From: Candidatus Harrisonbacteria bacterium
GTDB taxonomy: Bacteria > Patescibacteriota > Minisyncoccia > UBA6257 > 02-FULL-45-10c
NCBI GenBank assembly: GCA_016192685.1
Contig: JACPTS010000001.1
Span: 529,099 to 593,098 of the forward strand
Reading direction: 5' to 3'
Length of the DNA: 64,000 nucleotides
A program made the translations under genes and the position numbers. The notes under the pieces are model-generated. The model had not been told where the DNA came from, searched no databases, and worked only from the letters and a program-made list of their open reading frames with translations. Of the stretch, positions 1-64,000 are shown one piece after another. The number at the start of each line of letters is the position of its first letter. Position 1 is the stretch's first letter.

Positions 1-3
1 AAC

Positions 4-32
4 AGCCATCGTAAAACGATGGTTTTTTGTTT
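4..32 (+). terminator. Rho-independent terminator/attenuator upstream of rplJ
   Basis: Hairpin ccatcgt-aaa-acgatgg followed by a T6 run. Confidence 0.5.
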
Positions 33-174
33 GGGGGATTGACAGATTTTATGGTTCTGATAAGCTATTATTAATTGGTCTCCGCAGACAGCAGGCATTT
101 TTATAAGTCCTGTTTAGGAAAAGTCCTATTTTTGTTTGCGGACCATTGGCGGTCTTTTTTAATTTTTAAAAAAT

Positions 175-684
175 ATGTTAACTAAACAACAAAAAAAAGA
201 ATCGGTAGATCAAGGCACGAAAAAGATTCAGGAAAGCGGCGCTTTAGTTTTTGCGGAGTATAACAAGGTTTTAGTTGAAGATTTTAAAAAATTGCGGCGG
301 GAGCTTAAAAAAGCCGGCGCGGATTTGAAAGTTTTAAAAAAGAGGCTGCTTAATATCGCGCTTAAAAATTCCGGAGTTAATTTTGATCCGATGACGGTCA
401 AAACTCAATTAAGCACGATTTTTGCTAAAGGGGATTTAATGTCTGTTGCCGGTTTGGTCCATAAATTTTCTAAAGATTTAACCAAGGCTAAGAAAGGTGA
501 ATTCGCGGTAATGGCTGCTTACGATTTGGCGGAAAAGCGTTTAGTGGACGCCAATGAATTTAAAGTGATTGCGACTTTGCCGCCGCGGGAAGTATTGCTG
601 GCGCAAATCGCCATGATGCTAACTATGCCATTAAAACAATTAATGATGACAATTAACGAACGGTCGAAACAAACACAACAATAA
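175..684 (+). CDS. rplJ: 50S ribosomal protein L10
   Basis: 169 aa with the typical L10 N-terminus and length, directly upstream of rplL. Confidence 0.85.
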
Positions 685-691
685 TTTTTTT

Positions 692-1063
692 ATGGAAAAA
701 TATAAAGAGTTATTAGATAAAATTGGAGATATGAAGGTGATGGAGTTGTCGGAATTAGTAAAAGCCATGGAAGAGAAATTTGGCGTTTCCGCGGCCATGC
801 CGGTTATGGCGGCTGGCGCCGGAGCGGCAGCCGGCGGAGAAGCGGAAGAAAAAACTTCTTGGGGGGTATTATTGAAAGAAGGCGGCGGCCAGAAAATCCA
901 GGTGATTAAAGTTTTGCGGGAAGTTACCGGAGTGGGATTGAAAGAAGCAAAGGATTTAGTTGATGCCGCGCCCAAAGTCGTGAAAGAAGGATTGAAAAAA
1001 GAAGAAGCGGAAGAATTGAAGAAGAAGCTGGAAGGCGCGGGCGCGACAGTCGAATTAAAATAA
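692..1063 (+). CDS. rplL: 50S ribosomal protein L7/L12
   Basis: 123 aa with an Ala/Gly-rich hinge ([14 protein letters not shown]) and a conserved C-terminal domain ([22 protein letters not shown]). Confidence 0.9.
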
Positions 1064-1072
1064 AAATAAAAA

Positions 1073-1101
1073 GTACCCTGATTGAAATTAGGGTATTTTT
1101 T
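1073..1101 (+). terminator. Rho-independent terminator after rplL
   Basis: Hairpin taccct-gattgaaat-tagggta followed by a T-run. Confidence 0.55.
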
Positions 1102-1122
1102 ATTTATATTAAATATAAATTA

Positions 1123-1194
1123 GGGCAGTTAGTTTAATGGTAAAACGCTGCATTCACATTGCAGAGAGCATAGGTCCGATTCCTATACTGCCCA
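1123..1194 (+). tRNA. tRNA-Val (anticodon CAC)
   Basis: Manual cloverleaf. Acceptor GGGCAGT/ACTGCCC, D-arm GTTT/AAAC, anticodon stem CTGCA/TGCAG with loop TTCACAT, T-arm ATAGG-TCCGATT-CCTAT, discriminator A, no encoded CCA. Confidence 0.7.
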
Positions 1195-2741
1195 CAAGTA
1201 GTAGCTAAATTGAATATGGCGAGTTTACGGGTGCGGGGGTGACACAAGTAGTCCAACGGTTCGTTTAATACCGCTTGGACTATTTGTTTGTCTCTAATAA
1301 CTAATTTTTTAAAAAATGTTTTTGCCAGTAACGCTTTAAGTTCTGGCGAGGCCTTTTTATAGGCATAGTTGCAGTTTGCGGCCAACGCCAAAGCAATTTC
1401 AATTGTTTTTAAAACATTGGCAATTTTACTCTCTGATTTTGCTAATTCCTCGTTGAGTCTCTTTTCCTCGGTTTCTAAATCCACTTTAACGCTTTGAAAA
1501 AGTTCTAAATCGTTTTCGCTGGCTTTATTATCAATAAGTTGCAAAACAAGATTTTTCTTGCGTTGCTTAATACTTTCAATTTTTCCCAAAATGTCGGCAC
1601 GGGCTTTTTCATAAACTCCCTGCTCATCTTTAAATAAAGTTTTAATTCTATTTCTTATTTTTTCAACAAGGTTATTTGGCAATTGCACCACTTTAAGGAT
1701 TTCTGTGAATTGGTTTAAATAATCATTTTCTTGGCCATAGCTTTGATTACAATTAACCCGCTTACTGTGTTGCGATTTTAGGCAACGCAAATATCTAACC
1801 AAATCGCCATTTTTAAGAGTATGTTCCTCCACTGTCATTTTGCTGCCGCACTCACCGCAAAAAGCAATTGTTTTAAGTATTGAAAATAACCTGCGGTTGC
1901 GGCTACCGCCCCCCAGTCGGGCATCAAGTATTGCTTGTGCTTTTTCAAACAACCCCCTGTCCAAAAAAACTTCGTGCTTGCCGTTGGGGTTAATTAAACT
2001 GCCCCAATCAATAACGCCAATATAAAACTTATCCCGAAGCATTTTAGCTAAAAAACTGGTGTGCATTTTGCCGTTATTCTTTTTATGTTTCCGCAATGGG
2101 AACCCCTCTTTTTCTAAAACTTCAGTAAGGGTAGCAATTGAATAATTGCCAGTCGCAAAAAGTTCAAATGCTTTAATAACCCATTTGGCTTCTTGCCAGT
2201 TTATTTCAACCCACGCCCTAACTTTCCCCGTAGCAACTTTTTCCTGAACATTTTTATAGCCGTAAGGGGCTCGTGTAGGCCACCACCCCTCTTTTAATTT
2301 TTGATACATACCAGATTTAACCTTTTCAGCATTTTGCAAAGAAAAAAACTCAGCCACGGAGGATAGCACTCCTTCAAGCATTTGCCCCGAAGGGGTTTTA
2401 TCAGTTCCTTCGGTGGCCGAGCAAATCCTAATGCCGTGCTGTTCAAGGTCTTTTTTTATCAATGCAAAGTCAATGCGGTTACGAGCCAAACGGCTAATAT
2501 CATAAAATATAACCGCTTTAACGGTTTTGTCAGTTCGGCAACGCTCCCAAAGAACCCTAAATTGCGGGCGGTTGGCAGTTCTGGCACTTTCGCCTGCGTC
2601 AGTGTAAATATCCGTTGTTTCATCAACCCCATAGCCGTTTTGCTTGGCATATTCAAGACAACGCTCTTTTTGGGCGGGAATTGATAATCCTTTTTGGGCT
2701 TGGCGGTCAGTGCTAACTCGCAAGTAAATTAACGCCGTCAT
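1134..2741 (-). CDS. Large serine recombinase (integrase) of an integrative element
   Basis: N-terminal resolvase catalytic domain (ALIYLRVSTDRQ with catalytic Ser, IFYDISRLARN), long C-terminal recombinase/zinc-ribbon region (CGECGSKM...C), 535 aa. The 3' end overlaps tRNA-Val in antisense. Confidence 0.85.
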   Translation of the reverse strand: MTALIYLRVSTDRQAQKGLSIPAQKERCLEYAKQNGYGVDETTDIYTDAGESARTANRPQFRVLWERCRTDKTVKAVIFYDISRLARNRIDFALIKKDLEQHGIRICSATEGTDKTPSGQMLEGVLSSVAEFFSLQNAEKVKSGMYQKLKEGWWPTRAPYGYKNVQEKVATGKVRAWVEINWQEAKWVIKAFELFATGNYSIATLTEVLEKEGFPLRKHKKNNGKMHTSFLAKMLRDKFYIGVIDWGSLINPNGKHEVFLDRGLFEKAQAILDARLGGGSRNRRLFSILKTIAFCGECGSKMTVEEHTLKNGDLVRYLRCLKSQHSKRVNCNQSYGQENDYLNQFTEILKVVQLPNNLVEKIRNRIKTLFKDEQGVYEKARADILGKIESIKQRKKNLVLQLIDNKASENDLELFQSVKVDLETEEKRLNEELAKSESKIANVLKTIEIALALAANCNYAYKKASPELKALLAKTFFKKLVIRDKQIVQAVLNEPLDYLCHPRTRKLAIFNLATTCGQYRNRTYALCNVNAAFYH

Positions 2742-2744
2742 AAT

Positions 2745-3233
2745 TTATTTATAACAAACCTCTAATCCATAAAATATTCCGTCTATATTTTTTAGTGATT
2801 TTATGCGAAAAGGGTAGTTAGAATTATTGAGATTACTCGCTGTTCTCAATTTATTTTCTTTCCAATTTTCTCTTTTGGGATACACGCTTATTGCACAGCC
2901 AAGGCCACCAGCATCAATCAAGCGGCCACCTTCGTCATAAAAGATTCCTAATACAAGACCTTCTTTTTCCCATTCTGCCCAACCAACCTCATCTAAGGGA
3001 TAACCCTTGGGTTCTTCGCCACGAAGAGGTGAGCCAATAGCTGTTTTTATTTGAGAAAAGGATTTCCCAAAAAGAGAGGGGATATCAAATATTATTCCTT
3101 GAGTTGGTAATGGTGGTTGAGAATCGCCAGTTGATATAATCACAATAAATAGGATAAACAATGCAGCAAAGGTCATCGCACCAATAGCAAACTTTTTGCT
3201 TGGCCAAGTTTTATTTGAATTTTGTAATTCCAT
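2745..3233 (-). CDS. Hypothetical membrane-anchored protein (island cargo)
   Basis: N-terminal hydrophobic helix FAIGAMTFAALFILFIVIIS. No recognisable domain. Confidence 0.4.
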   Translation of the reverse strand: MELQNSNKTWPSKKFAIGAMTFAALFILFIVIISTGDSQPPLPTQGIIFDIPSLFGKSFSQIKTAIGSPLRGEEPKGYPLDEVGWAEWEKEGLVLGIFYDEGGRLIDAGGLGCAISVYPKRENWKENKLRTASNLNNSNYPFRIKSLKNIDGIFYGLEVCYK

Positions 3234-3296
3234 TTTATTTTTTTAATTATAATTGCGACCTTTTGGCTAAACCTTTTAGAAAATAAAAAGGGACAG

Positions 3297-3430
3297 CCAG
3301 AACCTGCAACCCACAGTATTGAAAGCCGTGAAGCTCCCAATTGTGGAGGTTTGGCTGCCCCTTTCTGCCCGCAATTGGGCTAAGTAGCAGCTCTTCACGG
3401 AAAAACAATACTGTAGGTTGCATTTTTATT
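3297..3430. repeat. Long imperfect inverted repeat / structured intergenic element
   Basis: tgcaacccacagtattg...ccgtgaag...caattg is mirrored by caattggg...cttcacgg...caatactgtaggttgca, giving arms of about 40 bp. Confidence 0.5.
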
Positions 3431-3489
3431 TTAACACCATATATTTTGATTAGTAAATTACTCCAAAATGTCTTTTGATAAACTTGGTG

Positions 3490-3852
3490 CTAATTTTCAC
3501 AAATTTTAATTGTTAATGGCGACTTTACTGCGGTGCGTAATACCACTCCTTTCTTCGCAAAATTAGTAATATAGTTTTGTAAGTAGTCATCCGTTACAGA
3601 GTTTTGGTCATAAACGATTAAAATCCGTCTAACAAATTCCGTGCTCAGCATTTCTTGAAGCTGATTTATCGTGCGGATATTTGCATCACCACATTCTTCA
3701 TCGGCAATACATTCGCTGATGTAAATATCCGTTTCTGGATTTATGTCAAAACCATTTTCCTTTGCGTATTCTAAACATTTCTCTTTTCGTAGCCCCAACG
3801 ATTCTTTGTGAGGCGCACATTTATTTAGGTAAATTAACGCTTTATTTTTCAT
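3490..3852 (-). CDS. Degenerate serine-recombinase catalytic-domain paralog (catalytic Ser replaced by Cys)
   Basis: ALIYLNKCAPHK...KCLEYAKENGFDINPETDIY aligns to the integrase N-terminus ALIYLRVSTDRQ...RCLEYAKQNGYGVDETTDIY, but the S-TDRQ motif is lost. 120 aa. Confidence 0.6.
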   Translation of the reverse strand: MKNKALIYLNKCAPHKESLGLRKEKCLEYAKENGFDINPETDIYISECIADEECGDANIRTINQLQEMLSTEFVRRILIVYDQNSVTDDYLQNYITNFAKKGVVLRTAVKSPLTIKICEN

Positions 3853-3857
3853 ATTTT

Positions 3858-4337
3858 TTAGTTATTAGCCAATATTTGCTTACGGGCATTATTTAATTTA
3901 TTAACAAAGTAATCAGCTTCATTTTGCGGTAATTGCTGCACTATTTCATATAAACTAAATTCTTTATTGTTATTGCTTTCTACTGGTTTTGGCGGCTCAA
4001 GCCGTAAAAGTTCGGCCTGCCCCCTTAAAAGTTTTTGCAGTGCATTCAATGCACCAATTTTGGCATTGCTATTATCCGCCTCACTAAAAACGCACCAGCA
4101 TTCTTTAATTGCCAAATCGTAAGCCAATACCTGATTACAGAAATAGCGGTCAAGGTTTAATTTTTTATTACGATTACCTACTCGCCGTGCGGCCACCCGC
4201 AAATATTCTTTGGCCGTTGCCCAGTTTTTAATTCCAAGCCGCCGCATTATTTGATATGGCTTTTTAACGCCTATTACAAATAAAGCTTCAGTTTCGTCTA
4301 ATAAATATTCTCGGTCTATGTTTTTATGATTGGCCAT
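3858..4337 (-). CDS. Hypothetical protein (island)
   Basis: 159 aa ORF in the leftward island block, no recognisable motif. Confidence 0.35.
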   Translation of the reverse strand: MANHKNIDREYLLDETEALFVIGVKKPYQIMRRLGIKNWATAKEYLRVAARRVGNRNKKLNLDRYFCNQVLAYDLAIKECWCVFSEADNSNAKIGALNALQKLLRGQAELLRLEPPKPVESNNNKEFSLYEIVQQLPQNEADYFVNKLNNARKQILANN

Positions 4338-4535
4338 AATGTTGGTTGGGTTTCCCCTAAATTGTGCAATTTTGGCACAATTTTACTTATAGAGTGCAAT
4401 TCTTGCACTATTTTTACTTGCTTTACTTTTAGTAAAGGATAGTATGCTAATTTTTAGCTTAAAATCTTGTTTTCTTTTTCTTGCCTGCCCGCAATGAGCA
4501 AACGAAAGTTTGCTCATTGCTTGCTTGTAAAGCAA
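4338..4535. promoter_or_regulatory. Intergenic cluster of inverted repeats (candidate operators or origin)
   Basis: aattgtgc-aattttg-gcacaatt, agtgcaa-ttc-ttgcact, and a perfect 13-bp inverted repeat gcaatgagcaaac-gaaa-gtttgctcattgc. Confidence 0.4.
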
Positions 4536-5030
4536 TTATTTGACGGTATTTTCTGGGTTATTCTCTGTAATATTTTGCCCATAATTGCAATTTGTTTTGT
4601 TTGTTTCTACAAATTGATTTGTGGCTTCTGACGGCTGGGCATTGGTTTTGCGTAACAATTCTAACAGTTTAATGACATTTATTTTAAAATGTCTTTTGGG
4701 CGGCACTCCCTCTTTTTTAACCTCTAAAATCCCTAATTGCTTCCATTTTTTAATTGCTGTGTCTTGCTCGCCTCGCGTTAGTTTTGTTTCTTGGGACATT
4801 TCCTTAATGGTTTTATAAATCCACCCGACCTTTTTCCCCTTTTCCCACCAAAAAAGCAATTGCGACATAAATAAACCAGCATTGGCACTTTTAGCTAATT
4901 CTGCCAATAAAGGGTTAAATGCTATAGGTTTTGCGGATAAGGCCTCTAACAATATCCTATTATAATTTTTGGGTAGTTTTCGGGTCATATTTTTTAGATT
5001 TTTTAATTTTTGATAGTGAGCCGTGCTCAC
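4536..5030 (-). CDS. RepA_N / replisome-organiser-like winged-helix protein (putative replication initiator)
   Basis: Motif LFMSQLLFWWEKGKKVGWIYKTIKEMSQETKLTRGEQDTAIKKWKQLGILE resembles RepA_N/DnaD-like N-terminal wHTH domains. Confidence 0.45.
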   Translation of the reverse strand: MSTAHYQKLKNLKNMTRKLPKNYNRILLEALSAKPIAFNPLLAELAKSANAGLFMSQLLFWWEKGKKVGWIYKTIKEMSQETKLTRGEQDTAIKKWKQLGILEVKKEGVPPKRHFKINVIKLLELLRKTNAQPSEATNQFVETNKTNCNYGQNITENNPENTVK

Positions 5031-5031
5031 T

Positions 5032-5052
5032 ATTTTGATAATGGTTTAAATC
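5032..5052. promoter_or_regulatory. 9-bp inverted-repeat candidate operator upstream of the RepA_N-like gene
   Basis: atagtgagc-cgt-gctcactat, directly 5' of the minus-strand start at 5030. Confidence 0.4.
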
Positions 5053-5139
5053 CTTTGCGACAAACACCAAAACACGAGCAATGGCATCAATTACCATTTC
5101 GGTTAAGACCCCCTTGTTATCGGGCTGATTTTCCATAAA

Positions 5140-5200
5140 TTAACGCCCCCAAGTAGCAGCCCGCCACCTTGAGGGCGTTAATTTATGGGAGCTGCTACTT
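5140..5200. repeat. Nested hairpin with aagtagcagc/gctgctactt arms
   Basis: ttaacgccc...gggcgttaa nested with aagtagcagc...gctgctactt. The 10-mer aagtagcagc also occurs at about 3383, and a near copy (aagtagtagc) lies just 3' of tRNA-Val. Confidence 0.4.
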
Positions 5201-5270
5201 TTTCAAAATTAAAAAGGGCTATATGCCCTTTATACACCCACTTTTTATTTAGCCCCGCCAACAATTGTTA

Positions 5271-6077
5271 CTATTGTTGTCCGTTAATATCAATATCAAA
5301 CCATTGTTTAATTAACTTTTTAATACGCTTAAATGCATTACCGACAGCTCCCGCCGTTGTTTTTAGTTCTTTTGCAATTTCACGGGCTGTAACTTGGTTA
5401 TATCTAATAACTACATCTTTTTTATATTCCTTTTCCAAGCCCCGAAGTTTTTTGGGAGAATAAGTGCCGCTCTTTTTAGCTATCACTAAAAAGCTGGACG
5501 GTAAATAATCCTTGCGCCTAACTGGATTTCCAATTCTTTTAATCAGCTTGTCAAAAATAACTAAATCTCTTTTAAATTGTTTTCGTGAGCGTATTGGTAG
5601 TGTTGTTTCTTTGGAAAAATAAAGTTTCTGTAAGTTTTTTAAATCATTTAAAGCCAGTTTTATTTCTTCTTTGTCTAAAAGGGCAAAAGTTTTAATAGAT
5701 AAATAATCAACCTCGCCGCTTTTTGGCTGGTGCTCAATAACAAAATTATAAACAGGGGGCACAATTTTATTTTTTAGAATGTAAGCCCTCAACCCATCGC
5801 CAAACAAGTTGATAAGGTGATAAGGCAATTTAAATTTTCGCCCCAATTGTTCTAATTGATTGCCGAATTTTAAATTGTCTTCTTTTTCATTAAGGGCTCG
5901 CTGCCAATTTGCCATTTGTTCGTCAGTAATAATACCGCTGCTGGGTATGTTGAATTGTTGTCTAATCGCGACGGCTTCTTTCTGGAATTGGGGTAATCTA
6001 ATCAATAATTCAAGCCGCATTCGGTTACGAAATGCGGCAGAACCCAAATTGATTGGTTTTTCGCGGCGGGCTGCCAT
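5271..6077 (-). CDS. Hypothetical protein with C-terminal HTH (sigma-70 region-4-like)
   Basis: C-terminus VTAREIAKELKTTAGAVGNAFKRIKKL is a helix-turn-helix. 268 aa. Confidence 0.4.
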   Translation of the reverse strand: MAARREKPINLGSAAFRNRMRLELLIRLPQFQKEAVAIRQQFNIPSSGIITDEQMANWQRALNEKEDNLKFGNQLEQLGRKFKLPYHLINLFGDGLRAYILKNKIVPPVYNFVIEHQPKSGEVDYLSIKTFALLDKEEIKLALNDLKNLQKLYFSKETTLPIRSRKQFKRDLVIFDKLIKRIGNPVRRKDYLPSSFLVIAKKSGTYSPKKLRGLEKEYKKDVVIRYNQVTAREIAKELKTTAGAVGNAFKRIKKLIKQWFDIDINGQQ

Positions 6078-6170
6078 ACAGGCATAATTTAAGGGACTGT
6101 ATCCAAAAAATCAATATACTACCAGCTTGTCTTAAGTAATTTTATACGATAAAATAAAAGCACTTAAAAA

Positions 6171-6359
6171 ATGATTTCCAACGAGGCACTAAAAGAATTT
6201 AAGAAAATTTGGCTTGAAGAAAAAGGCACAGAAATTTCTGATGCGGAGGCAATGGATGAAGCATCTAATCTTTTGACTTTGTTCAATGCTGTTTATCGCC
6301 CCGTGAAAAAAGAGTGGCTGGAAAACCAACCAGAGGAAAAAGGAGATAAAAAATTATGA
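6171..6359 (+). CDS. Small hypothetical protein (first gene of cargo operon)
   Basis: 62 aa, acidic. Its stop overlaps the next start (ATGA), consistent with translational coupling. Confidence 0.35.
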   Translation: MISNEALKEFKKIWLEEKGTEISDAEAMDEASNLLTLFNAVYRPVKKEWLENQPEEKGDKKL

Positions 6360-6961
6360 TTATAGACTTCCCAAAAATCAAAGAAAATTTACACAAAGGA
6401 ATGGAAATTTTCTTACGACAAGAAATTAACCGTAAAGCTCCTTTTGCGGCAACGATTGGCAAACACTTCTTTCACGAAGGAGATAAGTCCTCTTACGAAA
6501 CAGTTGACCGTGAAAAAAAAGCTCTTGATTTTAAACGAGGCGAGAGTCAATTTACGGTAACTCGTGATGAAATGAATAAGTTGACCATAAAAGACATAAT
6601 TCAAAAAGTTCAAGGTATCGCAGAAGATATGGCGGGACAAATAGAGCGTAATCTATTCCAAACAATGAACGAAACTATTGAAAAGTCTGGCAATACAATA
6701 CCTGGTAATCCGCCGTTCTCGCCAGAAGCATTTTTGAAGGGTCTGGAAATGGTTGAAATTGATTTTGATGAGGATGACCGCAACAAACCTCAACTTCCCA
6801 CGCTGGTGATGCACCCAGACCTTGCGAAGAAAGCCAAAGAGCAGGAAGCCAATATGACAGCAGAGGAAAAGAAAGCCTTTGACGAAAAGATGAAGGCGAT
6901 GATAGATAAGAAATATGATGATTTTCTCACCAGAGAAGCCAAAAGAAAATTGGTGGACTAA
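6356..6961 (+). CDS. Hypothetical protein (cargo operon)
   Basis: 201 aa, charged/coiled C-terminus, no recognised domain. Confidence 0.4.
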   Translation: MIIDFPKIKENLHKGMEIFLRQEINRKAPFAATIGKHFFHEGDKSSYETVDREKKALDFKRGESQFTVTRDEMNKLTIKDIIQKVQGIAEDMAGQIERNLFQTMNETIEKSGNTIPGNPPFSPEAFLKGLEMVEIDFDEDDRNKPQLPTLVMHPDLAKKAKEQEANMTAEEKKAFDEKMKAMIDKKYDDFLTREAKRKLVD

Positions 6962-8615
6962 ACTCCTCTCCCGCCTTCTTGGAACGAAACCAGCAATTCA
7001 GGAGAGCGTGAAGGAGTCCAACCCGTTTTTGGAGCGAACCATTGAAAATTGGTTAAACTCCGCAAATGAAATGGGTTATTTAATGCCCTTCAGCCAGCTT
7101 CTGTTAAGCGAGGAATTTAGTATTTGTCATACCTCACGTCAAAATGCTTTTGAGCAAGGCAAAGATGTGGTTGCGCTTGATAAGCACGGAAGCTCCCACG
7201 CCTTCCAACTAAAGGGCGGCAACATTACGCATAGCAGATGGCTTAAGGAAGTTAAAGGAGAGATTGAGGAATTGATTGATTTGGCTATTGAGCACCCATC
7301 AGTCAGTAAAGGGAGTAAGCACAAATCTTATTTGGTAACCAACGGTGAATTGGAAGACACGGTGCGAGTGGCGATTGATAATCTTAATTCAAACAAGTGG
7401 AAGGAAAACCCTCTTGAAGTGATTACCTACGGACAACTTTTGAGGGGGTTTGTGGCATTAAGCAATACTTTCGTGCCGCAGAAAGTTGGAAACTATAAAA
7501 CATTCCTTGATTTATACTTCAGCAATGGCGGCGGGTTAATTGACGAAAGGATTTTCTCTGATTTTATCGCTGATGTCTTGAGACTGAAGGAAGACGGTTT
7601 GTTTAAAGAAGAACGGCGAAGAAACGTTGCGGCGGCTGTATTATATACGAGCTACATCCTTGCTCCGTTCAAAAAAGAAAATAATCACATCGCAATCATT
7701 CAAATTCTTACCCTGCTTGGGAGTCATATTATGGCTGTGGCAGAGAAGTTTTCCCTCCCAGAAAAGTATTGGGAAGAATCATTCAAAATCATACAAGACG
7801 AAATTTTCCTTACTGGAGGTAGATTACAGGAAGAAATTACAAACGATGGGCTGGTTACGCTCGTTAATTCAATGTGGGATGGCGAGATTGGTAGTTACAG
7901 AAGGCATCTGGCGGTGAGCTATCTATTCTCCTTCAAGTTAGCTCAACTTTTTGAAAAGAACACTCTGTGGAACAATGCGGTCAATGATGCGTTCTTCGTG
8001 AAGTTAAAAGATTCAATGAAACTGTGGGGCGAAGGCGCAATCTATTCATTGATTGTATGCTTCCTGTATGTGAATAGGGCTTTGAGTAAAAAAGAAGATG
8101 ATAGAGCATTTTCTCCGCTCTTTACTGCCCTTGAGGCAGTCTTAAAATTCAATAGTCCAGATAGTAAATTTGGTTTGTTGTCGCCATATTACGGAATCAC
8201 GTTTGCAATTAAGCGGCGGTATGGACAGCTTGAGGAACCGTTGGATGAAAAGTTCACTGGGCGGTCATTCTTGATACGGTCTCTGATTGACCTTTTGGCA
8301 CGCCACAGTAGGAGGTTAGAGTTGGAAAAGTATTGGAGAGCTATAACACATATAGCCCAAGACAAATTCATTCCTGAAGAATTATGGCAACATTTTACTT
8401 GGCATTGTGATAAGGGCGATAATCAATCCGAGTTTTCCAATCAAACTCAAAGCTGGATAGAGTTAGTAAAGAATGCTAATGCAATTGATTTTGACTCAAT
8501 ACCAAAAACCATTCAAACGCATCTGTCTTTTTTACCTCTTTTTTTACTTGTGTATCCGCACAGAATAAACAGTAATTATATAAAATTTTTAGATGAAACT
8601 GTTAAAAATGCCTAA
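6915..8615 (+). CDS. Large hypothetical protein with possible N-terminal PD-(D/E)xK-like nuclease motif (cargo operon)
   Basis: 566 aa. GKDVVALDKHGSSHAFQLKGG fits a D...(E/Q)xK pattern. The rest appears helical. The true start is uncertain because of a 46-nt +1 overlap with the upstream ORF. Confidence 0.4.
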   Translation: MMIFSPEKPKENWWTKLLSRLLGTKPAIQESVKESNPFLERTIENWLNSANEMGYLMPFSQLLLSEEFSICHTSRQNAFEQGKDVVALDKHGSSHAFQLKGGNITHSRWLKEVKGEIEELIDLAIEHPSVSKGSKHKSYLVTNGELEDTVRVAIDNLNSNKWKENPLEVITYGQLLRGFVALSNTFVPQKVGNYKTFLDLYFSNGGGLIDERIFSDFIADVLRLKEDGLFKEERRRNVAAAVLYTSYILAPFKKENNHIAIIQILTLLGSHIMAVAEKFSLPEKYWEESFKIIQDEIFLTGGRLQEEITNDGLVTLVNSMWDGEIGSYRRHLAVSYLFSFKLAQLFEKNTLWNNAVNDAFFVKLKDSMKLWGEGAIYSLIVCFLYVNRALSKKEDDRAFSPLFTALEAVLKFNSPDSKFGLLSPYYGITFAIKRRYGQLEEPLDEKFTGRSFLIRSLIDLLARHSRRLELEKYWRAITHIAQDKFIPEELWQHFTWHCDKGDNQSEFSNQTQSWIELVKNANAIDFDSIPKTIQTHLSFLPLFLLVYPHRINSNYIKFLDETVKNA

Positions 8616-8777
8616 TTGGCGACACTCATTAAGTTGGCCGCCGCCAATCGATTAAAGCAATTCTCAAACAAAATACGCTGGTATTCGCTTAATTTTTGCG
8701 ATAATGTATTGATGTATTCAATTAGTGTCCTGTTAAGCCCACCAAAATTAAAAAAGCTTCGTTAAACGAAGCTTTTT

Positions 8778-9449
8778 CTAATCTTCTTCTTCCTTCTTGG
8801 CTAATTCCGTGGCAACTATTGTAATCCCAATTTTTAACTGGCCAACGATTTTTTCCATATGCAATTCCGGTTGGGAATTTAAAGTTATTTCTACATAACC
8901 GTTTTTTGTGCCAGAGCTATTATAAGTAGTGACGCAAACCATTGATTTCCCATCTTTTTCAGTTTTTTGGAAAGTACCGTACATAGAGCCATCTTCTTTT
9001 TCAAAAAGGTTGTCAGTTTTAATTGTTTTTTCACCATTTTGTTCGGAATCATATATAAAGTTGAACAATTCAATTAAATTTTGGGCTTCTTCAGGCCGAA
9101 ATTCGGTATATTTCAGGAATTGAATGAAACTTTTACCATCCGTAGTATTTTCCAAAGAAAGCATTATTTTTTCTGGATGAAAATCCTCCGGACTAGCTGG
9201 CCAGGCATTAATTGAAACTATTTTTATTTTATTTTTTGGCTGCTCCTGATATTTTATTCTGATGCTTAATTCATCCCAATTTACGCCATAAAAAAACATT
9301 GCTATTTTTTGGTACCATTTTACATTTTGAAATTCAAGATCGTAATGAATTATTTGTTCTTTGAAATTTGTTTCTTCCGCGAAAGCAACGGCAGTGAAGC
9401 GGGAGATGAAGAAAAGAAGCAAGATTGGCGCGGTTATTAAGCGGGCCAT
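8778..9449 (-). CDS. Secreted hypothetical protein
   Basis: N-terminal signal peptide MARLITAPILLLFFISRFTAVAFA. 223 aa. Confidence 0.45.
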   Translation of the reverse strand: MARLITAPILLLFFISRFTAVAFAEETNFKEQIIHYDLEFQNVKWYQKIAMFFYGVNWDELSIRIKYQEQPKNKIKIVSINAWPASPEDFHPEKIMLSLENTTDGKSFIQFLKYTEFRPEEAQNLIELFNFIYDSEQNGEKTIKTDNLFEKEDGSMYGTFQKTEKDGKSMVCVTTYNSSGTKNGYVEITLNSQPELHMEKIVGQLKIGITIVATELAKKEEED

Positions 9450-9710
9450 TCCTTTTAAATTTTTATTTTAAATAACCTTTTTAAGGTTATTCTATTTTTA
9501 TGAAAATCACAAGTCTAATCAGGCGAAATTCCAGGGTGTGGATAACCTGCGGATAAAAAAGCCATTTTAGCTTTATTTTTTAGCCTATTTTGGCGCTGGC
9601 TGGCATTGTTAAATTTTTAATCCAAGTGGGGTACAATTAAATGGTAGTGGGGAATTGTGGATAAGTATGGGGATAGAGCGTCAATCAGGGGATAAGTTCC
9701 ACTCGCTGTA

Positions 9711-9842
9711 CCTTTCTTTCTATCGGCACCGGCGTCGCTTCGCTCCAGCGGCGAAGCGCGCCTACGCCTCGCTCCGAAAATTTTCGCTTCGCGAAAAACC
9801 AATCTTTTTGGAGCTCCGTAGTTGCCGTACAAAAGAAAGGTA
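9711..9842 (+). repeat. GC-rich palindromic repeat element, family A, copy 1
   Basis: Core cggcaccggcgtcg...cgcctacgcctcgctccgaaa...ttcgcttcgcgaaa...ggagctccgtagttgccg with terminal inverted repeat acctttct/agaaaggt. Sits at the right edge of the integrative element. Confidence 0.7.
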
Positions 9843-9894
9843 AGCTCGCTAATTGTTGTTAGTTGTGGGTCGTTAGTCATAAGTCATAAGTCAA

Positions 9895-10326
9895 ATGTTT
9901 ATAGGCGAATACCAACATTTAATAGACGATAAAGGCAGATTGGCGGTGCCGGCTAAATTTCGCGGCGCTTTGAAAAATGGCGCGGTAGTTACTCACGGAT
10001 TAGACCATTGTCTTTTTGTTTTTGAAAAAAAGGAATGGGGGATTTGGGCCGGTAAAATAAAAGCCATGCCGATTGCCAAATCTAATTCCCGGGCCTTTGG
10101 CCGTCTGATGCTTGGCGGCGCCATGGAAGCATCCTTGGATGTTCAGGGCAGAATTTTAATTCCTGATTATTTACGGGAATATGCCGGATTAAAAAAGAAT
10201 GCCATCGTTACCGGTTTGTATAATAGACTGGAAATTTGGGATGCCGAAAATTGGAAGAAATATAAATCAAAAACCGAAGCCTCATCTGAGGATATTGCCG
10301 AACAGTTGGATGGCCTCGGTATATGA
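9895..10326 (+). CDS. mraZ: Transcriptional regulator MraZ
   Basis: MFIGEYQHLIDDKGRLAVPAKFR, 143 aa, first gene of the dcw cluster. Confidence 0.9.
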   Translation: MFIGEYQHLIDDKGRLAVPAKFRGALKNGAVVTHGLDHCLFVFEKKEWGIWAGKIKAMPIAKSNSRAFGRLMLGGAMEASLDVQGRILIPDYLREYAGLKKNAIVTGLYNRLEIWDAENWKKYKSKTEASSEDIAEQLDGLGI

Positions 10327-11195
10327 CGCACATTCCAGTTCTTTTAAAAGAAGTAATTGAGCTACTTGACCCAAAAGAGAGGGAAATAATAATTGACGGC
10401 ACTGCCGGCAGCGGCGGCCACGCAAAAGCGGTATTGCAGAAAATTGGGGAAACTGGGCAACTTTTACTGGTTGATTGGGATAAAGAATCAATCGCTAATT
10501 TAAAAAAGGCATTTGCCAGCTATCCCAATGTTTTTATTATTCATGGTAATTATGCCGAATTGCCCGGCATCATGGCGGAAAATAATTTTCCTAAAGCGGA
10601 TGGCTTACTGCTTGATTTGGGGTTTTCTTCCGAGCAATTAGAAAAAAGCGGCCGGGGATTCAGTTTTCAAAAGGAAGAACCGTTATTGATGACTTATAGC
10701 GATGCCAGCGAATCGCTGCAAGAATTTTTGAAATACGTTTCCATTTCGGAATTAACGGATATCATCCGGAAATTCGGCGAAGAAAGATATGCCGAAAGAA
10801 TTGCCGAGGCAATTTATGCGAAGCGGCGGCAAATTTCCAGCAGCCAGCAATTAGGAGAAATTATAAAAGAGGCGGTTCCTAAAAATTATGAACGGGGCCG
10901 CATTCATCCGGCTACCAGAACTTTTCAGGCTTTACGGATTTATTTAAATAAAGAATTAGAAAATTTGGAAAAAGTCTTAAGCGCGCTGGATCAAATTTTA
11001 ACGCCCGGCGGCCGAGCAGTTATTATTTCCTTCCATTCTTTAGAGGATAGGATTGTAAAAAATTATTTTAGAGAATTAGCTAAAAAAGGTCGAATAAAAA
11101 TTATTACTAAAAAACCAACAATGGCGAGCCAAGAGGAAATTAGCCAAAATCCTCGTTCCCGATCCGCTAAACTCCGAGCCGCCATTATTATCTAG
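10323..11195 (+). CDS. rsmH: 16S rRNA (cytosine1402-N4)-methyltransferase RsmH
   Basis: IPVLLKEV...DGTAGSGGH...DLGFSS SAM-MTase motifs, following mraZ. Confidence 0.9.
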   Translation: MTHIPVLLKEVIELLDPKEREIIIDGTAGSGGHAKAVLQKIGETGQLLLVDWDKESIANLKKAFASYPNVFIIHGNYAELPGIMAENNFPKADGLLLDLGFSSEQLEKSGRGFSFQKEEPLLMTYSDASESLQEFLKYVSISELTDIIRKFGEERYAERIAEAIYAKRRQISSSQQLGEIIKEAVPKNYERGRIHPATRTFQALRIYLNKELENLEKVLSALDQILTPGGRAVIISFHSLEDRIVKNYFRELAKKGRIKIITKKPTMASQEEISQNPRSRSAKLRAAIII

Positions 11196-11197
11196 CC

Positions 11198-11497
11198 ATG
11201 ACTATTATTGAGCCAGCAAAAAATAATTATATTAGTGAATTTTTATATATCGGACTATTAATTTTAATGTCAGCCGCCTTCAGCATCTATTTTTATAATT
11301 TAAATGTTAATTTAAAATACCAAATTAGCCTGCAGGAGAAATCTTTGCAGCAATTAGAAGCGGACAATGCCGATTTAAAGAACCAGTTTTATCAGATTCT
11401 TGATTCTAAAAATCTTGCCGTCATTGTTAAAAAACAAAATTTAATCTCCGATAAAAATCCGGATTATTTTGAGCACAAAATTTTTGCTTCAATGTGA
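11198..11497 (+). CDS. FtsL-like small membrane/coiled-coil cell-division protein
   Basis: 99 aa with one TM and a coiled coil, positioned between rsmH and ftsI. Confidence 0.5.
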   Translation: MTIIEPAKNNYISEFLYIGLLILMSAAFSIYFYNLNVNLKYQISLQEKSLQQLEADNADLKNQFYQILDSKNLAVIVKKQNLISDKNPDYFEHKIFASM

Positions 11498-13128
11498 TGA
11501 AATTCCGCCTTTTTCTTATAATTTCTTTTTTCTCTCTTTTAAACGCTACCTTGTTTTTTAAACTTTATGACCTCCAAATTGAAAAAAAGGAATACTACGC
11601 GAAGAAAGCCGCTTCCCAGCATCGTTTAGCTGGTTTTTTAGAGCCGCAGCGCGGCAATATTTATTTTACGGATAGGAATAATAATTTAATTCCAGCGGCC
11701 ATGAATAAAGCTTATCAAGTTATTTTTTCCGTTCCCAAAGAGATTCAAGATCCCGCCCTAACTGCCGCCTCGCTGGCTTCGGCGGCTGCTTTGGATAAAG
11801 AGAAATTGGTAAAAATGTTCAGTAAGCCCGACGATGAATACGAATTATTTTTGCGCAAAGCCTCGTTATCCCAATTGGAAAAAATCCGCGAGCTTAATTT
11901 AAAAGGAATTTATGCTGACGAAGAAAATTTAAGATTTTATCCATTTAAAAATCAGGCTTCCCACCTGCTGGGTTTTGTGGGAATTGACCATGAAAATTCT
12001 TATCCGGCCGGAAAATACGGTTTGGAATTTTATTATGATGAAAAACTTAAAGGCGAAGCCGGCCGATTGGAAACTAACCGGATTATTGACCCGATTTCCG
12101 GAGAAAATCTTTATTTGACGATTGATTCTAACATTCAAATCCGGGCGGAAGAAATTTTATTTAATTTAATCCAAAAATATAAAGCCGAGCGGGGAATGGT
12201 CATAGTGCAGGAGCCTAAAACCGGAAAAATTTTAGCCATGGGCGTTTATCCGAATTTTGACCCGAATAATTACGCGGATTATAAGGTGGAAAATTTTTTG
12301 AATCCAGCCCTGCAGTCGGTTTTTGAGCCGGGGTCAGTAATGAAAGTGGTTACCATGTCTGCCGGGATTGACGCCAAGAAATTCACTCCGGAAACTACGG
12401 TTTATGATTCTGGTTCTCTTACTTTGGATAGCCGGACAATCAAAAATTGGGATAATAAAGCCCACGGCAAAGTAACCATGACTGAAGTGATTGAGCAGTC
12501 CATTAATATTGGAGCGGCGCAGGCGGCAAAAATTATCGGAAAGGACCTTTTTTATAATTATTTGGTAAAATTCGGATTCGGAGAAAAAACCGGCATCGGC
12601 CTGCCGGGAGAAGTGGTTGGCAGCCTCGGCAATTTAAAATCCAGCTTCCGGGATATTAATTTTGCCACTGCCGCTTTCGGCCAGGGAGTGGCGGTTACGC
12701 CGATCCAGATGATTAATTCTTTTTCTGCCATTGCCAATGGCGGAGTTTTAATGAGGCCGTATTTAAATGCCGATGAGGGTTCCAAAGTGATTCGCCGGGT
12801 TATTTCGGAAGAAGCGGCCAGAGCAGTAACTAAAATGATGATTTCCGCGGTAAAAAAAGCAGCCATTGCCCAGATTCCGAAATTTGATATTGCCGGTAAA
12901 ACCGGCACTGCCCAAATCCCGGATTTAAAAAGAGGCGGCTATCTTGAAGAATTTATCCATACTTATATCGGATTCGCGCCGGCTTTTGACCCGAAATTCA
13001 CTATTTTAATCCGGATTGATAAACCGGTTGGCGCGCCTTTAGCCGGCTTAACGGTCGTGCCGGCTTTCCGGGAATTGTCAGAATTTATTTTGAATTATTA
13101 TAACGTCCCGCCAGATTACAATGAATAA
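11494..13128 (+). CDS. ftsI: Penicillin-binding protein transpeptidase (FtsI/PBP2-like)
   Basis: Dimerisation domain plus transpeptidase domain. Contains a SVMK (SxxK) motif and a KTGTA motif. Confidence 0.85.
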   Translation: MMKFRLFLIISFFSLLNATLFFKLYDLQIEKKEYYAKKAASQHRLAGFLEPQRGNIYFTDRNNNLIPAAMNKAYQVIFSVPKEIQDPALTAASLASAAALDKEKLVKMFSKPDDEYELFLRKASLSQLEKIRELNLKGIYADEENLRFYPFKNQASHLLGFVGIDHENSYPAGKYGLEFYYDEKLKGEAGRLETNRIIDPISGENLYLTIDSNIQIRAEEILFNLIQKYKAERGMVIVQEPKTGKILAMGVYPNFDPNNYADYKVENFLNPALQSVFEPGSVMKVVTMSAGIDAKKFTPETTVYDSGSLTLDSRTIKNWDNKAHGKVTMTEVIEQSINIGAAQAAKIIGKDLFYNYLVKFGFGEKTGIGLPGEVVGSLGNLKSSFRDINFATAAFGQGVAVTPIQMINSFSAIANGGVLMRPYLNADEGSKVIRRVISEEAARAVTKMMISAVKKAAIAQIPKFDIAGKTGTAQIPDLKRGGYLEEFIHTYIGFAPAFDPKFTILIRIDKPVGAPLAGLTVVPAFRELSEFILNYYNVPPDYNE

Positions 13129-14356
13129 AGAAAAATTTCAAAAATATCTTCAAAGGATTGTTCGCCGGTTGGCTATTTGGACAATTAAAAAATACCAGCC
13201 GGGCATAATTGCCGTTACCGGCAGTGTTGGGAAAACTTCTACCAAAGAAGCTATTTTCACCGTTCTCAAAAAGCACCGGAAAGTCAGAAGAAATAGCGGT
13301 AATTTTAACAATGAAATCGGAGTGCCGCTGACCATATTGGGAGATTGGGATAAAATTGCCGGAAAATATTTTTGGTTGAAAGTTATTTTAGCATCCTGTT
13401 TGAGGTTAATTGTCCGCTGGCGTTATCCCGAACTTTTAATTTTGGAGTATGCGGCGGATAAACCCGGAGATATTAGATATCTTTTGGACATTGCCAAGCC
13501 GCAAATCGGCGTTATTACCACCGTTGGCGATATTCCGGTGCATGTGGAATTTTATAGCGGGCCGGAGGCGGTGGCGCGGGAAAAAGCGAAAATAATTGAG
13601 GCCTTATCCGCAACCGGATTCGCCATTTTGAATTATGATGACAAGACAGTTTTTAATTTGCGCGATCGCACCCGTTCCCATCTTATGTATTATGGTTTTG
13701 GCGATGACGCCACGATGCGGATAACTAATTTTGAGACTAGGATGGAAGGCAATCGTCCCGGGGGAATCAGTTTCAAATTAAATTATGGCGGCAGTTTTGT
13801 TCCGGTTCGTCTGGACGGCTGTTTTGGCAAGGCCCAGGCATATGCCGCCGCCGCCGCTGCCTGCATCGGCATTGTTTTCGGTTTGAATTTAGTGAAGATT
13901 GCGGAAGCGCTTTTGGAGTATGAAGCGCCGCCGCAGCGAGGAAAACTGGCAGCGGGCGTTAAGCAAACTTGGATTATTGACGATACTTACAATGCTTCGC
14001 CTCTTTCCATGGAAGCCGCGATTCACGCCGTGGAAAGTTTGGAAGCCAAACGAAAGCTGGCGGTTTTGGGGGATATGTTGGAAATCGGGAAATATACGCC
14101 GGAAGCCCATCAGCGTATCGGAGAGCTGGTTCCAAAAGTATTTGGTCTTTTGGTGACTGTTGGCGCGCGGGCAAAATTTATTGCCGAAGGAGCGAAAGAA
14201 AATGGAATGGCTCAAAAAAATATTTTCAGCTTTGATACGGCGGAAGAAGCCGGCAAGGCAGTGCAGGATTTAATGCGGAAAGGCGATTTAGTTTTAGTAA
14301 AGGCATCCAGGGGCATTGGGCTGGATAAGGTGGTTGAAGAGATAAGAAAAATATAG
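13121..14356 (+). CDS. murF: Mur ligase family protein (MurF-like)
   Basis: P-loop GSVGKTSTKEAI with Mur ligase middle and C-terminal domains. 411 aa. Confidence 0.7.
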   Translation: MNKEKFQKYLQRIVRRLAIWTIKKYQPGIIAVTGSVGKTSTKEAIFTVLKKHRKVRRNSGNFNNEIGVPLTILGDWDKIAGKYFWLKVILASCLRLIVRWRYPELLILEYAADKPGDIRYLLDIAKPQIGVITTVGDIPVHVEFYSGPEAVAREKAKIIEALSATGFAILNYDDKTVFNLRDRTRSHLMYYGFGDDATMRITNFETRMEGNRPGGISFKLNYGGSFVPVRLDGCFGKAQAYAAAAAACIGIVFGLNLVKIAEALLEYEAPPQRGKLAAGVKQTWIIDDTYNASPLSMEAAIHAVESLEAKRKLAVLGDMLEIGKYTPEAHQRIGELVPKVFGLLVTVGARAKFIAEGAKENGMAQKNIFSFDTAEEAGKAVQDLMRKGDLVLVKASRGIGLDKVVEEIRKI

Positions 14357-14395
14357 TATTGTTATTTACAGATATCTTGATAATTAAGGTTCGGG

Positions 14396-14692
14396 ATGAC
14401 TTTGGAAGAGCTTAAGAATAATTGGGAAAATTACGCTTGGGAGATGCCGCGCGATGGGAAGCGATTGTCTATTCTTTTAAGCCGTTATTATTATAAATGC
14501 GAATTTAAAACGTTAAAGGATAATACGAAATGTCTGGCGTTTTTTCTTAGATTTGATGATGGCAGTTGGGCGCATGAATGGGATTTGCTTAAGACCGATA
14601 ATAAGGGAAATTGCTATCTGTACACTTCTTTAACTACAAATATCAATAAATCTAGATGGTTTAAAAGGGGGCGTTTTGTTAAGGTTAAATAA
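14396..14692 (+). CDS. Hypothetical protein
   Basis: 98 aa ORF with no recognised motif. Confidence 0.3.
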   Translation: MTLEELKNNWENYAWEMPRDGKRLSILLSRYYYKCEFKTLKDNTKCLAFFLRFDDGSWAHEWDLLKTDNKGNCYLYTSLTTNINKSRWFKRGRFVKVK

Positions 14693-14695
14693 TTT

Positions 14696-14720
14696 ACCGC
14701 TTTTAAAGCGGTATTTTTTA
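14696..14720 (+). terminator. Rho-independent terminator
   Basis: Hairpin accgc-ttttaaa-gcggt followed by a T-run. Confidence 0.55.
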
Positions 14721-14737
14721 TATTAGAATATAAAAGT

Positions 14738-14813
14738 TGGCCCTATCGTCTAGTGGCCTAGGACGTGGCCTTCTCAAGGCCAAAACACGGGTTCGATTCC
14801 CGTTGGGGCTACC
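14738..14813 (+). tRNA. tRNA-Glu (anticodon CTC), CCA encoded
   Basis: Manual cloverleaf. Anticodon stem TGGCC/GGCCA with loop TTCTCAA, T-arm ACGGG-TTCGATT-CCCGT, 3' ACCA. Confidence 0.65.
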
Positions 14814-14818
14814 ATTAT

Positions 14819-15166
14819 ATGATTAATCCGCCAATCATCTTAAAAGATAAATATGCATTGGTTTTTTTTGCGGCTTCATTGCTGTCTTTAATCATGGCTT
14901 TCGGAATAGCTTATGTGAATATATTAGATAATCGGAATTTACTGGTAATTCATTTTGACAGCTATCGGGGAGCGGATTTTTTCGGAGATCGCCGGGATGT
15001 GGCGGATATTTTAATTACCGGAGCAATAGTTTGGATTATTAATTTATGGCTTGCCCACGAACTTTATTTTAGAGAACGGTTTTTATCATATCTTTTGGCG
15101 GCCGGCACCCTTCTTTTTTCAGTATTGATTTTAATAGCAATTAGAGTTATTATTTCAATTAACTGA
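14819..15166 (+). CDS. Small integral membrane protein
   Basis: Predicted 3-4 TM helices. The start was moved to the internal Met (MINPP) because the ORF-track start overlaps the tRNA. Confidence 0.4.
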   Translation: MINPPIILKDKYALVFFAASLLSLIMAFGIAYVNILDNRNLLVIHFDSYRGADFFGDRRDVADILITGAIVWIINLWLAHELYFRERFLSYLLAAGTLLFSVLILIAIRVIISIN

Positions 15167-15352
15167 CGCTCGGCTTTAATTTATTTTCGAACGGCTGCTC
15201 CGGCATAAACAAAACTAATTCGCTCATAGCGGAAATTTATCACCCTAGTCATTCTTCCTGGGTACCCCGATAAATTTCCTATTCGCTCAAAGTTTTGTAA
15301 TATGCCTCCGCAATGTTCTCAAATAAAATAAAGCCTCGCTTAACTGTTTATT

Positions 15353-15664
15353 ATGATATTCGCAATTGTAGAAACCGGCGGCAAACAATATAAAGTAAGC
15401 CCTGGTCAAAAATTAAAAGTAGAAAAATTAGACGTTGAATCCGGCGCTAATTTGAGTTTGGATAAAGTGCTTTTGGTAGCGGACGATGAAGAAGTGAAAT
15501 TAGGCACTCCCTATGTGGAAGGCGCGAAAGTGGAAACTAAAGTTTTAAGCCAAGGCCGACACGACAAGAAAATTGTTTTTAAATACCATTCCAAAACCCG
15601 CTATAAAAAGAAAAAAGGCCATCGTCAGCCTTATACGGAATTGGAAGTAGTTTCAGTGAAATAA
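15353..15664 (+). CDS. rplU: 50S ribosomal protein L21
   Basis: MIFAIVETGGKQYKVSPGQKLKVEKL, 103 aa. Confidence 0.9.
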   Translation: MIFAIVETGGKQYKVSPGQKLKVEKLDVESGANLSLDKVLLVADDEEVKLGTPYVEGAKVETKVLSQGRHDKKIVFKYHSKTRYKKKKGHRQPYTELEVVSVK

Positions 15665-15667
15665 AAA

Positions 15668-15692
15668 ATGCCGCATATTGCGGCATTTTTTA
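15668..15692. terminator. Bidirectional terminator between rplU and recR
   Basis: Hairpin atgccgc-atat-tgcggcat with an A-run before and a T-run after. Confidence 0.55.
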
Positions 15693-16322
15693 ACTCCTTT
15701 TATCAATAGCGCTGCCTAAAGTTTCTTCATCCGCAAACTCAATTTCGCCGCCGGTTGGAATGCCGCGGCCGAGGCGGGTGATTTTATCAGTAAATTCTCC
15801 CAGTTCTTTTTTGAGCGTGGCGGCGTTTAAATCGCCATAAACAGTAGGATTCGTAGCAAGGATTATTTCTTCGGCCTTACCTACCCCCTTGCCCTCCGAA
15901 GCTTTATGCGAAGGAGGGAGTTCTTTCTTAATGAAATTTTTAAGCGCGGAAAGCCGCAGTTTTTGTTCCGGCTCCAGTTCGCCGTTTTTATGCAGTTCGC
16001 CGATTACCAAATACCAGCCGTTGAATTTTTTGGTTTTCTCCAGCGATAAAAGGTCGGTTTCTTTTTCCACTACAGCGATAAGTTTTTGATTGCGGGTTGG
16101 GTCAGAGCAAATTGAACATAATTTCTCATTGCCGGTATGAGTTCTAAAACAGCGGGAACAGGCGGTTAAATCAGCAAGATTAGAAACTGCCGAGGCAATT
16201 TCTTTTACTTTATTTTTACCGAGTGAAGTAATATAAAAAGCCAGCCGCGTTGCTTGACGCGGCCCGATAGATGGAAGCTTGGAAAATACTTCTACAAAAT
16301 TTTTGATGGGGTTAGGAAGCAT
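15690..16322 (-). CDS. recR: Recombination protein RecR
   Basis: HhH motif (LPSIGPRQATRLAF), C4 zinc finger (CSRC...CSICSD), Toprim domain. The start is set at the internal Met to avoid overlapping dnaB. Confidence 0.85.
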   Translation of the reverse strand: MLPNPIKNFVEVFSKLPSIGPRQATRLAFYITSLGKNKVKEIASAVSNLADLTACSRCFRTHTGNEKLCSICSDPTRNQKLIAVVEKETDLLSLEKTKKFNGWYLVIGELHKNGELEPEQKLRLSALKNFIKKELPPSHKASEGKGVGKAEEIILATNPTVYGDLNAATLKKELGEFTDKITRLGRGIPTGGEIEFADEETLGSAIDKRS

Positions 16323-17679
16323 TATGGAATTTATCAATTGACCGGAAACTAGATTTTTCCGGATCAAATCGCAGCTTAATCGTACCAGTTGGGCCATTGC
16401 GGTGTTTGGCAATATTAACCTCGGTTACATAATCTTCATTATTCGGATTGCCTCGGTCCGCATCTTTTCGGTAAAGGAACATGACTACGTCGGCATCCTG
16501 TTCAATGGCGCCGGATTCTCTAAGGTCGGAAAGCCGCGGACGTTTATTGTCTCTTTTGTCAACTTCTCTTGAAAGCTGGGAAAGAGCCAGCACCGGTATA
16601 TTCAGCTCTCTGGCCATGCTTTTAAGCCCTCTGGAAAGTTCGGTAACTTGCTGAACTATGCTTTCAAAGTTGGATCTTGGTTGGATAAGCTGGAGATAAT
16701 CAACAATAATCAGGCTTAATCCGTTTTCGGCTTGCAAGCGTCTGGCCATGGAACGCATTTGGAGAATTGTCGGTGAAGGCGTGTCGTCAATGAAAAGTTT
16801 TGCTTCGGAAAGCTTATTTAAGGCATGCTGGATGCATTCAAAATCTTCATCGTTTTTTAATCGGCCGGTCCGGAGCTCCCATACCGGTATTTGGGCTTCC
16901 GCGCCGATTATCCGGTCAACAATTTGTTCCCTTGACATTTCTAAAGAAAATATCACAACCGGCTCTTTTTCGTTCAAGGAAGCGTAACGGGCAATATCCA
17001 GGGCTAAAGAAGTTTTGCCTAATGATGGCCTGGCGCCCAATACAATCAAATCAGACTTTTGCATTCCGGAGAGTTGATTGTCTATTTCCGAAAATCCAGT
17101 CGCAACGCCGCGTATTTTGCTTCCTTCCTGATGTATTTTTTCAATTCTTTCATAAGCGCCCTGGAGTTCGTCTTTTAATTTAATAAATTTTTGGCTGAAA
17201 GATTGCTGGGAAATGGCAAATACTTTTTGTTCTATGGCATCCAGCATAGTTTCAATATCTTCAGTGGCGTCTACGGCATTTTCGGTAATTTCCGCGGAAG
17301 CTTTGATTAAATCCCGTAAAATCCGTTTTTCTTTTACAATTTTGGCATAGTGCTCCACGTGGGCGGAAGTCGGCACCGATTCAATAAGCTCCGTCAAATA
17401 GGAGTTGCCGCCGATTTCTTTTAAAAGATTTTCATTGGTTAATTTGGCAGTGACGCTTAGAATATCAATCGGTTCCCGTTTTTCGTAAAGTTTTAAAATA
17501 GTGTCATAAATCTTGGCGTGCGCCGGTTTATAAAAATCTTCCGGCAATAAAATATCGCCGACATTAATAATGGCGTTTTTATCCAGCATCAGCGCTCCTA
17601 AAACTGATTGTTCCGCCTCTAAATTTTGCGGCGGCAGTTTCAATGGATTAGTAGATACTTTAAAAGGCCTAAGTTCCAT
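16312..17679 (-). CDS. dnaB: Replicative DNA helicase DnaB
   Basis: Walker A GARPSLGKTS, IFSLEMS and RecA-like C-terminal domain. 455 aa. Confidence 0.9.
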   Translation of the reverse strand: MELRPFKVSTNPLKLPPQNLEAEQSVLGALMLDKNAIINVGDILLPEDFYKPAHAKIYDTILKLYEKREPIDILSVTAKLTNENLLKEIGGNSYLTELIESVPTSAHVEHYAKIVKEKRILRDLIKASAEITENAVDATEDIETMLDAIEQKVFAISQQSFSQKFIKLKDELQGAYERIEKIHQEGSKIRGVATGFSEIDNQLSGMQKSDLIVLGARPSLGKTSLALDIARYASLNEKEPVVIFSLEMSREQIVDRIIGAEAQIPVWELRTGRLKNDEDFECIQHALNKLSEAKLFIDDTPSPTILQMRSMARRLQAENGLSLIIVDYLQLIQPRSNFESIVQQVTELSRGLKSMARELNIPVLALSQLSREVDKRDNKRPRLSDLRESGAIEQDADVVMFLYRKDADRGNPNNEDYVTEVNIAKHRNGPTGTIKLRFDPEKSSFRSIDKFHNAS

Positions 17680-17697
17680 GTCGTTAGTTGTTTGTTA

Positions 17698-19149
17698 TTA
17701 GTTGGGGATGACCAGCGGTCCGGCTGGAGTGTCCTCTATACTAAATCCTAACGTTTCTATTTCTTTCCGCAAGGCGTCCGCTTGAGTAAATTGTTTATTA
17801 GCTCTTAATAACTCCCGCTTTTTCGCCATTTGCCTGATTTTAGCGGGAATTTTCGGGAGATTTTTGAGATTTAGACCCAAAATTGAATCTAATTTTAAAA
17901 TTTCTTTTAAAGCCAGTCCGGCGTTTTGGCTGTTCAATTTATTTTCTTTCTGCAGGCCGGCTAATTGGTTTAATAATTCGTGAATGGATCCTAGGGCTTC
18001 CGGCGTATTTAGGTCGTCGTTGATTGCGTTTTTAAATTTTCTGACCGCAGTTGCGATTAATTGTTTGGATTCGGAAGCATTTTTAGTTTTTAGTTTGGAA
18101 TAGCCTTGGAGCAGAGATAAATTGTGTTTTAATCCAACATAAGCATTGGCCGCCGACTTTAAACTGTCCCAACTGAAATTAAGCCTGGATCGGTAATGCG
18201 AGGTAAGAATCAGGTATCGGAAAGCCAAAGGATCAAAACCTTCTTTTTTTAAATCATTTATGGTAATAAAATTTCCAACTGATTTTCCCATCCGGTTTTG
18301 GTCAATCAGCAAAAATTCTCCATGCATCCAATATTTGGCAAGCGGTTTATTAAAAGCGCCTTCGGATTGGGCGATCTCGTTGGTGTGGTGTACATTGATG
18401 TGGTCTACTCCGCCAGTATGAATATCAAACGGCTGCCCCAAGAATTTTGTTGAAATAGCTGAACATTCTATATGCCATCCCGGGAATCCATCGCTCCAAG
18501 GCGATGGCCAGCGCATAATATGGTTTTTAAAATCACCCACTAATTTAAACCAGAGCGCGAAATCCGCCGGATGCCGTTTTTCTGGATCAGCCACAACTTC
18601 TTCGCGGGCGGCGGTTATTTTTTCCGAAAGCGGCTGTCGGGAAAGCTCGGTGTAGTTTCTAAATTTAGAGACATCAAAATATACTGCTTTAGAAGTTTCA
18701 TAAGCCAACCCTTTTTTAAACAAAGTTTTTACGATTTTTATCTGTTCTGGAATGGTTTTGGTCGCCGGAACGAGCAATTTCGGAACTTTTATATTCAGAT
18801 CTTTAATGTCTTTTAAAAATTCTTCGGTATAGAATTTAGTGACATCCCAAACCGATTTTTTTTCTTTTTTCGCTTCTTTTTCAATTTTGTCTTCTCCGGT
18901 ATCAGCATCAGAGGTTAAATGGCCGACATCGGTGGTATTCATAACTCGTTTTACTTTGTAGCCATTGTATTCTAGCGCTCGCTGTAAAACATCTTCAAAA
19001 ACATAAGTGCGTAGATTGCCGATATGGGCGTAGTTATAAACGGTCGGACCGCAGGTATAAAGCCCGACTTGTTTTCCGTGAAGCGGCTTAAAAATTTCTT
19101 TTTTTCTGGAGAGAGTATTAAAAATATGTAACATTTTAACAATTAACAA
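17698..19149 (-). CDS. cysS: Cysteinyl-tRNA synthetase
   Basis: HIGN motif (YAHIGNLR) and KMSKS-like motif (RMGKSVGN). 483 aa. Confidence 0.9.
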   Translation of the reverse strand: MLIVKMLHIFNTLSRKKEIFKPLHGKQVGLYTCGPTVYNYAHIGNLRTYVFEDVLQRALEYNGYKVKRVMNTTDVGHLTSDADTGEDKIEKEAKKEKKSVWDVTKFYTEEFLKDIKDLNIKVPKLLVPATKTIPEQIKIVKTLFKKGLAYETSKAVYFDVSKFRNYTELSRQPLSEKITAAREEVVADPEKRHPADFALWFKLVGDFKNHIMRWPSPWSDGFPGWHIECSAISTKFLGQPFDIHTGGVDHINVHHTNEIAQSEGAFNKPLAKYWMHGEFLLIDQNRMGKSVGNFITINDLKKEGFDPLAFRYLILTSHYRSRLNFSWDSLKSAANAYVGLKHNLSLLQGYSKLKTKNASESKQLIATAVRKFKNAINDDLNTPEALGSIHELLNQLAGLQKENKLNSQNAGLALKEILKLDSILGLNLKNLPKIPAKIRQMAKKRELLRANKQFTQADALRKEIETLGFSIEDTPAGPLVIPN

Positions 19150-19170
19150 TTAACAATTAACAATTAACAA
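19134..19170. repeat. Tandem 7-mer repeat (aattaac) x4-5
   Basis: atttaac aattaac aattaac aattaac aattaac, lying over the cysS start region. Confidence 0.6.
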
Positions 19171-19220
19171 AAATATGTTAAATGTTAGTAGTTAAAAGTC
19201 ATTAGTTAGCGCTACTGGCG

Positions 19221-20129
19221 CTAAAGCCACCCTTTTCTTCTAAAAAATATCAATAATAGTATAGTCACTATTAATACTAAAATAAAGCTAGAGCCGAAGA
19301 TGACGGGGTTGCTCCCAATCAGATCATCTATAATTTTTACATTAAAAAACGAGGTAAGAAGCACCAGTGGGAAAGTAAGGAAAGCCAGCACCGTAAATCT
19401 TTGCATCACGGCGTTGGTTTTGGCGTTTAAAAGCTGGGAATTGGTTCCCTCCAGTGCCGCCACGGTTTCCTTAAAATTATCAAGCTGCTGCATGATTTTG
19501 AGGTGGTCTCCGGCCAGGTCGGAAAAGTAAATTTTCATTGGCTCGCCCCAAAATCGCGCCCCCACGTCGCGCAGCGATTCCAGCAGGATTTTTTGCGGTT
19601 CGCTGATAATGCTGTAATCGAAAATATCTCTTTTTAGATAGGAAATCCTTTGCAATAATTGCCCTTCTTTATTTTTGAAAAGCTCGCCGCTTAAGGAAGT
19701 GACGTTTTCTTCAATGTGCCGGAGCTGGCGTTCCGAAAAAGAAAGAATTTCTTCAATCAGGTGATAGATGGTTCTGCCGGTATTTTCTCCGAGCGTCCGG
19801 TCTTTAAAATTTTTATCGTTATTTAAACGCCGCCAGAAATTATTCAGCGGCTCCAGGTCTTCATAATGGACGGTAATGATTTTGTCTTTGGTAATCAGAA
19901 AATCCACTTCTGCCCGCCGGGAGCTTTTTAGGTTGCGGTCATATATCGGCAGGTGATAGGTCATAAAGAGATAATTCTCATACGGTTCTACCCGCGATCG
20001 TGCTGACGGATGGAGAAGCTCATCTAAAATAATCGGATGGAATTTATGCTGTTTGCGGATAAACTCAATATCTTTTTTTGTCGGATCTTGAACGTCAATC
20101 CAAGTTAATTTGTCCTTGATGATTCGCAT
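19221..20129 (-). CDS. CorA-like divalent cation transporter
   Basis: CorA-like N-terminal domain and 2 C-terminal TM helices. The canonical GMN motif is replaced by FFN. Confidence 0.55.
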   Translation of the reverse strand: MRIIKDKLTWIDVQDPTKKDIEFIRKQHKFHPIILDELLHPSARSRVEPYENYLFMTYHLPIYDRNLKSSRRAEVDFLITKDKIITVHYEDLEPLNNFWRRLNNDKNFKDRTLGENTGRTIYHLIEEILSFSERQLRHIEENVTSLSGELFKNKEGQLLQRISYLKRDIFDYSIISEPQKILLESLRDVGARFWGEPMKIYFSDLAGDHLKIMQQLDNFKETVAALEGTNSQLLNAKTNAVMQRFTVLAFLTFPLVLLTSFFNVKIIDDLIGSNPVIFGSSFILVLIVTILLLIFFRRKGWL

Positions 20130-20155
20130 ATTTCAATTATATCACAGCAAAGTGA

Positions 20156-20291
20156 GCTACCTATCTGCCGTGCGGCAACTACGGAGCCGCAATTTGCTCG
20201 GTTTCGCCGAAGGCGAAAAATTGCGGCGAGGCGTAGGCGGCGCCGACCGCAGGAGTCGGCGAACGCCGGTGCCGATAGGCAGATAGGTAGC
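20156..20291 (-). repeat. GC-rich palindromic repeat element, family A, copy 2 (reverse orientation)
   Basis: cggcaactacggagc...gaggcgtaggcg...cgccggtgccg with terminal inverted repeat gctacctatctgcc/ggcagataggtagc. Confidence 0.7.
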
Positions 20292-20300
20292 GAGCGTCTT

Positions 20301-20327
20301 TTGGCACTCTATTGACAAGAGTGATAA
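20301..20327 (+). promoter_or_regulatory. CIRCE-like HrcA operator (imperfect)
   Basis: TTGGCACTC-N9-GAGTGATAA compared with consensus TTAGCACTC-N9-GAGTGCTAA, directly upstream of hrcA. Confidence 0.65.
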
Positions 20328-20347
20328 AAGTTTTATAATGCTTTAAT

Positions 20348-21052
20348 ATGGATTTAAGGAGAAAAACGGTTTTAGAAACAGCCATTAAAGAATATATTCG
20401 GAGCGGGGAGCCGGTAGGTTCTAAAGAACTCGCGAAAAAATACGATTTCGGCGTAAAAGCCGCGAGCATCCGGAATGAGCTTGGCCAACTTACCAAAGAC
20501 GGATTTTTAGCCCAGCTCCATACTTCCGGCGGCCGGGTGCCGACGGATAAGGGTTATCAGCTGTTCGTGGCATCTACGCTGGAAAATGTGGTGGAATCCA
20601 AAAAAATTCTGGAAGGCCGTTATGGGGCGCTGGCCGGCGATCTCCGCACTGGTAAACTGAAAGAATTCGTGGATGCTTTTTCCGGAGAAATGAAGCTTTT
20701 GGGCGTTGGCAAAAAAGAAAAAGAAATTCAGGCGTACAAGAGCGGCTTGAAGGATTTAGTAGAGCATTTAGATATTAGCACCAAAAAAGAAATGTCAGAG
20801 ATAGTGAACGATTTTGAATCATTAGATAGCCGGATTGACGAGGTGCGAGAGAAGATTTTTAATACCCTCCGTTTGCCCCAGGTATTTATCGGCAAAAGCC
20901 CGATTACCAAAAGCAAGAATCTTTCGGTGGTGATGGACAGCTTCAATATTAAAGATGGCAAGGTGCTGGTGGCAGTGATCGGGCCGAAGCGGATGGATTA
21001 TGATAAAACTTTAAAGGCATTTAAGCAGTTAAAAAATGAGTTAAAGAATTAA
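20348..21052 (+). CDS. hrcA: Heat-inducible transcription repressor HrcA (short form)
   Basis: N-terminal wHTH TVLETAIKEYIRSGEPVGSKELAKKY. 234 aa. Confidence 0.8.
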   Translation: MDLRRKTVLETAIKEYIRSGEPVGSKELAKKYDFGVKAASIRNELGQLTKDGFLAQLHTSGGRVPTDKGYQLFVASTLENVVESKKILEGRYGALAGDLRTGKLKEFVDAFSGEMKLLGVGKKEKEIQAYKSGLKDLVEHLDISTKKEMSEIVNDFESLDSRIDEVREKIFNTLRLPQVFIGKSPITKSKNLSVVMDSFNIKDGKVLVAVIGPKRMDYDKTLKAFKQLKNELKN

Positions 21053-21059
21053 TTTTTTT

Positions 21060-21207
21060 GATAGCTCTGCATATCTGCCTACCGGCACCGGCGTCGTTTC
21101 GCTCCTGCGGCGAAACGCGCCTACGCCTCGCTCCGAAATTTTCGCTTCGCGAAAGCCGAGCATTTCGGAGCTCCGTAGTTGCCGCACGGCAGATATCCAG
21201 AGCTATC
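21060..21207 (+). repeat. GC-rich palindromic repeat element, family A, copy 3
   Basis: ccggcaccggcgtcgtttcgc...cgcctacgcctcgctccgaaattttcgcttcgcgaaa...tttcggagctccgtagttgccg with terminal inverted repeat gatagctctgcatatctgcc/ggcagatatccagagctatc. Confidence 0.75.
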
Positions 21208-21214
21208 TATTACT

Positions 21215-21727
21215 ATGAGTGAAGATAATAAAGACGAAAAATTAAATTCCGAGGAGGAAGTTGGGGAAGAAAAGAAGCCAAAGGACGGGGAAGAAGTAGA
21301 TAAGCTGAAAGCCGAACGGGACGAATATCTTAACGGCTGGAAGCGAGCAAAAGCGGATTTAATCAATTATCAGAAAGACGAAGGCAAGCGGTTTGAGGAA
21401 ATGGCGGAATACGTGACCGGAGCTATGGTAAGAGATTTAATTCCGGTGCTGGATAGTTTTGAACTGGGAATCGCCGCGCTTGAAAAAAACGGTCCGGTGG
21501 ATAAAGGAGTTTACATTATAAAAACCCAGCTGGAAGAAGTTTTAAAGAAAAAAGGTTTGGAAAAAATTAAAGTTTCTCCTGGCGACCCATTTGATACTAT
21601 GAAACATGAATCAATTGGTGAAGTGGAGGGGAAAGGCGTTTCGGGACAAGTAGCAGAAGAAATTGAATCCGGCTATATGTTAAATGGCAAAGTCGTAAGG
21701 CCGGCACGCGTAAAGCTGACAAAATAA
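21215..21727 (+). CDS. grpE: Nucleotide exchange factor GrpE
   Basis: Acidic N-terminus, coiled coil, GrpE C-terminal beta domain. Start set at the ATG downstream of the repeat. Confidence 0.85.
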   Translation: MSEDNKDEKLNSEEEVGEEKKPKDGEEVDKLKAERDEYLNGWKRAKADLINYQKDEGKRFEEMAEYVTGAMVRDLIPVLDSFELGIAALEKNGPVDKGVYIIKTQLEEVLKKKGLEKIKVSPGDPFDTMKHESIGEVEGKGVSGQVAEEIESGYMLNGKVVRPARVKLTK

Positions 21728-21800
21728 CTACAATAAAATTAACTACAATAAACCACAATTAACTACAACTGTCGTATCTTGTAGTTATCTGTAGTCTATT
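21728..21800. repeat. Direct plus inverted 9-mer repeats in the grpE-dnaK intergenic region
   Basis: taactacaa occurs 3 times in direct orientation and is followed by its inverse ttgtagtta. Confidence 0.5.
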
Positions 21801-21810
21801 GTCAAAATAT

Positions 21811-23676
21811 ATGAGCAAAATCTTGGGTATAGATTTAGGCACAACTAATTCCGCGATGGCGATTATGGAATCCAGCGGTCCGCGCGTTTTGGAAAACTCG
21901 GAAGGCAATCGCACTACGCCGTCCATCGTAGCATTCTCAAAATCCAAAGAACGTTTGGTTGGTTTGCTTGCCAAACGGCAATCCGTCACTAATCCGCAAA
22001 ATACCATTTATTCGGTAAAGCGGTTTATTGGCCGGAAATTCAGCGATAAAGAAGTCCAGCACGACAAGAAAGTTCTTCCGTATGAAATCCGAGAAGGCGC
22101 TAATAACAGCGTGGAGGTGAAAATGGGCGAGGAATGGCTGAAGCCGGAACAGGTTTCCGCGATGGTGCTTGGAAAATTAAAAACCGACGCCGAAGCCCAG
22201 CTTGGCGAAAAAATTGAAGAAGCGGTGATTACCGTGCCGGCTTATTTTGATGATTCCCAGCGGCAGGCAACCAAAAACGCCGGAGAAATCGCCGGACTGA
22301 AAGTAAAAAGGATTTTAAACGAGCCGACCGCCGCCGCCCTTGCTTATGGCTTGGATAAAAAGAAGAATGAACAAATTGCGGTCTATGATTTTGGCGGCGG
22401 AACTTTTGACGTTTCCGTGCTGGAAGTCGGGGATGACACCGTGGAAGTAAAAGCCACTGGCGGCGACACCCATTTGGGCGGCGATGATTTTGACAAAAAA
22501 ATCGTGGAATATCTGATTACGGAATATAAGAAACAGGAAGGTGTGGATATTTCCAAAGACCCGTTGGCGCTTCAGCGTTTGCGGGAAGCCGCGGAAAAAG
22601 CCAAGCATGAGCTTTCCAGTTCCATGGAAGCGGAAATCAACCTTCCATATATTAGTTCGGACGCATCCGGGCCAAAGCATTTTGTCATGAAGCTTACCAG
22701 GGCAAAATTGGAAAGTTTAGTTCAGGAATTTATTGATAAATCTATTGAACTTGCCCTTAAAACCGTCAAAGACGCGAAATTTGATATAAAAGATATTGAT
22801 GAAGTTATTTTAGTCGGCGGCCAGACCAGAATGCCGGCAATGGCGGAAGCGGTGAAAAAAGCTTTTGGCAAAGAACCGCATAAAGGTGTGAATCCGGATG
22901 AGGTAGTGGCAGTCGGAGCTGCAGTGCAAGCCGGAATCATGCAGGGCGATGTGAAAGATATTTTGCTTTTGGATGTTACCCCGCTTTCGGTTGGTATTGA
23001 AACTTTAGGCGGAGTTTTCACTCGCCTCATTGAAAAAAATACAACCATTCCAACTGCTAAAACCCAAATTTTTTCCACTGCCGCGGACAATCAGACTTCG
23101 GTGGAAATTAATGTGCTTCAGGGAGAGCGGGAAATGGCTGCGGACAATAAAACTTTGGCGCGGTTTATTTTGGATGGAATTCCGCCATCTCCGCGAGGCA
23201 TGCCGCAAGTGGAAGTTACTTTTGACATTGATGCCAATGGAATTTTAAACGTGTCTGCCAAAGACAAAGCCAGCGGCAAAACCCAATCAGTAAAAATTGA
23301 AGCCAGCACCAGCTTATCCAAAGATGAAGTGGAGCGCTTGAAAAACGAAGCGAAAATGCACGAAGCCGAAGACAAGAAAAAGCGGGAACTGGTGGATTTG
23401 AAAAATACCGCCGAAAGCACAGTCTATATGGCAGAGAAAGCGTTGAAAGATATACCAGCTGAGAAAGCGGCAGGCGCTAGTGACGTTATTAAATCTGTTC
23501 AGGAAAAAATAGACGCATTAAAAGGAGTCAAAGACAGCACTAATGTCGAAGCAATTAAAAAAGCTTTAAGTGAACTTTCTCAAGAACTCCAAAAAATCGG
23601 ACAATACATGAATCAGCAAACTGGCGGCCAGCAACCGCCAGCAAGTGAATCGCCGTCAGAAGAAGATAAAAAATAA
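21811..23676 (+). CDS. dnaK: Molecular chaperone DnaK (Hsp70)
   Basis: [17 protein letters not shown], full ATPase and substrate-binding domains. Confidence 0.95.
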
Positions 23677-23679
23677 TTT

Positions 23680-24504
23680 ATGGAAATAATAACAAAGAAA
23701 TTTTATTTAAAGCTTGGTTTATCAGAAAAAGATATTTTAGCTCTTAATAAAGAGCTTTCATTACTCGCTGGACTTAAATTAAGTCCATCTGCCAAACCTC
23801 GTCGTATAGAAATGTTACAAGAGGCCATTCGATGGCCAAAAGGTAAAAATCAAGAAAAAAGGAAAATAACGGAGCTTTATAAATCTGGTGATTTTATAGT
23901 TGCCGTTGGTAAACCAGGAAAAGAAGCGGCGCCAGCTTTCAAACGGAAACATTACATAACTGGCAAGATTACTAATAATCCAAATGACATGAACCCCTTT
24001 GTTATGAGGGGAGGTAAAAAAGTTGGGAATGATTTAACTTTTGCAGAATTATTTGAGCAAATTGAACATTTAATTCGAGCAGATTTACTTGGATTGGAAC
24101 TTTTAGGGATGCTTATATTCAGAATGGCTTTTATGTTAGATCACAAAAAAGATTTAAAGGGGAAATGGAGATATATTCCTCCGGAAAAATCTTTGGCAAT
24201 GCTTAAAAAACGACTCCCTAAAGTTGGCGATATTCCGGTAGATATATTTTTATATTTTCTCGATGTATTAGCTCTCAATGAGGATGTTAAGATGCATACC
24301 TTGGGTCATGAAAATGCTCGATATGATTATGGACGAGTCAATACTTTACTTACCTTTACTCACTTAATTGCAGTTTTATTAAATCGACGCTCTCTAGCAA
24401 AATTTGCTGGTACGTTTGCTCGGCCACCTTCGGGAATGGCTCCACTACCTAAAATAAAAGGACTTTTTGAAACTTATCCTCTTTTATCTCCAGATTTTGT
24501 TTAA
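23680..24504 (+). CDS. Hypothetical protein, possible PD-(D/E)xK nuclease
   Basis: 274 aa. Contains IPVD-x12-EDVK. Its 3' end overlaps the fused LexA-MTase gene by 4 nt in convergent orientation. Confidence 0.3.
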   Translation: MEIITKKFYLKLGLSEKDILALNKELSLLAGLKLSPSAKPRRIEMLQEAIRWPKGKNQEKRKITELYKSGDFIVAVGKPGKEAAPAFKRKHYITGKITNNPNDMNPFVMRGGKKVGNDLTFAELFEQIEHLIRADLLGLELLGMLIFRMAFMLDHKKDLKGKWRYIPPEKSLAMLKKRLPKVGDIPVDIFLYFLDVLALNEDVKMHTLGHENARYDYGRVNTLLTFTHLIAVLLNRRSLAKFAGTFARPPSGMAPLPKIKGLFETYPLLSPDFV

Positions 24505-25967
24505 ATTTTAATCCTTTTTCTTCCCAGAAATAATTTATGTTCTGGAGCAATGAAACCATTTGCGAGGCGTTTGTTTATTATGTCACAGTATTCTTTGTTG
24601 AGCTCGGCCGAAATAAATTGGCGATTTAAATTTCTGCATACATCTATTTCTGCACCACTACCACCAAAGAGAACTAAAACCTTATCTTTTGGCTTAGTTG
24701 ATGATTTAATAAACATTTCAGTTAATTTTTGTGGAATTTGACAAGCGTGAAAAGTTTTTTCTTTGCTGACATTTTTTACAAGATTAAACTCAAACCATGA
24801 GTAAGGCATTCTTCCCTTTGAGCCATTTGCCAGATTTTGACGAATTCTTCTGTCTGTTGGATTTTTATATGGTAACGCTACTGCGTCTTTGAAGAATTTA
24901 TTATCAGCACTTTTACGAACATGAAGTATGCTTCTGTGTGCTGTTGTGAATCTTTTTGGTGTATGTCCGACATTTGTATTATAAACCCAAACATACTCAT
25001 TAATATTAGGAAAATTTATATCTAAGTATTTTACGCGAAGATGTGCATTTTGTTGAGGATAGTTCATCATAAAAAGGTTCCCATCGTTTTTTAGAACTCT
25101 CATTGATTCCTTAGTAAGTTCGGTATACCAATTTAAATAATCGTCAAAATTTCTTGTATAGTTATTACTACCATATCTAATACCGACATTATAATCCGGA
25201 TCCCCAAAAATCATGTCAATGCTATTATTTGGCAGGTCTTTCAAAACATGCATTATATCGCCGTTGTAAACTTTATTGATATATTCAGAAATATTTCCAC
25301 GTTGTTGGGGGCTTTTTTTAGAGGGTAGAATAAATGATTGGTTTAATTGTTTTATCTTATTAGTTTCAATAACATCCAGCATAATTCCTTGAATATGAAA
25401 ATCTTGTCCGCGGCGCACAATTATCGGCTCCATTTTTTTATTTGCCGGTTGTAGACGAACTTGCCCGCGTTCTTTATAGAATTTTTTAAGCGTTGCTCCA
25501 CCATCAACTAAGGCCACAATTTTTTGACCATTTTCAGCAGTGCTTTGGTGGCGCACAAGAATTGTATCGCCATCATTAATATTTTCATCAATCATACTGT
25601 TACCAGCTACTTTTAAAGCGTAAATATTGCTATTGCTGGAATTGGGGAGTTTATTTTTAGGAATCGCTATATTTTCGCTTACAGTATCAAATAGTGTTAA
25701 TGGTTGACCGGCAGCAATAGTGCCCAGTAGGGGAATTTGAACCATTTGTTCATTTTGGTTAGATAATTCAATCCCACGAGAGATGTTATCATTTCGTCGT
25801 AAAAAACCTTTTTCTACAATCGCATCAATATGTTCCAATATCGTTGAGTGCGCGGAGAGGCGAAAATGTTTTTTAATTTCCTCCGTGGTAGGGGAAATAG
25901 ATTGTTTTTTAATAAAATCAGAAACAAAATCGTAAATTTGTTTTTGACGTCTTGTCAGTGTTGCCAT
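24501..25967 (-). CDS. Fusion protein: LexA-type repressor (wHTH plus S24 autopeptidase) fused to a beta-class N4/N6 DNA methyltransferase
   Basis: The N-terminal approximately 200 aa form a complete LexA: wHTH, hinge IPLLGTIAAGQP with the Ala-Gly scissile bond, Ser VAGNSM, Lys ATLKK. The C-terminal approximately 290 aa carry MTase motif IV (IFGDPDYN) ahead of motif I (VLFGGSGAE). Single uninterrupted ORF of 488 aa. Confidence 0.75.
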   Translation of the reverse strand: MATLTRRQKQIYDFVSDFIKKQSISPTTEEIKKHFRLSAHSTILEHIDAIVEKGFLRRNDNISRGIELSNQNEQMVQIPLLGTIAAGQPLTLFDTVSENIAIPKNKLPNSSNSNIYALKVAGNSMIDENINDGDTILVRHQSTAENGQKIVALVDGGATLKKFYKERGQVRLQPANKKMEPIIVRRGQDFHIQGIMLDVIETNKIKQLNQSFILPSKKSPQQRGNISEYINKVYNGDIMHVLKDLPNNSIDMIFGDPDYNVGIRYGSNNYTRNFDDYLNWYTELTKESMRVLKNDGNLFMMNYPQQNAHLRVKYLDINFPNINEYVWVYNTNVGHTPKRFTTAHRSILHVRKSADNKFFKDAVALPYKNPTDRRIRQNLANGSKGRMPYSWFEFNLVKNVSKEKTFHACQIPQKLTEMFIKSSTKPKDKVLVLFGGSGAEIDVCRNLNRQFISAELNKEYCDIINKRLANGFIAPEHKLFLGRKRIKI

Positions 25968-26224
25968 AAGATATTGACTTTCTTAATTCACGCTTCATAT
26001 TAATTATAACCCGACAATTTCCCGACAAGAGGCAAAATTGTGGATAACTTTTCAGTAGTTAAGAATTTGGGAGCATGAAATAAAGAAAAATCCAGATAGG
26101 GTAGTCAATAAAATTATTAAATTTTTGAAATAGAATTTGCTTCTTTTTACGAACTGATTTATACTATTCAGTAATTTAAAAAATAATACGAAAGTAGTAT
26201 TTTCTATTTTAGAAAATAATTTGT

Positions 26225-26677
26225 ATGGCAATTCAAATGGATTTAAAAAAGATTTCGTTGATTCGTATAGAGGGTGCTAAAATACTATTAGATAAAGGAG
26301 ATTATCAAGGTTCTGCATATATGATGGGTCTTGCTCTAGAGTGCGCCTTAAAGGCAACTGTATGCAAAACTCTTAGAATACCCACCTATCCCGAAGATTA
26401 TAATGCCGATAAAAAAGTTCCCGACTTTTTTATGACGCATTCTTTTGTTAGACTATTATTAGTATCTGGTTTAACAGATATATTTAGTGCAAGTAGCAAT
26501 AACGTTAAAGCTTTCGATAACTGGTCCTTTTTTACGATTCAATATCCGGGTGAATGGGTGAGTATGCGCTATAGATTAGATCAGTTTGAACAAGATTTAA
26601 CAGAGGAGTTATATCAATGTTTATATTTTGATGAGAATAGCATTATTAAAGTCATTGAATATCAAAATAGATGGTAG
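26225..26677 (+). CDS. HEPN-like small protein (AT-rich accessory gene)
   Basis: N-terminal helix pattern AKILLDKGDYQGSAYMMGLALECALKA, typical of the HEPN fold. No clear Rx4-6H motif. Confidence 0.35.
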   Translation: MAIQMDLKKISLIRIEGAKILLDKGDYQGSAYMMGLALECALKATVCKTLRIPTYPEDYNADKKVPDFFMTHSFVRLLLVSGLTDIFSASSNNVKAFDNWSFFTIQYPGEWVSMRYRLDQFEQDLTEELYQCLYFDENSIIKVIEYQNRW

Positions 26678-27066
26678 ATAAACTTAAAAAAATATTAAGC
26701 AAAATGAAATCAGATGGAAAACCAGTCTGGCTATTTGCTTTTTTAAAAATGGATGAAATTATAGATAAATGGTCTTTAGTTATTTCTGCGCCTTGGATAA
26801 ATGAACAAAATCGTGATCAAGAATTTGAATATATTATCAATTTGTTAAAAGAAAATCTTAATGGCGAAGAATTATCTTCAATAGCTCGTATTAGTGTTTT
26901 GGCTAAAGATAGTCATTTAAGTCAAGAATTAATGAAGAAAAAAACAGGTGATTTAATAAAGGAAGAACAAATAAATGGCAACATTATTCACGAAGGTCAA
27001 ATATTGGAATCAAGCGTTGAGGCGCAGTGGCCATCAAATAATTTATTTGCTAAACAATCAAGTTAA
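26671..27066 (+). CDS. Hypothetical protein (overlapping partner of the HEPN-like gene)
   Basis: 131 aa. Overlaps the upstream gene by 7 nt. AT-rich. Confidence 0.3.
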   Translation: MVDKLKKILSKMKSDGKPVWLFAFLKMDEIIDKWSLVISAPWINEQNRDQEFEYIINLLKENLNGEELSSIARISVLAKDSHLSQELMKKKTGDLIKEEQINGNIIHEGQILESSVEAQWPSNNLFAKQSS

Positions 27067-27079
27067 ATTTACTTTTATA

Positions 27080-27192
27080 AAAATTTTCTGCTAATCTATA
27101 CCAAAACCGGCGTTATATTTTTTAAATAAAATTAATCAAACCGAGTCAAATCAGTTTATTATCGCAAAACCTGCCCTTGGCAGGTTTTGCGT
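27080..27192 (+). repeat. Intergenic repeat module, copy 1 (partial: ttctgctaa-ctataccaaaaccggcg plus terminal hairpin)
   Basis: Shares the ttttctgctaatctataccaaaaccggcg segment and the hairpin cgcaaaacctgcc-cttg-gcaggttttgcg with the modules at 27969 and 29087. Confidence 0.6.
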
Positions 27193-27289
27193 CAGATTAT
27201 TTTATGATAAAATTTATAGATTAAATTTATGTGTAAATCCGAAAATAATTTTGCTTATATTGACGGCGCTAATTTGCATAAAGGCATAT

Positions 27290-27350
27290 TGAAGGTCTAA
27301 AAAGAAAAAGCCCCCGGCGGATACGGATTCCGCAGGGGTCTTTTTCGTAG
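27290..27350. terminator. Bidirectional terminator-like hairpin
   Basis: aaaaag-cccc.ggcgga...tccgcagggg-tcttttt. Confidence 0.45.
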
Positions 27351-27426
27351 TGATACTTATACTATAGCATATTCAATGTTGAAGTCAATTGGGTGTTTTA
27401 GGAATAGTTTATATAAAATATAATTT

Positions 27427-27957
27427 ATGCAAATACCCAGACGGAAGTCGGAAGAACTTAGGAGGAAAGTTGAGGGGCCGATTCATATAACTGAAGAGGG
27501 TTTTAAGCGCCTGAAAGAACGGCTGGCGCATCTTAAACTTGCGCTGCCTGGCTATATCGTTGAGACGCAACGGGCCGCCGCATTCGGCGATCGGTCGGAT
27601 AATGCTGAATATAAAGATGCAAAATCAAGATTAACCCGCACGCACTTACAAATTTTAAGAATTCAGGATCAAATTAAGCGGGCGGTGATAATTCCTTCGG
27701 GTCAGAATACTTCTGGCTCGGTCCAGCTCGGTTCCACTGTTATATTGCGGGCCGAAGGCCTCGAGTATTCCCGAGGGGCAGGTGAGTCGCGGAAAACTTT
27801 TCAAATTCTTGGCGCGCATGAAACCAATCCAACTTTAGGGCGTATTTCATTTCAGTCGCCGCTCGGTGCCGCGCTTATGAATCACAAAAAAGGCAATGCC
27901 GTCACAATCCAGACCCCAACCGGTCCCCAAAAATATATTATTTTAGAAATTAAATAA
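27427..27957 (+). CDS. greA: Transcription elongation factor GreA
   Basis: GDRSDNAEY motif and a C-terminal FKBP-like domain. 176 aa. Confidence 0.85.
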   Translation: MQIPRRKSEELRRKVEGPIHITEEGFKRLKERLAHLKLALPGYIVETQRAAAFGDRSDNAEYKDAKSRLTRTHLQILRIQDQIKRAVIIPSGQNTSGSVQLGSTVILRAEGLEYSRGAGESRKTFQILGAHETNPTLGRISFQSPLGAALMNHKKGNAVTIQTPTGPQKYIILEIK

Positions 27958-27968
27958 ATCATTCGGTA

Positions 27969-28095
27969 AAAATTCCCTTTCCTGAAAATTTTCTTTTTGG
28001 TTATCTTCTCTAATTGTATCGAATGATTGAATAGTTTCAAAAATAAAATTTGCCCTTCTAAAAATTTTCTGCTAACCTATACCAAAACCAGCGGC
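27969..28095 (+). repeat. Intergenic repeat module, copy 2 (approximately 125 bp)
   Basis: aaattccctttcctgaaaattttctttttggtta(t/c)cttctctaattgtatcgaatgattgaatagtttcaaaaataaaatttgcccttctaaaaattttctgctaacctataccaaaacc is near-identical to 29087-29212. Confidence 0.8.
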
Positions 28096-28173
28096 AAAAA
28101 TAGCGTTTTTGCAATACAGTTATCCACCAAAGTTATTTATTACAGGTTAGTTATTATAGATTATCCGCAACAT

Positions 28174-28199
28174 TCTAACATTCTGCAGAATGTTGGAAT
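28174..28199. promoter_or_regulatory. 26-bp palindrome (candidate ArsR-family operator), upstream copy
   Basis: ttctaacattctgcagaatgttGgaa, with 1 mismatch from a perfect palindrome, overlapping the regulator start. Confidence 0.6.
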
Positions 28200-28495
28200 G
28201 TTGCGGGAGTAATGATATAGTGAAAATTATGAAAACGCCGAAACAACTAGAAAGACACTTTAAGGGGGTAGCCAATCATTGGCGGATCGCGATTTTATCA
28301 ATCGTGCATCAAAATGAGGGGATTGCGGTTGATGGCATCACGAAAGAGCTTAATGCGAATTTTAAAACCATTTCCCAACACACTAGATCATTGGTCCAAG
28401 CCGGCCTTTTGAATAAAAAATATCTCGGCCGCCAAGTAACCCACACCCTCTCGCCTTACGGGAAACTTTTTCTTAAATTTATTAAATCATTCTAA
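28190..28495 (+). CDS. ArsR/SmtB-family HTH transcriptional regulator
   Basis: HWRIAILSIV...GIAVDGITKELNANFKTISQHTRSLVQAGLL wHTH. 101 aa. Confidence 0.7.
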   Translation: MLECCGSNDIVKIMKTPKQLERHFKGVANHWRIAILSIVHQNEGIAVDGITKELNANFKTISQHTRSLVQAGLLNKKYLGRQVTHTLSPYGKLFLKFIKSF

Positions 28496-28515
28496 CATTC
28501 TGCAGAATGTTAGAA
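28490..28515. promoter_or_regulatory. Perfect 26-bp palindrome, downstream copy
   Basis: ttctaacattctgcagaatgttagaa, which is its own reverse complement. Overlaps the regulator stop. Confidence 0.65.
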
Positions 28516-28677
28516 TAAAGTTTCTAAAGATAAAATTCCCTTTCCTGAAAATTTTTTGCAGCGGGGTTAAAATTTTTCAAAACATTCTCAAGTGTGTAAG
28601 GATGTTATTTTTAATATAAAATTCTTTTGCCTGAAAATTTCCGCCTGTTATGGATTAAAGAATGCTAGAATAAACAA

Positions 28678-29076
28678 ATGAGAACTTATCAGGAATTTTA
28701 TCAGAGCATCCAGAAACCATTTTTTTCTCCGCCGGAATGGGCGTTCGGGTTGGCGTGGGGGATTATTTATCCGCTGATTGTGGTTGCTGGAATATATTTG
28801 ATTTATCTGGTTTATAAAAAACAAGCGCCGAAAAGTTTACTATGGGTTTTTCTTGCAAATTTGGCCGCGAATCTTTTATTTACTCCAATTCAGCTTGGTT
28901 TGAAATCGCTTTGGCCGGCGTCAGTTGTTATTTTAATAATTTTAGGAACTTTGGCTTTTTTTGAATATAAAATCCGGCTTCATTCCAAATTGATTTTTGT
29001 TTTGCTTTTGCCTTATCTTTTGTGGGGCGCATTTGCCACTGCGCTTCAGCTGTCAATCACCCTTTTAAATTTTTAA
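28678..29076 (+). CDS. TspO/MBR-like tryptophan-rich membrane protein (short)
   Basis: KPFFSPPEWAFGLAWGIIYPLIVVAGIYLI matches the TspO KPxWxPP...VWxxLY signature. 132 aa, about 4 TM helices. Confidence 0.5.
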   Translation: MRTYQEFYQSIQKPFFSPPEWAFGLAWGIIYPLIVVAGIYLIYLVYKKQAPKSLLWVFLANLAANLLFTPIQLGLKSLWPASVVILIILGTLAFFEYKIRLHSKLIFVLLLPYLLWGAFATALQLSITLLNF

Positions 29077-29086
29077 TTTAAATAAA

Positions 29087-29283
29087 ATTCCCTTTCCTGA
29101 AAATTTTCTTTTTGGTTACCTTCTCTAATTGTATCGAATGATTGAATAGTTTCAAAAATAAAATTTGCCCTTCTAAAAATTTTCTGCTAACCTATACCAA
29201 AACCGGCGCTACAATTTTTAATAAAATAACCCAAATTAATCAGATAATTCGCAAAACTTGCTTCCGCGGCAGGTTTTTTGTCA
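29087..29283 (+). repeat. Intergenic repeat module, copy 3 (full: approximately 125-bp core plus terminal hairpin)
   Basis: Near-identical to 27969-28095 and extends through cgcaaaacttgcttccgcggcaggtttttt. Confidence 0.8.
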
Positions 29284-29335
29284 GCGGAGCCGGCATAGTT
29301 ATCTCTTATTAGAGAGCTAAATAGTTTATATAGGT

Positions 29336-29370
29336 TATGTGTCCTTCGTCAAGTGACACACCATCACTTG
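29336..29370. promoter_or_regulatory. Perfect 14-bp inverted repeat upstream of the toxin-antitoxin operon (candidate operator)
   Basis: ccttcgtcaagtga-cacacca-tcacttgacgaagg. Confidence 0.55.
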
Positions 29371-29415
29371 ACGAAGGTAAAGTAGTAAGCTACTATTTAA
29401 GCAATAAATAGCATT

Positions 29416-29673
29416 ATGGAAAATAAAGAATTCATTTCAACAGTTGAGCTGGCCCAGATCTTGGGTATCAGTCGGCAAGCGGTAGCTGACAAAATTAAAC
29501 ACGGCAAAATAAAAGCCCAAAAATCCGGCCGGGTTTATGTGATTCAAAGAAAAGATATCCCGGAAATTTTAGGCGAGGTTTTAACCGAAAGCGATAAAAA
29601 AGAAATAGAGGTGGCGGTTAAGAAAACCGTAAGAGAGTACGGCGAAACTTTAAGATTGCTTGGAAAAGAATGA
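29416..29673 (+). CDS. HTH (excisionase/MerR-like) antitoxin, Phd-like partner of Doc
   Basis: STVELAQILGISRQAVADKIKHGKI HTH. 85 aa. Overlaps the toxin gene by 4 nt. Confidence 0.6.
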   Translation: MENKEFISTVELAQILGISRQAVADKIKHGKIKAQKSGRVYVIQRKDIPEILGEVLTESDKKEIEVAVKKTVREYGETLRLLGKE

Positions 29674-30095
29674 AATCCATCACAATATCCGAAGTGGAAT
29701 ACGTGGCGTTTCGATTGGCGAAAGAGCATATGCTGTGGGATGAGCCGATTCCGGATTTCGGTTCCCGTTTCCCGAATATTTTAGAAAGCTGCCTGGCGTC
29801 CCCATTCCAGTCTTTCGGCGGCAAAAAATTATACAAAGGATTGCTGGAAAAGGCATCGGTATTATTTTATCTGATGGTGAAAAATCATCCTTTTAAAAAC
29901 GGCAATAAAAGAATCGCAATGACAACACTGCTTTATTTTTTATATAAAAATAAAAAATGGATAAAAGTTGATAATCAGGAACTTTATAATTTTGCCAAAT
30001 GGGTGGCTGCCAGCAATCCTAAATTAAGGCGAGAAACAATTGCCGCCATTAATAAATTTCTCTCAACTTATTTACAAAATTTTATGATAAAATAA
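29670..30095 (+). CDS. doc: Doc/Fic-family toxin (death-on-curing)
   Basis: Fic/Doc motif HPFKNGNKR (HxFx(D/N)GNKR). 141 aa. Confidence 0.75.
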   Translation: MKSITISEVEYVAFRLAKEHMLWDEPIPDFGSRFPNILESCLASPFQSFGGKKLYKGLLEKASVLFYLMVKNHPFKNGNKRIAMTTLLYFLYKNKKWIKVDNQELYNFAKWVAASNPKLRRETIAAINKFLSTYLQNFMIK

Positions 30096-30111
30096 ATTTA
30101 TAGAATAATTT

Positions 30112-30885
30112 ATGGCTAAACGGCATATTATTATAATTTTAGGAATTTTATTGGTTGGCGGATTAGGAATTGTTATGGCAAGATTGGCTTCTCCGCTTAT
30201 GCCGGAAGAATTAAATCGCAAGTTTATTACTTCTAATCCGTTAGATTTATCCCAAATTGCGGGATTTTCAAAATATAGAAGCTGTGTGGGGCATGATTTT
30301 CGCGGACCGTCCGCGGCTACCGGAGAAAAAGAAGCCACACCTCGTTCAATGAAGCATTATGTAAAAGTGCGCGGTGATTTGCGCGGGAAAAATGGCATTG
30401 TTAAAGCACTCGCTCCTTTTGACGGGAAAATTTTTAATATAGATGATGATTTGTCGGGCGGTCCCGGAGACCAGCAGATTTGGCTGACGCCGGATTCCAT
30501 CAGCCCCAGGCAGTGGCAGTTTATATTTTTCCATATTGCTTTGGCAGATGGTTTAAAGAAAGGTTCCGCGGTGAAAGCCGGGCAGCTTATCGGCACTGCC
30601 AATTTGAGGCGCGGGCCCGATATGGCAACGGATAATTTTGACATAGCTGTGAAATTTACGCGCCCGTTTCAGGCGCCGGCTGTTGACGCGCCGTTTAATC
30701 ATGTTGCGCAGAGTGTTTTGGATGAGTACGAAAGGCACGGGATCAGCGCCAACGATTTAATTATTCCGGAAAAAGAGCGTGATGCCGCGGTTTGCCCAAT
30801 TGACCCTAATGTAAATTATGGAGGACCGGATGTCTATTTTTCACGGGAGGCAAGTCCTGGAGACTCTGTTTGGCTAAGAAATTAA
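30112..30885 (+). CDS. Membrane-anchored or secreted hypothetical protein
   Basis: N-terminal TM helix IIIILGILLVGGLGIVMA. 257 aa. Higher GC than its neighbours. Confidence 0.4.
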   Translation: MAKRHIIIILGILLVGGLGIVMARLASPLMPEELNRKFITSNPLDLSQIAGFSKYRSCVGHDFRGPSAATGEKEATPRSMKHYVKVRGDLRGKNGIVKALAPFDGKIFNIDDDLSGGPGDQQIWLTPDSISPRQWQFIFFHIALADGLKKGSAVKAGQLIGTANLRRGPDMATDNFDIAVKFTRPFQAPAVDAPFNHVAQSVLDEYERHGISANDLIIPEKERDAAVCPIDPNVNYGGPDVYFSREASPGDSVWLRN

Positions 30886-30945
30886 GGAGAATTTAGAATT
30901 TTAAAAAAATAGAATTTTTCTCGCCAAACGAGGAATTTTGTTTTA

Positions 30946-31167
30946 ATGTTAAGTAAAATGCGGTATTCAGTATCGGTAAAATTTCATAAAGATTTTGTGG
31001 AGATTGATGGCAGTAAGATTGTTGTCGGGATTCAGGCCAAGCCGGAAAAGGGGAAAGCCAATGAGGAAGTGATTAAAAAAATCGCGCGGCATTTTAAAGT
31101 GGCGCCTTCGCGAGTCAGCATTCATTCCGGCGCGCGGTCGCAACGGAAAATTATTGATATTTTATGA
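30946..31167 (+). CDS. YggU/DUF167-family protein
   Basis: GIQAKPEKGKANEEVIKKIARHFKVAPSRVSIHSGARSQRK is typical of DUF167. Confidence 0.6.
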   Translation: MLSKMRYSVSVKFHKDFVEIDGSKIVVGIQAKPEKGKANEEVIKKIARHFKVAPSRVSIHSGARSQRKIIDIL

Positions 31168-31718
31168 AATACCAGAATCATTTTATCCAAGATTTGGCGA
31201 TTATTGCTTTAAGCATTTTGATTGCGGTTATTTTAGTAAAAACCGGCGCGTTGATAAATTTGTTGTCGGCTTCAAAAAATTTAGAGCGTTTTGGCAGTTT
31301 TATATCAGGAATATTTTTCACTTCCATATTTACTGTAGCGCCGGCGGCGGTTACACTTGGGGAATTGGCGAGAATAAATTCGGTTTTTTGGAATGCTTTT
31401 TGGGGAGGCATTGGAGCGCTGTTGGGAGATTTGATTATCTTCCGATTTGTAAAAGACAGATTTTCAGAAGATTTAAAAGAATTGTTGCGGCATAATAAAA
31501 TCAGCAAAAGGCTTCGGGCTTTATTCCGGTTGAAATTTTTCCGATGGCTGACTTTTCTTATCGGCGGCCTCATTATCGCTTCACCGCTTCCAGATGAATT
31601 GGGAATTGGTCTGCTCGGTTTTTCCAAAATGAAAATTTCATGGTTTATTCCGCTGTCCCTAATTTTTAATTTTATCGGGATTTATCTTGTTGGGCTTGCG
31701 GCTAAAGCAGTTTTATAA
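31164..31718 (+). CDS. Integral membrane protein
   Basis: About 5 predicted TM helices. 184 aa. Confidence 0.4.
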   Translation: MKYQNHFIQDLAIIALSILIAVILVKTGALINLLSASKNLERFGSFISGIFFTSIFTVAPAAVTLGELARINSVFWNAFWGGIGALLGDLIIFRFVKDRFSEDLKELLRHNKISKRLRALFRLKFFRWLTFLIGGLIIASPLPDELGIGLLGFSKMKISWFIPLSLIFNFIGIYLVGLAAKAVL

Positions 31719-31726
31719 TTCGTCCA

Positions 31727-31753
31727 TTTAGCACTCTTGACGTAAGAGTGCTA
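31727..31753 (+). promoter_or_regulatory. CIRCE (perfect HrcA operator)
   Basis: TTAGCACTC-TTGACGTAA-GAGTGCTAA matches the consensus exactly. Lies upstream of the 31793 membrane protein and dnaJ. Confidence 0.85.
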
Positions 31754-31792
31754 ATTTGTTATTTTGTGGTATAATTAAATTAATTACCATTT

Positions 31793-32773
31793 ATGGAACC
31801 TTCAATTAATCCATCATTAGAAACCGCCAACATTGATATTTCTAAATGGAAAATAGCAGTGGTTTGGGCGGCCGGGCTTATTTCCGCTTTAGCTTTCGGC
31901 TATTTTTTGCGGTTGTTTTTAGGCGGCGGAAATCAATTGATGGTCTTAACTGCAGCTCTGGTCTTATTTTTGATTGTTTTTGTTTTACAGACTTTATTTT
32001 TGAAGGGCGGTAAGATTGTCTATTCGCTGGCGGCTTTAGAAAGCGGCGGCCTAATGATTTTTTTCCTGGATTATTTTTCTTGGTATTGGTTGGCGGCTTT
32101 AGCGGCCTTGCTCGGTTTTTTCTGGCTGGCAGTGTATCGCGGCCGGGCAGAAATAGACGACCAAATGAAAGTCCATTTTCCCCGGATTGAAAAAAAAGTG
32201 CTGGCGCAAGTTTTTACCGGAATTTCTTTGCTTATCAGCTTAATGTACGTGGAAATTGCCGGTTTGGGGAATTTAGGCATTACCCAAAAGCAGATTGATA
32301 ATCTTTTGCGGCCGGCCGAGCCGATAGTTCAGAATCTTTTAATTGGTAATTTTTCTTTTAATATGACGGTTTATCAGTTTGTGGAAGCGAGTATGGTTAA
32401 TCAGTTAGCGGGGCAGCTGGGCGTGCCGATTAATGCGGTTCCGGCGGCAGCGAAATCAGCGGCGATTAATCAAAGCTTAAATGCTCTTCAGGGACAGGCG
32501 GCTGGCTACGGGATAAATTTCCGGAACAGCGACACTATCAGCCAGGTGGTTTATAATTATCTGGTAGGACAGATTAAAAAAATTCCATCCGGATTCCGAT
32601 TCGCGGTTCCGGCCGGAGTAGCGCTGATTGTTTTTTTGACGGTTAGGGGATTAGGAACGATTATCCGTTGGTTAGTTTCGGTTCCGGCTTATTTGGTTTA
32701 TGAGCTGTTGCTGCTGACAGGATTCGCGCGGTTAAGTTTGGAATCAAGAAGCAGGGAAATAATTATCTTATGA
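31793..32773 (+). CDS. Membrane protein co-transcribed with dnaJ
   Basis: Multi-TM. 326 aa. Stop overlaps the dnaJ start. Confidence 0.4.
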
Positions 32774-33849
32774 GTAAGGATTACTACAAAATTTTAGGCG
32801 TGGAAAAAAGCGCCAATGAAGAAGAGATTAAAAAAGCATACCGGAAGCTGGCGCATAAATATCATCCGGATAAATCCGGCGGGGATGAAAAGAAATTTAA
32901 AGAAATAAATGAGGCGTATCAGATTTTATCGGATAAAAATAAGCGGACGCAATATGACCGGTTTGGCAATGCGTTTGAGGGCGGGCAAGGATTTGGCGGT
33001 TTTGATTTTTCCGGCGGCCAAGACGGTTATAATTTTGGTTTTGGCTTTGACCCTTCCAATATGGAAGATTTGTCTAATGTCAGTGATATTTTTGACGCTT
33101 TTTTTGAAGGTTTAGGTGTTAAGCGGAAGCGGAAAACCTATCATCGCGGCGCGGATTTAGAAATGGCAAAAGAAATTACTTTGGAAGAGGCGTTTCGTGG
33201 CAGCGCCGCCAAGATTCAGGTGGAAACTTTTGTTAGTTGCGCTGTTTGTGCCGGAATAGGGTATTTTTCAAAAGATGGAGTTACTAAATGCGCTACTTGC
33301 GACGGCCGGGGAGAAATTCGGGAAACCCGGCAGAGTTTTTTCGGCCAATTTTCCCAGGTGCGGACTTGCGGGAAATGCCATGGCCAAGGCGAAATCCCCA
33401 ATAAAGTTTGTAAGAATTGTTCCGGCGGCCGGGTAAAAGCAGTTAGGGAAGTTCAGATAACTTTGGCGCCGGGAATTGCCGACGGCCAACTGATTAAAGT
33501 TGCGGGCGCCGGACAAGCCGGCGAGCAGGGCGCCGGCGCCGGCGACCTTTACGTTCGGATTAAAATCAAGCCGCACCATACTTTTAAGCGGGTTGGCGAT
33601 GATTTATTGGCCAGAAAAGATTTGGATATTTTGTCCGTGCTTGCCGGCAGGAAAATTGAAATTCCGACTTTGTCCGGCGGTAAAGTGATGGTGGAAATTC
33701 CGATTGGCTTTAATTTGCGCGAGCGATTGCGGATTGCCGGCGAGGGGATGCCAAAATTCGGCGGCTACGGCAGAGGGGATTTATACGTAGAATTCGACGT
33801 TAAAGTTCCAAAGATTGATCAGAAATTGAAAAAGTTTTTTGAGGAATAG
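32770..33849 (+). CDS. dnaJ: Chaperone DnaJ
   Basis: J-domain with HPD (KYHPDKS), G/F region, 4 CxxCxGxG zinc repeats. Confidence 0.9.
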
Positions 33850-33850
33850 A

Positions 33851-33921
33851 TGCCCCCACTTGGAATCGAACCAAGGTCAACTGCTTAAAAGGCAGCTGCT
33901 TTACCATTAAGCTATGGGGGC
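33851..33921 (-). tRNA. tRNA-Lys (anticodon TTT)
   Basis: Manual fold of the reverse complement. Acceptor GCCCCCA/TGGGGGC, anticodon loop CTTTTAA, T-arm CTTGG-TTCGATT-CCAAG. Confidence 0.6.
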
Positions 33922-34035
33922 GGCAAAATTGTATTTAAGCATATTATAACAGGTTTTGTAAAGATTTGCTTTGATGTGATTTTTGAGGTATAATTTGTAA
34001 GAACTTTAAAAGCAAAAGAAAATAACTCTTAAACC

Positions 34036-34353
34036 ATGCCTTTTTATAAAAGGGTTATTTTCGGGATTATAGCCATGATTTTGCTGGCAGCGGGAATTAT
34101 TGGCCTGGCGGTTCCGATAGTGCCGCACTTTTCTCCCATGCTTCTCAGTCTCCCATTTTTCCGATACGCGAAAATTCCCATTATTAGTTCATTGGTAATA
34201 GGCGCCGGAGCAATATCCTTACTTTACGTAAAACGGACATTACGATTGTTGGATAAAAAGCGAAATACCAGAATGCGCTTTAAGTTTTATCGCCTGGTTG
34301 CCACCTTCAAAGTTTACGGAAATAAATTGATTGGCAGAAGATCTAAGCTCTGA
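34036..34353 (+). CDS. Small membrane protein
   Basis: 2 TM helices. 105 aa. Confidence 0.35.
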
Positions 34354-34368
34354 AGTATCAGAGCTTTA
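34335..34368 (+). terminator. Rho-independent terminator
   Basis: aagctctga-agta-tcagagctt followed by T8. Confidence 0.6.
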
Positions 34369-34400
34369 TTTTTTTTGCTTTTTATAATAGAATTATTTCT

Positions 34401-34982
34401 ATGTTTAAGAGCAAAACTATTTTGATATTGGTTTTATTGGCGGCTATTTTGGGCGGGGTTGGATATTTTTTAAACCTATCAAAACCCGAAGTTAATCCAG
34501 TGGTGGTTATGAAAACCAATTTCGGTGATGTTGAACTGGAACTTTTTAAAAAGGACGCCCCGAAAACCATTGCCAATTTTATTAAGTTAGCGGAAAGCGG
34601 ATTTTATAATGGCACCAAATTTCATCGGGTGATTCCGAATTTTATGATTCAGGGCGGCGACCCGAACAGCAAGGATAATAATTGGGCGGATGACGGCACC
34701 GGCGGCCCGGGTTATTTGTTTGAAGATGAATTAAATCCTAATGCTGTATCATATAAAAATGGATATGCCAGAGGAACTTTGGCAATGGCTAATTCCGGCT
34801 CGAATACCAATGGCAGCCAGTTTTTCATTACGCATAAAGATTATCCTTTGCCGCATGCCTACACGATTTTCGGCCGAGTATTAAAAGGAATGGAAGCGGT
34901 GGATGCGATTGTGAATTTGCCGCGCAATAAAAATGACCATCCATTAGAGGACGCGGTAATTTTAGGAATTTATGAGCTCTAA
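34401..34982 (+). CDS. ppi: Peptidyl-prolyl cis-trans isomerase (cyclophilin type), membrane-anchored
   Basis: [34 protein letters not shown]-terminal TM helix. Confidence 0.85.
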
Positions 34983-36225
34983 ATCGCTTTTAGTTTTAAC
35001 ATTAATTTTAACGGCAGCAGCGGGTTTTTTTGTTTATCCGCAAAGCCCGATCGCAAATCAAATTTTGCCTTGGCGGTTGGGATTGGATTTAGTCGGCGGC
35101 AGCCAATTGATTTATGAGGTGGATATGTCCGGAGTGGAATCCGGCGACCGGAATTCAGTGATGGCGGGACTGCGGGACGTGATTGAGCGGCGGGTGAATT
35201 TATTCGGCGTGAGCGAGCCCACGGTCGTTGTTTCTAAATCCGGAGAGGCGCACCGCCTTTTAGTGGAGTTGGCCGGCGTTCAGGATATTAACGAAGCCAT
35301 CCGGCTTATCGGTGAAACGCCATTTTTATTTTTTTCCGAAGTTGAGGAGCCTTTGAAAGAGGCTGTTAAAAAAGAAGGATCAGAAGCGGCGAGCCCTAAG
35401 TTTATTCCGACCGAATTAACCGGCCGCTACGTCAAAAAAGCCCAATTGATATTTGATAGGGTTTCCGGCCAGCCGCAGATATTTTTGGAATTTAACGGCG
35501 AAGGGGCAAAAATTTTTGAAACCCTTACCGAAAAAAATACCGGAAAACCGCTGGCGATTTTTTTGGATGACAATCTAATCAGCGCCCCGGTGGTTTCCGA
35601 GAAAATCAGCGGCGGCCGGGCGCAAATCACCGGACAATTTACTTTGCCCGAAGCCAAAAAATTAGTGGAACGTTTTAATGCCGGCGCCCTTCCCGCCCCG
35701 ATAAAATTAGTTAACCAGCAGACCATTGGCGCTTCTTTGGGTCAGGATTCATTCCAAAAAATGGCTTGGGCCGGCATTTACGGAACCCTGGCCGTGCTTC
35801 TTTTTATGGCCTTGTATTATCGCCGGTTCGGGCTTTTTGCCGCTGTTGCTCTTATTATTTATGTGGTTTTGGCGCTCGCGGTTTTTAAGGTTTTTTCCGT
35901 GACTATGACTCTGGCTGGCATTGCCGGCTTTATTTTATCAATCGGCATGGCAGTGGATGCCAATGTTCTTATTTTTGAGCGCACTAAAGAAGAAATGAAC
36001 CGCGGACTGGCGGTGGCGGCCGCTTTAGACAGCGGTTTTGAAAGAGCCTGGACTTCTATCAGAGATTCCAACTTTACTACTATTATTACGGCGATTATTT
36101 TGTTTTATTTCACTTCCAGCTTTGTGAAAGGTTTTGCTTTAACTCTTTTGATAGGCGTTTTGGTAAGTATGTTTACGGCAATCACGGTGACCAGGACATT
36201 ATTAAGAGTTTTTATAAAAAGATGA
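34972..36225 (+). CDS. secD: Protein translocase subunit SecD
   Basis: Periplasmic domain plus 6 C-terminal TM helices of the SecD/SecF family. Confidence 0.85.
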
Positions 36226-37112
36226 ATGTTATTAAATATAAATATTTTTTCATTGGTTTTTCCGCGGTATTAACTTTAGCGGCTATTGCCATAATGCTGA
36301 TTTTTGGTTTTCGGCAGGGAATTGATTTTGCCGGCGGCGCGCTTTGGCAATTAAGATTGGAATCAGAAAAAATTAGCGCCGGCCATCTGCAGGAATGGCT
36401 GATTAAAAGAGGAATTGAAGCTTCGGTGCGCCAGGGCGCCACCGCGAAAGATTTAATGATTCGGATGCCGGAAGTTTCTGAACCGGAACATCAGGAATTG
36501 GCTAAATCTTTAAAGAATGAATTTGGAGATTTCCAGGAATTAAGTTTTTCCAGCATTGGTCCGGCGATCGGCTTGGAAATTCGCAATCGGGCCTTGACCG
36601 CTTTTATTTTAGTGCTGGCCGGCATTTCTTTGTATGTCGCTTTTGCCTTTCGGAAAGTTTCCCAGCCGGTCAGTTCTTGGAAATACGGTTTCGTTACTTT
36701 AATTACTTTATTTCATGACGCCTTAATCCCGGCCGGATTTTTTTCTCTTTTGGGATATTGGCGCGGAGCGGAACTGGATACTAATTTTATTGTCGCGATT
36801 CTGGTAGTGATGGGTTTTTCCGTTCATGACACGATTGTGGTTTTTGACCGAATCAGGGAAAATTTGTTTTTGGCAAAAAATAAAAATGACCTGACTGCCA
36901 TTATTAACGCGAGTATCAAACAGACTTTCGTGAGATCAATAAATACTTCTTTAACTCTGGTTTTAGTGCTTTTGGCGCTTTACTTTTTTGGCGCGGAAAA
37001 TCTCCGTTATTTCACTGTTACCATTCTTTTGGGAACGATTATCGGAACTTATTCTTCTATTTTTGTGGCCAGCCCTCTTTTAACTTTTTTTCATAGGGGC
37101 TCCAAGCAATGA
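36222..37112 (+). CDS. secF: Protein translocase subunit SecF
   Basis: SecF topology. Follows secD with overlapping stop/start. Confidence 0.85.
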   Translation: MNVIKYKYFFIGFSAVLTLAAIAIMLIFGFRQGIDFAGGALWQLRLESEKISAGHLQEWLIKRGIEASVRQGATAKDLMIRMPEVSEPEHQELAKSLKNEFGDFQELSFSSIGPAIGLEIRNRALTAFILVLAGISLYVAFAFRKVSQPVSSWKYGFVTLITLFHDALIPAGFFSLLGYWRGAELDTNFIVAILVVMGFSVHDTIVVFDRIRENLFLAKNKNDLTAIINASIKQTFVRSINTSLTLVLVLLALYFFGAENLRYFTVTILLGTIIGTYSSIFVASPLLTFFHRGSKQ

Positions 37113-37245
37113 AGCTCCGCGCAGCAAGCTACGCGCTATCGAGCGGAATTCTCCAAAGCCACCCATCCTTCGCTCTTCGAGCTTCGGAGGGTTCTCCGCG
37201 CCTTCATCTCCGCAGCAAGCTGTGGAGTATTCGGCGACGGAGAAT
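37113..37245. repeat. GC-rich repeat island (family C-like)
   Basis: ccgcgcagcaagct...ccgcagcaagct direct repeats plus a cttcgagcttcggag palindrome. GC-rich against an AT-rich background. Confidence 0.5.
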
Positions 37246-37350
37246 AAAATAGTATTTGACTCAAAATTTGATTTATGGTATACTATTAATATAAGTATAT
37301 ATAAGGGGGGATTGACTCCCGGGCCTTATTTATAGTAAAATATAAAAATT

Positions 37351-38397
37351 ATGAGTCTTAGCGTTTCTAAATTAACAATTCATTTATTGGAAAGCCTTGA
37401 CCAGAGGCAAAGAGAAGTTTTGGAGGGCCGGTATGGGCTCAAAGACGGCCATCCGAAAACCTTGGCTGAAATAGGCGATGCTAATCGGGTCACCAGAGAA
37501 CGGATTCGCCAAATAGAATCCGCGGCTTTGGCGGCTGTTAAAAAGTCAGCCGGCAAAACTCAACTTAGAGAGTTCGTGACAACGGTTAATTCCCATTTGC
37601 GGAATTTAGGCGGCTTGCGGCGCGACCTTCTGCTTTTGACTGACCTTCGGGCGATGGTTGGCGACCCCAATACCTCCAATTTAGGCAATAAGATTCATTT
37701 TCTTTTAGAGGTAGCCGGCGAAACTAAATTACATCCGGAAGACGGCGACTATTATTCTTACTGGCATTTAACCGAGGAAGACCGGAAAAGAGCCGGAGGA
37801 TTTCTCGGCAAACTGGTTAAATTGATGGAAGCTCGGAAACAAGAAGTGGTTTCCCATGGCACCATTGATTCCCTTTTTAAGGAAGCCATCGCGCCGCATA
37901 ACTTAAAAGATTTGGTGGCGTTAAACTACATTTCTGCTTCCAAAAATTTCCATGTCAACGAATATGGCGATTTCGGACTTTCTGGTTGGCCGGAAATTAA
38001 TCCTAGAACTATGCGGGATTGGGCGCATATTGTTCTGCGGAAACAGCAAAAACCGGCCCATTTCCAGGAAATCGCGAAAATGATTAATAAGGTCAGAAAG
38101 AATTCGCAAAAGTTTGCCCATCCCCAGACGGTTCATAATGAATTGATTAAAGACCAGCGTTTTGTTTTGGTAGGCAGGGGAATCTACGGATTGCAGGAGT
38201 TTGGTCTGATGCCCGGCACGGCTAAAGAGGTAATGGGCAGAATAATGGAAAAACACGGCCCTTTATCGCCAAAACAATTATTAGAGCTAGTTTTAAAAGA
38301 AAGAATGTTTAAAAAGAACACTATTCTAATCAATCTCCAGAATAAAAAGCACTTTCAGCGATTGGAAGACGGACGTTATACGATTAATTTGGTTTAA
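37351..38397 (+). CDS. Sigma-70 region-4 HTH domain protein
   Basis: N-terminus LDQRQREVLEGRYGL...[24 protein letters not shown] is sigma-70 region 4. 348 aa. Confidence 0.6.
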   Translation: MSLSVSKLTIHLLESLDQRQREVLEGRYGLKDGHPKTLAEIGDANRVTRERIRQIESAALAAVKKSAGKTQLREFVTTVNSHLRNLGGLRRDLLLLTDLRAMVGDPNTSNLGNKIHFLLEVAGETKLHPEDGDYYSYWHLTEEDRKRAGGFLGKLVKLMEARKQEVVSHGTIDSLFKEAIAPHNLKDLVALNYISASKNFHVNEYGDFGLSGWPEINPRTMRDWAHIVLRKQQKPAHFQEIAKMINKVRKNSQKFAHPQTVHNELIKDQRFVLVGRGIYGLQEFGLMPGTAKEVMGRIMEKHGPLSPKQLLELVLKERMFKKNTILINLQNKKHFQRLEDGRYTINLV

Positions 38398-38448
38398 AAA
38401 TAAGTTTTGTTCTTTTTCTTTGTTCGTTTTAAAATAAATATATAAGCT

Positions 38449-39735
38449 ATGGATTTTCCGGCTATTGCTTTTGGAATCAGCAAGACAATTTTAGAGGTTT
38501 TGAAAGTCAGTTGGTGGGCGTTATTGCCGCTCGGCTTATTTTTCTTTTGGCGGGAATTTTGGCTTTGGGGATTGAATCGTTTATGGAAAAAGAAACAAGA
38601 ATGGATTTTGTTGGAATTGAAGATTCCCCGCAATATTTTGAAGACTCCGAAAGCGATGGAAAATGTTTTTTCCGCCCTTCATGCCATTTATATCAGGCCG
38701 ATGGGTTTTGAAGACGTCTATTTTAAAGGCGAAGAGTTATATTGGTTTACTTGCGAGTTAGTGGGCTATGCCGGCGGAGTTAATTTTTATATCCGTTGCC
38801 TGAAAGGATTTCGCAATTTAGTTGAGTCCGCGATTTATTCGGAATATCCGGATGCTGAAATTGCGGAAGCGGAAGATTATACCGCTCTTATGCCGGACGT
38901 TTTGCCGAATGATATTTATGATCTTTGGGGCAATGATTTTATTTTAGCGAAAGATAATCCTTACCCGATTCAAACCTACGAGTTTTTTGAGGCTAACGTG
39001 GAAGAGCAAAGATTGGATCCGATTTCTGCCATTACGGAAGCGATGTCCCGCCTGAAAGAGGGGGAGGCGATTTGGCTCCAGTATCTTCTCCGGCCGGTAT
39101 CAGACGAGTGGAAAAAAGAAGGAGAGGCTCTGCGGGATAAAATGATGCAGCGCAAAAAAGAAAAAGAAGCAGGGTGGCTGGAGTCAATCGTGCAGGGACT
39201 GGTTCAATTTTTCAAAAATCTTTCTTTAGCTTCCATTGAACATCCGACTTGGCCGGAAACGGCGAAAAAGGAAAAAGAATATAAATTAATGGAATTTTTA
39301 TCCCCGGGAGAAAGGAAAGTGCTGGAAGGTATTGAGAATAAGATATCCAAATTAGGTTTTGAAGCCGCTATCCGGTTTATTTATATTGACCGGAAAGATA
39401 GTTTTTCTCGGGCTAATATTTCTGCCGTGCACGGGGCCATGCGCCAATTTAATACTCAGGATATGAATAGTTTTAGGATGCTCAGCGGAACAACGACCTA
39501 TGTCACTTCCAAAATATTAACTTACAAGAGCTGGTTTCGGGAACAACGGGTTTTTTATCTGAAGCGTTTGATTTATGAACTTTACAGACTGCGCTGGTTT
39601 CCGCCGAAAGTTTCTGTTTTAAATACGGAGGAGCTGGCAACCGTGTTTCATTTTCCATTGGTAACCGTGGAAGCGCCTTTGCTTGGCAGGGTAGAAGCTA
39701 AAAAGGGTGAGTCGCCATCTAATCTTCCAATTTAA
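38449..39735 (+). CDS. Membrane-anchored hypothetical protein (partner of the downstream ATPase)
   Basis: 2 N-terminal TM helices. 428 aa. Confidence 0.35.
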   Translation: MDFPAIAFGISKTILEVLKVSWWALLPLGLFFFWREFWLWGLNRLWKKKQEWILLELKIPRNILKTPKAMENVFSALHAIYIRPMGFEDVYFKGEELYWFTCELVGYAGGVNFYIRCLKGFRNLVESAIYSEYPDAEIAEAEDYTALMPDVLPNDIYDLWGNDFILAKDNPYPIQTYEFFEANVEEQRLDPISAITEAMSRLKEGEAIWLQYLLRPVSDEWKKEGEALRDKMMQRKKEKEAGWLESIVQGLVQFFKNLSLASIEHPTWPETAKKEKEYKLMEFLSPGERKVLEGIENKISKLGFEAAIRFIYIDRKDSFSRANISAVHGAMRQFNTQDMNSFRMLSGTTTYVTSKILTYKSWFREQRVFYLKRLIYELYRLRWFPPKVSVLNTEELATVFHFPLVTVEAPLLGRVEAKKGESPSNLPI

Positions 39736-39752
39736 TAAAAACTGGTAAATTT

Positions 39753-41339
39753 ATGCTTAAAAAAGAAATAATAAACCATTTTGGAATAACTAATTTTAGG
39801 AATCACAAGCAGGTATTTGGAATTAAGATAGAGGACCGCCGCCGGCATGTTTATGCGATTGGAAAAACCGGGTCGGGAAAAACTAATCTTTTAGAAACTA
39901 TGGCAATTGCCGATATTTTAGCCGGCAATGGAATGGCTTTTATAGATCCTCACGGAGACTCTGCTGAAAGGCTGCTGGATTTTATTCCGGAAAATCGCAT
40001 TAAAGACGTGATTTATTTTGACCCTTCTGACATGAATTTCCCCATTGCCTTTAATCCTTTGGAGCAAGTTGGAACAGAATATCGCCATTTAGTGGCATCT
40101 GGAATTATGGGAGTTTTTAAGAAAATCTGGGTGGATATGTGGTCAGCGCGGATGGAGTATATTTTAAACAATACTTTGCTCGCGCTTTTGGAATATCCCG
40201 AATCAACCTTGCTTGGCATTATGAGAATGCTGAATGATAAAGATTACCGGAAAAAAGTAGTGGACAATTTAAAAGACCCGGTAGTTAAAGGATTTTGGGT
40301 TAATGAATTCGCGAAATACAGCCAAAAATTTGAAACTGAGGCAACGGCTGCCATTCAGAACAAGGTTGGCCAGTTTGTCACTAATCCTTTAATCCGGAAT
40401 ATTTTAGGTCAGCCAAGGTCTTCTTTGGATATGCGCAGGGTAATGGATGAGGGCAAGATTTTAATTGTAAATTTATCTAAAGGCAAAATTGGAGAAGATA
40501 ATTCCGCGCTTTTGGGCGCGATGATAATTACCAAGCTTCAACTTGCGGCAATGTCCCGGGTGGATGTTCCGGAAAGCGAGCGTCAGGATTTTTACCTTTA
40601 TGTGGATGAATTCCAGAATTTTGCCACTGATTCTTTCGCGAGTATTCTTGCCGAGGCAAGAAAATATCATCTTTGTCTGATTTTAGCCCATCAATATATA
40701 TCTCAATTAATTCATGCCACTACTACTAAAGTTCGGGATGCGGTTTTTGGCAATGTTGGAACATTGTTGGCTTTCCGGGTTGGCGCGGAAGACGCGGAGT
40801 TTTTGGAAAAAGAATTTCAGCCGGATTTTATGGCGACTGACTTTGTTAATCTGCCTAAATATAATTTTTACATTAAATTGATGATTGATGGAATTTCTTC
40901 CCGCCCTTTTTCCGCTTCCGGCATTCCTCCTTTAAAACCGCTGGAGAAAAATTTTAAAAATGAAATTATTGAAAATAGCAGAAGGGAATATGGAAGGCCT
41001 CGGGAAATTGTTGAAAAGAAAATAGACCGAGATTGGCTGGCTGGAGGAGAAGTTATGGTTGAAGAAAAAATTTTCCGCCGGGCCGAACGCCCGCTTTCTC
41101 AGGTTTTAAAGCCGAAAGACGCGGGAGAAGAGCGATTTTTTGCTCCGAAGCCTCGGTCTTCGGCTGGTTCGCCTCCGGCGGAAAAACCGTCAATTCCGAT
41201 AGCCGAGTCCCGTCCGGATTTTCACAGGGAACCGCCGGCAGTTCCGGAAAGAAGTAAAAAGAAAGTGGCGATTGATGAACTGCGAGCGGCTTTAGAAAAG
41301 TCTTTGGCCGGCTCTCGAAGAAAGAATGATGAAGAATAA
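39753..41339 (+). CDS. FtsK/HerA/TraD-superfamily P-loop ATPase (T4SS coupling-protein-like)
   Basis: Walker A GKTGSGKT, Walker B LYVDEFQNF. 528 aa. Confidence 0.55.
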   Translation: MLKKEIINHFGITNFRNHKQVFGIKIEDRRRHVYAIGKTGSGKTNLLETMAIADILAGNGMAFIDPHGDSAERLLDFIPENRIKDVIYFDPSDMNFPIAFNPLEQVGTEYRHLVASGIMGVFKKIWVDMWSARMEYILNNTLLALLEYPESTLLGIMRMLNDKDYRKKVVDNLKDPVVKGFWVNEFAKYSQKFETEATAAIQNKVGQFVTNPLIRNILGQPRSSLDMRRVMDEGKILIVNLSKGKIGEDNSALLGAMIITKLQLAAMSRVDVPESERQDFYLYVDEFQNFATDSFASILAEARKYHLCLILAHQYISQLIHATTTKVRDAVFGNVGTLLAFRVGAEDAEFLEKEFQPDFMATDFVNLPKYNFYIKLMIDGISSRPFSASGIPPLKPLEKNFKNEIIENSRREYGRPREIVEKKIDRDWLAGGEVMVEEKIFRRAERPLSQVLKPKDAGEERFFAPKPRSSAGSPPAEKPSIPIAESRPDFHREPPAVPERSKKKVAIDELRAALEKSLAGSRRKNDEE

Positions 41340-41343
41340 GCAG

Positions 41344-41919
41344 CTATTCTTTAGATTTTTCCATTCTTTCCACGTAAAGCCCGGTATCAGTATTGACTCG
41401 GATAATATCGCCGGTATTTACAAAAAGCGGCACGGCTACTTGAGCATCGGTTTCTAAAATCGCGGTTTTGGTGCCGCCTTGGGCAGTATTGCCCCGTTCT
41501 CCGGGCGGCGTCTCTTTCACTTTAAGGTCTATTTTAATCGGCGCTTTGACGCTTAAAATCTGGCCATCCAATTTCATGGCTGTAACTTCACTATTTGGCT
41601 TTAAGAATTTTGCGGCTGGCCCGATTTTTTCTTCCGTAATTTTAAAGCGATTTTTTGGATTACCTTTCTCGCAGAACCAAAATTCTCCCTTATGATTATA
41701 AAGGTAAGTGATCAGATGTTTTTCTACGTCAATTTCCGACAAGGCTTCATTTTGATGAAAATTTCGTTCCGTAATTTGGCCGTTTAAAAGGTTTTTAAGT
41801 TTGGTTTTGGCCACTGGTTTCCGCTGCTGCATTCTTAAAAACGCGTATTCCAGCACTTCATAGGGGACGCCTTCAAATTTGAACATTGTTCCGATTTTTA
41901 ATTCGTTATAGCTTAACAT
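41344..41919 (-). CDS. efp: Elongation factor P
   Basis: 191 aa. N-terminus YNELKIGTMFKFEGVPYEVLEY is EF-P-like. Confidence 0.85.
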   Translation of the reverse strand: MLSYNELKIGTMFKFEGVPYEVLEYAFLRMQQRKPVAKTKLKNLLNGQITERNFHQNEALSEIDVEKHLITYLYNHKGEFWFCEKGNPKNRFKITEEKIGPAAKFLKPNSEVTAMKLDGQILSVKAPIKIDLKVKETPPGERGNTAQGGTKTAILETDAQVAVPLFVNTGDIIRVNTDTGLYVERMEKSKE

Positions 41920-41973
41920 AGGTGTTTATTTAACTTTTGATTTATAATATAAGTTATATTATAAAATACTAAT

Positions 41974-42702
41974 ATGCAAGTTCGAAAAGCAATAATTTTA
42001 GCCGGCGGGAAAGGCACCCGGCTTTATCCGGTGACTTTGGAGACCCCGAAGCCGCTTTTAACCGTCAATAAAAAGCCGATTATCAATTATTTAATTGAGA
42101 TGTTTCGCCGGCATGGCGTTGAGGAAATTGCCGTGACGGTCCGGAAAAACGATTTTGATGATTTTTCTTGGTGGCTGCGGCGTTATCAGAATGATCTCGG
42201 CGGCGTTTGGGTGAATTTAATGATGGAGGAAGAATCAATGGGGACATTGGGTTTATGGGCTCATAGTTTGCATACTTGGACAGGGAATGAGCCATTCTTT
42301 TTGACTAATGGCGATGAACTTAAGGAAGTTAATCTTTCCGAAATGGCCGCCCAGCATCAAAAAACCGGTGGAATGGCGACTATTGCCGCAGTAGCAGTTT
42401 CGAATCCCAGTGAATATGGAGTATTGGTTTTAGATGGTAATTATATCCATAGTTTTTTAGAAAAGCCGAAAAATCCGCCGACTAATTTTATTTCCTCCGG
42501 ACTTTATCTTATTGACCCGAAGGTTCGAGAATACGTAAAAGAAGATTTAGCGGCTAATAAGAAATTTTTAATGATTGAAAAAGACCTTTTTCCGAAATTG
42601 GCAGCGGAAAAGAAACTCGTCGTTTATAAGTCAAGCGGCCGTTGGCACGATTGCGGAAATTTGCAAAGATGGGAAAAGGCGATTAAGGAGTGGGGGGTGT
42701 AG
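41974..42702 (+). CDS. Sugar-phosphate nucleotidyltransferase
   Basis: ILAGGKGTRLYPVTLETPKPLL signature. Confidence 0.8.
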   Translation: MQVRKAIILAGGKGTRLYPVTLETPKPLLTVNKKPIINYLIEMFRRHGVEEIAVTVRKNDFDDFSWWLRRYQNDLGGVWVNLMMEEESMGTLGLWAHSLHTWTGNEPFFLTNGDELKEVNLSEMAAQHQKTGGMATIAAVAVSNPSEYGVLVLDGNYIHSFLEKPKNPPTNFISSGLYLIDPKVREYVKEDLAANKKFLMIEKDLFPKLAAEKKLVVYKSSGRWHDCGNLQRWEKAIKEWGV

Positions 42703-42856
42703 CTTTATTTTACTCGCCGAATCTTTTCCCTCAACCCGTTTCGCTCATCCAGCGATTCGCTCACTTGTGCTCGTCGATTTGGTCGCCTGCGGCGACACCA
42801 TGCCAAATTGACTGCGCGGGTTTCGGAGAAAAGATATCGTCTCGTTCCAATAAAGC
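42702..42856 (+). repeat. GC-rich palindromic repeat element, family B, copy 1
   Basis: ttccctcaacccgtt...ctcacttgtgctcg...ctgcgcgggtttcggag with terminal inverted repeat gctttatt/aataaagc, immediately after the nucleotidyltransferase stop. Confidence 0.65.
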
Positions 42857-42927
42857 TATTTTTAGTGAAAGTTGTTATAAAAATGAAAAATCCCAACCGT
42901 AGCGGTTGGGATTGATTGAGAAAAAGA

Positions 42928-43197
42928 TTAGGGATTTCGGCGTTCCAGATCGCGGCAGTTTTGGTAGAGGAGGCTGTAAGCGGTAGATTGGCTTGAAAAA
43001 GAATTTGCTCTTACAGCGGAGAAACTTTCATTCTCTGCCTTTTTCATCTCTTGTAGCGCCTTTTCATGATATTGCTGGCAAGAATCGGGTTTGGCGGCGT
43101 GGGCTGTCTTTTTTTCAACAATTCCAATCAGCAGAAATAAATTTAATGCCATTAATCCAAGAGCGACAGCCGAGAGAACAGTAATGGTTTTATTCAT
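42928..43197 (-). CDS. Small secreted or membrane protein
   Basis: Signal/TM segment LSAVALGLMALNLFLLIGIV. 89 aa. Confidence 0.35.
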   Translation of the reverse strand: MNKTITVLSAVALGLMALNLFLLIGIVEKKTAHAAKPDSCQQYHEKALQEMKKAENESFSAVRANSFSSQSTAYSLLYQNCRDLERRNP

Positions 43198-43261
43198 TTT
43201 TCCTCCTTGCCCCGGTTTGATTTTCAGGAGCTGAGAGTAGTATATTATATAAATCTATAAT

Positions 43262-44671
43262 ATGTCAAATGTTAAAAGTAAAAAGTTAAAGGTATTTTGT
43301 GCAATGTCCGGCGGAGTGGATAGTTCGGTTGCGGCAGGCCTTTTGAAGCAGGAAGGATATGAAGTGATTGGGGCGCATATGAAATGTTGGAGTGATGGTA
43401 GCCCTACTTCGCCAAGGCTTCGAAGGGCGGATGCTTGCGCATCCGAGCAGGATGCGGAAGACGCGCGAAGAGCGGCGGAGGTTTTGGGCATTCCATTTTA
43501 TGTTTTTGATTTTGAAAAAGAATATAAGGAGAAAGTAGTGGAATATATGGTGGATGGGTACCGGCAGGGAATTACGCCAAATCCGGACGTGATGTGCAAC
43601 AAGGAAATCAAGTTCGGGCTTTTTTTGAAAAAGGCATTGGAAATGGGAGCGGATTATGTCGCTACAGGTCATTATGTTTGTTTGGTTGAGCGAAGAAACT
43701 TTATTCCCTCAACCCGTTCGTCCGCCACCGCGGACTCACTTGTGCTCGCTCGCTTTGCCGATCGAGGCTTTGCCAAAACGATCGGACCAGGCAAAGCGGC
43801 TGCGCGGGTTTCGAAGAATAAAGCTTCTTCGCTTTATGGAATTCAAAGTAGCTGCTCCGCCTGTGTTTCGTGCGGCAACTACGGAGCCCTGAAATGCTCG
43901 GATTTTTGCGAAGCAAAAAATTTTAGGGCGAGGCGTAGGCGCGGTCGCCCGCCGGAGGCGACCGACGCCGGTGCCGTCAGAAATGCAGGCGGAGCGGCAC
44001 TTTTTACAGCTAAAGACAAAAATAAAGACCAGTCCTATTTTCTTTGGACTTTGACGCAGGAGCAGTTGCGGCATTGCCTTTTTCCGATTGGGGATTATTT
44101 GAAGCCGGATGTTAGAAAAATGGCGCGGAAGTTTGGTTTGCCGAACGCGGAGAAAAAGGACTCGCAGGGGATTTGTTTTTTAGGCCAGGTAACGCTGAAA
44201 GATTTTTTGGGAAATTATTTGCCGGAAAAGCGGGGATTGATTTTAAATACTGTAGGCAAAGTTGTTGGTGAGCATCAAGGGGCGCATTTTTATACTATTG
44301 GCCAGCGAGGCGGCCTTGGATTGGGCGGACAGGTGAAACCGGTTTATATCGCAGAAAAAGATATTAAAGAAAATGCGATTTTGGTGGCGGAAGAAAATGA
44401 TGCAGTGCTTTATAAAAAAGAGATTGAACTGAAAAATGTTAATTTAATAAATTCTGAATTAAAAATTCTGAATCATGAATTATTGATTCCTATTTTTGTT
44501 AGAGTTCGTTATAGGCAGCCATTAGTAAAAGCGAAATTAGTTATATGCCGTATGCCGTATGCCACATGTAAACTTGTGTTTGATAAGCCTCAAAAGTTTG
44601 TCGCGGCCGGCCAATCCGCGGTTTTCTACAATGCGCGGGGCGCAATGTTAGGCGGAGGCACTATTGCGTAA
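43262..44671 (+). CDS. mnmA: tRNA 2-thiouridylase MnmA with an approximately 100-aa in-frame repeat-derived insertion
   Basis: PP-loop SGGVDSS, ATGHY, KDQSYFL. 469 aa versus about 360 aa typical. The extra segment between ATGHY and KDQSYFL coincides with GC-rich repeats B and A. Confidence 0.85.
   Translation: MSNVKSKKLKVFCAMSGGVDSSVAAGLLKQEGYEVIGAHMKCWSDGSPTSPRLRRADACASEQDAEDARRAAEVLGIPFYVFDFEKEYKEKVVEYMVDGYRQGITPNPDVMCNKEIKFGLFLKKALEMGADYVATGHYVCLVERRNFIPSTRSSATADSLVLARFADRGFAKTIGPGKAAARVSKNKASSLYGIQSSCSACVSCGNYGALKCSDFCEAKNFRARRRRGRPPEATDAGAVRNAGGAALFTAKDKNKDQSYFLWTLTQEQLRHCLFPIGDYLKPDVRKMARKFGLPNAEKKDSQGICFLGQVTLKDFLGNYLPEKRGLILNTVGKVVGEHQGAHFYTIGQRGGLGLGGQVKPVYIAEKDIKENAILVAEENDAVLYKKEIELKNVNLINSELKILNHELLIPIFVRVRYRQPLVKAKLVICRMPYATCKLVFDKPQKFVAAGQSAVFYNARGAMLGGGTIA
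43699..43990. repeat. Composite family B (43699-43833) plus family A (about 43860-43990, reverse) insertion inside mnmA
   Basis: ctttattccctcaacccgtt...ctgcgcgggtttcgaagaataaag followed by gcggcaactacggagcc...gaggcgtaggcg...gacgccggtgccg. Reading frame stays open. Confidence 0.7.
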
Positions 44672-44730
44672 ATTGGTTTTTTGCGCTAAACTTTAGAAAG
44701 TTCTAAGAAATATTTTTAGATTCTATATTC

Positions 44731-45117
44731 ATGAAACCGCGCGGCCGGACCCTGAATTTACGCTCAACTTCTTTTTCTCTTTTTCGGAGAGGAGCAACAG
44801 TTAATCAGGTAGCATATCAATTAGGAATTTCGGCCGGTCAGGCCAGACAACTAAAATATGCCTATCTGCGCGATTTTTTTGAAGTAACCGACTATTACCT
44901 GAAAGAAAATGAACGGCGAAGGAGCGAGTTGGTGGAAAAATTTTTGGCGCAATTTTTGCAAGCAGTTCGCCGGGGATTTAATGGTTTGGATGACCCGGAA
45001 ATTATGCGAAGAGTTAGTTTTATTTATTCCGTGTTAGGCGAAGATTGTGAAATCGTGAAAATTTTACTTTTCCCATCCGCTGGAGATGGGGTTGCGGCTT
45101 GGGAGACATTCTCTTGA
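44731..45117 (+). CDS. Hypothetical protein
   Basis: 128 aa ORF, start uncertain. Confidence 0.3.
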   Translation: MKPRGRTLNLRSTSFSLFRRGATVNQVAYQLGISAGQARQLKYAYLRDFFEVTDYYLKENERRRSELVEKFLAQFLQAVRRGFNGLDDPEIMRRVSFIYSVLGEDCEIVKILLFPSAGDGVAAWETFS

Positions 45118-45238
45118 CAAGATTTTTTGTTACGCTGGGTAAGTTGCTATTATTGTATTATTTATTAATATTTATATTGTATTTATTGTTTGGTTAGCGC
45201 TCCGATTTTTTATCGGAGCATTTTTTTAAAGAATTATC

Positions 45239-46654
45239 ATGATTAATCTTTCGATTCACGACTTCGCTTTCTGGCTCTGCGCCTTTTTTCTTTTGGGCGT
45301 GCTTTTAATCAGCTTGCTGAACAATTTTATCGCGGTAATTTTGATTAACGCGATTATATTTTTAACCCTGCTGGTTTTTAAACAATACAATTTTCTTTTG
45401 CTGATTCTATTTATTCTTGTTGGTTCCGGCTATTATGAAGCGGCCAACTACTTTCAAGAAAAAATTAATCTGCCATTTGACCAAAAGCAAGAATTAAAAG
45501 GAGTGGTCGTCCGGTTGGAGCAGTCTGCCGCGAAACAGGAATTAGTTTTAAATTTGGAAGAACCTTATCGAGGTAAAATTAAAATTAATGCCCGGCGTTA
45601 TCCCGGCTTTGAATACGGAGATTCGGTAAGAGTTATCGGCGTTATCAAAAAACCTCCGTTGATTTCGGAAAATTATTATAAAAAAGAAGGGATTAGCGGA
45701 TTGATAAATTTTCCCGCCATTGAATTATTAGAAAAAGAACAGGGGAATTTTATTAAGGCCTCACTTTTGGATTTTAAAGAAAAGATTGTCGGCACTTTTA
45801 AAAAATTTCTGCCCCAGGAGAAAGCCGCGCTTTTAGCTGGCCTTACTTTAGGAGCGCGGGAAGATTTCTCCAAGGAGCTTCAGGAAAAGATGTCTCTTAG
45901 CGGCACTACTCATTTGGTGGCGCTTTCCGGATATAATATTTCCGTTATTTCAATCACTATTGCTTCGCTTTTTGGATTATTCTTGTCGCGATCCGTCTCT
46001 TTTTACGCGAGCGTTCTCGTAATTATTCTTTTTGTATTGATGACTGGCGGGGAAGCATCGGTGGTCCGGGCAGCAATCATGGGCATTATTGCGATTATGG
46101 CTAAAGAATCTGAACGGATTTTTAGCATCCGAAACGCGATTATTATCGCCGCCTTTTTGATGGTTTTAGCGAATCCAAAAGTGCTGGTTTTTGATCTGGG
46201 ATTTCAGTTATCTTTTTTCGCGCTTCTTGGCATTGTTTATTTACTGCCGGTTTTAGAAAAGCTGTTTAAAATAAAGTCTCCAGGAGTTTTAAAATGGAAA
46301 GAAAATACTTTAACCACCCTTTCCGCCCAATTGGCGGTTATCCCATTTCTGCTTGGTGCCTTTGGGAAATTTTCCGTGTTTTCTTTAGTGTCTAATGTTT
46401 TGATTGCCGAGGCGATTCCGATTACTATGGCGCTTGGTTTTTTAATGGCTGGTTTGGGATTAATTTCCGATTTCCTTGCTTCAATTACCGCTTTGGCGGT
46501 TAATTTATTTCTTATTTATGAACTTTGGATTATTGATTTATTTTCCCAATTTACTTTGCCGGTAGCTTCAGAATCTTTTAGTTTTTTAGCCGCTGTTATT
46601 TACTATTTATTATTAATTGGTGTAGTATACGCATTAAATTGGAAATTAAAATAA
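45239..46654 (+). CDS. comEC: ComEC/Rec2 competence channel (membrane domain)
   Basis: Multi-TM with the conserved competence domain (SLSGTTHLVALSGYNISVI). Confidence 0.75.
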   Translation: MINLSIHDFAFWLCAFFLLGVLLISLLNNFIAVILINAIIFLTLLVFKQYNFLLLILFILVGSGYYEAANYFQEKINLPFDQKQELKGVVVRLEQSAAKQELVLNLEEPYRGKIKINARRYPGFEYGDSVRVIGVIKKPPLISENYYKKEGISGLINFPAIELLEKEQGNFIKASLLDFKEKIVGTFKKFLPQEKAALLAGLTLGAREDFSKELQEKMSLSGTTHLVALSGYNISVISITIASLFGLFLSRSVSFYASVLVIILFVLMTGGEASVVRAAIMGIIAIMAKESERIFSIRNAIIIAAFLMVLANPKVLVFDLGFQLSFFALLGIVYLLPVLEKLFKIKSPGVLKWKENTLTTLSAQLAVIPFLLGAFGKFSVFSLVSNVLIAEAIPITMALGFLMAGLGLISDFLASITALAVNLFLIYELWIIDLFSQFTLPVASESFSFLAAVIYYLLLIGVVYALNWKLK

Positions 46655-46660
46655 ATTTTT

Positions 46661-47554
46661 ATGGAGAAAGTTGTTCAGGAAGATAAATTTAAATATTTAA
46701 GGATAAGTTTAGGATTATTAATTACGCTGGATATTTTAATTTGGGTTTCAATTTTATTTCCGGTTCGCCGGCTGGCGGAGAAAAATTTAGAGCTTTATTT
46801 TTTGGACGTCGGGCAGGGGGACAGTTCTTTTATCCGGCTGGTCGGTGGAGTAGATTTGCTGATTGACGGCGGGCCGCCGAATGGGCGATTAGAGAAGAAT
46901 TTAGAGAAGATTTTGCCTATTCAAGACCGCTATATTGATTTAGTAATGGTATCTCATCCGCAATTGGACCATTTCGGCGGATTGATTGAGGTTTTGAAAA
47001 ATTATAAAATTGGAGCGGTTTTAACCAGTAATCAAATAAGCAAGCAGGCAGCCTGGCAGGAATTAGAAAAAATTATTAAAGAAAAAGGAATTCGGCGGAT
47101 TATTTTAGCGGCCGGCGATAAAATTAAATATCAGAATTCACAATTAGATATTTTATCGCCGCGAACTTCAGACTGGGCAAAAGACATCAATGATTTGAGT
47201 TTGGTGGCGCTTTTACAATATCCTTACATACTTGAGAATGTAAGGGTGTTGTTTACGGGGGATATTAGCGGTAAAAAGGAAAAAGAACTGGCAGATTTAT
47301 ATGATTTAGATGTTGATATATTGAAAGTCAGCCATCACGGGTCGCGATTTTCTTCCGACAGCGCGTTTTTAGAAGAAGCCAGCCCGGCAGTTTCAGTTAT
47401 TGAAGTCGGCAAAAATTCTTACGGCCATCCGACATCGCAGGCGCTTGCCCGGCTGGCTAATTTTAGCAGCCAAGTTTATCGGACGGATAATGACGGATTA
47501 GTGAAGTTATTGATTGACGGCGGAAAGTTAAGGGTCTATGCCGCAAAGCAGTAA
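46661..47554 (+). CDS. ComEC-associated metallo-beta-lactamase-fold domain protein (separate ORF)
   Basis: DVGQGDSSFI, HPQLDHFGG (HxHxDH). N-terminal TM helix. Confidence 0.7.
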   Translation: MEKVVQEDKFKYLRISLGLLITLDILIWVSILFPVRRLAEKNLELYFLDVGQGDSSFIRLVGGVDLLIDGGPPNGRLEKNLEKILPIQDRYIDLVMVSHPQLDHFGGLIEVLKNYKIGAVLTSNQISKQAAWQELEKIIKEKGIRRIILAAGDKIKYQNSQLDILSPRTSDWAKDINDLSLVALLQYPYILENVRVLFTGDISGKKEKELADLYDLDVDILKVSHHGSRFSSDSAFLEEASPAVSVIEVGKNSYGHPTSQALARLANFSSQVYRTDNDGLVKLLIDGGKLRVYAAKQ

Positions 47555-47572
47555 TAAGTTATATTTTATTTA

Positions 47573-48976
47573 ATGCGTACATTAGTTGGAGAAATCGTAA
47601 ATAAAGAAGGTGAGAAGGCGGAATTAATGGGTTGGGTTGCGGTTCGGCGGGATCACGGGAAAATTATTTTTATTGACCTTCGGGACCGGAGCGGTATTTG
47701 CCAGCTGGTTTTTATTGGTAAAGACAAAGAACTTTACGAAAAAGCGAGCCAGCTCCGTTCCGAATGGGTAATTCGGGTTGTCGGACAGGTAAATAAACGC
47801 CCGGAGAATTTAGTGAATCCGAATCTTGCGACTGGCAAGCAGGAAGTTTTAGTTGAAGAATTAGAAGTATTAAATGAAGCCGAAACTCCGGCTTTTGATT
47901 TAGCTACCGACGGTTATGAGATAAGCGAAGAGGTGCGGATGGAATATCGTTATTTGGATTTGCGTCGGGAACGTTTACAAAGAAATTTGAGGATGCGGAG
48001 TAGGGGATTAAAATTAATTATGGATTTTTTAAACGAGCGTGGATTTATTTATGTAGAAACTCCGATTTTAGGAAAGTCTACTCCAGAGGGTGCTCGTGAT
48101 TATTTGGTGCCGTCCAGATTGCATCAGGGAAAATTTTACGCTCTGCCGCAGTCGCCCCAGCAATATAAACAGCTTTTAATGGTAGCCGGATTGGAAAGGT
48201 ATTTTCAAATTGCCCGTTGTTTCCGGGACGAAGACACGCGCGGTGACCGTCAGCCGGAATTCACCCAGCTGGATTTGGAAATGAGTTTTACTAATGAGGA
48301 AGAAGTAATGCGATTGATTGAAGAAATGCTGGTGTATTTAGCCGAAAATTTAGTTCCGGAAAAGAAATTAGCGCAAAAACCTTTTCCAAGAATGACCCAT
48401 AAGGAAGCGATGGAGAAATATAATTCGGATAAGCCGGATTTACGGAAAAGCGAATTAGGAATTATGAATAATGAATTAGGGTTTGTTTGGATTACGGATT
48501 TTCCGCTTTTGGAGTATTCGGAAACCGAAAAAAAATTAGTTGCCACGCATCATCCGTTTACCCATCCGAAAGAGGAAGATATTGAAAAACTGGATTCTGA
48601 CCCGAAATCAGTCCGGGCGCGGGCTTATGATATTGTTTTAAATGGTTTTGAGATAGGCGGCGGGTCTATCCGTATCCATAAGCCGGATTTACAGGAAAAA
48701 ATGTTTGAAGTTTTAGGCTTATCAAAAGAAAAAACCGAAGCGGATTTCGGGCATTTATTAAAAGCGTTTAGGCATGGCGCGCCGCCGCATGGCGGCATTG
48801 CCTTGGGGCTGGATCGTTTGTTCGCGATTTTATCCGGAGAGCCGAACATCCGTGAAGTAACCGCCTTTCCCAAAACCGGCGATGGCCGGGATTTATTAAT
48901 GAATGCGCCGAGTGAAGCTTCAAAAGAACAATTAAAAGAGTTAAATATTGAAATTAGAAAAAAGAAGAAAGATTAA
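47573..48976 (+). CDS. aspS: Aspartyl-tRNA synthetase (short form lacking GAD insertion)
   Basis: OB anticodon-binding domain, class II motifs, FRDEDTRGDRQPEFTQLD. 467 aa. Confidence 0.8.
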   Translation: MRTLVGEIVNKEGEKAELMGWVAVRRDHGKIIFIDLRDRSGICQLVFIGKDKELYEKASQLRSEWVIRVVGQVNKRPENLVNPNLATGKQEVLVEELEVLNEAETPAFDLATDGYEISEEVRMEYRYLDLRRERLQRNLRMRSRGLKLIMDFLNERGFIYVETPILGKSTPEGARDYLVPSRLHQGKFYALPQSPQQYKQLLMVAGLERYFQIARCFRDEDTRGDRQPEFTQLDLEMSFTNEEEVMRLIEEMLVYLAENLVPEKKLAQKPFPRMTHKEAMEKYNSDKPDLRKSELGIMNNELGFVWITDFPLLEYSETEKKLVATHHPFTHPKEEDIEKLDSDPKSVRARAYDIVLNGFEIGGGSIRIHKPDLQEKMFEVLGLSKEKTEADFGHLLKAFRHGAPPHGGIALGLDRLFAILSGEPNIREVTAFPKTGDGRDLLMNAPSEASKEQLKELNIEIRKKKKD

Positions 48977-48988
48977 GATATTTTTATT

Positions 48989-49507
48989 ATGAATAAAAAA
49001 GAACGGACTTTAGTTTTATTAAAGCCGGACGCGGTGCAGAGGAATTTGGTCGGGGAGATTGTGGGGCGGTTTGAACGGGTTGGGCTAAAAATTGTGGCAA
49101 TGAAATTGGTATTGCCGACCCAAGAACAAGCTTTGGCTCATTATAAAATCAATCCGGAGCTTCCGGAAAAGATTTTAAACCATTTAAAAGTATTTTTGTC
49201 CGCTAGTCCGGTAGTGGCCGTGGTTTTAGAGGGCAATAAAGCGATTCCGATTGTCCGAAAATTAATCGGTTCTACCGAGCCGCTTAAATCAGATATCGGA
49301 ACTATTCGGGGAGATTATACTATTGATTCTTATGATTTAGCTGATAAAGACGGCCGGGCGGTAAGAAATCTAGTGCATGCTTCGGCAAGCGAATCGGACG
49401 CGGAGAAAGAAATAAAAGTTTGGTTCGCCTCAAAAGAATTGGTGAATTATAAATCAGTAAGAGAAAAGATTTTATACGACGTTAATCTGGATAATATACT
49501 AGAATAA
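48989..49507 (+). CDS. ndk: Nucleoside diphosphate kinase-like
   Basis: ERTLVLLKPDAVQRNLVGEIVGRFERVGLKIVAMK. Confidence 0.7.
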   Translation: MNKKERTLVLLKPDAVQRNLVGEIVGRFERVGLKIVAMKLVLPTQEQALAHYKINPELPEKILNHLKVFLSASPVVAVVLEGNKAIPIVRKLIGSTEPLKSDIGTIRGDYTIDSYDLADKDGRAVRNLVHASASESDAEKEIKVWFASKELVNYKSVREKILYDVNLDNILE

Positions 49508-49556
49508 ATAAAAAAGCCCTTCGACGCAGCGTCGGAGAGCTTTATTGTTTCTTATT

Positions 49557-49934
49557 TTAGAGCGGGAGAACTTTAAGATGCGCGTGCGTCCCTTTTCTTA
49601 TAAATGGTCCGGTATGAGTGATTCCGCATTGCGGCACTTTGCCGTCGTTCCATTTTAAATCGTATTTTGAAGCGCGCCATTTATTTTCCAGAACTTCAAC
49701 TGCTTTTTTTGCCAATTCCTCCGCTTCTTCTTTCAATCCGGTTATTTGAAGAAGGCGGGAACTTTGCTGTTCGTGGAAATTTGGAATTATCAAGATGAAA
49801 TTCAGCCCTTCTTTATTTTCAAAAAAAGCGAGGAAATTTCTTGATGCGCGGATTGTTTCCTTTCGCGGCAATTCCAATCCATATATCATTCCGCAGAAAT
49901 CGCAATGCCGGTCTGGCGGCGGTTTTATAAACAT
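49557..49934 (-). CDS. Hypothetical protein (weak HIT-like C-terminus)
   Basis: CDFCG at the N-terminus, C-terminus GTHAHLKVLP. 125 aa. Confidence 0.3.
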   Translation of the reverse strand: MFIKPPPDRHCDFCGMIYGLELPRKETIRASRNFLAFFENKEGLNFILIIPNFHEQQSSRLLQITGLKEEAEELAKKAVEVLENKWRASKYDLKWNDGKVPQCGITHTGPFIRKGTHAHLKVLPL

Positions 49935-49987
49935 TTTTCTCCTTTTCTCGGGAACTAGTCAAATTTAATATTATTATTTCAGTTTTG

Positions 49988-50569
49988 TCAAGCAATTTCG
50001 GGGAAAAGAATTAAAGTGCTGACGGGCGTTTTATCAATGATTGCAAAAAGAGGGATAAAATTAAGTTCCCGGTGAGCATTTTCGTCCGGCAGGGATAGAT
50101 ATACTACGAGGGCGGCTTGATATGCCGCGATAAGCTGTTTCACCTTATTGCGCCGATTTAGCGGCATAAAATCCAAGTTTTCCAGGAAATATTTAAGGGT
50201 TTGGCGAAATTTTAAAACCTCGCTGCGCTCATTCGGGCTAAGCGAAGTAAGATATTTTTTTTGATTGCGTATAGCATCTATGGTTTTTAAAAGAAATCGG
50301 ATTTCCGCTTTTAAAATTTCGTAACTGACAGCTAAATCTTTTAAGTCTTGAATATTAAGCAAAATGGGTTTTGGCGGAAAAAGCCATTGGTTGCCGTGCA
50401 GAATTTGAATTGCCCGGTCCGCCGCCTCTTTTCTGGTATTGGAAAATTCATCCCGAATACTTTTAAAAAGTTTAAGCAAATTCTTTTGTTTTTTGCCGCA
50501 ATAAAAAACATAAAGGGTTACCGCCAGTATTGGCAGGACGAGAAAAATAATTCCGGCCGCTAGCAGCAT
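49988..50569 (-). CDS. Membrane-anchored hypothetical protein
   Basis: N-terminal TM helix. 193 aa. Confidence 0.35.
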   Translation of the reverse strand: MLLAAGIIFLVLPILAVTLYVFYCGKKQKNLLKLFKSIRDEFSNTRKEAADRAIQILHGNQWLFPPKPILLNIQDLKDLAVSYEILKAEIRFLLKTIDAIRNQKKYLTSLSPNERSEVLKFRQTLKYFLENLDFMPLNRRNKVKQLIAAYQAALVVYLSLPDENAHRELNFIPLFAIIDKTPVSTLILFPEIA

Positions 50570-50776
50570 CTAATTTATTTTGATTCAAAGAACTCTAAAT
50601 AGATTTAAGCATAAAATATGATATAATGAAAATGGATCGTAAGATCCGTAAAATCTCGCTCGTTTTCCTGATCAAATTGTTTTATAAGGGATGGCGAATC
50701 GCTGTTGGCCTTGGCCAGTAGCTGAGCCGACCCACTTGCATTTTAGCAGGGAACAAAGGGCGAGGTTTTATTTTTT

Positions 50777-50933
50777 AAAAAGCTTTGCCAAATTGTTTAC
50801 GGGAACCGGCGTCACTCTGCTCTAGCGGCAGAGTGCGCCTACGCCTCGGCTTCAAAACTCGCCCCACAGTGTGGGGCGAGAACAAGCTTTTGAAGCCTCC
50901 GTAGTTTCCCTACAACAACTTAGCAAAGCTTTT
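50777..50933 (+). repeat. GC-rich palindromic repeat element, family A, copy 5 (variant central hairpin)
   Basis: accggcgtc...gcgcctacgcctcggc...ctccgtagtt with central palindrome ctcgcccca-cagtg-tggggcgag. Terminal inverted repeat aaaagctttgccaaattgtt/aacaacttagcaaagctttt. Confidence 0.65.
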
Positions 50934-50998
50934 ATATTTGAAAAATTGATTAGGATGAGGTATTTTAAAATCAGATCGTTAATAAATCGGAAATCTAA

Positions 50999-51991
50999 AT
51001 GCTGCCGGAATGGCTGAAACCGAAGACTGGGACACGGCGTTTAGCTTATTTGGCGCACCCTCATCGGATGAAGGAAATGGGGAATGTATTTGAAGATTAT
51101 GTAAGAAATCTTGGGCGTGAGCCAATAAATCCTTTTGCTTCGGAAAGGGGTAAAGACGGTAAATTTCGGAAGGATAATATTGAGGAAGGTTTAGTGGGAA
51201 GGCCGGCAATGCTGAAATTGGGAATTTGCACCCAGCGTGGCTGTGGAGAAACCGATGTTTTGGGAATCTCTGAAGGCGTAGTCGGAGAAGTTGCCGATAG
51301 ATTGGATTGGGATTCGGAAAAAAATATCCGAGTTTTTTATTCTCCTGGCCCGGATTTGCCGGCATTTGATCCAAGGTGGGACGAAGAATGGGACAGATGG
51401 AAGGCCGGTTCGGTTTTCGCGGCTTTGCGCGGCAAAAATCGGCTGATTGGTTTGGTCGGCGGCAGATTAGTCGGGAAAACTTACGCGATTGAAAAGGCGA
51501 TTCGTCAATTTGGCGATAAATTAAAACGGGTTAGAAACGTAACCACTCGTGATTCAAGAAACGAGCAAGATAAGAAATATTATTATTTTGTCACCAAAGA
51601 ACAATTTGAAGCCGGTATAAAGAATCGCGCTTTTCTGGAATATGACAACCCATTTGGCCAATATCACGGTTCGTCTTTGGAAGAGATAAAACAGGTATTG
51701 CGTTCTACTAATGGAATTTTTGCCATTACTCCGGAAGGAGCAAAAGCATTGTATCAGTGTCGGTTTGAAATTAACATTTCTTTTATTCTTCTTAAGCCGG
51801 AATCAGATTCGGTATTAAAAATTAATTCAGAACGGCGCAATATTTTAGACCCGGAAGAGCAAGAAAAATATATTAAAAAAGCGAAAGATTTTGTGTTGCC
51901 GAGCAATATTCCGCATCAGGTTTTAACAATGACCAGCACGAAAGCTGACAAGGTAAGAGTTTTGGATTTGATAAGCCCTTTATTGAGATAA
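50999..51991 (+). CDS. Guanylate-kinase-like domain protein with N-terminal extension
   Basis: C-terminal half GGRLVGKT...VTTRDSRNEQDKKYYYFVTKEQF is GMP-kinase-like. The N-terminal approximately 150 aa are unassigned and the true start is uncertain. Confidence 0.5.
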   Translation: MLPEWLKPKTGTRRLAYLAHPHRMKEMGNVFEDYVRNLGREPINPFASERGKDGKFRKDNIEEGLVGRPAMLKLGICTQRGCGETDVLGISEGVVGEVADRLDWDSEKNIRVFYSPGPDLPAFDPRWDEEWDRWKAGSVFAALRGKNRLIGLVGGRLVGKTYAIEKAIRQFGDKLKRVRNVTTRDSRNEQDKKYYYFVTKEQFEAGIKNRAFLEYDNPFGQYHGSSLEEIKQVLRSTNGIFAITPEGAKALYQCRFEINISFILLKPESDSVLKINSERRNILDPEEQEKYIKKAKDFVLPSNIPHQVLTMTSTKADKVRVLDLISPLLR

Positions 51992-51995
51992 ATTA

Positions 51996-52066
51996 GTCGG
52001 AGTGCCGAGAATCGAACTCGGGCTGCATGCACCCCATGCACGCGGGCTACCACTACCCCACACTCC
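51996..52066 (-). tRNA. tRNA-Pro (anticodon GGG)
   Basis: Manual fold of the reverse complement. Acceptor CGGAGTG/CACTCCG, anticodon loop ATGGGGT, T-arm CCGAG-TTCGATT-CTCGG. Confidence 0.6.
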
Positions 52067-52070
52067 GAAA

Positions 52071-52103
52071 AAATCCGCTATTTTACAGCGGATTTTGTTT
52101 TTT
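52071..52103. terminator. Bidirectional terminator
   Basis: aatccgct-attttac-agcggatt flanked by A6 and T-runs. Confidence 0.55.
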
Positions 52104-52275
52104 CTTTTCGGATACACTTTATGCAGGCCTTAACTCGCCCGGTTTTGCCAGTTAAAGTCAGCCATTGGAGATTCGGCTGTTTTCGGGAGTAATTGGTTGG
52201 ATTATAGTGGCCGCGGAGCAATTTGCGGGTGCCGCCCATCAAATAGCTCTTGGCGCAAATGGCGCATTGACGCAT
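52078..52275 (-). CDS. rpmB: 50S ribosomal protein L28
   Basis: MRQCAICAKSYLMGGTRK...NPTNYSRKQPNLQ. 65 aa. Confidence 0.7.
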   Translation of the reverse strand: MRQCAICAKSYLMGGTRKLLRGHYNPTNYSRKQPNLQWLTLTGKTGRVKACIKCIRKEKTKSAVK

Positions 52276-52345
52276 ATGTTAGTTGATTATATAGGACTTG
52301 AAACTTTAAAGCAAGTTAGGTTATTATATTTATTAGCACGTTCAA

Positions 52346-52729
52346 TTGGACAGGAGAGAAAGAATGAAAAAGAGCAGGAAAAGAAGGGAGAGCAAGGCGG
52401 ATTTTATTATGGAAAAAATAGGCGCGCGCATTCTGGTATCGTTTGAGCCCGGTGCTGGTAATAATTCTTTTCGCATAAAAGAACATGTTGACGGTAATAT
52501 ATTGGAAAGAATAGTTCATAATTTATCCGACTATCCTTCAAACAAACTCTTAAAGTATTATAAGGTTTTAGGCGTTGCTGACGGGCAAGATTTTATGCAT
52601 TGTTTATATCTTGGTTCTAAATACGCGAAAAATTTTGAGCACAATGTTGCGGGATACACAGTAGCGGCATCAGATAAAAAGGGATGCACAATGAAAGTGA
52701 TTTTTTATAAACTAAAGAAAAAGGCTTAA
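52346..52729 (+). CDS. Hypothetical protein
   Basis: 127 aa. Likely true start at the internal Met (MEKIGARIL, about 52409). Confidence 0.3.
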   Translation: MDRRERMKKSRKRRESKADFIMEKIGARILVSFEPGAGNNSFRIKEHVDGNILERIVHNLSDYPSNKLLKYYKVLGVADGQDFMHCLYLGSKYAKNFEHNVAGYTVAASDKKGCTMKVIFYKLKKKA

Positions 52730-52752
52730 AGCTGGCATTGCCAGCTTTTTTG
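52729..52752 (+). terminator. Rho-independent terminator
   Basis: aagctggc-att-gccagctt followed by T6. Confidence 0.6.
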
Positions 52753-52789
52753 ATTGTAAAATTTTAATAAGTATCATAAAATTTAGAAT

Positions 52790-54520
52790 ATGTCCGATAC
52801 CGCCCAATTAGTGAAAGATAAATTGGATATCGTGGATTTTTTGCGGCAATATGTGGAATTAAAGCCGTCTGGGAAAAATTTCAAAGCCCGCTGCCCGTTT
52901 CATAAAGAAAAAACTCCTTCTTTTATGGTTTCGCCGGAACGGCAGTCCTGGCATTGTTTTGGCTCCTGCAGTGAGGGCGGCGACATCATTAAGTTTTTAA
53001 TGAAATATGAAAATCTGGAATTTTATGACGCTTTAAAGATTTTAGCGGAAAAAACCGGGGTAGAAATTTCTGCCGGTAACCGGGATTTTCAGGCCAATAA
53101 TAATTTATACGCGGTAATGAATGCTGCCAAAGAATTTTACAAATCCAATCTTACGAGGTCGGACCTCGTAAAGGGGTATTTAAAAGAGCGGGGGTTAAAA
53201 GAAGAAATAGTTCAAGAGTTTGAATTGGGTCTGGCGCCGGACGGCTCTGATGTTTTGACGCGGCATTTGTTAAAACTAGGCTATAATATTTTAGATATTG
53301 AAAAAGCCGGTTTGGCGCTAAAAACCGAACGCGGCACTTATTGGGACCGTTTCCGTTCCCGGGTGATGTTTCCTATTTATAATCAGGTTGGCAAAGTGGT
53401 TGCTTTTACCGGGCGGATTTTGCCCGGGAGTGATACCGGCAATGTCGGGAAATACGTAAATAGCCCGGAAACGCCAATTTTTCAAAAATCAAAAATTCTT
53501 TACGGTTTTCACGAAACAAAAAATGCCATTCGGGAAACTAAGCAGGCGGTAGTAGTGGAGGGCCAGATGGATTTTTTAATGGCCTGGCAGGACGGAGTGA
53601 AAAATGCCGTGGCTAGTTCCGGCACTGCTTTAACGCCGGACCACCTTACTATTTTGCGGCGTTTGGCGGATGAATTAGTTTTAAGTTTTGACGCGGATGA
53701 GGCGGGACAGCTGGCGGCGGAGCGAAGCATTGATTTGGCCGGCCAACAGGATTTTTTGGTAAAGCTTCTTATTATAGAAGGGCCAGAGGTTAAAGACCCA
53801 GCCGATGTAGTTAGAAAGCAGCCCGGGCGAATTAAAAAGCTGGTGGAACAGTCAAAATCAGCGATGGAATATTATCTTCACCGTTATATAAAAGATTTGC
53901 CAAGCGACCAAAAATTAAAAAAACAGAATCTTCGGACTATGCTTTCTAAAATCAAGAGTTTAGCGAGTCCGATTGACCAAAATTATTGGTTGAAGGAACT
54001 TTCGGGAATGGTAAATATTGAAGAGCGGATTTTGGCGGAAGAAATGGGAATGCTTAAAGAAGCGAGCTTGGCCGCGCGGCCAGAAAGCGCCGGTTTGGAA
54101 AAACCCGTTCCCAAATTATCCCGCCGGGATCTTATTTCGGAACGTCTGCTCGGCCTTCTCTTTCACCTGAAAAACGACCTTAATGAATTAACGGAGCACT
54201 TGTCTTATCTGCCAAAGCCTTATTTCCAAGTCTATGAAACTTTTGCGAAACAGAATAATTTAGAATTGCCCGGTGATTTATCAGAGTTAATGGCTAATGT
54301 CAGCCTCCGTTTTAGTTTTGATAATCAAAATTTGAACCCAGCTGATTTAGAGAAAGAGACGAAAAACCTTCTTCGGGAATTAAAAGTTGAATATTTGAAG
54401 GAAAAGCGGCAGGAAATCAGCGATTTAATACGTAAATTGGAAAAAGCCGGGGATGAAAATAGTTTGAAAGAGGCGCTTCGGGAATTCGCTGTTATTTCAA
54501 AAGAGCTGCAAAACGTATGA
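52790..54520 (+). CDS. dnaG: DNA primase DnaG
   Basis: Zinc finger [11 protein letters not shown]...CFGC. Toprim (EGQMD, DAD). Confidence 0.9.
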
Positions 54521-55749
54521 AAAAAAGAAAACCTAAGAAAAAACTTAATAAGGGAAAGAATCAAAAGCCGCGAAAAAGAAAAACGCTGCCAAGCTACTCC
54601 GTGCGTCCGCACGGACGCTCTAGGAAGAAAAAAATGGCAAAGGGAACGAAAGCGAGAAAAGTCCGTAAAACTAAAGCGGAAACGAGGAAAGAAATCTACG
54701 AACAGAACCTTAATGAGCTTCTGGAACGCGGCAAGGGCCGCGGTTTTGTGACGGATACCGAGGTACTGCATTATTTTCCGAGAGTGGAAGATGACGTGTC
54801 TTTTTTGGAAGAAATTTACAGCCGGCTGGAAACCGCCAATATTAAAGTGGTGGAAACCAGCCAATTGATTCAGCTGCCGAAAGAAGAGGAAGAAAAAGAA
54901 AGTTTTAGCGGCGAAAGCAGCCTTCCGGATTCCGTTCAGACTTATTTGAAAGAAATCGGCAAAACCGACCTTTTGACCGGGGACGAGGAAAAAGAGCTGG
55001 CCAAAAGAGTGGAAAAAGGCGATAAGGAAGCGCGGCAAAAATTCGTTAAAGCTAATTTGCGACTGGTGGTTTCCATTGCCAAGCGTTATGTCAATCGCAC
55101 TCCCCATTTAAGCATTCTGGATTTGGTGGAAGAAGGGAATATCGGGCTGATGCGGGCGGTGACTAAATTTGATTACCGGCGCGGTTTTAAGTTTTCCACT
55201 TACGCCACCTGGTGGATTCGGCAGGCGATTACCCGCGCTTTGGCGGACCAATCCCGCACCATCCGGATTCCGGTCCATATGGTAGAAACTATTTCCAAAT
55301 ATACCCAAGCGAAACGCCACTTAATCCAGGAACTTGGCCGCGATCCTTTGCCGGAAGAAATTGCGATTGAAATGGGGTTGCCGGTGGAAAAAGTCCATCA
55401 CATCCAGAAAATTTCTCAGGAAGTAGTTTCTTTAGAGGCGCCGGTTGGCGAGGAGGACGAGGAATCATCACTTTCGGAATTTATTGAGGATACCTCCAGC
55501 CTGACGCCGTCGCAGATAGCGTCGCAGACTTTGCTTCGCGAAAGAATCAAGGAAATTTTAGTGGATTTAACGCCACGTGAGCAGAAAATTTTAGAAATGC
55601 GTTTTGGATTGGCGGACGGCATCACCCATACTCTTGAAGAAGTAGGCAAGGAATTCGCGGTTACCCGGGAACGGATCCGCCAAATTGAAGCGAAAGCCCT
55701 TAGCCGCATCCGCCAGCACGGGAAGTCCCATTTGATTGAAGGATACTAA
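54517..55749 (+). CDS. rpoD: RNA polymerase sigma factor RpoD (sigma-70)
   Basis: Region 2 [40 protein letters not shown], regions 3 and 4. Basic N-terminus. Confidence 0.9.
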
Positions 55750-55860
55750 AGCTGGATTTTTTGGGAGTAATATGCTATACTATAAATAAGTTAATATAAG
55801 GTCATTTTAATCGGGAAAAATATGTGAGGACCCTGTTTTAAGGGTTTTTATATTGTAACT

Positions 55861-57405
55861 ATGCCTATTCAATTTATTCGTAAATTTGCGGCAAAAACCA
55901 TGTTAGTTGGCTTGATTTTGGCATCGCCGCTTGCCCTGAGCTTGCCGAATGGGCTGGCTTTTGCCCAAGAAGCCACTAATCAGGATAACGGCGGCAGTTT
56001 GGTAAAAAAATTTGTGGCGGCAGAACTGGTAACCGCGGAAGATTTAGGGATTGAAAATCCCGGCATTTTAACCCCCAACCCTTTTTATTTTGTAAAGAAT
56101 TTTCGGCGTTCCACGCTGCGAACTTTAACTTTCAACCCATTAAAGAGAGCGGATTTTGAGTTAGAGGTTTTAAATGAAAAAGCCGCGGAAATCAAATTAT
56201 TGCTGGAACTTAATCCGAAAAGCGAGTCTTTGGAATTTGCCGCGGCGAATTATCAATTTACTTTAGACCGCATGAAAACTGCCTTTAGCAATTTAAAAGA
56301 CTCCAGCAGCAATGCCGCCGTAAATCAGCTTTTAGATAAATTAACAAACAGAGCCCTGACTCATCTGCGGCTTTTTGATGAATTAAAAGGCAGGCTGGAT
56401 TTGGCCGGAAAAGAAAAAGTAGATTCTTTGCAGTCTAAGCTGGCAGGAGTTTTAGCTGATACTTTAGAGCGATTAGACAATCGGGAAAAATTAGTTTTGC
56501 GTTTGGAAAGGGCAATTGAGGCGCAAAGCGGCGGGCTTTTCAAGGAATTGCGTTTGGCCGAAATTTTGAGCTTCGCGGAAGAGCAATCCGAGTTCGGCTT
56601 CTTATTTAAGGAAGCGGTTTTGCCATTAGAGGAAAATTTGCTTTTGACTGCCCAGTTAAAATTTACTTCAGAAAAAATTGATTCAGTTTTGCCGGCGGTT
56701 TTGGAGCTTTTGCCGGGGGACAGTTCCCGAAGGATTAAGACTCTTGACCTGGCAAGAGAATATTTCAGCGATTCAGACCTTAGAAATGACATCGGGCAAA
56801 TCCGCCAGCTGCTTTTGGATTTAGCCGCCCGATCGCGCGATATCGGCAAGCCGGCAGCTGAAACAGCGGTTCGCGCCGCCGCCGAAGCAACCGGTTATTT
56901 AAAGAACGCTTTAACTGATTCCGGATTGCGTTCCAATTCCCTGAACACCTTGCTTTCCCGCGCGGAATTTAATTTAAAACAAGCGGAGGAGTCTTTGCGC
57001 GGAGGCCAGCCGGTTTCGGCTTTCGGGCAGGCGAGCATTGCTTCGGCAGCCGCCAAAAATGCCTTAAATCAGCTTAGCCAATATCAAAATGTGGAAAAAG
57101 CGATAAAAGATTTAAAAGCGGATTATGACGAGTTAATGGACTTGGCTTCCGGGAATGGATTAGATGGAGATAACGCGCCGGAATTATTTGCTTTGTTCGG
57201 GAAGCTGGAAAAATCTTTGGTGAAACTGGCAGATTTGGCGGTAAAGGATTCTAAGCCAGATCAAACCATGGCTGCTTTGCGGGAAACAAAAACAATTTTA
57301 TTGGAAGCAAAATATTTGCTGGGAAATTTGCTTCAGCAACTGGAAGAAGAGGCAGTTGCCAAGCGTTCTGCCAAGCCACTCATTGAAAGGGTGCTGCAAA
57401 AATAG
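55861..57405 (+). CDS. Secreted coiled-coil hypothetical protein
   Basis: Signal peptide MLVGLILASPLALSLPNGLAFAQE. 514 aa. Confidence 0.4.
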   Translation: MPIQFIRKFAAKTMLVGLILASPLALSLPNGLAFAQEATNQDNGGSLVKKFVAAELVTAEDLGIENPGILTPNPFYFVKNFRRSTLRTLTFNPLKRADFELEVLNEKAAEIKLLLELNPKSESLEFAAANYQFTLDRMKTAFSNLKDSSSNAAVNQLLDKLTNRALTHLRLFDELKGRLDLAGKEKVDSLQSKLAGVLADTLERLDNREKLVLRLERAIEAQSGGLFKELRLAEILSFAEEQSEFGFLFKEAVLPLEENLLLTAQLKFTSEKIDSVLPAVLELLPGDSSRRIKTLDLAREYFSDSDLRNDIGQIRQLLLDLAARSRDIGKPAAETAVRAAAEATGYLKNALTDSGLRSNSLNTLLSRAEFNLKQAEESLRGGQPVSAFGQASIASAAAKNALNQLSQYQNVEKAIKDLKADYDELMDLASGNGLDGDNAPELFALFGKLEKSLVKLADLAVKDSKPDQTMAALRETKTILLEAKYLLGNLLQQLEEEAVAKRSAKPLIERVLQK

Positions 57406-57414
57406 CCGGCAAAA

Positions 57415-57444
57415 AGGCGCGGCAACGCGCCTTTTTTATTTTTT
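57415..57444 (+). terminator. Rho-independent terminator
   Basis: aggcgcg-gcaa-cgcgcct followed by a long T-run. Confidence 0.65.
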
Positions 57445-57468
57445 GAAAATTCGTGATAAAATTTTTAT

Positions 57469-59232
57469 ATGAAATCAGAAGAGATTCGTAAAAGGTTTTT
57501 AAAATTTTTTGAAGAGCGCGGGCATACGATTGTTTCGTCTTCCTCTTTAGTTCCCGATGACCCATCGGTGCTTTTGACTACGGCCGGAATGCAGCAGTTT
57601 AAGCCGTATTATGTCGGTAAAGCCGACCCAATGAGGGATTTCGGTTCTCGGAATACGGCTTCGGCGCAAAAATGTTTCCGGACTTCGGATATTGATGAAG
57701 TCGGCGATCAAACTCACCTGACTTTTTTTGAGATGCTCGGTAATTTTTCTTTCGGCGGTTATTTTAAAAAAGAAGCAATCCGTTGGGCGTATGAATTTAT
57801 AGTTAATGAATTAGGCGTGAGCCGTGACCGGCTCACGGTAACTATTTTTGCCGGTGACCCTTCGGCAGGCTCAGGGCAAGTTATTCCGGAAGATAAGGAA
57901 TCGTATAGTATCTGGCATAAAGAAATCGGCTTGCCGGAATCGCGGATTAAAAAGCATGGCCGGCAGGATAATTTTTGGGGGCCGACCGGCAATGAAGGCC
58001 CTTGCGGCCCGACTACGGAAATTTACGTTGACGGCGTGGAGATTTGGAATTTAGTGTTTAATGAGTATTATTGCAAAGCTGATAAAACTTTAGAAAAATT
58101 ACCTTCGCCAGGCGTAGATACTGGAATGGGATTGGAGCGTTTAGCCGTAATGCTTCAAGGCGCGGGTAATGTTTTTGAAACGGATTTATTTCACCCCCTC
58201 ATTTCTAAATTAAGAGAGGTCGCTCCGAAGTTGCCGTACGAAACGCAGCCAGATCAGCCAGAGCGTATTCTTCGGATTTTGGCAGACCATCTCCGCGCTT
58301 CTATTTTTTTGATTGCTGATGGCGTACGGCCGTCCAATAAAGAAGCTGGCTATATTTTGCGGCGGCTTCTGCGGAGGATTTTGGTTTATGGCATTCAATA
58401 TGATATTCACGCGGATTTATTTCCGATGGCGGTTGATTTTGTAAAATATAATTACGGCGATTGGTATCCGGAGATCAAAAATACCAAAGAAATTTTAACG
58501 GTAATGCTGGAAGAAAAAACTAAGTTTGAAAAAGCGCTGGCGCTTGGAGTGAAAGAAATTGAAAAATATGAATCAATTTCCGCCAAAGACGCCTTTTATA
58601 TTTATGAAACTTTTGGCTTGCCGTGGGAACTTTTAAAAGAATTAGTGCCGGCAAAAGTGAAAAATTTGGCTAAAGAAGCTTTTGAAGAAGAATTTAAAAA
58701 GCATCAGGAAATTTCCCGCGCCGGATTGGAGAAAAAATTCGGCGGGCACGGTTTGATTTTGGACACCGGCGAACTTAAAGCTTCCACGCCGGAAGAAGTA
58801 GAAATTGTCACCCGGCTCCATACCGCCACTCATCTTTTGCAGGCGGCGCTTCGGAAAGTGCTGGGGCCGGAAGTTAAACAAATGGGTTCGGATATTACGG
58901 CCGAGCGGACACGATTTGATTTTTCTTTCAATCGTAAACTTACCGATGAAGAAATAAAAAAGGTGGAAGATTTAGTCAATGAAGCCATTCAAAAAGATTT
59001 GCCGGTGTCCTATCAGGAATTGCCGATTGCGGAAGCGAAAAAAACCAAAGCTCTGTATTTTTTTAAAGAAAAATATCCGGAACAAGTAAAAGTGTATTCC
59101 ATGGGGGAATTCAGCAAAGAATTCTGCGGGGGGCCGCATGTTACTAATACTTTAAGAGTTGGAAAGTTTAAGATTGCAAAGCAGGAGGCTGTTGGTTCGG
59201 GAATCAGACGGATACGTGGGGTTGTGGAGTAG
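57469..59232 (+). CDS. alaS: Alanyl-tRNA synthetase (short, lacks C-Ala domain)
   Basis: Catalytic domain plus editing-domain motifs HTATHLL and CGGPHV. 587 aa. The stop abuts the partial repeat A. Confidence 0.85.
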   Translation: MKSEEIRKRFLKFFEERGHTIVSSSSLVPDDPSVLLTTAGMQQFKPYYVGKADPMRDFGSRNTASAQKCFRTSDIDEVGDQTHLTFFEMLGNFSFGGYFKKEAIRWAYEFIVNELGVSRDRLTVTIFAGDPSAGSGQVIPEDKESYSIWHKEIGLPESRIKKHGRQDNFWGPTGNEGPCGPTTEIYVDGVEIWNLVFNEYYCKADKTLEKLPSPGVDTGMGLERLAVMLQGAGNVFETDLFHPLISKLREVAPKLPYETQPDQPERILRILADHLRASIFLIADGVRPSNKEAGYILRRLLRRILVYGIQYDIHADLFPMAVDFVKYNYGDWYPEIKNTKEILTVMLEEKTKFEKALALGVKEIEKYESISAKDAFYIYETFGLPWELLKELVPAKVKNLAKEAFEEEFKKHQEISRAGLEKKFGGHGLILDTGELKASTPEEVEIVTRLHTATHLLQAALRKVLGPEVKQMGSDITAERTRFDFSFNRKLTDEEIKKVEDLVNEAIQKDLPVSYQELPIAEAKKTKALYFFKEKYPEQVKVYSMGEFSKEFCGGPHVTNTLRVGKFKIAKQEAVGSGIRRIRGVVE

Positions 59233-59262
59233 GGGCCGCCGCAGGAGCAAGCGGACGCCGGT
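59222..59262 (-). repeat. Partial family A repeat (half element)
   Basis: gcaggagcaagcggacgccggtgccggtaggca resembles the copy 2 arm. Confidence 0.5.
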
Positions 59263-59295
59263 GCCGGTAGGCAAATAAGCAAAACGCCTAGCGGC

Positions 59296-60516
59296 ATGTT
59301 ATACTTAAAAGTGTTGAGCTTCCAAAAAATAAGAGAGTTTATTATCCGTTTATTCACCAAAAGCGATTCTTATTTATTGGTTGAAATTTTGAATCATTAC
59401 GTTCAAATTACCCTTTTTAGAGTTTATCCGGACGAAAAACTGATTTTCATAAAAAAATCCTGGATTAAGGAAGTGCCGGATTTTACTGCCTATAATATTC
59501 TTCAGGCGTTCAGTTTCCTTTTAAAGAAAGCCGGCAATCCGAACAAATATAAAATAATTTTAAGTTTGGATTCGTTTTTTGCCACCACTATTTATTCATC
59601 GGTGGCTTTAGTGCGCCCCCGCCCCAAGGAAATCATTGATGAGGCGGATATGGATAATTTGATTTCTCAGGCAATCTGGAGATTTTTTGACCGGCAGCGC
59701 CTGAAAGCCGCCAAAAAAATGGGTATTGATGATGTGGATGTGATTTTAAGCGATGTCCGGATCCGTGGCATTAAATTAGACGGCCACAAAATTATTAATC
59801 CCATCGGCTTTAAGGCTAAGGCGGTAGAAATATTTTTTAGCCAAACTTTTTTACCTAGGGAATTGCTGCGGGGCATCCGCGATTTTTTGCCGAAAGGAAA
59901 TATCGCGCTTATCACCGAAACCGGAACCGCGATGAGCCATATCCTTTCCAAAGCTCTGGGCCAAGACCGATTTTTGGTAGCCAATCTTTTTCCGGACCAA
60001 ACCGCGATTTTTTCCGCGTCCGCCGGGCGGCTCAGCCATCTGGATGATTTTGAATGGGGAGAAAAAGATTTAATTCATTTGCTCGGGCGTCATTTACAGG
60101 TTGACCCGGCCGCCGCCCGGCTTTTAGTTAAAAATTACGCCGACCGCAACGCTTCCGAAGGATTTCTCCGCCGGTTTGAAAATATTCTCTTTAAAGAATT
60201 GCAGATTTTTGCCAATGGACTGGAATCTTTAGTTCCGGAAGATAACAATCAAGTTTATCTGAATCCCTTTTTTACCCTTCCGCCGGTAGTTTTTTCGGAT
60301 AGATTCCAGAACCGGCTGCAAAAAAATCTGACCTTGCTGCCGTTATCCACAAATTTAATTACCGAAAAGCTCGGTTATGAGGTACAATTTAAAAAATCAG
60401 CCTCCGTGAAAAATCTTTGGACCGTTTTAGCCGCCTTTCTGGAGATAAATTTCCTGCCGCAAAATGATAAAATGAGCCATTTGGCTAATAGAAGAGTGAG
60501 GTGGCTGGTAACTTAA
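59296..60516 (+). CDS. Hypothetical protein
   Basis: 406 aa, no recognised motifs. Confidence 0.35.
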   Translation: MLYLKVLSFQKIREFIIRLFTKSDSYLLVEILNHYVQITLFRVYPDEKLIFIKKSWIKEVPDFTAYNILQAFSFLLKKAGNPNKYKIILSLDSFFATTIYSSVALVRPRPKEIIDEADMDNLISQAIWRFFDRQRLKAAKKMGIDDVDVILSDVRIRGIKLDGHKIINPIGFKAKAVEIFFSQTFLPRELLRGIRDFLPKGNIALITETGTAMSHILSKALGQDRFLVANLFPDQTAIFSASAGRLSHLDDFEWGEKDLIHLLGRHLQVDPAAARLLVKNYADRNASEGFLRRFENILFKELQIFANGLESLVPEDNNQVYLNPFFTLPPVVFSDRFQNRLQKNLTLLPLSTNLITEKLGYEVQFKKSASVKNLWTVLAAFLEINFLPQNDKMSHLANRRVRWLVT

Positions 60517-60524
60517 TTTTTTAA

Positions 60525-62108
60525 ATGAAAAAAATTTCAGTTAACAAAAGCGATGAGATAGCGGTCATCGTGGAAAAAATCATTGAAGCTCCGGAACAGG
60601 AGATTGTTTTAGCCATTCCCAAATTTTCTCATCTCGGCGAATCGCTTAGTAATTTTAATCTCTTAAAGAGAGAGGCGGATGCTTTGGAGAAAAAAATCAT
60701 TATAGAATCGGTAGATGACCATATTGTGGAACTGGCGGAAATGAGCGGCCTTACCGCTATTAATCCTTTTTTTGCCAAAAACAAGAGGCAATTTTCCGAT
60801 ATTTTAGGGCCAAAAACCGCGATTTCCGGAAAAAAGAAACCGGCGGTAAGCGTATTTCGGTCGGAATCAGCCGGGAAAAATTTGGAAGAAGAATTTGCTT
60901 CTTTGGAAGAAAGTCTGTACCGCGGGCCATTCGGAAGCAAGCGTTGGAAATGGAGAATTAAATTTCCCAAAATAAAATTTTCGGAGTTTTTTTTGGCCTT
61001 CGGCAGCCTGGCAATTTTAGCTATTTTAGTTTTTGCCGGCATGAAAGTTTTACCTCGGGCAAAGGTAATCATTGCCGCCCAGACCCAGGAGTGGGTTTAC
61101 AATGATTCCGTGACTACCGATAAGTCCGCTTCTTTGGATATCGTAAAAATGGCCATTCCGAACCAGATTTTTTCTCAGAAAAAGAATGTCAGCCTTAGAT
61201 TTCCGGCCAGCGGCAAGCGCCAGGTAGAAAAAAGAGCTTCGGGTATTGTCTCTATTTATAATAGTTATAGCTCTGACCCTCAGCCGTTGGTGGTACAGAC
61301 GCGGTTCGCGACTCCAGACGGCAAGCTTTTCCGTTTGGCCAAAGGCATTACTGTTCCGGGCGCGAAAATCGTGGAAGGGAAAATTATCCCTTCCAGCATT
61401 GAGGCAGAGGTGGTGGCCGACAAGCCGGGGCCGGATTATAATATCGGTCCGGTAAAATTGCTTACCATACCGGGTTTTAAAGGCACTCCTAAATACCAGG
61501 CATTTTATGGAGAATTAACCGGCAATATGAGCGGCGGGTTTGTCGGCGAAGTGTCTTATCCAACCGAGGATGATATTAAAAAAGCCAAAGCCAGTATCCA
61601 AAATGATTTGGAATCCGGAATTCGGACCGCGCTTCTCACTCAAATTCCTAAAGAATTTAAAGTTTTAGACGGTTCTTCCAGATATAAAATTTTGGAGCAA
61701 ACTATTGATTCCGAAGCGGACGCGAGCGGCTCTTTTGGAATTTTCAGCGAGTCGCAGATGACCATTATTGCTTTTAAAGAAGAAAATTTGAAAGAATTAT
61801 TAGTCCGCCGGGCCAGAAAAGATAATGGCGAGGATTTTGAAATCAGAACTTCCGGTCTTGAGTATGGTTTGGCGCGGGCGGATTTTGACCGCGGCCTTCT
61901 TTCCTTCCCGGTGAATTTTAAGGCGGTACTGGCGAGGAAAATTGATGCTGAGGCCTTAAAAAAGGCCATTGCCGGAAAGTCTGAATTGGAGTTAAAAGCC
62001 GCGGTTTTCGGATTGCCGGGCCTTAAAAGCGCTACCATCTCACTTTGGCCATTTTGGGTTAAAAACGTTCCGACTAATCCGGAAAAGATAAAAATTTCAG
62101 TTGAATAA
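60525..62108 (+). CDS. Hypothetical protein with an internal TM helix
   Basis: 527 aa. TM segment FFLAFGSLAILAILVFAGM. Confidence 0.35.
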   Translation: MKKISVNKSDEIAVIVEKIIEAPEQEIVLAIPKFSHLGESLSNFNLLKREADALEKKIIIESVDDHIVELAEMSGLTAINPFFAKNKRQFSDILGPKTAISGKKKPAVSVFRSESAGKNLEEEFASLEESLYRGPFGSKRWKWRIKFPKIKFSEFFLAFGSLAILAILVFAGMKVLPRAKVIIAAQTQEWVYNDSVTTDKSASLDIVKMAIPNQIFSQKKNVSLRFPASGKRQVEKRASGIVSIYNSYSSDPQPLVVQTRFATPDGKLFRLAKGITVPGAKIVEGKIIPSSIEAEVVADKPGPDYNIGPVKLLTIPGFKGTPKYQAFYGELTGNMSGGFVGEVSYPTEDDIKKAKASIQNDLESGIRTALLTQIPKEFKVLDGSSRYKILEQTIDSEADASGSFGIFSESQMTIIAFKEENLKELLVRRARKDNGEDFEIRTSGLEYGLARADFDRGLLSFPVNFKAVLARKIDAEALKKAIAGKSELELKAAVFGLPGLKSATISLWPFWVKNVPTNPEKIKISVE

Positions 62109-62170
62109 AATAGTAAAATAAGGGGATTGACTCTTAACTGCTCTTTATGTTATACTCTTAATCATCTGTT

Positions 62171-62395
62171 GTGGTAAATAATTCACCGAAAGGAAATTTT
62201 AAAGTGGATGGAATTGTTGAAGAGGCCTTACCGGGCGCCTTTTTTCGTGTTAAGACAGCTGTGGGGGGAGAAATTCTGGCGCATCTTTCCGGTAAAATGC
62301 GGATGCATTATATTAAAATTCTTCCGGGCGATCGGGTAATCATAGAAATGACCCTATATGACGATAAGCGGGGAAGAATCGTAAGAAGGCTATAA
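62171..62395 (+). CDS. infA: Translation initiation factor IF-1
   Basis: GIVEEALPGAFFRVKTAVGGEILAHLSGKMRMHYIKILPGDRV. Confidence 0.85.
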   Translation: MVNNSPKGNFKVDGIVEEALPGAFFRVKTAVGGEILAHLSGKMRMHYIKILPGDRVIIEMTLYDDKRGRIVRRL

Positions 62396-62398
62396 AAT

Positions 62399-62512
62399 AT
62401 GAAAATTCGTTCATCGGTAAAAACTATTTGTAAAGATTGTAAGGTAGTTAGGAGAAGCAACCGAGTTTTTATTGTTTGTAAAATTAAGAAACATAAACAA
62501 CGCCAAGGATAA
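62399..62512 (+). CDS. rpmJ: 50S ribosomal protein L36
   Basis: Translation gives [37 protein letters not shown]. Not in the ORF track because it is under 60 aa. Confidence 0.8.
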
Positions 62513-62523
62513 ACGACATCATT

Positions 62524-62907
62524 ATGAGAATCAGCGGAATCAACATACCGGACAATAAAAGAATAGAAATATCGCTTGCTTATTTGTATGGCATCGGGCC
62601 TGCTTTGGCTAGGAAAATTTTACAAGCGACTAAAGTTGACTTGGACAAACGCGCCAAAGATTTAACGCCGGAAGAAGTAAATAAAATTAAAAATTTCATA
62701 GAAAAAAATTACAAGATTGAAGGCGAACTTCGCCAGCTGTTGAAGCAAAATATCAATCTTCTGAAAGAATTGCAGGCCTACCGCGGGATAAGGCATTTAA
62801 GGCACTTGCCGGTAAGAGGGCAGCGAACCCGCACCAATTCCCGCACGGTTCGCGGCAATGTCAGAAAGACCGCCGGCAGCGGCAAGAGGAAAACAGAATT
62901 AAAATAA
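62524..62907 (+). CDS. rpsM: 30S ribosomal protein S13
   Basis: MRISGINIPDNKRIEISLAYLYGIG. Confidence 0.9.
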   Translation: MRISGINIPDNKRIEISLAYLYGIGPALARKILQATKVDLDKRAKDLTPEEVNKIKNFIEKNYKIEGELRQLLKQNINLLKELQAYRGIRHLRHLPVRGQRTRTNSRTVRGNVRKTAGSGKRKTELK

Positions 62908-62950
62908 GACTTATAAGTCTTATGGGTCTTATTGGACTTATATATAAAAA
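62904..62950. repeat. Palindromic repeats in the rpsM-rpsK intergenic region
   Basis: ataagacttataagtcttat is a perfect 20-bp palindrome, followed by gggtcttattggacttat. Confidence 0.55.
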
Positions 62951-62952
62951 CT

Positions 62953-63405
62953 ATGGGCAAGAAAAAAGTAATCCAACAAACTCAAGAGGAGGCATTAAAA
63001 GAAAAAGAAGTTTTAGAGCGGAGTTTGGCAAAAACTGCCGGCAAAGCTTCTGCCAAAAAATTGGGAATGGGCAATGTTTACATCGGCGCTTCTTATAATA
63101 ATACGATTGTTACGGTGACCGATGAAAAAGGCGATGTGGTTGCCTGGGCATCGGCTGGTTCGCTTGGATTTTCCGGTCCGAAAAAAGCCACGCCTTTCGC
63201 CGCTTCCAAAGTAGTTTCCGCCATTGCGGAAAAATTAAAAAAAACCGGTTTATTGAATGTAAATGTTTTTGTAAGCGGGGTGGGAAGCGGCCGGGATTCC
63301 GCCATCCGTTCTTTCGGCAATCAGGGATTTAATATATTATCAATCAAAGATATGACTCCGATCCCCCATAACGGGCCAAGGCCGAAAAAAGTTCGGAGAG
63401 TATAA
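62953..63405 (+). CDS. rpsK: 30S ribosomal protein S11
   Basis: C-terminus TPIPHNGPRPKKVRRV. Start set at the internal Met (MGKKKV). Confidence 0.85.
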   Translation: MGKKKVIQQTQEEALKEKEVLERSLAKTAGKASAKKLGMGNVYIGASYNNTIVTVTDEKGDVVAWASAGSLGFSGPKKATPFAASKVVSAIAEKLKKTGLLNVNVFVSGVGSGRDSAIRSFGNQGFNILSIKDMTPIPHNGPRPKKVRRV

Positions 63406-63409
63406 TAAA

Positions 63410-63445
63410 TAGGACCTATAAGACTTATAGGTCCAATAGGACTTA
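63410..63445. repeat. Palindromic repeats in the rpsK-rpsD intergenic region
   Basis: gacctataagacttataggtcc shares the taagacttata core with the 62904 element. Confidence 0.55.
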
Positions 63446-64000
63446 TGTTCAATACCAAAGAAAAAAAGGAACGGGCATTAGGGGTAAAACTTTTTTTGAA
63501 AGCGCATCGTTGTAATTCGCCAAAATGCGTAATGTTAAGGCGGCCGCACCGCCCCGGCCTTCACGGCAAAGCCAGGCATGTTTTATCGGAAGTCGGCCAA
63601 CAGCTTCAGGAGAAGCAAAAAATTAAAGTAAGTTATGGTTTAAGGGAATCTCAAATGGGGAAAATTTTTCGGAAGGCAGTTAAGAATCCCGGCGTCACCG
63701 GAGAGATGATAATTCAATTGTTGGAACGCCGTTTAGATAATGCCGTATTCAGGCTTGGCCTTGCCCCTTCCCGGTCAGTAGCGCGGCAATTAGTCAGTCA
63801 TGGCCATATTTTAGTGAATAGCCGAAAAGTCAGCATTCCGTCTTATTTGGTTAAAATCGGCGATCAAATCAGCGTCCGTCCCCAATCAAGAGAAAGCGGC
63901 TCTTTAAAAGGATTAAGCGAGTGGTTAAAAAATTATCAAGAGCCGGTTTGGCTGAAATTAGAAAAAGATAGCGGGGTTGGCAGGGTGGTAGCCTTGCCGA
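63446..64000 (+). CDS. rpsD: 30S ribosomal protein S4 (partial, runs off the window)
   Basis: Starts MFNTKEKKERALGVKLFLKAHRCNSPKC... and continues in frame to the window edge. Confidence 0.8.

What the first reader, a model, noticed from the sequence alone, without database searches (positions are those of the whole stretch)
1123..9890. Approximately 8.7-kb integrative element next to tRNA-Val, between rplL and the dcw cluster
A large serine recombinase gene sits directly against tRNA-Val(CAC). A leftward block of small genes follows (degenerate resolvase paralog, RepA_N-like wHTH protein, HTH protein). Then comes a rightward 3-gene cargo operon and a secreted protein. The segment separates rplJ-rplL from mraZ, whereas rplL is normally followed by rpoB. 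Serine integrases leave only a 2-bp crossover, so no long direct repeat is expected. The right boundary is therefore inferred to lie between about 8620 and 9890, where repeat A copy 1 sits.
Basis: partly seen in the sequence, partly recalled or inferred. Interest (0 to 1): 0.7.

Follow-up and report, generated by a model that had tools for sequence, protein, structure and literature searches.

The report
tRNA-inserted element that splits its integrase
A 7.5-kb mobile element sits at the end of a tRNA-Val gene in a Candidatus Harrisonbacteria genome; its serine integrase gene spans the element's own attachment site, so insertion detaches the last 41 codons, an arrangement previously described only for tyrosine integrases.

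Summary
Two sister species have rplJ-rplL-tRNA-Val(CAC)-[208/220-aa gene]-mraZ with nothing in between. [quoted passage not shown]

Three corrections:
- The element is 7.5 kb, not 8.7 kb.
- The 223-aa "secreted" gene is a host gene.
- The rplL-mraZ adjacency is ancestral, and "repeat A" is an unrelated dispersed repeat.

The new point is that attP lies inside the integrase ORF. Joining 8742 to 1196 restores an in-frame 558-aa protein. Its last 41 residues are homologous to the native C-termini of two unintegrated relatives (E 3e-14). In the integrated state these codons lie at the far end of the element (8612-8740, minus strand), and the ORF instead runs antisense into the tRNA.

Four related elements, in tRNA-Val, tRNA-Ala and tRNA-Arg genes, show the same split. 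Of the 46 closest homologues, 44 carry non-native tails. Relatives carry restriction-modification systems or an OLD-family protein with an SNase-domain protein. Here the cargo is a conserved two-gene module containing a FokI/Mrr-like nuclease domain, with no match to any known defence system.

Whether the tail swap regulates recombination is inferred, not shown.

The parts
1123..1195 (+). Host tRNA-Val(CAC), the target gene. It stays intact after insertion.
   Evidence: ARAGORN; Rfam RF00005, 71 bits. It is 100% identical to the tRNA-Val of the empty site in L183. A promoter-like site lies at 1082-1110.
1190..1195 (.). attL core GCCCAC: the last four acceptor-stem bases, the discriminator A and one more base. 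The crossover lies within it.
   Evidence: This is the only sequence shared by both junctions and by the empty sites. The equivalent 6-9-bp cores in relatives lie at the same tRNA position.
1196..8742 (.). The integrative element, 7,547 bp counting one core copy.
   Evidence: Absent from L183/L184 and L186-L188, which are otherwise syntenic. Composition is an outlier. A Logan contig (L005) independently assembles window 1132-9790 at 100% identity.
1134..2741 (-). Integrated-state integrase ORF (Int', 535 aa). Residues 1-517 are encoded by the element and the core. The last 18 residues (QYRNRTYALCNVNAAFYH) and the stop codon are antisense tRNA-Val.
   Evidence: Pfam PF00239 6e-32, PF07508, PF13408; phrog_95 2e-89. 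PDB sequence matches to the catalytic domains of the TP901-1 integrase and other resolvase-family recombinases. C-terminal alignment.
8612..8740 (-). Detached 3' end of the integrase gene, int(C): G + LNRTLIEYINTLSQKLSEYQRILFENCFNRLAAANLMSVAN + stop. Its stop codon overlaps the stop codon of the 566-aa gene.
   Evidence: It is in frame with Int across the reconstructed attP, giving a 558-aa ORF. It is 54% identical (E 3e-14) to residues 517-553 of the 554-aa P0013. Homologous fragments lie at the far ends of four related elements.
8737..8742 (.). attR core GCCCAC.
   Evidence: The sequence to its right (CAAAATTAAAAAAGC plus a hairpin) aligns with the tRNA 3' flank of the empty sites.
2745..3233 (-). 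162-aa protein with an N-terminal hydrophobic segment. Function unknown.
   Evidence: ORF. No hit in Pfam, PHROGs, PADLOC or NCBIfam.
3490..3852 (-). 120-aa paralogue of the integrase catalytic domain that lacks the catalytic serine (NKCAP in place of RVSTD). Candidate regulator.
   Evidence: BLASTP against Int: 38% over 82 aa, E 9e-12. DNA repeat 2603-2670 / 3720-3787 at 71%. tblastn hits only integrase N-termini elsewhere.
3858..4337 (-). 159-aa protein of unknown function.
   Evidence: ORF. No family hits.
4536..5030 (-). 164-aa protein resembling the N-terminal domain of replication initiators or helicase loaders.
   Evidence: phrog_9773 (replication initiation O-like) 3.7e-29; phrog_6493 (DnaD-like helicase loader) 4.6e-14.
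5271..6077 (-). 268-aa protein. Only weak, sub-threshold similarity to sigma-70 region 4 at its C-terminus.
   Evidence: NCBIfam hits at E 0.03-0.13, far below the cut-offs. A 21-bp hairpin at 5133-5188 lies just downstream.
6171..6359 (+). 62-aa first gene of the cargo operon. It is not conserved alongside the pair elsewhere.
   Evidence: ORF. Absent upstream of the pair in L190.
6356..6961 (+). 201-aa partner protein of the cargo module, from a large uncharacterised family.
   Evidence: 1,135 cluster representatives at E <= 1e-3, nearly all about 200 aa. 29% identity (E 2e-34) to the gene preceding the p566 homologue in an Acidobacteriota MAG.
6915..8615 (+). 566-aa cargo protein: an N-terminal PD-(D/E)xK (FokI/Mrr-like) nuclease domain plus a large helical domain. 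Candidate defence effector.
8750..8778 (.). Host bidirectional terminator hairpin. Before insertion it followed the tRNA directly.
   Evidence: Terminator scan. The equivalent hairpin lies immediately 3' of the tRNA in L183 and L186.
8778..9449 (-). Host 223-aa gene with a signal-peptide-like N-terminus. Not part of the element.
   Evidence: Positional orthologues in both empty-site species.

Best explanation
Window 1196-8742 is a 7,547-bp integrative element in a Candidatus Harrisonbacteria (CPR/Patescibacteria) chromosome. Its large serine recombinase inserted it at the extreme 3' end of tRNA-Val(CAC).

Shown:
- Sister species have the site empty.
- The junctions share only GCCCAC, and the tRNA is left intact.
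- The element's attachment site lies inside the integrase ORF. In the circular form the gene would encode 558 aa, ending in a conserved 41-aa tail.
- Insertion leaves that tail's codons at the opposite end of the element. The ORF then reads antisense into the tRNA, picking up 18 unrelated residues and a stop codon.
- This is a family trait. Relatives sit in tRNA-Val(GAC), tRNA-Ala(CGC, GGC, UGC) and tRNA-Arg(GCG) genes with the same geometry. Four of them keep an intact, in-frame tail fragment at their far end. Two relatives are found in the unsplit state with no tRNA nearby.
- All catalytic and DNA-binding domains (catalytic domain, recombinase domain, zinc ribbon, coiled coil) lie upstream of the split.

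Inferred:
- The element excises, since both gene pieces are intact, and may replicate briefly through its initiator-like protein.
- The tail swap makes the integrated-state enzyme differ in activity or stability from the free-state enzyme, as in phage Mx8. This would give a built-in record of integration state.
- Read-through from the tRNA promoter, whose terminator has been moved 7.5 kb away, would run antisense to int and damp its expression.
- The cargo slot holds restriction-modification systems or an OLD-family protein with an SNase-domain protein in relatives. Here it holds a 201-aa + 566-aa module with a FokI/Mrr-like nuclease domain, most likely a defence system.
For: Empty sites and boundaries:
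- Empty sites. L183/L184 and L186-L188 run rplJ-rplL-tRNA-Val-[208/220 aa]-mraZ-rsmH-ftsL-PBP-murF.
- The 223-aa gene has orthologues there.
- Core repeat and reconstructed attB/attP.

Split integrase gene:
- Restored 558-aa ORF. Tail homology to P0013 at E 3e-14.
- P0013 locus L189 and L093 have the gene contiguous and no tRNA.
- Far-end tail fragments, all in frame, in L090, L182, L169/L170 and L171.

Family pattern:
- tRNA overlap verified at the DNA level in L089, L090, L094, L169, L171, L172-L181 and L182.
- 44 of the 46 closest homologues carry non-native tails, mostly with antisense-tRNA signatures.
- Domain layout of the integrase.
- Cargo of relatives: Tsp45I + N6_N4_Mtase, BsuBI/PstI + DNA methylase, OLD-like TOPRIM protein + SNase-domain protein.

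This element:
- p566 fold and motif. Conserved p201-p566 pair.
- Composition outlier.
- No strong plus-strand terminator directly 3' of the tRNA.
Against: - No empty site or circular junction was seen within the same species. Logan contigs run unbroken through both att cores, and the attP junction is absent from viral contigs. Current mobility is therefore inferred only from intact gene pieces.
- The sister species are fairly distant (the 223-aa orthologue is only 30-34% identical), so the insertion is not dated.
- No recombination directionality factor was identified.
- The functional effect of the tail swap is untested. The AlphaFold2 confidence for the tail is low (pLDDT 53-71).
- P0032's element showed no detectable tail fragment within 10 kb.
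- The cargo has no PADLOC, Pfam or NCBIfam match, so "defence" rests on fold and on position.
- The antisense read-through idea rests on a consensus scan only.
Confidence: 0.85

Rival explanations
1. The anatomy is as described, but the split is a neutral by-product of genome compaction. The attachment site merely overlaps the dispensable 3' end of the gene, and both protein forms behave the same.
For: All recognised domains lie upstream of the split. The integrated-state tails vary freely in length, from 0 to more than 60 residues, and in sequence, so the enzyme tolerates arbitrary C-termini. The element is tightly packed: the stop codons of int(C) and p566 overlap.
Against: The native tail is conserved in eight sequences whose integrase bodies are only about 45-65% identical to the window integrase, with a clear motif: [ST]-[LI]-[LI]-E-Y-[IV]-x-x-L ... 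W-E-N-C-Y. It stays open and in frame in all four integrated relatives examined. That argues for selection on its function in the free state.
Confidence: 0.3
2. The element is a fixed, no longer mobile island. It is an old insertion now kept only for its cargo.
For: No attB or attP alleles are visible in any of the assemblies that carry it. The integrated-state integrase has lost its native tail. No directionality factor was recognised.
Against: Both integrase pieces are intact ORFs with invariant catalytic residues. The core repeats are identical. Composition is still foreign. The same integrase lineage is found at several different tRNA genes and in the free state.
Confidence: 0.2
3. The segment is a small prophage or phage satellite.
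For: PHROG hits to a phage integrase family and to phage replication-initiator families.
Against: No capsid, portal, terminase or lysis gene appears in 7.5 kb. No relative above 31% identity exists among 2.9 million viral contigs. Relatives carry restriction-modification cargo, and one free-state relative lies near a TrwB/TraG-type coupling protein.
Confidence: 0.05
4. The junction at the tRNA is an assembly chimera made through a conserved tRNA k-mer.
For: Logan contigs break inside the tRNA at 1161|1162 and overlap by only 30 nt.
Against: L005 carries the tRNA 3' part, the element, the 223-aa gene and the mraZ leader on one contig. Sister species place the same tRNA between rplL and that gene. 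The acceptor-stem halves from the two contigs pair perfectly. The integrase-to-tRNA geometry recurs in independent assemblies of relatives.
Confidence: 0.02

Closest known systems
Large serine recombinase (serine integrase) elements such as phiC31, Bxb1, A118/LI, TP901-1 and SPbeta
   Same: Same domain series: catalytic domain, recombinase domain, and a zinc ribbon with an embedded coiled coil. The junctions share only a short core with no long direct repeat. The integrase gene lies at the edge of the element.
   Different: The target is the 3' end of a tRNA gene. tRNA use is rare for serine integrases: 14/297 = 4.9% in PMC7192596, and "not known" in PMC4383910. The attachment site lies inside the integrase ORF, which I did not find described for any serine integrase. 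The hosts are CPR bacteria. No directionality factor was recognised.
Myxococcus phage Mx8 IntP/IntX
   Same: attP lies within the 3' part of the integrase coding sequence, so integration gives the gene a new 3' end and an altered C-terminus while the enzyme body is kept (PMC6070905; Tojo et al. 1996, cited in PMC4383910).
   Different: Mx8 Int is a tyrosine recombinase of a tailed phage. Here the enzyme is a serine recombinase of a 7.5-kb non-viral element, and the behaviour is a trait of a whole family spread over several tRNA targets.
SSV-type (type I, "suicidal") archaeal integrases
   Same: The attachment site is translated as part of the integrase. Integration into a tRNA gene leaves int(N) and int(C) at opposite ends of the element. 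Close relatives switch between tRNA targets (PMC7253208).
   Different: Those are tyrosine recombinases, stated to be restricted to archaea so far, and they are split into two inactive pseudogenes. Here the split removes only 41 of 558 residues and spares every recognised domain.
tRNA-gene genomic islands of the Islander type
   Same: Insertion at a tRNA gene with the gene kept functional, and a small cargo-carrying island.
   Different: There is no displaced tRNA fragment. Only 6 bp are duplicated because the crossover is at the last bases of the gene, so methods based on tRNA fragments would miss it.
PD-(D/E)xK restriction or defence nucleases (FokI cleavage domain, Mrr, MspJI/AspBHI) - for the cargo
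   Different: No sequence-family membership (Pfam, PADLOC and NCBIfam all negative). It is fused to a roughly 380-aa helical domain and always paired with a 201-aa protein of unknown fold.

Membership tests
Large serine recombinase (serine integrase) | N-terminal resolvase-type catalytic domain with the nucleophilic serine and conserved arginines | tested here: met
   PF00239 at 6e-32 over residues 3-152. YLRVSTD is present; S10, R8, R84 and R87 are invariant or nearly so in 30-43 homologues. PDB sequence hits to the TP901-1 integrase catalytic domain and two other resolvase-family catalytic domains.
Large serine recombinase (serine integrase) | Recombinase domain plus a zinc-ribbon domain carrying a long coiled coil | tested here: met
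   PF07508 and PF13408. Four invariant cysteines: C295, C298, C320, C331. The AlphaFold2 model of homologue P0013 shows helices 356-404 and 409-455 inserted in the ribbon.
Large serine recombinase (serine integrase) | Short attP/attB with a 2-bp crossover, so no long direct repeats | tested here: inconclusive
   Only 6 bp (GCCCAC) are shared by attL, attR and the empty sites. An inverted GTATTCGA/TCGAATAC motif flanks the core in seven attP sequences. The exact dinucleotide cannot be fixed by sequence alone.
Large serine recombinase (serine integrase) | Separate recombination directionality factor for excision | not testable with these tools
   No element protein matches a known factor. Such factors are too diverse to recognise by sequence. 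Candidates are p120, p159 and p162.
Integrative mobile element (operational definition) | An empty target site exists in related genomes, with precise junctions | tested here: met
   L183/L184 and L186-L188.
Integrative mobile element (operational definition) | An excised circular form or conspecific polymorphism is observed | tested here: not met
   All contigs that carry it show the integrated state, with no graph branch at either core. The attP junction is not in viral contigs. Raw reads could not be examined.
Integrase with attP inside its own ORF (SSV type I / Mx8 IntP type) | The attachment site is translated, and integration separates the 5' and 3' parts of int to opposite ends | tested here: met
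   Unsplit relatives are shown.
Integrase with attP inside its own ORF (SSV type I / Mx8 IntP type) | Tyrosine recombinase chemistry | tested here: not met
   Serine recombinase domains only. It is therefore not a member of either family, only analogous in gene layout.
SSV type I "suicidal" integrase | The split yields two inactive pseudogenes | tested here: not met
   The split falls after residue 517 of 558, and all recognised domains remain in one ORF.
Islander-type tRNA island | A displaced tRNA fragment marks the distal end | tested here: not met
   There is no second match to the tRNA 3' half or to tRNA +/- 40 nt anywhere in the 64 kb. The same holds in L169, L171, L172 and L182.
Prophage | Virion structural, packaging or lysis genes | tested here: not met
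   No such hits in Pfam or PHROGs. No close relatives in IMG/VR.
Integrative conjugative or mobilisable element | Relaxase, coupling protein or oriT | tested here: not met
   None appears in the window element. A TrwB/TraG-like gene lies 2.5 kb from the free-state relative P0013, but this is not proof for this element.
Known anti-phage defence systems (PADLOC) | Match to a catalogued defence protein model | tested here: not met
   No PADLOC hit for any of nine proteins, even at E <= 1.
PD-(D/E)xK nuclease superfamily (p566 N-domain) | The alpha-beta-beta-beta-alpha-beta core with an acidic residue and (E/Q)xK on adjacent strands | tested here: met

The most novel reading that the evidence does not exclude
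This CPR family of serine integrases uses the position of its own attachment site as a one-gene directionality device. The 41-aa tail is made only from the circular form and is needed for, or tunes, attP x attB integration. Insertion swaps it for tRNA-encoded residues and places the gene under antisense read-through from the tRNA promoter, locking the element in. Because the core is just the last bases of a tRNA acceptor end, and the arms resemble T-loop sequence, single-base changes retarget the enzyme between tRNA genes. This would explain the Val/Ala/Arg spread among close relatives.
Probability: 0.3. Interest if true: 0.8.

Novelty: new variant of a known kind. Interest (0 to 1): 0.62.

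Why it matters
- **Recombination biology.** Integrases whose attachment site lies inside their own gene have been described only for tyrosine recombinases: the archaeal SSV type, stated to be restricted to archaea so far, and phage Mx8. A serine-recombinase family with the same layout would be an independent origin of that arrangement. It gives a tractable system to ask whether the layout controls directionality.
- **Annotation.** Gene callers report these integrases with spurious tRNA-antisense C-termini (44 of the 46 closest database entries). Island finders based on tRNA fragments miss them because only about 6 bp are duplicated.
- **CPR biology.** These elements are small, precisely delimitable vehicles that shuttle restriction-modification and nuclease modules between tiny genomes. 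The split gene gives a sequence-only way to find both of their ends.
- **Tools.** The family recognises short sites at conserved tRNA 3' ends and appears to retarget easily.
- **Cargo.** The p201-p566 pair is a widespread, unannotated nuclease module in a slot otherwise filled by defence systems, so it is a defence candidate worth testing.

Tried and rejected
- **Displaced tRNA fragment.** I looked for one as the right-end marker. There is none. This is explained by the crossover lying at the last bases of the tRNA.
- **Break in the Logan contig assemblies at 1161|1162.** I first took this for the crossover, in the anticodon loop. I rejected that because the empty sites place the junction at 1190-1195. 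The break remains unexplained. It is probably another organism's tRNA sharing a 30-mer.
- **Genome-collection scan with RplL.** The best hit was only 63-65% identical, so it found no close relative and the scan was wasted. The close relatives came from the protein search plus contig look-ups.
- **Inverted second tRNA-Arg in L090.** I considered it a sign of an invertible segment. I rejected that because the tail fragment places the element end 2 kb away from that tRNA.
- **Homologues of accessory and cargo genes in related elements.** None were found, so only the integrase is shared.
- **Pfam, PHROGs, PADLOC and NCBIfam on the cargo.** All negative.
- **Profile-versus-PDB sequence search for p566.** Chance hits only.
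- **Plasmid collection search for p566.** No match.
- **attP junction search and integrase search in viral contigs.** No match for the junction, and only distant integrase relatives (31% identity or less).
- **afdb50 fold library.** Unavailable.
- **Symmetry scoring of attP to fix the central dinucleotide.** Indecisive. The motif alignment places the axis on the third or fourth base of GTGGGC.

Full report
**What is in the sequence**

The window opens with rplJ (175-684) and rplL (692-1063), then a terminator hairpin and tRNA-Val(CAC) at 1123-1195.

A 535-aa ORF on the minus strand (1134-2741) carries the three domains of a large serine recombinase: Resolvase 6e-32, Recombinase, and Zn_ribbon_recom. 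It matches a PHROG integrase family at 2e-89. Its last 62 nt run antisense through the tRNA.

Further minus-strand genes follow:
- a 162-aa protein;
- a 120-aa paralogue of the integrase catalytic domain that has lost the catalytic serine;
- a 159-aa protein;
- a 164-aa protein matching replication-initiator or helicase-loader N-domains (phrog_9773, 4e-29);
- a 268-aa protein.

Then come a plus-strand operon of 62, 201 and 566 aa, a 223-aa minus-strand gene, and the mraZ-rsmH-ftsL-PBP-murF cluster.

RplL is 100% identical to a protein that NCBI labels as from a Candidatus Harrisonbacteria MAG, on a 608-kb contig.

**The empty site**

A protein search with RplL, followed by contig look-ups, found two sister species: L183/L184 (RplL 94% identical) and L186-L188 (91%).

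Both run rplJ-rplL-tRNA-Val(CAC)-[208/220-aa minus-strand gene]-mraZ-rsmH-ftsL-PBP-murF, with tRNA-Glu further on as in the window. The 208/220-aa genes are orthologues of the window's 223-aa gene (34% and 30% identity, E 3e-27 and 3e-21).

So the rplL/mraZ adjacency is native to this lineage, the 223-aa gene is a host gene, and about 7.5 kb are extra in the window.

The L183 tRNA is identical to the window's. Alignment gives the following:
- empty site: ...CTATACTGCCCAC|TAAAAAAAGCC + hairpin;
- window left junction: ...CTATACTGCCCAC|AAGTAGTAGC...;
- window right junction: ...CCTGTTAAGCCCAC|CAAAATTAAAAAAGC + hairpin.

The only duplicated sequence is GCCCAC (1190-1195 and 8737-8742). This is the last acceptor-stem bases, the discriminator and one more base. 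The element is therefore 1196-8742, 7,547 bp.

It is compositionally foreign. GC is 38.2% against 41.3%. Its tetranucleotide distance is 0.258, against 0.118 mean and 0.205 maximum for host segments of equal size.

**The integrase gene spans the attachment site**

In an alignment of 30 homologues, conservation stops at ...NEPLDYLC-x9-F-[DN]-L-x4-G. Beyond that point the tails differ in length and look like antisense tRNA, for example GPxRxRT and LYQLSYRP.

At the DNA level the ORF end overlaps a tRNA gene antisense in every related locus with enough sequence:

| Locus | tRNA gene overlapped |
|---|---|
| L089 | tRNA-Ala(CGC) |
| L090 | tRNA-Arg(GCG) |
| L094 | tRNA-Ala(GGC) |
| L169/L170 | tRNA-Val(GAC) |
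| L171 | tRNA-Ala(CGC) |
| L172-L181 | tRNA-Ala(CGC) |
| L182 | tRNA-Ala(UGC) |

The spacing between the F-[DN]-L codons and the tRNA 3' end is constant.

Two homologues, P0013 and P0015, instead end in ...G-PNRSILEYIKSLPQRMSKYQAVLWENCYNRLQAVALA.

Joining window 8742 to 1196, as in a circular form, restores an in-frame ORF of 558 aa. It ends ...FNLATTCG-LNRTLIEYINTLSQKLSEYQRILFENCFNRLAAANLMSVAN. This tail is 54% identical (E 3e-14) to the extreme C-terminus of P0013.

The tail codons lie at 8612-8740 on the minus strand, and their stop codon overlaps the stop codon of the 566-aa gene. Insertion therefore cuts the integrase gene after codon 517 and moves the last 41 codons to the other end of the element.

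**The split is a family trait**

Homologous, open, in-frame tail fragments lie on the integrase strand at the far end of four related integrated elements:

| Locus | Tail fragment | Integrase | Implied element size |
|---|---|---|---|
| L090 | 2643-2753 | 7513-9105 | about 6.4 kb |
| L182 | 1417-1527 | 10001-11569 | about 10.1 kb |
| L169/L170 | 3762-3848 | 10001-11560 | about 7.8 kb |
| L171 | 6-116 | 4536-6149 | about 6.1 kb; the contig starts at the core |

Each pair of junctions shares a 6-9-bp core at the same tRNA position. In integrase sense the cores are GTGGGC, GTGATC, GTGGACC, TAATGGGCG and GTGGAC.

In L189 (P0013) and L093 the gene is contiguous and no tRNA is present, which is the free-state configuration. 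L189 has the same GTGGGC core as the window, and a TrwB/TraG-type gene lies nearby.

Of the 46 closest homologues that carry the NEPLDYLC motif, 2 have the native tail and 44 do not. I checked the DNA for only the loci listed above. For the rest, the integrated state is inferred from the peptide.

Seven attP sequences aligned on the core share an inverted motif, GTATTCGA ... TCGAATAC, about 17-25 bp either side of the core. This motif resembles tRNA T-loop sequence. I record that resemblance as a lead, not a result.

**What the split leaves intact**

The AlphaFold2 model of P0013 (pLDDT 84.7) shows the usual catalytic domain, recombinase domain, and zinc ribbon with a roughly 100-residue coiled coil. 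A disordered linker follows, encoded by the core, and then two short helices form the tail at low confidence.

Unlike the archaeal "suicidal" integrases, the integrated-state protein keeps every recognised domain.

The tail is conserved across sequences whose integrase bodies are only about 45-65% identical to the window integrase. That argues it has a function in the free state.

My preferred reading is that the swap changes activity or stability, as reported for Mx8 IntP/IntX. This is an inference, and I give it roughly 0.4.

A second inference concerns transcription. In the empty site the tRNA is followed at once by a terminator hairpin. After insertion that hairpin is 7.5 kb away (8750-8778), and no strong plus-strand terminator follows the tRNA. 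Read-through from the tRNA promoter (1082-1110) would then be antisense to int.

**Cargo**

In relatives, the divergently transcribed block next to the far end holds one of the following:
- Tsp45I plus an N6/N4 methyltransferase;
- a BsuBI/PstI endonuclease plus a cytosine methylase;
- an OLD-family ATPase-TOPRIM protein plus an SNase-domain protein.

Here it holds p62, p201 and p566, none of which hits Pfam, PHROGs, PADLOC or NCBIfam.

p566 has 148 homologues in several phyla (Paceibacterota, Acidobacteriota, Rhodococcus, Agrobacterium), all unannotated. They share an invariant E-x-G-K-D ... Q-x-K motif.

p201 belongs to a family of more than 1,100 cluster representatives, nearly all about 200 aa long. 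In an Acidobacteriota MAG a 201-aa homologue (E 2e-34) precedes the p566 homologue with the same roughly 47-nt overlap.

The pair is therefore a conserved module. A defence role is inferred from its fold and its position, and was not tested.

**Is the element active?**

For activity:
- both integrase pieces are intact;
- the cores are identical;
- the composition is foreign;
- the lineage occurs at several tRNA genes and in the free state.

Against activity:
- every contig carrying the element is in the integrated state;
- Logan contigs run unbroken through both cores;
- the attP junction is absent from viral contigs.

The Logan break at 1161|1162 lies inside the tRNA, not at the core. I could not explain it. 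Another organism's tRNA sharing that 30-mer is the simplest guess.

**Comparison with what is known**

- Serine integrases rarely use tRNA genes: "not known" in PMC4383910, and 14/297 in PMC7192596.
- Integrases that extend across attP are cited only for Mx8 and SSV (PMC4383910). Both are tyrosine recombinases.
- The SSV type is described as restricted to archaea so far, and as splitting into inactive halves (PMC7253208).
- Mx8 integration creates a new 3' end and alters integrase behaviour (PMC6070905).
- A survey of 6,207 large serine recombinases from isolate genomes does not mention tRNA targets or attachment sites within the ORF (PMC10083194).
- My full-text searches found no description of a serine integrase with this layout. 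The library is incomplete, so this is absence of evidence only.

**Verdict**

As an integrative element with a serine integrase, it belongs to a known kind. The family-wide placement of attP inside the integrase ORF at tRNA 3' ends, in CPR bacteria, is a new variant of that kind. The cargo is an uncharacterised nuclease module.

Noticed in passing
Short-read graph contigs break inside it. It looks like a REP- or MITE-type host repeat.
   Followed up: partly
window 1132-1162: Logan contigs from at least 11 samples end at 1161, and the element contig starts at 1132 (a k-1 overlap). The break is inside tRNA-Val just 3' of the anticodon, not at the att core. The cause was not identified.
   Followed up: partly
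window 9537-9695: The mraZ leader contains repeated GTGG(G/A) boxes. Three of them (9647, 9657, 9667) are spaced 10 bp apart, which from my own knowledge resembles MraZ operator repeats.
   Followed up: no
window 5133-5188: A 21-bp, 95% complementary hairpin with a 14-nt loop lies inside the element, between the 268-aa gene and the initiator-like gene. It could be a terminator or a replication origin.
   Followed up: no
window 3490-3852: The element encodes a stand-alone copy of the integrase catalytic domain with the nucleophilic serine and key arginines replaced. No equivalent was found in related elements. It may be a regulator or dominant-negative partner.
   Followed up: partly
L090 598-677, 9083-9160 and 9203-9250: Three features surround this related element. 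A second, intact tRNA-Arg(GCG) lies inverted about 2 kb beyond its far end. The copy next to the integrase has two acceptor-stem mismatches. A 40-nt partial duplicate (28 nt of upstream sequence plus the first 12 nt of the tRNA) lies beside it. These may be traces of earlier rearrangements or an assembly problem.
   Followed up: partly
P0002 (no contig available): The closest integrase relative (84% identical) ends in a different antisense-tRNA peptide (GPSQNRTGASSLQMRCSATEL). This points to a switch of tRNA target between very close relatives.
   Followed up: no
L189 13609-14817: The free-state relative P0013 lies on an 18-kb contig with a TrwB/TraG-type coupling protein and RadC. This hints that some family members travel on conjugative plasmids in CPR bacteria.
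   Followed up: no
L190 5442-7656: The 201-aa + ~550-aa module occurs in an Acidobacteriota MAG with the same overlapping-gene layout, next to an unannotated 837-aa gene.
   Followed up: partly
window 27060-29226: Three repeats spaced about 1.0-1.1 kb apart (144 nt at 92% identity; 71 nt in three copies) suggest a tandem set of paralogous small genes.
   Followed up: no

Follow-up and report, generated by a model that had tools for sequence, protein, structure and literature searches.

A serine integrase gene of Candidatus Harrisonbacteria that probably contains its own attachment site and is split by integration at a tRNA-Val

The analysed stretch of Candidatus Harrisonbacteria DNA (64,000 nucleotides, below referred to as the window) very probably contains a 7.5-kb element inserted at the 3′ end of a tRNA-Val gene by a large serine recombinase (LSR) that carries attP inside its own gene, so that integration has split this gene. 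LSRs as a class recombine attP with attB, and their excision reaction needs a directionality factor. In the proposed mechanism the excised circle would encode an integrase of 558 aa, whose codons ~505-530 would double as attP, and attB would consist of the T-arm, acceptor 3′ strand, discriminator, CCA and trailer of tRNA-Val. Strands of attP and attB would be exchanged within CCAC, most likely at the CC at 1192-1193. After integration the integrase ORF would be cut past G517 and run for 18 arbitrary codons antisense into the tRNA, and a two-helix tail of 41 aa would be left behind at attR (8736..8615), beside the original CCA and terminator.

The prophage form of the integrase is an ORF of 535 aa at 1134..2741 on the minus strand, taken from the ORF list, whose C-terminal end reads ...FNLATTCGQYRNRTYALCNVNAAFYH. 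It contains a Resolvase domain of the Ser-nucleophile catalytic type (PF00239, E=6e-32, residues 3-152), a Recombinase domain (PF07508, residues 183-275) and a Zn_ribbon_recom domain (PF13408, residues 289-337), and on these domains the protein is classed as an LSR, in agreement with every sequence and fold criterion tested. The Pfam domains are those of serine recombinases only, and the tyrosine recombinase domain is absent. In an alignment of 45 homologues R8, S10 and Q14 are nearly invariant and the zinc-ribbon cysteines C295, C298, C320 and C331 are invariant; the ORF is intact, with the catalytic and Zn-ligand residues kept, and the catalytic and DNA-binding domains are all placed upstream of the cut at G517. 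The AF2 model of a relative in the native form, protein P0013 (mean pLDDT 84), has predicted coiled-coil helices at 356-404 and 409-455, embedded in the zinc-ribbon domain, and matches the structures of SPbeta, phiC31, Bxb1 and A118 integrases (best 9dxd, 9rah, 9iu2 and 4kis), with alignment over the full length to the SPbeta and phiC31 integrases. A sequence search of the PDB aligned residues 4-344 only and, since similarity to solved LSRs ends at about residue 344, it is uninformative on the tail. The protein collection holds 237 relatives at E<=1e-10, mostly from Patescibacteria-type metagenomes.

The host gene for tRNA-Val(CAC) occupies 1123-1194 on the plus strand (ARAGORN, 1123-1195; Rfam RF00005, 71 bits) and the host genes rplJ and rplL (175-1063, plus strand) stand at the window start. 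It was originally predicted that the recombinase 3′ end is encoded antisense through the whole tRNA. The overlap is real, but it extends over 1134-1194, that is 61 of the 72 bases, and the first 11 bases (1123-1133), which comprise the 5′ strand of the acceptor, positions 8-9 and two bases at the start of the D stem, stay outside the ORF. The overlap comprises the stop codon (1136..1134), 18 full codons, the G517 codon and one nucleotide of the C516 codon. Residues 1-517 are native, and residues 518-535 (nt 1190..1137), which read QYRNRTYALCNVNAAFYH, are the antisense-tRNA read-through. The tRNA is intact through the discriminator A1194, after which the integrated state reads CAA, the native CCA being displaced. 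The tRNA-Lys and tRNA-Pro genes of the window also have no encoded CCA, so that the host must add CCA enzymatically.

The alignment of the recombinase C-terminus to homologues, which had been named beforehand as the test of the overlap, gave a clear answer. Among the 45 homologues (43-84% identity) conservation continues through ...NEPLDYLC-x8-P(I/V)F-x-L-x4-G and then ends, the column of G517 being the limit of homology, and the tRNA-overlapping residues are not conserved. Beyond this glycine the tails differ from protein to protein, in one common frame, and resemble antisense translations of different tRNAs (..NRT.., ..PYRIRTCDPLIANEVLYQLS). The overlapped codons, which had been described as the 3′ end of the recombinase gene, are thus a fortuitous read-through, whose length varies with the tRNA that was hit: the tail counts from one residue to well over 100, and the overlap ranges among relatives from -8 to several hundred nt, as set by where a stop codon falls, so that the overlapping residues are no conserved C-terminus. 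Homology does end about 20 aa early, but what this points to is not a non-functional overlap: the real C-terminus is found at the other end of the island.

The position of the overlap is reproduced across the family. Among the loci scanned for tRNAs (31 from genomes and 63 from metagenomes), 28 of the 29 with an adjacent tRNA or tmRNA have the integrase ORF running antisense into its 3′ end in one fixed register, and the same register of entry is met across clades down to 33% identity. The targets are tRNAs for Val, Ala, Lys, Met, Leu, Gly, Arg and Glu as well as tmRNA. So many junctions in the same register place the overlap far beyond chance, and the reading of the overlap as the footprint of site-specific integration at a tRNA is confirmed. 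In a more distant clade, labelled Solirubrobacterales, the ORF runs into tRNA-Lys and tRNA-Leu in another frame (..MVPRAGLEPP), and there too the arithmetic of the arm motifs puts the crossover at the acceptor end.

Several loci of the family depart from this picture or add to it. A 69%-identical integrase at L050 is fused after the core to a sequence (~4260-4333) that ARAGORN calls no tRNA, yet TCGAA is present in it at attB spacing (columns 45-49 of the att alignment described below); this sequence may represent a pseudo-attB or the remains of a tRNA that has decayed. At L052 (7575-7731) the ORF enters a short tRNA-like 3′ fragment (..GGPGGTRTRV..), with a complete tRNA-Ala 85 nt beyond, and this fragment may have been left behind by a previous insertion or stem from duplication of the att region. 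At L064 and L067 (6472-6548) ARAGORN calls a suppressor-type tRNA (anticodon TTA, 'tRNA-Stop') in the island, upstream of a related integrase.

Where no tRNA follows the integrase gene, the conserved glycine is followed by a conserved tail of about 40 aa, ..SLLEYIKSLPQRMSKYQGVLWENCYNHLRAVALP. The set of such native forms consists of loci L053 and L054 (protein P0015), locus L072, and proteins P0013, P0093 and P0070; hence the tail is contiguous with the integrase in three contigs and in three further database proteins. When the native-form tails were compared with the window by tblastn, one significant match was obtained, at 8740..8630 on the minus strand (E=1e-10, 51% identity), with the translation GLNRTLIEYINTLSQKLSEYQRILFENCFNRLAAANL. 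Together with a tail HMM and the reconstruction of the junctions, it delimits a displaced native C-terminal exon of 41 aa, LNRTLIEYINTLSQKLSEYQRILFENCFNRLAAANLMSVAN, at 8736..8615 on the minus strand, with the stop codon TAG at 8614..8612. In the reconstructed circle the exon is in frame with G517, and joining the two island ends gives an uninterrupted ORF of 558 aa (517 + 41). In a comparison of the window with the related island L049 the exon has a pN/pS of ~0.27 and the integrase body one of 0.15, which indicates that the exon is kept as coding sequence.

A profile of the tail detected a displaced exon in seven further integrated relatives, always upstream of the integrase gene and on its strand: L049 (tRNA-Ala, island ~8.1 kb), L051 (tRNA-Ala, ~6.1 kb), L001, which equals L078 (tRNA-Val, ~7.8 kb), L007 (tRNA-Lys, ~4.5 kb), L004 (tRNA-Lys, ~11.2 kb, with a weak exon match), and L002 (~9 kb) and L066 (~3.8 kb), both at non-tRNA targets. 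These seven have a core of 4-8 bp at both junctions (GTGG, GTGGAC, AATGGGCG, TGGTGG, TTGGTGGG and TGTGA), and attB reconstructed for L004 again reads from tRNA to CCA to terminator. In the actinobacterial loci L015-L022 and related ones, including the cultured Svornostia abyssi J379, whose integrase gene adjoins tRNA-Leu at about 2.806 Mb of NZ_CP088295.1, neither the L016 tail as query nor a core-plus-motif scan gave a convincing match to a displaced exon within the 10-kb flanks, and these islands probably exceed such flanks.

In the AF2 model of P0013 the tail forms two predicted helices (522-532 and 535-551, pLDDT ~83-86), which come after a loop containing the crossover codon. A homologous motif, ..LTPEQEAxIESCYHELRGRxLL, closes the 580-aa relatives labelled Acidobacteriota, which do not adjoin tRNAs, and for this reason the tail can be regarded as an old module of the subfamily, just upstream of which the tRNA-targeting clade appears, on comparison of the sequences, to have placed its attP. 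The 580-aa relatives also have a second, free-standing copy of the tail module 270-460 nt downstream of the intact integrase gene (L014, 9222-9398; L011, 11980-12141; L009, 12067-12237), whose homology starts exactly at the core-equivalent TGTGCGC. This copy might serve as a reserve cassette for the tail, or be what is left of an attR, and the integrase would exchange its tail if the two cores recombined.

The location of the exon fixes the boundaries of the element. By junction reconstruction it extends over 1196..8742 (7,547 bp, one copy of the core counted) and is bordered by the identical hexamer GCCCAC at 1190..1195 (attL) and 8737..8742 (attR). The attL copy covers nucleotides 69-72 of the tRNA, the discriminator 73 and the first base of the trailer. 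On the integrase strand attL reads ...TTCAATTTAGCTACTACTT GTGGGC AGTATAGGAATCGG... and attR ...GAAGCTTTTTTAATTTTG GTGGGC TTAACAGGACACTAATTGAATAC..., and identity between the two junctions is limited to these 6 bp. The native 3′ context of tRNA-Val lies beyond attR on the plus strand (8742..8778), with CCA at 8742-8744, of which the first C is shared with the core, and a hairpin at 8750-8778 that the terminator scan rated as a strong, bidirectional terminator. When the flanks are joined, tRNA-Val is followed by CCA and then by the terminator, as would be sensible for a native tRNA locus. The reconstructed attP junction is GTTAAGCCCACAAGTAGT (in longer form ...GTGTCCTGTTAAGCCCACAAGTAGTAGCTAAATTG...), and the reconstructed attB junction is ACTGCCCACCAAAATT (in longer form ...CCTATACTGCCCACCAAAATTAAAAAAGCTTCG...). 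Host genes continue beyond attR with a convergent ORF of 223 aa (8778-9449) and with mraZ/rsmH/ftsI/mur from 9895.

The original prediction that attP lies within or next to the integrase gene is borne out, as it was found inside the ORF, 41 codons upstream of the native stop. Its further claim that integration rebuilds the tRNA does not hold, since the whole tRNA is host DNA, the junctions share 6 bp and a displaced tRNA fragment is missing; tRNA-Val is preserved because attP and attB have the 6-bp core in common. A second copy of the tRNA-Val 3′ half was not found in the window (search with 3 mismatches; blastn-short), Rfam at E<=10 detected no tRNA fragment near the island end, and no displaced tRNA fragment is present in 20 related loci, from which it follows that the tRNA was not rebuilt from element DNA.

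Two explanations would do without an intragenic attP. The integrase ORF might simply have no stop codon before a neighbouring tRNA, the overlap being a chance read-through or an annotation artefact in which recombination has no part. The position of the stop within the tRNA is indeed arbitrary and varies between relatives, but chance would have to yield the identical register at almost every tRNA-adjacent locus, in clades as distant as 33% identity, and also, in eight elements, the location of the missing C-terminal exon at the opposite island end, which makes this account extremely improbable. It is hardly more credible, though a little less remote, that attP carries the 3′ part of a tRNA, as in islands formed by tyrosine integrases, and that the 3′ portion of the host tRNA was replaced by DNA of the element. 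In at least 13 samples Logan contigs are interrupted at the 30-mer 1132-1161, and this could mark a polymorphism in the tRNA body. Against replacement stand the missing displaced tRNA 3′ fragment (in the window, near attR and in the 20 related loci), the mere 6 bp of identity between the junctions, and the native CCA and terminator that abut the attR core; moreover, the DNA after G517 in native-form relatives encodes the conserved tail and is not tRNA-like.

Splitting of the integrase gene at an attP of its own, which remains the preferred reading, is also reflected in the anatomy of the att sites. As judged from arm alignment and sequence, attL occupies 1170..1219: its B arm is the acceptor 3′ strand and T-arm of the tRNA, with the T-loop motif TCCGA at 1175-1179, and its P′ arm lies inside integrase codons ~505-516, with the motif TTGAA at 1210-1214. 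Delimited in the same way, attR occupies 8712..8765, with the P arm inside the tail exon (TTCAA on the plus strand at 8717-8721, TTGAA in integrase sense) and the native tRNA trailer as B′ arm. The reconstructed attP, TTCAA..N35..TTGAA, is therefore contained in the integrase's own ORF, in codons ~505-530, and is centred in the GGG codon of G517. In a stack of 21 attL, 8 attR and 2 native attP sites, anchored on an invariant T, attP shows TTC.A in columns 10-14 (P′ arm) and TYGAA in columns 50-54 (P arm); the two form an inverted repeat whose centre, column 32, falls mid-way in the GGG codon, and the motif is placed at +/-18.5-22.5 from the centre. Of 114 loci, only the three in native form show the complete attP pattern.

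The tRNA-derived B arms, read antisense, have TCGAA in columns 45-49, exactly 5 bp nearer to the centre than the attP motif, and this antisense TCGAA is the universally conserved T-loop sequence. It is known for LSRs that attB has the motif bound by the zinc-ribbon domain 5 bp nearer to its centre than attP does (PMC11722253), and a phiC31 preprint places this domain (ZD) at +/-17-27 in attP. The match to the published rule leads to the inference, drawn from spacing only, that the zinc-ribbon domain may read the T-loop as its attB motif, which would explain why close relatives are found in different tRNAs and in tmRNA. The model is weakened by the B′ arms: the 5-bp shift holds for one half-site only, that of the tRNA B arm, and the trailers that form the B′ arms have no conserved motif in the stack, which is atypical for attB of an LSR. 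In L002 and L066, which use non-tRNA sites, the right arms are without TCGAA at attB spacing.

The junctions of the integrated elements share only 4-8 bp, which would be compatible with the 2-bp crossover of LSRs. Placed in register, the identity blocks of eight elements intersect in 4 nt, RTGG in integrase sense or CCAY in tRNA sense, which are tRNA nucleotides 71 and 72, the discriminator 73 and the next base. We infer that the crossover falls within CCAC (1192-1195) in the window. The symmetry centre of attP and the need for an identical dinucleotide at both junctions favour CC at 1192-1193 (tRNA nucleotides 71-72), which is the most likely crossover dinucleotide on the alignment.

Besides the integrase the element encodes a dead resolvase-like paralogue, a replication-initiator-like protein and hypothetical proteins, a content that it has in common with island L049. 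The paralogue (120 aa, 3490..3852, minus strand) was recognized by sequence comparison and by tblastx to integrase N-termini; its N-terminus, MKNKALIYLNKCAPHKE.., lacks the catalytic Ser and Arg when set against the integrase catalytic domain, MTALIYLRVSTDRQ.., and it has no Pfam or PHROG match. It is also present in L049, and as a degenerate catalytic domain it is a possible candidate for a partner or regulator of the integrase. The initiator (phage O-like/DnaD-like, 164 aa, 4536..5030, minus strand; PHROG phrog_9773, E=3.7e-29) suggests, by homology, that the excised element may replicate as an episome. No recognisable capsid or conjugation genes were found in the 7.5 kb, and the element looks more like an integrative plasmid or a satellite than a prophage. 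Between two of the island ORFs (3285-3366, minus strand) there is a hairpin of ~35 bp with a U-run, which is conserved at the DNA level in L049 (5766-5950) and L051 (4135-4263). RNAalifold on the three sequences gave 48 pairs, 10 of them with compensatory changes, and no Rfam family was matched; the hairpin could correspond to an sRNA or, alternatively, serve the element as replication origin or terminator.

A different end of the island was considered as well, at ~9790, as the Logan contig L032 spans exactly 1132-9790. This candidate was rejected because these ends share no core and the exon match places attR at 8737-8742. In at least 13 samples the ends of Logan de Bruijn contigs fall at 1132-1161, inside the tRNA, and at 9779/9790, about 100 nt upstream of mraZ. 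Given that no core is common to the 1132 and 9790 ends, these breaks are regarded as unrelated to the att sites, and they may be due to other, related tRNA-Val genes in these samples or to variation between strains there.

The mobility of this copy is a separate question. Neither an excised circle nor an empty attB was found among public contigs, where an exact look-up of RplL, MraZ and the 223-aa neighbour protein gave contigs that have the island or stop before the junction. IMG/VR contains relatives of ~25% identity only and no match to the attP pattern, and a circularity check of the native-form contigs (L053, L054 and L072) showed no overlap of their ends. It is conceivable, though we think it rather unlikely, that the architecture is as described but that this copy is a fixed, immobile relic, unable to excise and with an inactive truncated integrase of 535 aa, much as SSV-type integrases are disabled once they have integrated. 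Such a state would fit the missing empty site and circular junction in every sample and the presence of the island in all seven contigs that bear the gene for the 223-aa neighbour; besides, the tail is predicted to be structured and is conserved back to the 580-aa clade, so its loss could disable the enzyme. On the other hand, the integrase ORF is intact, its catalytic and Zn-ligand residues are conserved, and everything that binds or cuts DNA is encoded upstream of the split; between lineages purifying selection acts on the displaced exon, which is itself intact, and the large number of separate insertions, in various tRNAs, implies that the family continues to move.

No firmer is the idea that the exchange of tails is a built-in switch, in which the tail is needed for integration or for binding of the directionality factor (RDF) and the tail-less prophage form has another directionality or stability. 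In SPbeta SprA and phiC31 Int a role in directionality or in contact with the RDF has been ascribed to the far C-terminal end (Abe 2021, as cited in PMC11722253; phiC31 preprint), and Mx8 IntP takes on other properties once its C-terminus has been altered by integration (PMC6070905). By analogy with these three proteins a regulatory role of the tail seems plausible; the conservation and predicted structure of the tail agree with it, and the integrase might have a partner in the inactive catalytic-domain paralogue of the island. Yet the replacement tails, of one to well over 100 residues, have no conservation, hence any effect would arise from loss of the tail and not from gain of a new one, and the whole arrangement could merely reflect genome compaction. 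That loss of the tail alters the activity or directionality of the integrase in the prophage state is thus a speculation. Only tentatively, then, can the family be proposed as a widespread clade of serine integrases, represented in Patescibacteria and among relatives with Solirubrobacterales and other labels, that came to recognize as attB the universally conserved T-loop and the acceptor end in genes for tRNA and tmRNA, and whose intragenic attP would reversibly exchange a C-terminal module and so act as a self-encoded switch of activity or directionality.

In its basic design the integrase resembles phiC31, Bxb1, SPbeta SprA and A118/LI Int, with catalytic and recombinase domains and a zinc ribbon with embedded coiled coil. 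As in other large serine integrases, attP is an imperfect inverted repeat of ~45-50 bp and the distal arm motif is 5 bp nearer to the centre in attB, here in one half-site, and the reconstructed att sites may likewise be short and free of a long direct repeat. However, known large serine integrases have attP outside the integrase ORF and attB in protein-coding or intergenic DNA, whereas in the present family attP is inside the ORF, attB is the 3′ end of a tRNA or tmRNA, and the protein has an extra, conserved two-helix module at its C-terminus, as predicted by AF2. To our knowledge, serine integrases are the textbook example of enzymes that do not use tRNA genes.

The closest parallels are found among tyrosine recombinases. 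The target of Mx8 is a tRNA gene, and so is that of SSV, in which the split gives large N- and C-terminal parts and inactivates the enzyme. In the mycobacteriophages BPs and Brujita attP is located in a phage gene and integration swaps the C-terminus of a protein, which provides integration-dependent immunity; there, unlike here, it is the repressor gene that is cut and not the integrase gene, and the integrase is a tyrosine recombinase. The attP of Mx8 lies in the coding sequence of intP, and integration gives the gene a new 3′ end and the protein a changed C-terminus (PMC6070905 and PMC4383910). The present integrase is like Mx8 IntP in that attP is intragenic and integration alters the C-terminus, but IntP differs in its tyrosine chemistry, its longer common core, and in being known from a single phage rather than a family at many tRNAs. 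In the SSV-type (fusellovirus) integrases of Sulfolobales the ORF crosses attP and integration partitions the gene (PMC4383910). They differ as archaeal tyrosine recombinases, and the present element loses just a tail of 41 aa. As only serine-recombinase domains are present, the integrase would work like those of Mx8 and SSV without being a member of their family. Islander-type tRNA islands combine a tyrosine integrase, a replacement tRNA 3′ segment and a displaced fragment left as a repeat, none of which is found here.

Use of tRNA genes by serine integrases has been indicated computationally before. In the TIGER survey 14 of 297 predicted serine-integrase islands were placed at t(m)RNA genes (Mageeney et al., 2020; PMC7192596), where the authors remarked that this use 'has not been reported previously' and still requires proof. 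The original prediction was right that the arrangement is unusual for a serine integrase. That survey gave no clade, att anatomy, intragenic attP or T-loop spacing, whereas the present family has dozens of independent cases. A large LSR-mining preprint has no mention of tRNA, and full-text search of the literature found no serine integrase with intragenic attP, nor any at tRNAs in Patescibacteria. We found no description of this family in the literature searched, and the split-integrase layout, known in tyrosine integrases, appears new for serine ones.

The family supplies dozens of independent cases of tRNA use by serine integrases with a coherent att anatomy. The parallel with the unrelated tyrosine integrases of Mx8 and SSV suggests, as far as the analogy holds, convergent evolution of integrase remodelling that is coupled to integration. 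There is a practical side as well: most database entries of the family, the 535-aa protein included, are chimeras with antisense-tRNA C-termini and without the true 41-aa tail, so that a protein synthesised after mining integrated copies for LSRs would be the wrong one. If the zinc-ribbon domain reads the T-loop, this would give a simple account of how such elements hop between tRNA targets, and the family would offer a natural scaffold for integrases directed against a sequence that is present in every genome.

Follow-up and report, generated by a model that had tools for sequence, protein, structure and literature searches.

A promoter-proximal RNA with competing helices, and candidate conditional terminator, upstream of serine integrases in mobile elements of CPR bacteria

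In the ON-type purine riboswitches (pbuE/ydhL adenine, RF00167), the junction, once formed, ties up the 5' strand of a stronger terminator that lies downstream. Countertranscripts drive attenuation in pT181, pIP501 and pAMbeta1, phage P4 has an immunity leader and the CI RNA, and in attenuation systems of this kind the terminated leader can be a stable small RNA. Here we describe an uncatalogued RNA family that is new, as is its architecture; its kind, the promoter-proximal leader with competing helices, is known. One copy lies in a window of 64,000 nucleotides (the whole stretch of DNA that was analyzed) from a Candidatus Harrisonbacteria bacterium, a lineage of the candidate phyla radiation (CPR, Patescibacteria) (contig JACPTS010000001.1, positions 529,099 to 593,098), where the predicted RNA is about 150 nt long and is read from the minus strand in the sense of a downstream integrase gene. 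From comparative sequence analysis we consider it somewhat probable that this RNA works in cis as a conditional terminator, an RNA switch controlling the operon of cargo and integrase genes in tRNA-inserting CPR elements with serine integrases.

Like the purine riboswitches, the RNA is a promoter-proximal leader with a three-way junction whose arms are held parallel by a loop-loop contact, a likeness of architecture only. It differs from them in having no Rfam match, in a closing rod of 25-29 bp, in a kiss of 5-7 Watson-Crick pairs, in the small number of conserved junction nucleotides, and in the strands of its terminator-like helix (helix T), which cross stems P1 and P2; moreover, downstream of it are membrane ORFs, YceG-like genes, methylases, bAvd genes and integrases rather than purine genes. 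With the attenuation leaders it shares exclusive pairings, pre-emptor against terminator, that would decide whether element genes are transcribed. Unlike in those systems, no antisense promoter or countertranscript was identified here, an antisense promoter not having been systematically sought; and unlike P4, the RNA lacks repeated target boxes of the seqA/seqB/seqC type and has an unrelated rod-junction-kiss architecture. Helix T resembles an intrinsic terminator in being GC-rich, in the U-tract that directly follows it and in an upstream A-tract able to pair, but its strands lie 53-55 nt apart and enclose a structured insert (P4 and the 3' strands of P2 and P1) in place of a 3-8-nt loop, and a terminator scan gave no call.

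The window begins with rplJ, rplL and tRNA-Val(cac), beyond which lies a block of minus-strand genes that includes the integrase and the RNA (Table 1). The first ORF downstream of the RNA starts 46 nt past the U-tract. A TATAAT lies 13 nt ahead of this 162-aa ORF, and a second promoter directly before the ORF may therefore be present. Upstream, a 159-aa ORF separates the 120-aa ORF from the gene of the 164-aa protein, and more unknown ORFs follow beyond a hairpin at 5133, as far as mraZ at 9895. The 120-aa ORF is a paralogue of the N-terminal resolvase domain of the integrase (E 9e-12, with 38% of residues identical over 82 aa). The catalytic serine motif of the integrase, RVSTDRQ, is replaced in it by NKCAPHK, and because of this replacement it is probably an inactive copy of the resolvase domain; it could be a regulator or directionality factor. 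Among 5.8 billion proteins its only homologue was itself, so it is unusable as a marker.

Table 1. Coordinates and sequences of the features discussed; T strand/tail rows give the two strands of helix T in loci found through their integrases.
Feature	Locus	Coordinates	Strand	Sequence	Remarks
tRNA-Val(cac)	window	1123-1195	+		convergent with integrase ORF
Large serine recombinase (integrase)	window	1134-2741	-		Resolvase, Recombinase and Zn_ribbon domains; PHROG 'integrase' match
162-aa ORF	window	2745-3233	-		first ORF downstream of RNA; no family match
RNA unit (predicted)	window	3279..3424	-		inferred start about 3424-3422; runs to U-tract 3279-3289
T 3' strand + U-tract	window	3285..3299	-	UGGCUGUCCCUUUUU	pairs with 3352-3365
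P1 3' strand	window	3305..3321	-	CAAUACUGUGGGUUGCA	pairs with 3406-3422
P2 3' strand	window	3326..3333	-	CUUCACGG	pairs with 3393-3400
P4 hairpin	window	3334..3348	-	CUCC-ACAAUUG-GGAG	loop L4 3339-3343, complementary to L3
G-strand	window	3352..3365	-	GAAAGGGGCAGCCA	near-invariant; P3b and 5' strand of helix T
P3' hairpin	window	3367..3380	-	GCCC-AAUUGC-GGGC	loop L3 3372-3376, kisses L4
P3a	window	3382..3391	-	GCUGCUACUU	weaker G-strand partner, proposed anti-terminator; C/U-only changes against invariant G
P2 5' strand	window	3393..3400	-	CCGUGAAG	pairs with 3326-3333
P1 5' strand	window	3406..3422	-	UGCAACCUACAGUAUUG	pairs with 3305-3321
Sigma-70-like promoter	window	3428..3457	-		-35 TTTACT, 18-nt spacer, TG-extended -10 TAAAAT
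120-aa ORF	window	3490-3852	-		upstream of RNA
164-aa protein	window	4536-5030			resembles O/DnaD-type replication initiators
Separate 21-bp hairpin	window	5133..5200	-		z -6.0; head of replication-gene operon; outside RNA family
tRNA-Ala	L020	6082-6153			at integrase end
tRNA-Ala	L021	4195-4266			at integrase end
tRNA-Ala	L022	8690-8765			at integrase end
tRNA-Ala	L024	9548-9623			at integrase end
Methylase/ResIII genes	L031	4476-8310			methylase/ResIII clade
Methylase/ResIII genes	L039	784-2454			methylase/ResIII clade
Methylase/ResIII genes	L054	1876-3600			methylase/ResIII clade
Methylase/ResIII genes	L034	1969-5833			methylase/ResIII clade
T strand/tail	L020			GCGGCAGCC/GGCUGUCGC	
T strand/tail	L019			GGGGCGGUU/AGCCGCCCC	
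T strand/tail	L018			GGGGCGGUU/AGCCGUCCC	
T strand/tail	L021			GCGGCAUCC/GGGUGUCGC	
T strand/tail	L075			AAGGGCGGUUCU/AGAGCCGUCCUU	
T strand/tail	L076			GGGGGCGGUCU/AGGCCGCUCCC	

An earlier, sequence-only reading of this DNA had pointed to an imperfect inverted repeat of about 130 bp, which is present at 3305-3422. The two 40-bp arms that it described are not continuous; they resolve into an outer stem of 17 bp and a second stem of 8 bp, separated by an internal loop and followed by two inner hairpins, and the caattg assigned to the arms belongs to the two separate hairpin loops. As RNA, stems P1 and P2 form a long rod that ends in a three-way junction with arms P3/P3' and P4. The proposed folding check bore the structure out, since both strands fold far better than shuffles of the same sequence (z about -5 to -6.6): -58.5 kcal/mol for the plus strand (z -5.4) and -62.1 kcal/mol for the minus strand (z -5.0), or -66.5 kcal/mol with the tail included (z -6.6). 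The single C-A mismatch of the plus strand, in P1, becomes a U-G pair when the minus strand is read. The plus-strand hairpin is followed at once by TTTTTATTTT, as a bidirectional intrinsic terminator would be, but we find it barely credible that the repeat is such a terminator and nothing more, or a chance palindrome: both flanking genes lie on the minus strand, the plus-strand U-run is not conserved (L020), and more than 50 homologues have the three-way junction, the kissing loops and covariation.

Copies of the island in public assemblies are identical or one base different, the repeat being identical in all of them. Relatives of the integrase are 56-84% identical to it, and one of them (L020) has a 77%-identical stretch at the same place and in the same orientation, with compensatory changes in the outer stem. 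A covariance model derived from the minus strand of the window (R1), which scores 200.3 bits there in the sense orientation versus 36.3 antisense, matched upstream of the related integrases of L020, L022/23, L019 and L024, always in integrase sense. A DNA pattern was then taken from the conserved blocks of the copies found by R1 and yielded 49 metagenome loci, all of which match the RNA models, 47 with R1 and two (L038 and L061) with a second covariance model built without the window (R2). The stretch 3279-3424 of the window gave R2 its highest score of all, 156 bits in the sense orientation, and antisense matches of R2 in other loci stayed below 30 bits. The family thus comprises more than 50 copies in metagenomes, and in L021, L018, L075 and L076 the integrase is immediately preceded by a copy of greater divergence. 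Copies were aligned by model; MAFFT misaligned the 5' stems of the two closest copies. The copy at L021 (1499-1608) is a minimal variant that retains P1, P2, the G-strand and helix T and has no kissing arms; its G-strand is held in a small local hairpin, GCGGCA-UCCG-UGCUGC, so that the competing strand lies 3' of the G-strand and not 5'.

When the 64-kb window was searched with the 4227 models of Rfam 15, four tRNAs alone reached a gathering threshold. A search of 3100-5400 at E values up to 10 gave no credible overlap with the RNA; the best two scored 16.4 and 12.5 bits, where the families require 65.7 and 100. Although GGGGCAGCCAA resembles GGAAGCAGCCAA of 4.5S RNA, a bacterial SRP RNA was rejected, as the pairing around this sequence is different and no SRP model matched even at E values up to 10. 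A literature search returned no description of the RNA. Viral contigs scanned with the outer-stem 17-mer gave five chance matches in which the second arm was absent, and those scanned with the conserved RNA patterns gave nothing; the replication-protein query found no relatives among viral contigs, and the region had no BLAST match in collections of phages and plasmids. The integrase scan of genome contigs returned only recombinases of 26-32% identity (Firmicutes, Acidobacteria and others), whose contigs held no credible copy of the RNA (best RNA-model E 0.1-0.3), and exact-protein look-ups returned only identical or near-identical copies of the window sequence.

Pairing within the family is conserved through sequence change. 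Across 47 distinct sequences, standard pairs fill 94.9% of cells, a share that falls to 38-46% once the 3' partners are shifted 1-3 columns out of register; both sides change in 38 of the 47 pairs, and the observed pairing values were reached by none of 500 shuffles. Compensated pairs number 15 of 17 in P1, all 8 in P2, and 3 of 4 in each of P3' and P4. RNAalifold independently recovered P1, P2, P3 and P3', with compensation in 26 of 35 predicted pairs. Loops L3 and L4, whose pairing is absent from the covariance search model, also covary: three of their pairs are distributed as AU:20/GC:18, AU:32/GC:5 and GC:33/AU:6/GU:5, and the loops read AAUUG/CAAUU in the window and AGUUG/CAACU, GAUUG/CAAUC or GUUUA/UAAAC elsewhere, with CUUCAUG/CAUGAAG at L075. 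From this covariation we conclude that a Watson-Crick kiss between L3 and L4 ties together both arms of the three-way junction.

On the integrase-sense strand, G-U pairs outnumber A-C mismatches by 180 to 31; pairing is therefore selected on that strand alone, which fits RNA and not duplex DNA. This bears on another proposal of the sequence-only reading, that the repeat is a binding site for a recombinase or accessory factor. In its favor, a long inverted repeat adjoins a recombinase gene, and a 10-mer within it is met again elsewhere in the island and, in nearly the same form, at the tRNA junction. Yet a site acting as DNA, whether of that sort or as a cruciform, single-strand origin or oriT, appears highly improbable to us. 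Pairing is kept on one strand (about 150 bits sense versus about 25 antisense), every copy has its promoter in register with the first stem, and the motif is not found in related elements. Nor do the variants of the RNA follow the tRNA target, since L068 (tRNA-Gln) and L044 (tRNA-Asn) share loop sequences and have near-identical P2 stems; the actual att junction, moreover, is at the 3' end of the integrase gene, 2 kb from the RNA. The option of a structured RNA, also raised there, is the one that the data uphold: every copy has a promoter, covariation is strand-specific with a G-U bias, and the tail is terminator-like.

In the window and its relatives the integrase ORF meets a convergent gene for tRNA-Val, -Ala, -Gln or -Asn, and ends within it or right next to it. 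It runs into tRNA-Val in the window and into tRNA-Ala in four relatives (Table 1), and several more distant loci have a tRNA-Gln or tRNA-Asn gene at the matching end. Because the ORFs run into these genes, the attachment crossover seems to lie inside the 3' end of the integrase, in which case integration would rewrite the integrase C-terminus. At the tRNA junction CACAAGTAGT is present twice, 50 bp apart (1193-1202 and 1243-1252); the latter copy supplies an arm to an inverted repeat at 1247-1287 inside the integrase 3' end, CAAGTAGTCCAA ... TTGGACTATTTG, and these repeats are candidate half-sites of the attachment site. The RNA itself was rejected as a serine-integrase att site, a 40-50-bp imperfect inverted repeat with a central dinucleotide, as it lies 2 kb inside the island and the boundary is at the tRNA/integrase 3' end. 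At the far end of the island, no repeat of a tRNA fragment was found. A 31-nt imperfect inverted repeat (71% complementary) at 9709-9842, upstream of mraZ, may mark that boundary; one assembly contig of the island ends close to it, at window position 9790.

IS110/IS1111 bridge (seek) RNAs are likewise structured non-coding RNAs just upstream of a mobile-element recombinase gene; the enzyme here differs in being a large serine recombinase and not a DEDD enzyme. A bridge or guide RNA for the integrase was considered and rejected, since the RNA has no match of at least 9 nt to the tRNA/att region and shows no correlation with the tRNA target. An IS110-family transposase (DEDD_Tnp_IS110/Transposase_20) is encoded at 7171-8310 (-) of L018, the contig of a related integrase.

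The G-rich strand, GAAAGGGGCAGCC, is almost invariant and has two possible pairings. In the minimum-energy fold it pairs with the upstream P3a, which across the family varies almost only between C and U opposite G; this pattern, with a mean dG(P3) of -11.6 kcal/mol, fits a P3 pairing that is real but weak. The same strand is complementary to a tail, GGCUGUCCCUUUUU, just 3' of P1, and the resulting helix T measures 13-17 bp and -22 to -31 kcal/mol in eight loci of differing sequence that were found via the integrase. In these eight loci T is followed by U4-5, and an upstream A-tract can pair with the U-tract. T is more stable than P3 in all 46 sequences compared, with a mean of -22.4 kcal/mol. 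Compensatory changes in T occur in six loci that were found via the integrase and not via the T pattern (Table 1), whereas the invariance of T within the 49 pattern-derived loci is partly a matter of ascertainment. The search pattern placed no constraint on the pair 73-126, which flanks T; it is G-C in 27 sequences and A-U in 5, and in one clade it is C-C or C-U; one pattern-derived locus, L054, has a mismatch in T. A different terminator, formed by the P1 3' strand and the tail (GGGCAGC/GCUGUCC in some clades), is not conserved and was rejected because the P1 dinucleotide varies and the tail is constant.

P3 and T are mutually exclusive, and T also crosses P1 and P2. The G-strand thus has two exclusive partners, both maintained in evolution, as is expected of an attenuator. 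Since the kissing hairpins flank the G-strand, the tail would have to thread through a ring once the kiss is closed, and on this constraint we read P3 and T as alternative states rather than parts of one fold. On simple distance estimates, T may also be accommodated as a strained pseudoknot of a single mature fold.

A promoter precedes the RNA at a fixed distance. In the window it ends about 5 nt ahead of P1, and in every copy that has upstream sequence P1 is preceded at 5-8 nt by a -10 box (for example TAAAAT, TACAAT, TATGAT, TATAAT or TATTAT), which often has a TG extension and in most cases a -35 box 17-18 nt further upstream. This spacing places the predicted start at the base of P1, about 3424-3422 in the window, and the putative 3' end is at the U-tract. 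In one clade the promoter is itself preceded by the terminator hairpin of the preceding gene. Downstream, a same-strand ORF begins 18-112 nt past the RNA in most loci, and in L076 and L075 that ORF is the integrase itself, with its start codon 10-15 nt after the U-tract; into so short a gap a further promoter would hardly fit, if at all. Many loci have a serine recombinase gene farther along the same strand, and the genes between it and the RNA vary, among them small unknown or membrane ORFs, YceG-like genes, an N6/N4 methylase with ResIII, a dockerin protein and bAvd-like genes.

Under the conditional-terminator reading, the promoter would fire, P3, P3' and P4 would fold, their loops would kiss, and P2 and P1 would close. 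As long as the junction, P3 and the kiss hold the G-strand, the tail would be free and polymerase would read through to the cargo and the integrase. Where the tail displaces the weaker P3a, helix T would form ahead of the U-tract, transcription would stop, and an RNA of about 140 nt would be released. The alternative pairings and their conservation, the promoter and the leader position are features of the copies themselves; from these we infer termination and read-through. The balance between P3 and T, for which the analysis turned up no candidate effector, could be set by an element or host protein, by a small ligand or by folding kinetics. Since the integrase ORF ends at a convergent tRNA gene, read-through from the RNA promoter would run antisense into the host tRNA gene, which would offer a rationale for tight control.

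A more specific proposal, a new class of RNA switch in which the kissing-loop junction senses a ligand or an element or host protein and so gates cargo and integrase transcription, is put forward only tentatively, as we lean against it at present. Conservation of unpaired nucleotides is sparse and the genes downstream differ widely, both of which argue against a metabolite riboswitch. The position of the RNA before the integrase, immediate in some elements, suggests that an RNA fold sets the expression of integrase and cargo at the step of transcription termination. If true, this would be a new control point for elements with large serine recombinases. A switch of the proposed new class would be a riboregulator dedicated to integration, excision and the expression of cargo, in bacteria that form a phylum-level group not yet culturable or genetically tractable and whose structured RNAs, those of their mobile elements included, are almost uncharted.

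The same features could describe a stand-alone small RNA gene, in which T and the U-tract would be a constitutive terminator or a 3' pseudoknot and the product of about 140 nt would act in trans, for example as a decoy for a protein, on replication genes, or in the maintenance or immunity of the element; leak-through or other promoters would then serve the genes downstream. The RNA does have its own promoter and U-tract, an upstream terminator brackets some copies, and T, with about twice the stability of P3, may make the terminated form dominant. In the window, 12 nt at P3a also find a perfect complement in the hairpin that leads the replication operon, a hairpin that holds a start codon. We nonetheless regard this alternative as rather unlikely, because most copies have a same-strand ORF within 10-110 nt, which in L075 and L076 is the integrase, and because a conserved trans target is lacking: in relatives, the longest matches of the P3a-equivalent segment to its own locus are 7-12 nt, in random orientation and at no consistent place. 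It is compatible with a conditional terminator, since terminated riboswitch transcripts can act in trans.

The 12-nt complementarity also accounts for the recurring motif. The 10-mer AAGTAGCAGC, the complement of P3a, occurs exactly at 3382 (+), 5151 (+) and 5191 (-), as had been noticed, and with one mismatch allowed it has 7 matches versus 2.28 expected. Its copies at 5151-5160 and 5191-5200 are, however, carried by the two arms of one unrelated hairpin (5133-5200), so the three exact copies amount to a single 12-nt match between the RNA and that hairpin. The near-copy beside the tRNA is real as a one-mismatch match, though one of just four such matches against about 2.3 expected, which is chance level. 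At the equivalent position relatives have GGUUGCCUUU (L020), GCUGUUUCUU or GUUGUCUCUU, which track the G-strand and not an external site. A search for the motif in homologous elements had been suggested as a check, with lack of conservation and chance-level occurrence to count against it, and that is the outcome obtained. The 5133-5200 hairpin was accordingly rejected as a trans target of P3a, the match not being conserved in relatives, and we take the recurrence of AAGTAGCAGC to be incidental, a by-product of one stem. The hairpin itself directly follows a terminator-like site, and the AUG of a 58-aa ORF falls within it; another inverted repeat (AAGUAGCAGC/GCUGCUACUU) is interleaved with the hairpin and could be its competitor.

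Genes upstream of the RNA often have replication functions: HTH_36 in L042 and L022/L024, Prim-Pol with AAA_25 in L026, and the O-like protein in the window. In several loci the upstream neighbor is instead DUF5701 or an opposite-strand ORF. RNA-based origins in extrachromosomal mycobacterial prophages are documented (PMC7157519), and to these and to ColE1 RNA II the present RNA is similar in being a promoter-driven structured RNA beside replication genes, with a G-rich strand and a strong promoter. That its transcript primes or controls replication of the excised element is nevertheless very unlikely in our view. No iterons or AT-rich unwinding region are conserved adjacent to the RNA, the upstream gene is not always a replication gene, and the strong link to a downstream same-strand ORF, which sets the RNA apart from those origins, would go unexplained. 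An origin, the last option of the sequence-only reading, is likewise left without support by the absence of AAGTAGCAGC from related elements and by pairing on one strand only.

Apart from its possible function, R2 supplies a sequence marker for locating these islands and the start of their cargo regions, in which diversity-generating retroelements (DGRs), type III restriction-modification and cell-wall enzymes are found. One clade of the RNA is followed first by genes for an N6/N4 DNA methylase and then a ResIII helicase-type protein, that is, type III restriction-modification (Table 1); in this clade the recombinase is far away or on the opposite strand, and the helix T pair 73-126 is mismatched. 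In several metagenomic loci a bAvd-like gene, a DGR accessory, lies about 1 kb downstream of the RNA, as at L071 (385-744, -), with equivalent 119-aa ORFs in L052, L043, L053 and L030, which suggests that DGR cassettes are carried as cargo.

Follow-up and report, generated by a model that had tools for sequence, protein, structure and literature searches.

The window analysed here (the whole 64,000-nucleotide stretch of DNA) carries, inside an apparent tRNA-integrating element, a small ORF that we show to be a genuine, selected protein-coding gene, neither an artefact nor a decaying relic. Its product is shown, at the level of sequence homology, to be a paralogue, old and evolving fast, of the catalytic core found in this element's integrase family, although the donor copy cannot be identified. 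We propose, with a probability of about 0.4, that this protein acts as a non-catalytic accessory subunit or modulator of the integrase of the element. The two genes on which the argument turns are the following:

3490-3852, minus strand: stand-alone catalytic-core paralogue, an ATG-started ORF of 120 aa in the ORF list (stop included), predicted as β1-αA-β2-αB-β3-αD-β4-β5 and lacking αE
1134-2741, minus strand: large serine integrase of 535 aa whose active site is intact (YLRVSTDRQ, R58, R84, R87)

Origin of the small protein and loss of catalytic residues

The preliminary description had presented the 120-aa protein as a duplicate of the recombinase N-terminal domain that aligns with the adjacent integrase. 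The alignment stood. BLASTP against the integrase gave an E value of 9e-12 (38% identity, residues 5-82 versus 3-81), and hhalign, with the two small proteins combined into one profile and 73 family integrases as the target, gave a probability of 98% and an E value of 1.4e-13 over 103 columns (small-protein positions 1-109 versus integrase positions 1-110). The adjacency is looser than described, with the integrase 749 bp downstream on the same strand, behind a 256-nt structured non-coding stretch and a 162-aa ORF. As to the duplication, the small proteins are 25 to 34% identical to integrases of the clade over ~105 positions and 29.5% identical to the neighbouring one; being no closer to its neighbour than to others, the small protein is a paralogue of the family and not demonstrably the neighbour's copy.

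An HMM specific to the N-terminal domains of the integrase clade matches the small protein (E 7.6e-7), and an HMM of the small protein matches 60+ family integrases with 25 to 41 bits (30 bits for the neighbouring integrase). The search against the resolvase family proposed earlier was silent with the generic model, since Pfam-A hmmscan of the 120-aa protein found no family at E<=0.1 (Resolvase PF00239 included), but this silence was overturned by the family HMM and by hhalign. Apart from serine recombinases, no family, motif or structural match of the small protein was found in Pfam, PHROGs, NCBIfam or the PDB: NCBIfam matched neither the 120-aa protein nor its orthologue, a PDB sequence search with the 120-aa protein gave no match, and its sole PHROG match (E 0.079) was rejected as noise. 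With tblastn, no other integrase-like piece was found near the small gene and no integrase remainder downstream of it. Moreover, AlphaFold2 run on the small protein alone with an integrase-containing alignment predicts a resolvase-like α/β core (β1-αA-β2-αB-β3-αC/D-β4; pLDDT 79.8, pTM 0.75), and with the two small proteins only it predicts the same topology plus β5 (pLDDT 67.5).

Catalytic positions were compared at integrase residues that show little or no variation across the 73 integrases:

Integrase R8: N in the window protein, S in the orthologue
Integrase S10 (nucleophile): C (Cys12) in the window protein, C (Cys12) in the orthologue
Integrase Q14: K in the window protein, E in the orthologue
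Integrase D48: S in the window protein, T in the orthologue
Integrase R58: I in the window protein, M in the orthologue
Integrase R84: S in the window protein, S in the orthologue
Integrase R87: D in the window protein, D in the orthologue
Integrase S108: T in the window protein, gap in the orthologue
Integrase E111: K in the window protein, gap in the orthologue

The earlier observations that Ser is replaced by Cys and that TDRQ is lost were both borne out, Cys12 being aligned to the nucleophilic Ser10 and 'APHK' standing where the integrase has 'TDRQ'. Moreover, none of the catalytic arginines (integrase R8, R58, R84 and R87, corresponding to R8, R45, R68 and R71 of gamma-delta) is kept in the small proteins, and the replacements S10 to C, R84 to S and R87 to D are the same in both. 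Since the similarity ends at about integrase residue 110, αE is missing; the small protein has no DNA-binding domain, its predicted models ending with β4/β5. The Ser nucleophile, the Arg cluster and αE are all indispensable to serine recombinases, and αE is the main dimer/tetramer helix in resolvase structures. Hence, lacking Ser, catalytic Arg, αE and both DNA-binding domains, the small protein cannot cut or join DNA and was rightly called catalytically dead.

A sequencing error at the nucleophile position, considered in the preliminary description, is excluded. Codon 12 of the small gene reads TGT (Cys) directly in the DNA, the identical 120-aa protein (labelled "hypothetical protein" in the public record of a Candidatus Harrisonbacteria MAG, CPR/Parcubacteria) occurs on 8 contigs from at least 4 sequencing runs, and the 17 contigs on which the orthologue was read likewise encode Cys there.

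The pocket residues Lys11-Cys12, Glu47-Cys48, Glu52, Cys54 (Glu-Cys-Gly motif), Ser85 and Asp88 are identical in both orthologues, and the cysteines are largely shared between them (4 of 5 in the window protein, 4 of 4 in the orthologue). Judging by fold topology, these conserved residues would all lie on loops at the C-terminal edge of β1-β3, i.e., in the former active-site crevice. The β2-αB loop has a net charge of -4 in the small protein versus 0 in the integrase, and the crevice looks rebuilt rather than decayed, from a basic pocket to an acidic, Cys-rich one.

Among 1.84 billion representative proteins searched exhaustively with HMMER, there was one true homologue, P0002 (113 aa, about 44-45% identity, E 2e-14); the other match, P0003, was rejected as a spurious repetitive protein. 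When 5.8 billion proteins were searched by word index, using either the single sequence or the profile built from both, nothing emerged beyond the query and this one orthologue. P0002 is encoded in a sister element (L006 and others) at the same position as the window gene, in the order replication/regulation genes, P0002, conserved non-coding element, membrane protein and integrase, and the L006 integrase is 84% identical to that of the window. In both elements, the small gene is the last before the RNA motif and the membrane-protein/integrase operon.

The two small genes have diverged beyond the reach of blastn. Both ORFs are nevertheless intact, with homologous starts (MKxKAxIYLxKC) and ends, despite 55% amino-acid divergence. 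Codon-position identities of the pair are 0.57/0.75/0.39 (positions 1/2/3), dN is 0.43 with dS saturated, and the integrase pair has a dN of 0.10 and a dS of 1.14, so that the dN of the small protein is ~4 times that of the integrase. The codon-position identities, the open frames with homologous ends and the conserved pocket residues show, as far as this one pairwise comparison reaches, that the small protein is under purifying selection; with only two orthologues, all conservation arguments rest on that comparison. The orthologue gene is invariant in 10 of 10 contigs, and within-lineage dN/dS was thus not usable.

The element, its RNA motif and its relatives

The small gene appears to sit within a 7,547-bp element integrated in a tRNA gene (att core 1190-1195 to 8737-8742), with the following further features:

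1123-1195, plus strand: tRNA-Val(CAC), the integration target (ARAGORN, Rfam), with the attL core GCCCAC (1190-1195) at its 3' end
1204-1216, plus strand: integrase-proximal terminal inverted repeat GCTAAATTGAATA, a putative P' half-site, the motif being also found in L006
2745-3233, minus strand: predicted membrane protein, 162 aa, with an N-terminal hydrophobic segment
3288-3424, minus strand: structured RNA motif, 137 nt, between the small gene, which it directly follows, and the membrane-protein/integrase operon
3858-4337, minus strand: 159-aa ORF, no family match in Pfam, PHROGs or NCBIfam
4536-5030, minus strand: replication-initiator-like gene (phage O-like/DnaD-like), matching PHROG 9773 (E 3.7e-29) and related families
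8715-8742, plus strand: distal element end, with the inverted-repeat motif TATTCAATTAG (8715-8725) and the attR core GCCCAC (8737-8742)

The integrase has the Pfam domains PF00239 Resolvase (6e-32), PF07508 Recombinase and PF13408 Zn_ribbon_recom, matches the PHROG 'integrase' family at 2e-89 and counts 212 family members at E<=1e-30. The stop of the 162-aa ORF lies 3 nt before the integrase start, which places both genes in the same operon; the 162-aa protein has no family match in Pfam, PHROGs or NCBIfam, and its counterpart in L006 is 29% identical and also has an N-terminal hydrophobic segment. On the other side, the stop of the 159-aa ORF lies 5 nt upstream of the ATG of the small gene, suggesting translational coupling. 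The replication-initiator-like gene suggests that the element may exist both integrated and as a replicating circle.

The 13-nt terminal inverted repeats are common to the window element and L006 (GCTAAATTGAATA, with its complement at 8715-8725), and the distal 31 nt are conserved in L070-L072. Joining the outer flanks restores tRNA-Val, CCA and a terminator (the empty site, with the reconstructed attB AGAGCATAGGTCCGATTCCTATACTGCCCACCAAAATTAAAAAAGCTTCGTTAAACGAAG), and joining the inner ends yields a ~50-bp imperfect palindrome, typical of a serine-integrase attP (reconstructed attP ATGTATTCAATTAGTGTCCTGTTAAGCCCACAAGTAGTAGCTAAATTGAATATGGCGAGT). A displaced tRNA-Val fragment in the form of a long direct repeat was sought and not found, the att core being only GCCCAC. 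The 3' end of the integrase gene runs through tRNA-Val on the opposite strand; since the ORF thus crosses attL, its product has one C-terminal tail in the integrated form (535 aa, of which the last 16 come from the opposite strand of the tRNA) and another in the predicted excised form (558 aa). The integrase 3' end overlaps an opposite-strand tRNA-Ala in six relatives (L006 8367-8438; L071 6082-6153; L072 11548-11623; L073 8690-8765; L075 9354-9425; L076 4195-4266), and the consensus C-terminus of the integrase family, '...GPxxxRT...', corresponds to the tRNA T-arm read in reverse. Cargo at 6356-8615 (opposite strand; ORFs of 62, 201 and 566 aa) has no significant match in Pfam, PHROGs or NCBIfam. 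Other genes occupy this place in sister elements, L006 having a GIY-YIG protein and L072, L073 and L077 restriction-modification genes, so that the cargo slot is variable.

The RNA motif has three nested stems, and its apical loop GGGGCAGCC pairs with the 3' tail GGCUGUCCC, which is followed by a U-run; this pairing could form a pseudoknot or an alternative terminator. The motif is 86 to 92% identical between the window and L006, while the neighbouring genes have dS>1, and its fold z-score is -6.0. A covariance model built on the motif locates further copies, each upstream of an integrase, in L070, L071, L072 and L073, all without the small gene, and the motif lies 0.5 to 0.8 kb upstream of the integrase in at least 6 element lineages, four of them without the paralogue. 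The copies are as follows:

L006, 5887-6023: RNA motif copy
L011, 1796-1932: RNA motif copy
L070, 7886-8009: RNA motif copy
L071, 4106-4249: RNA motif copy
L072, 9356-9498: RNA motif copy
L073, 6490-6634: RNA motif copy

Across seven sequences, aligned by fitting to the model (which favours structure), 23 of 43 pairs covary with both sides changed and 96.9% of cells pair, versus 40 to 46% in slid-partner controls. The many G-U pairs place the motif on the integrase strand. It has no Rfam family, and could serve the integrase operon as leader or attenuator. Its presence in elements devoid of the small protein indicates that the RNA does not depend on that protein.

Repeats were also seen elsewhere in the window. 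A ~125-nt GC-rich repeat occurs at 9705-9830 and 21064-21187 (86% identity, 11.4 kb apart), both copies lying upstream of plus-strand genes and having no Rfam match; it forms a hairpin with one compensatory change (GCGCTTCGC/GCGAAGCGC versus GCGTTTCGC/GCGAAACGC), and the Logan contig L001 breaks inside it, at 9790. Between small ORFs at 27060-29226 lies a cluster of direct repeats, comprising a 144-nt unit present twice (92%; 27950 and 29065), a 33-nt unit TTCTAAAGATAAAATTCCCTTTCCTGAAAATTT present six times and a 71-nt unit present three times, which may be repeated promoter/leader regions of a small gene family.

Of the related elements, which the preliminary description proposed to check for the same integrase-paralogue pair, L006 carries it. 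Nine further elements (L069-L077), with integrases 53 to 68% identical to that of the window, were compared; L069 was left out because its integrase starts at contig base 77, with no upstream DNA. The other eight, with 2.6 to 10 kb of upstream DNA each, contain no second ORF resembling the small protein or the N-terminal domain, and hence the integrase family does not need the small protein. The small gene is confined to two sister lineages, accompanying the two most closely related integrases (84% identical) and missing beside the eight that are 53 to 68% identical. Viral contigs contained neither a relative of the small protein nor a copy of the RNA core, and scans of metagenome and genome contigs with the integrase found one close relative (the sister element) and distant gut integrases without a paralogue. 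In two unrelated loci, short ORFs that resemble the N-terminal domain and lie just upstream of serine integrases were considered and rejected, at L057 7251-7601 (117 aa, an integrase gene fragment) and at L063 9048-9779 (244 aa, an active-type small resolvase); since the catalytic Ser is retained in each, neither is an analogue of the dead paralogue.

Possible roles of the small protein

Resolvase catalytic domains use core-to-core contacts in regulatory synapses. As a modulator, the small protein would dock on the integrase through the hydrophobic face bared by the missing αE or, alternatively, through core-to-core contacts like those of resolvase regulatory synaptic complexes. Once docked, it would damp recombination or bias its direction, and could in this way influence whether the element is integrated in tRNA-Val or present as a replicating circle; the conserved Cys/acidic pocket may make docking metal- or redox-dependent. 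Given that RDFs are small, element-encoded and drawn from unrelated folds (PMC11795197, PMC12286644), the recruitment of the integrase's own domain is plausible. The homology and fold, the identical replacements, the purifying selection, the same position in both elements and the independent assemblies all speak for a modulator. Weighing against it are the absence of the principal oligomerisation helix αE, the binding of all validated RDFs to the DBD2/coiled-coil junction and not to the catalytic domain (PMC12286644), the eight related elements that do without the gene and the higher dN of the small protein (0.43 versus 0.10 for the integrase); the missing αE and the eight elements also count against the simple dominant-negative version put forward earlier. 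We are more doubtful of the idea that the integrase family "scavenged" its own catalytic core as a regulatory subunit, an αE-less domain with its basic pocket turned into a Cys3/acidic one, which would dock on the integrase and gate integration or excision of a CPR integrative plasmid, possibly in a metal/redox-responsive manner.

Nearly as likely as an integrase modulator is a new role independent of the integrase, a tentative explanation in which the resolvase-like core would have been exapted into a small protein that binds a metal or ligand or responds to redox state, bearing a Cys3-plus-acidic site at the C-terminal edge of the sheet, and that serves some other function of the element, e.g., replication control, host interaction or binding of the adjacent RNA. 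Such a role is consistent with the conservation of the substituted pocket residues Cys12, Cys48, Cys54, Ser85 and Asp88 next to an acidic loop, and with the retention of nearly all cysteines (4/5 and 4/4) at 45% overall identity. It also fits the location of the small gene at the end of the replication/regulation block, outside the integrase operon, the functioning of the integrase family elsewhere without it, and the precedent of the inactivated poxvirus F16, which has no recombinase partner (PMC4304020). However, the small protein matches nothing but serine recombinases, the clustering of its cysteines is a prediction from fold topology, and the RNA motif is also present in elements without the small protein. 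It is improbable that the ORF is a relic, i.e., the remaining 5' part of another integrase gene that has degraded (e.g., from a former tandem insertion), still open by chance. Its restriction to two sister lineages, its fast evolution and the lack of an integrase remnant downstream, as expected after deletion, would agree with this, and integrase N-terminal fragments do adjoin serine recombinase genes elsewhere (e.g., L057 7251-7601), but the frames are open with homologous ends despite 55% amino-acid divergence, codon position 2 is far more conserved than position 3 (0.75 versus 0.39), and the two orthologues share replacements at former catalytic positions. We give next to no credence to an active enzyme, whether a cysteine-nucleophile recombinase or one with a misread Ser codon: Cys is one nucleotide away from Ser and could in principle serve as nucleophile, but TGT is read on 8 contigs from at least 4 runs, the orthologue has Cys on 17 contigs, R8, R58, R84 and R87 are all lost, and neither αE nor a DNA-binding domain is present.

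If the small protein is indeed a modulator of the integrase, it would add a mechanistically new class to the accessory factors, that of a decoy pseudo-enzyme descended from the recombinase. A self-scavenged regulator of this kind would be a first for large serine integrases twice over, as a directionality or inhibitory factor derived from the integrase itself and as one that works via the catalytic domain and not via the DBD2/coiled-coil junction. Should its role be unrelated to the integrase, it would be the second exaptation of a resolvase fold after poxvirus F16. Serine integrases are widely used genome-engineering tools, for which direction control is the main practical limitation. The distribution over two lineages limits the general importance of the small protein. 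Moreover, CPR mobile elements are poorly known, and this one is a compact and tractable integrative element (7.5 kb, with reconstructable attP/attB, a replication initiator and an RNA motif).

Comparison with known systems

The closest known relatives are the PF00239 domains of large serine integrases of the CPR/Patescibacteria tRNA-targeting clade, to which the small protein is homologous, below the Pfam threshold. Unlike the integrase catalytic domain, it is devoid of Ser, catalytic Arg, αE and the recombinase and zinc-ribbon/coiled-coil domains, and its pocket is acidic and Cys-rich where that of the integrase is basic.

Poxvirus F16/OPG061 is, as reported in the articles that cite the original work, predicted to be a serine recombinase without catalytic activity (Senkevich, Koonin and Moss 2011, cited in PMC4304020, PMC11980589). 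Like the small protein, it is homologous to serine recombinases and conserved despite the loss of its catalytic residues, implying exaptation. Unlike the small protein, F16 is a nucleolar protein of ~230 aa from a eukaryotic virus with no active recombinase partner, whereas the small protein is no more than a 120-aa core, encoded by a bacterial element next to an active integrase of the same family. A BFVD Foldseek comparison of the small protein with OPG061 gave probabilities of 0.84 to 0.98 with weak E values (0.038 to 0.057) and TM of 0.45 to 0.56, below active recombinases. F16/OPG061 is an analogy and not a matter of membership, with no specific sequence relationship apparent. The literature searched on inactive serine-recombinase paralogues and CPR integrative elements yielded nothing beyond F16.

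RDFs activate recombination of attL with attR and inhibit that of attP with attB. They vary between related integrases, and none is universal across integrase families. Like the small protein, the RDFs Bxb1 gp47, phiC31/TG1 gp3 and SPbeta SprB are small and encoded in the element of their integrase. Known RDFs have unrelated folds and bind the DBD2/coiled-coil junction (PMC12286644, PMC11795197), having been "scavenged" from diverse folds (PMC11795197). Unlike the small protein, none is described as derived from an integrase catalytic domain (PMC12286644, PMC11795197), in agreement with the preliminary description, according to which such a paralogue is not a standard accessory of serine integrases. 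The literature searched offered no example of a stand-alone, αE-less paralogue of the catalytic core within a serine-integrase element.

Truncated derivatives of transposases and recombinases recur as regulators, as in Tn5 Inh, IS1 InsA, IS911 OrfA and the P-element KP. These non-catalytic derivatives modulate their parent enzyme, and offer a "works like" analogy for the favoured mechanism, in which the small protein would modulate the integrase. They arise from the same gene as that enzyme (by an alternative start, the absence of a frameshift or an internal deletion) and usually keep a DNA-binding or multimerisation part. The small protein, unlike these truncated regulators, is the product of a separate, highly diverged gene and consists of the catalytic core only, without the multimerisation helix.
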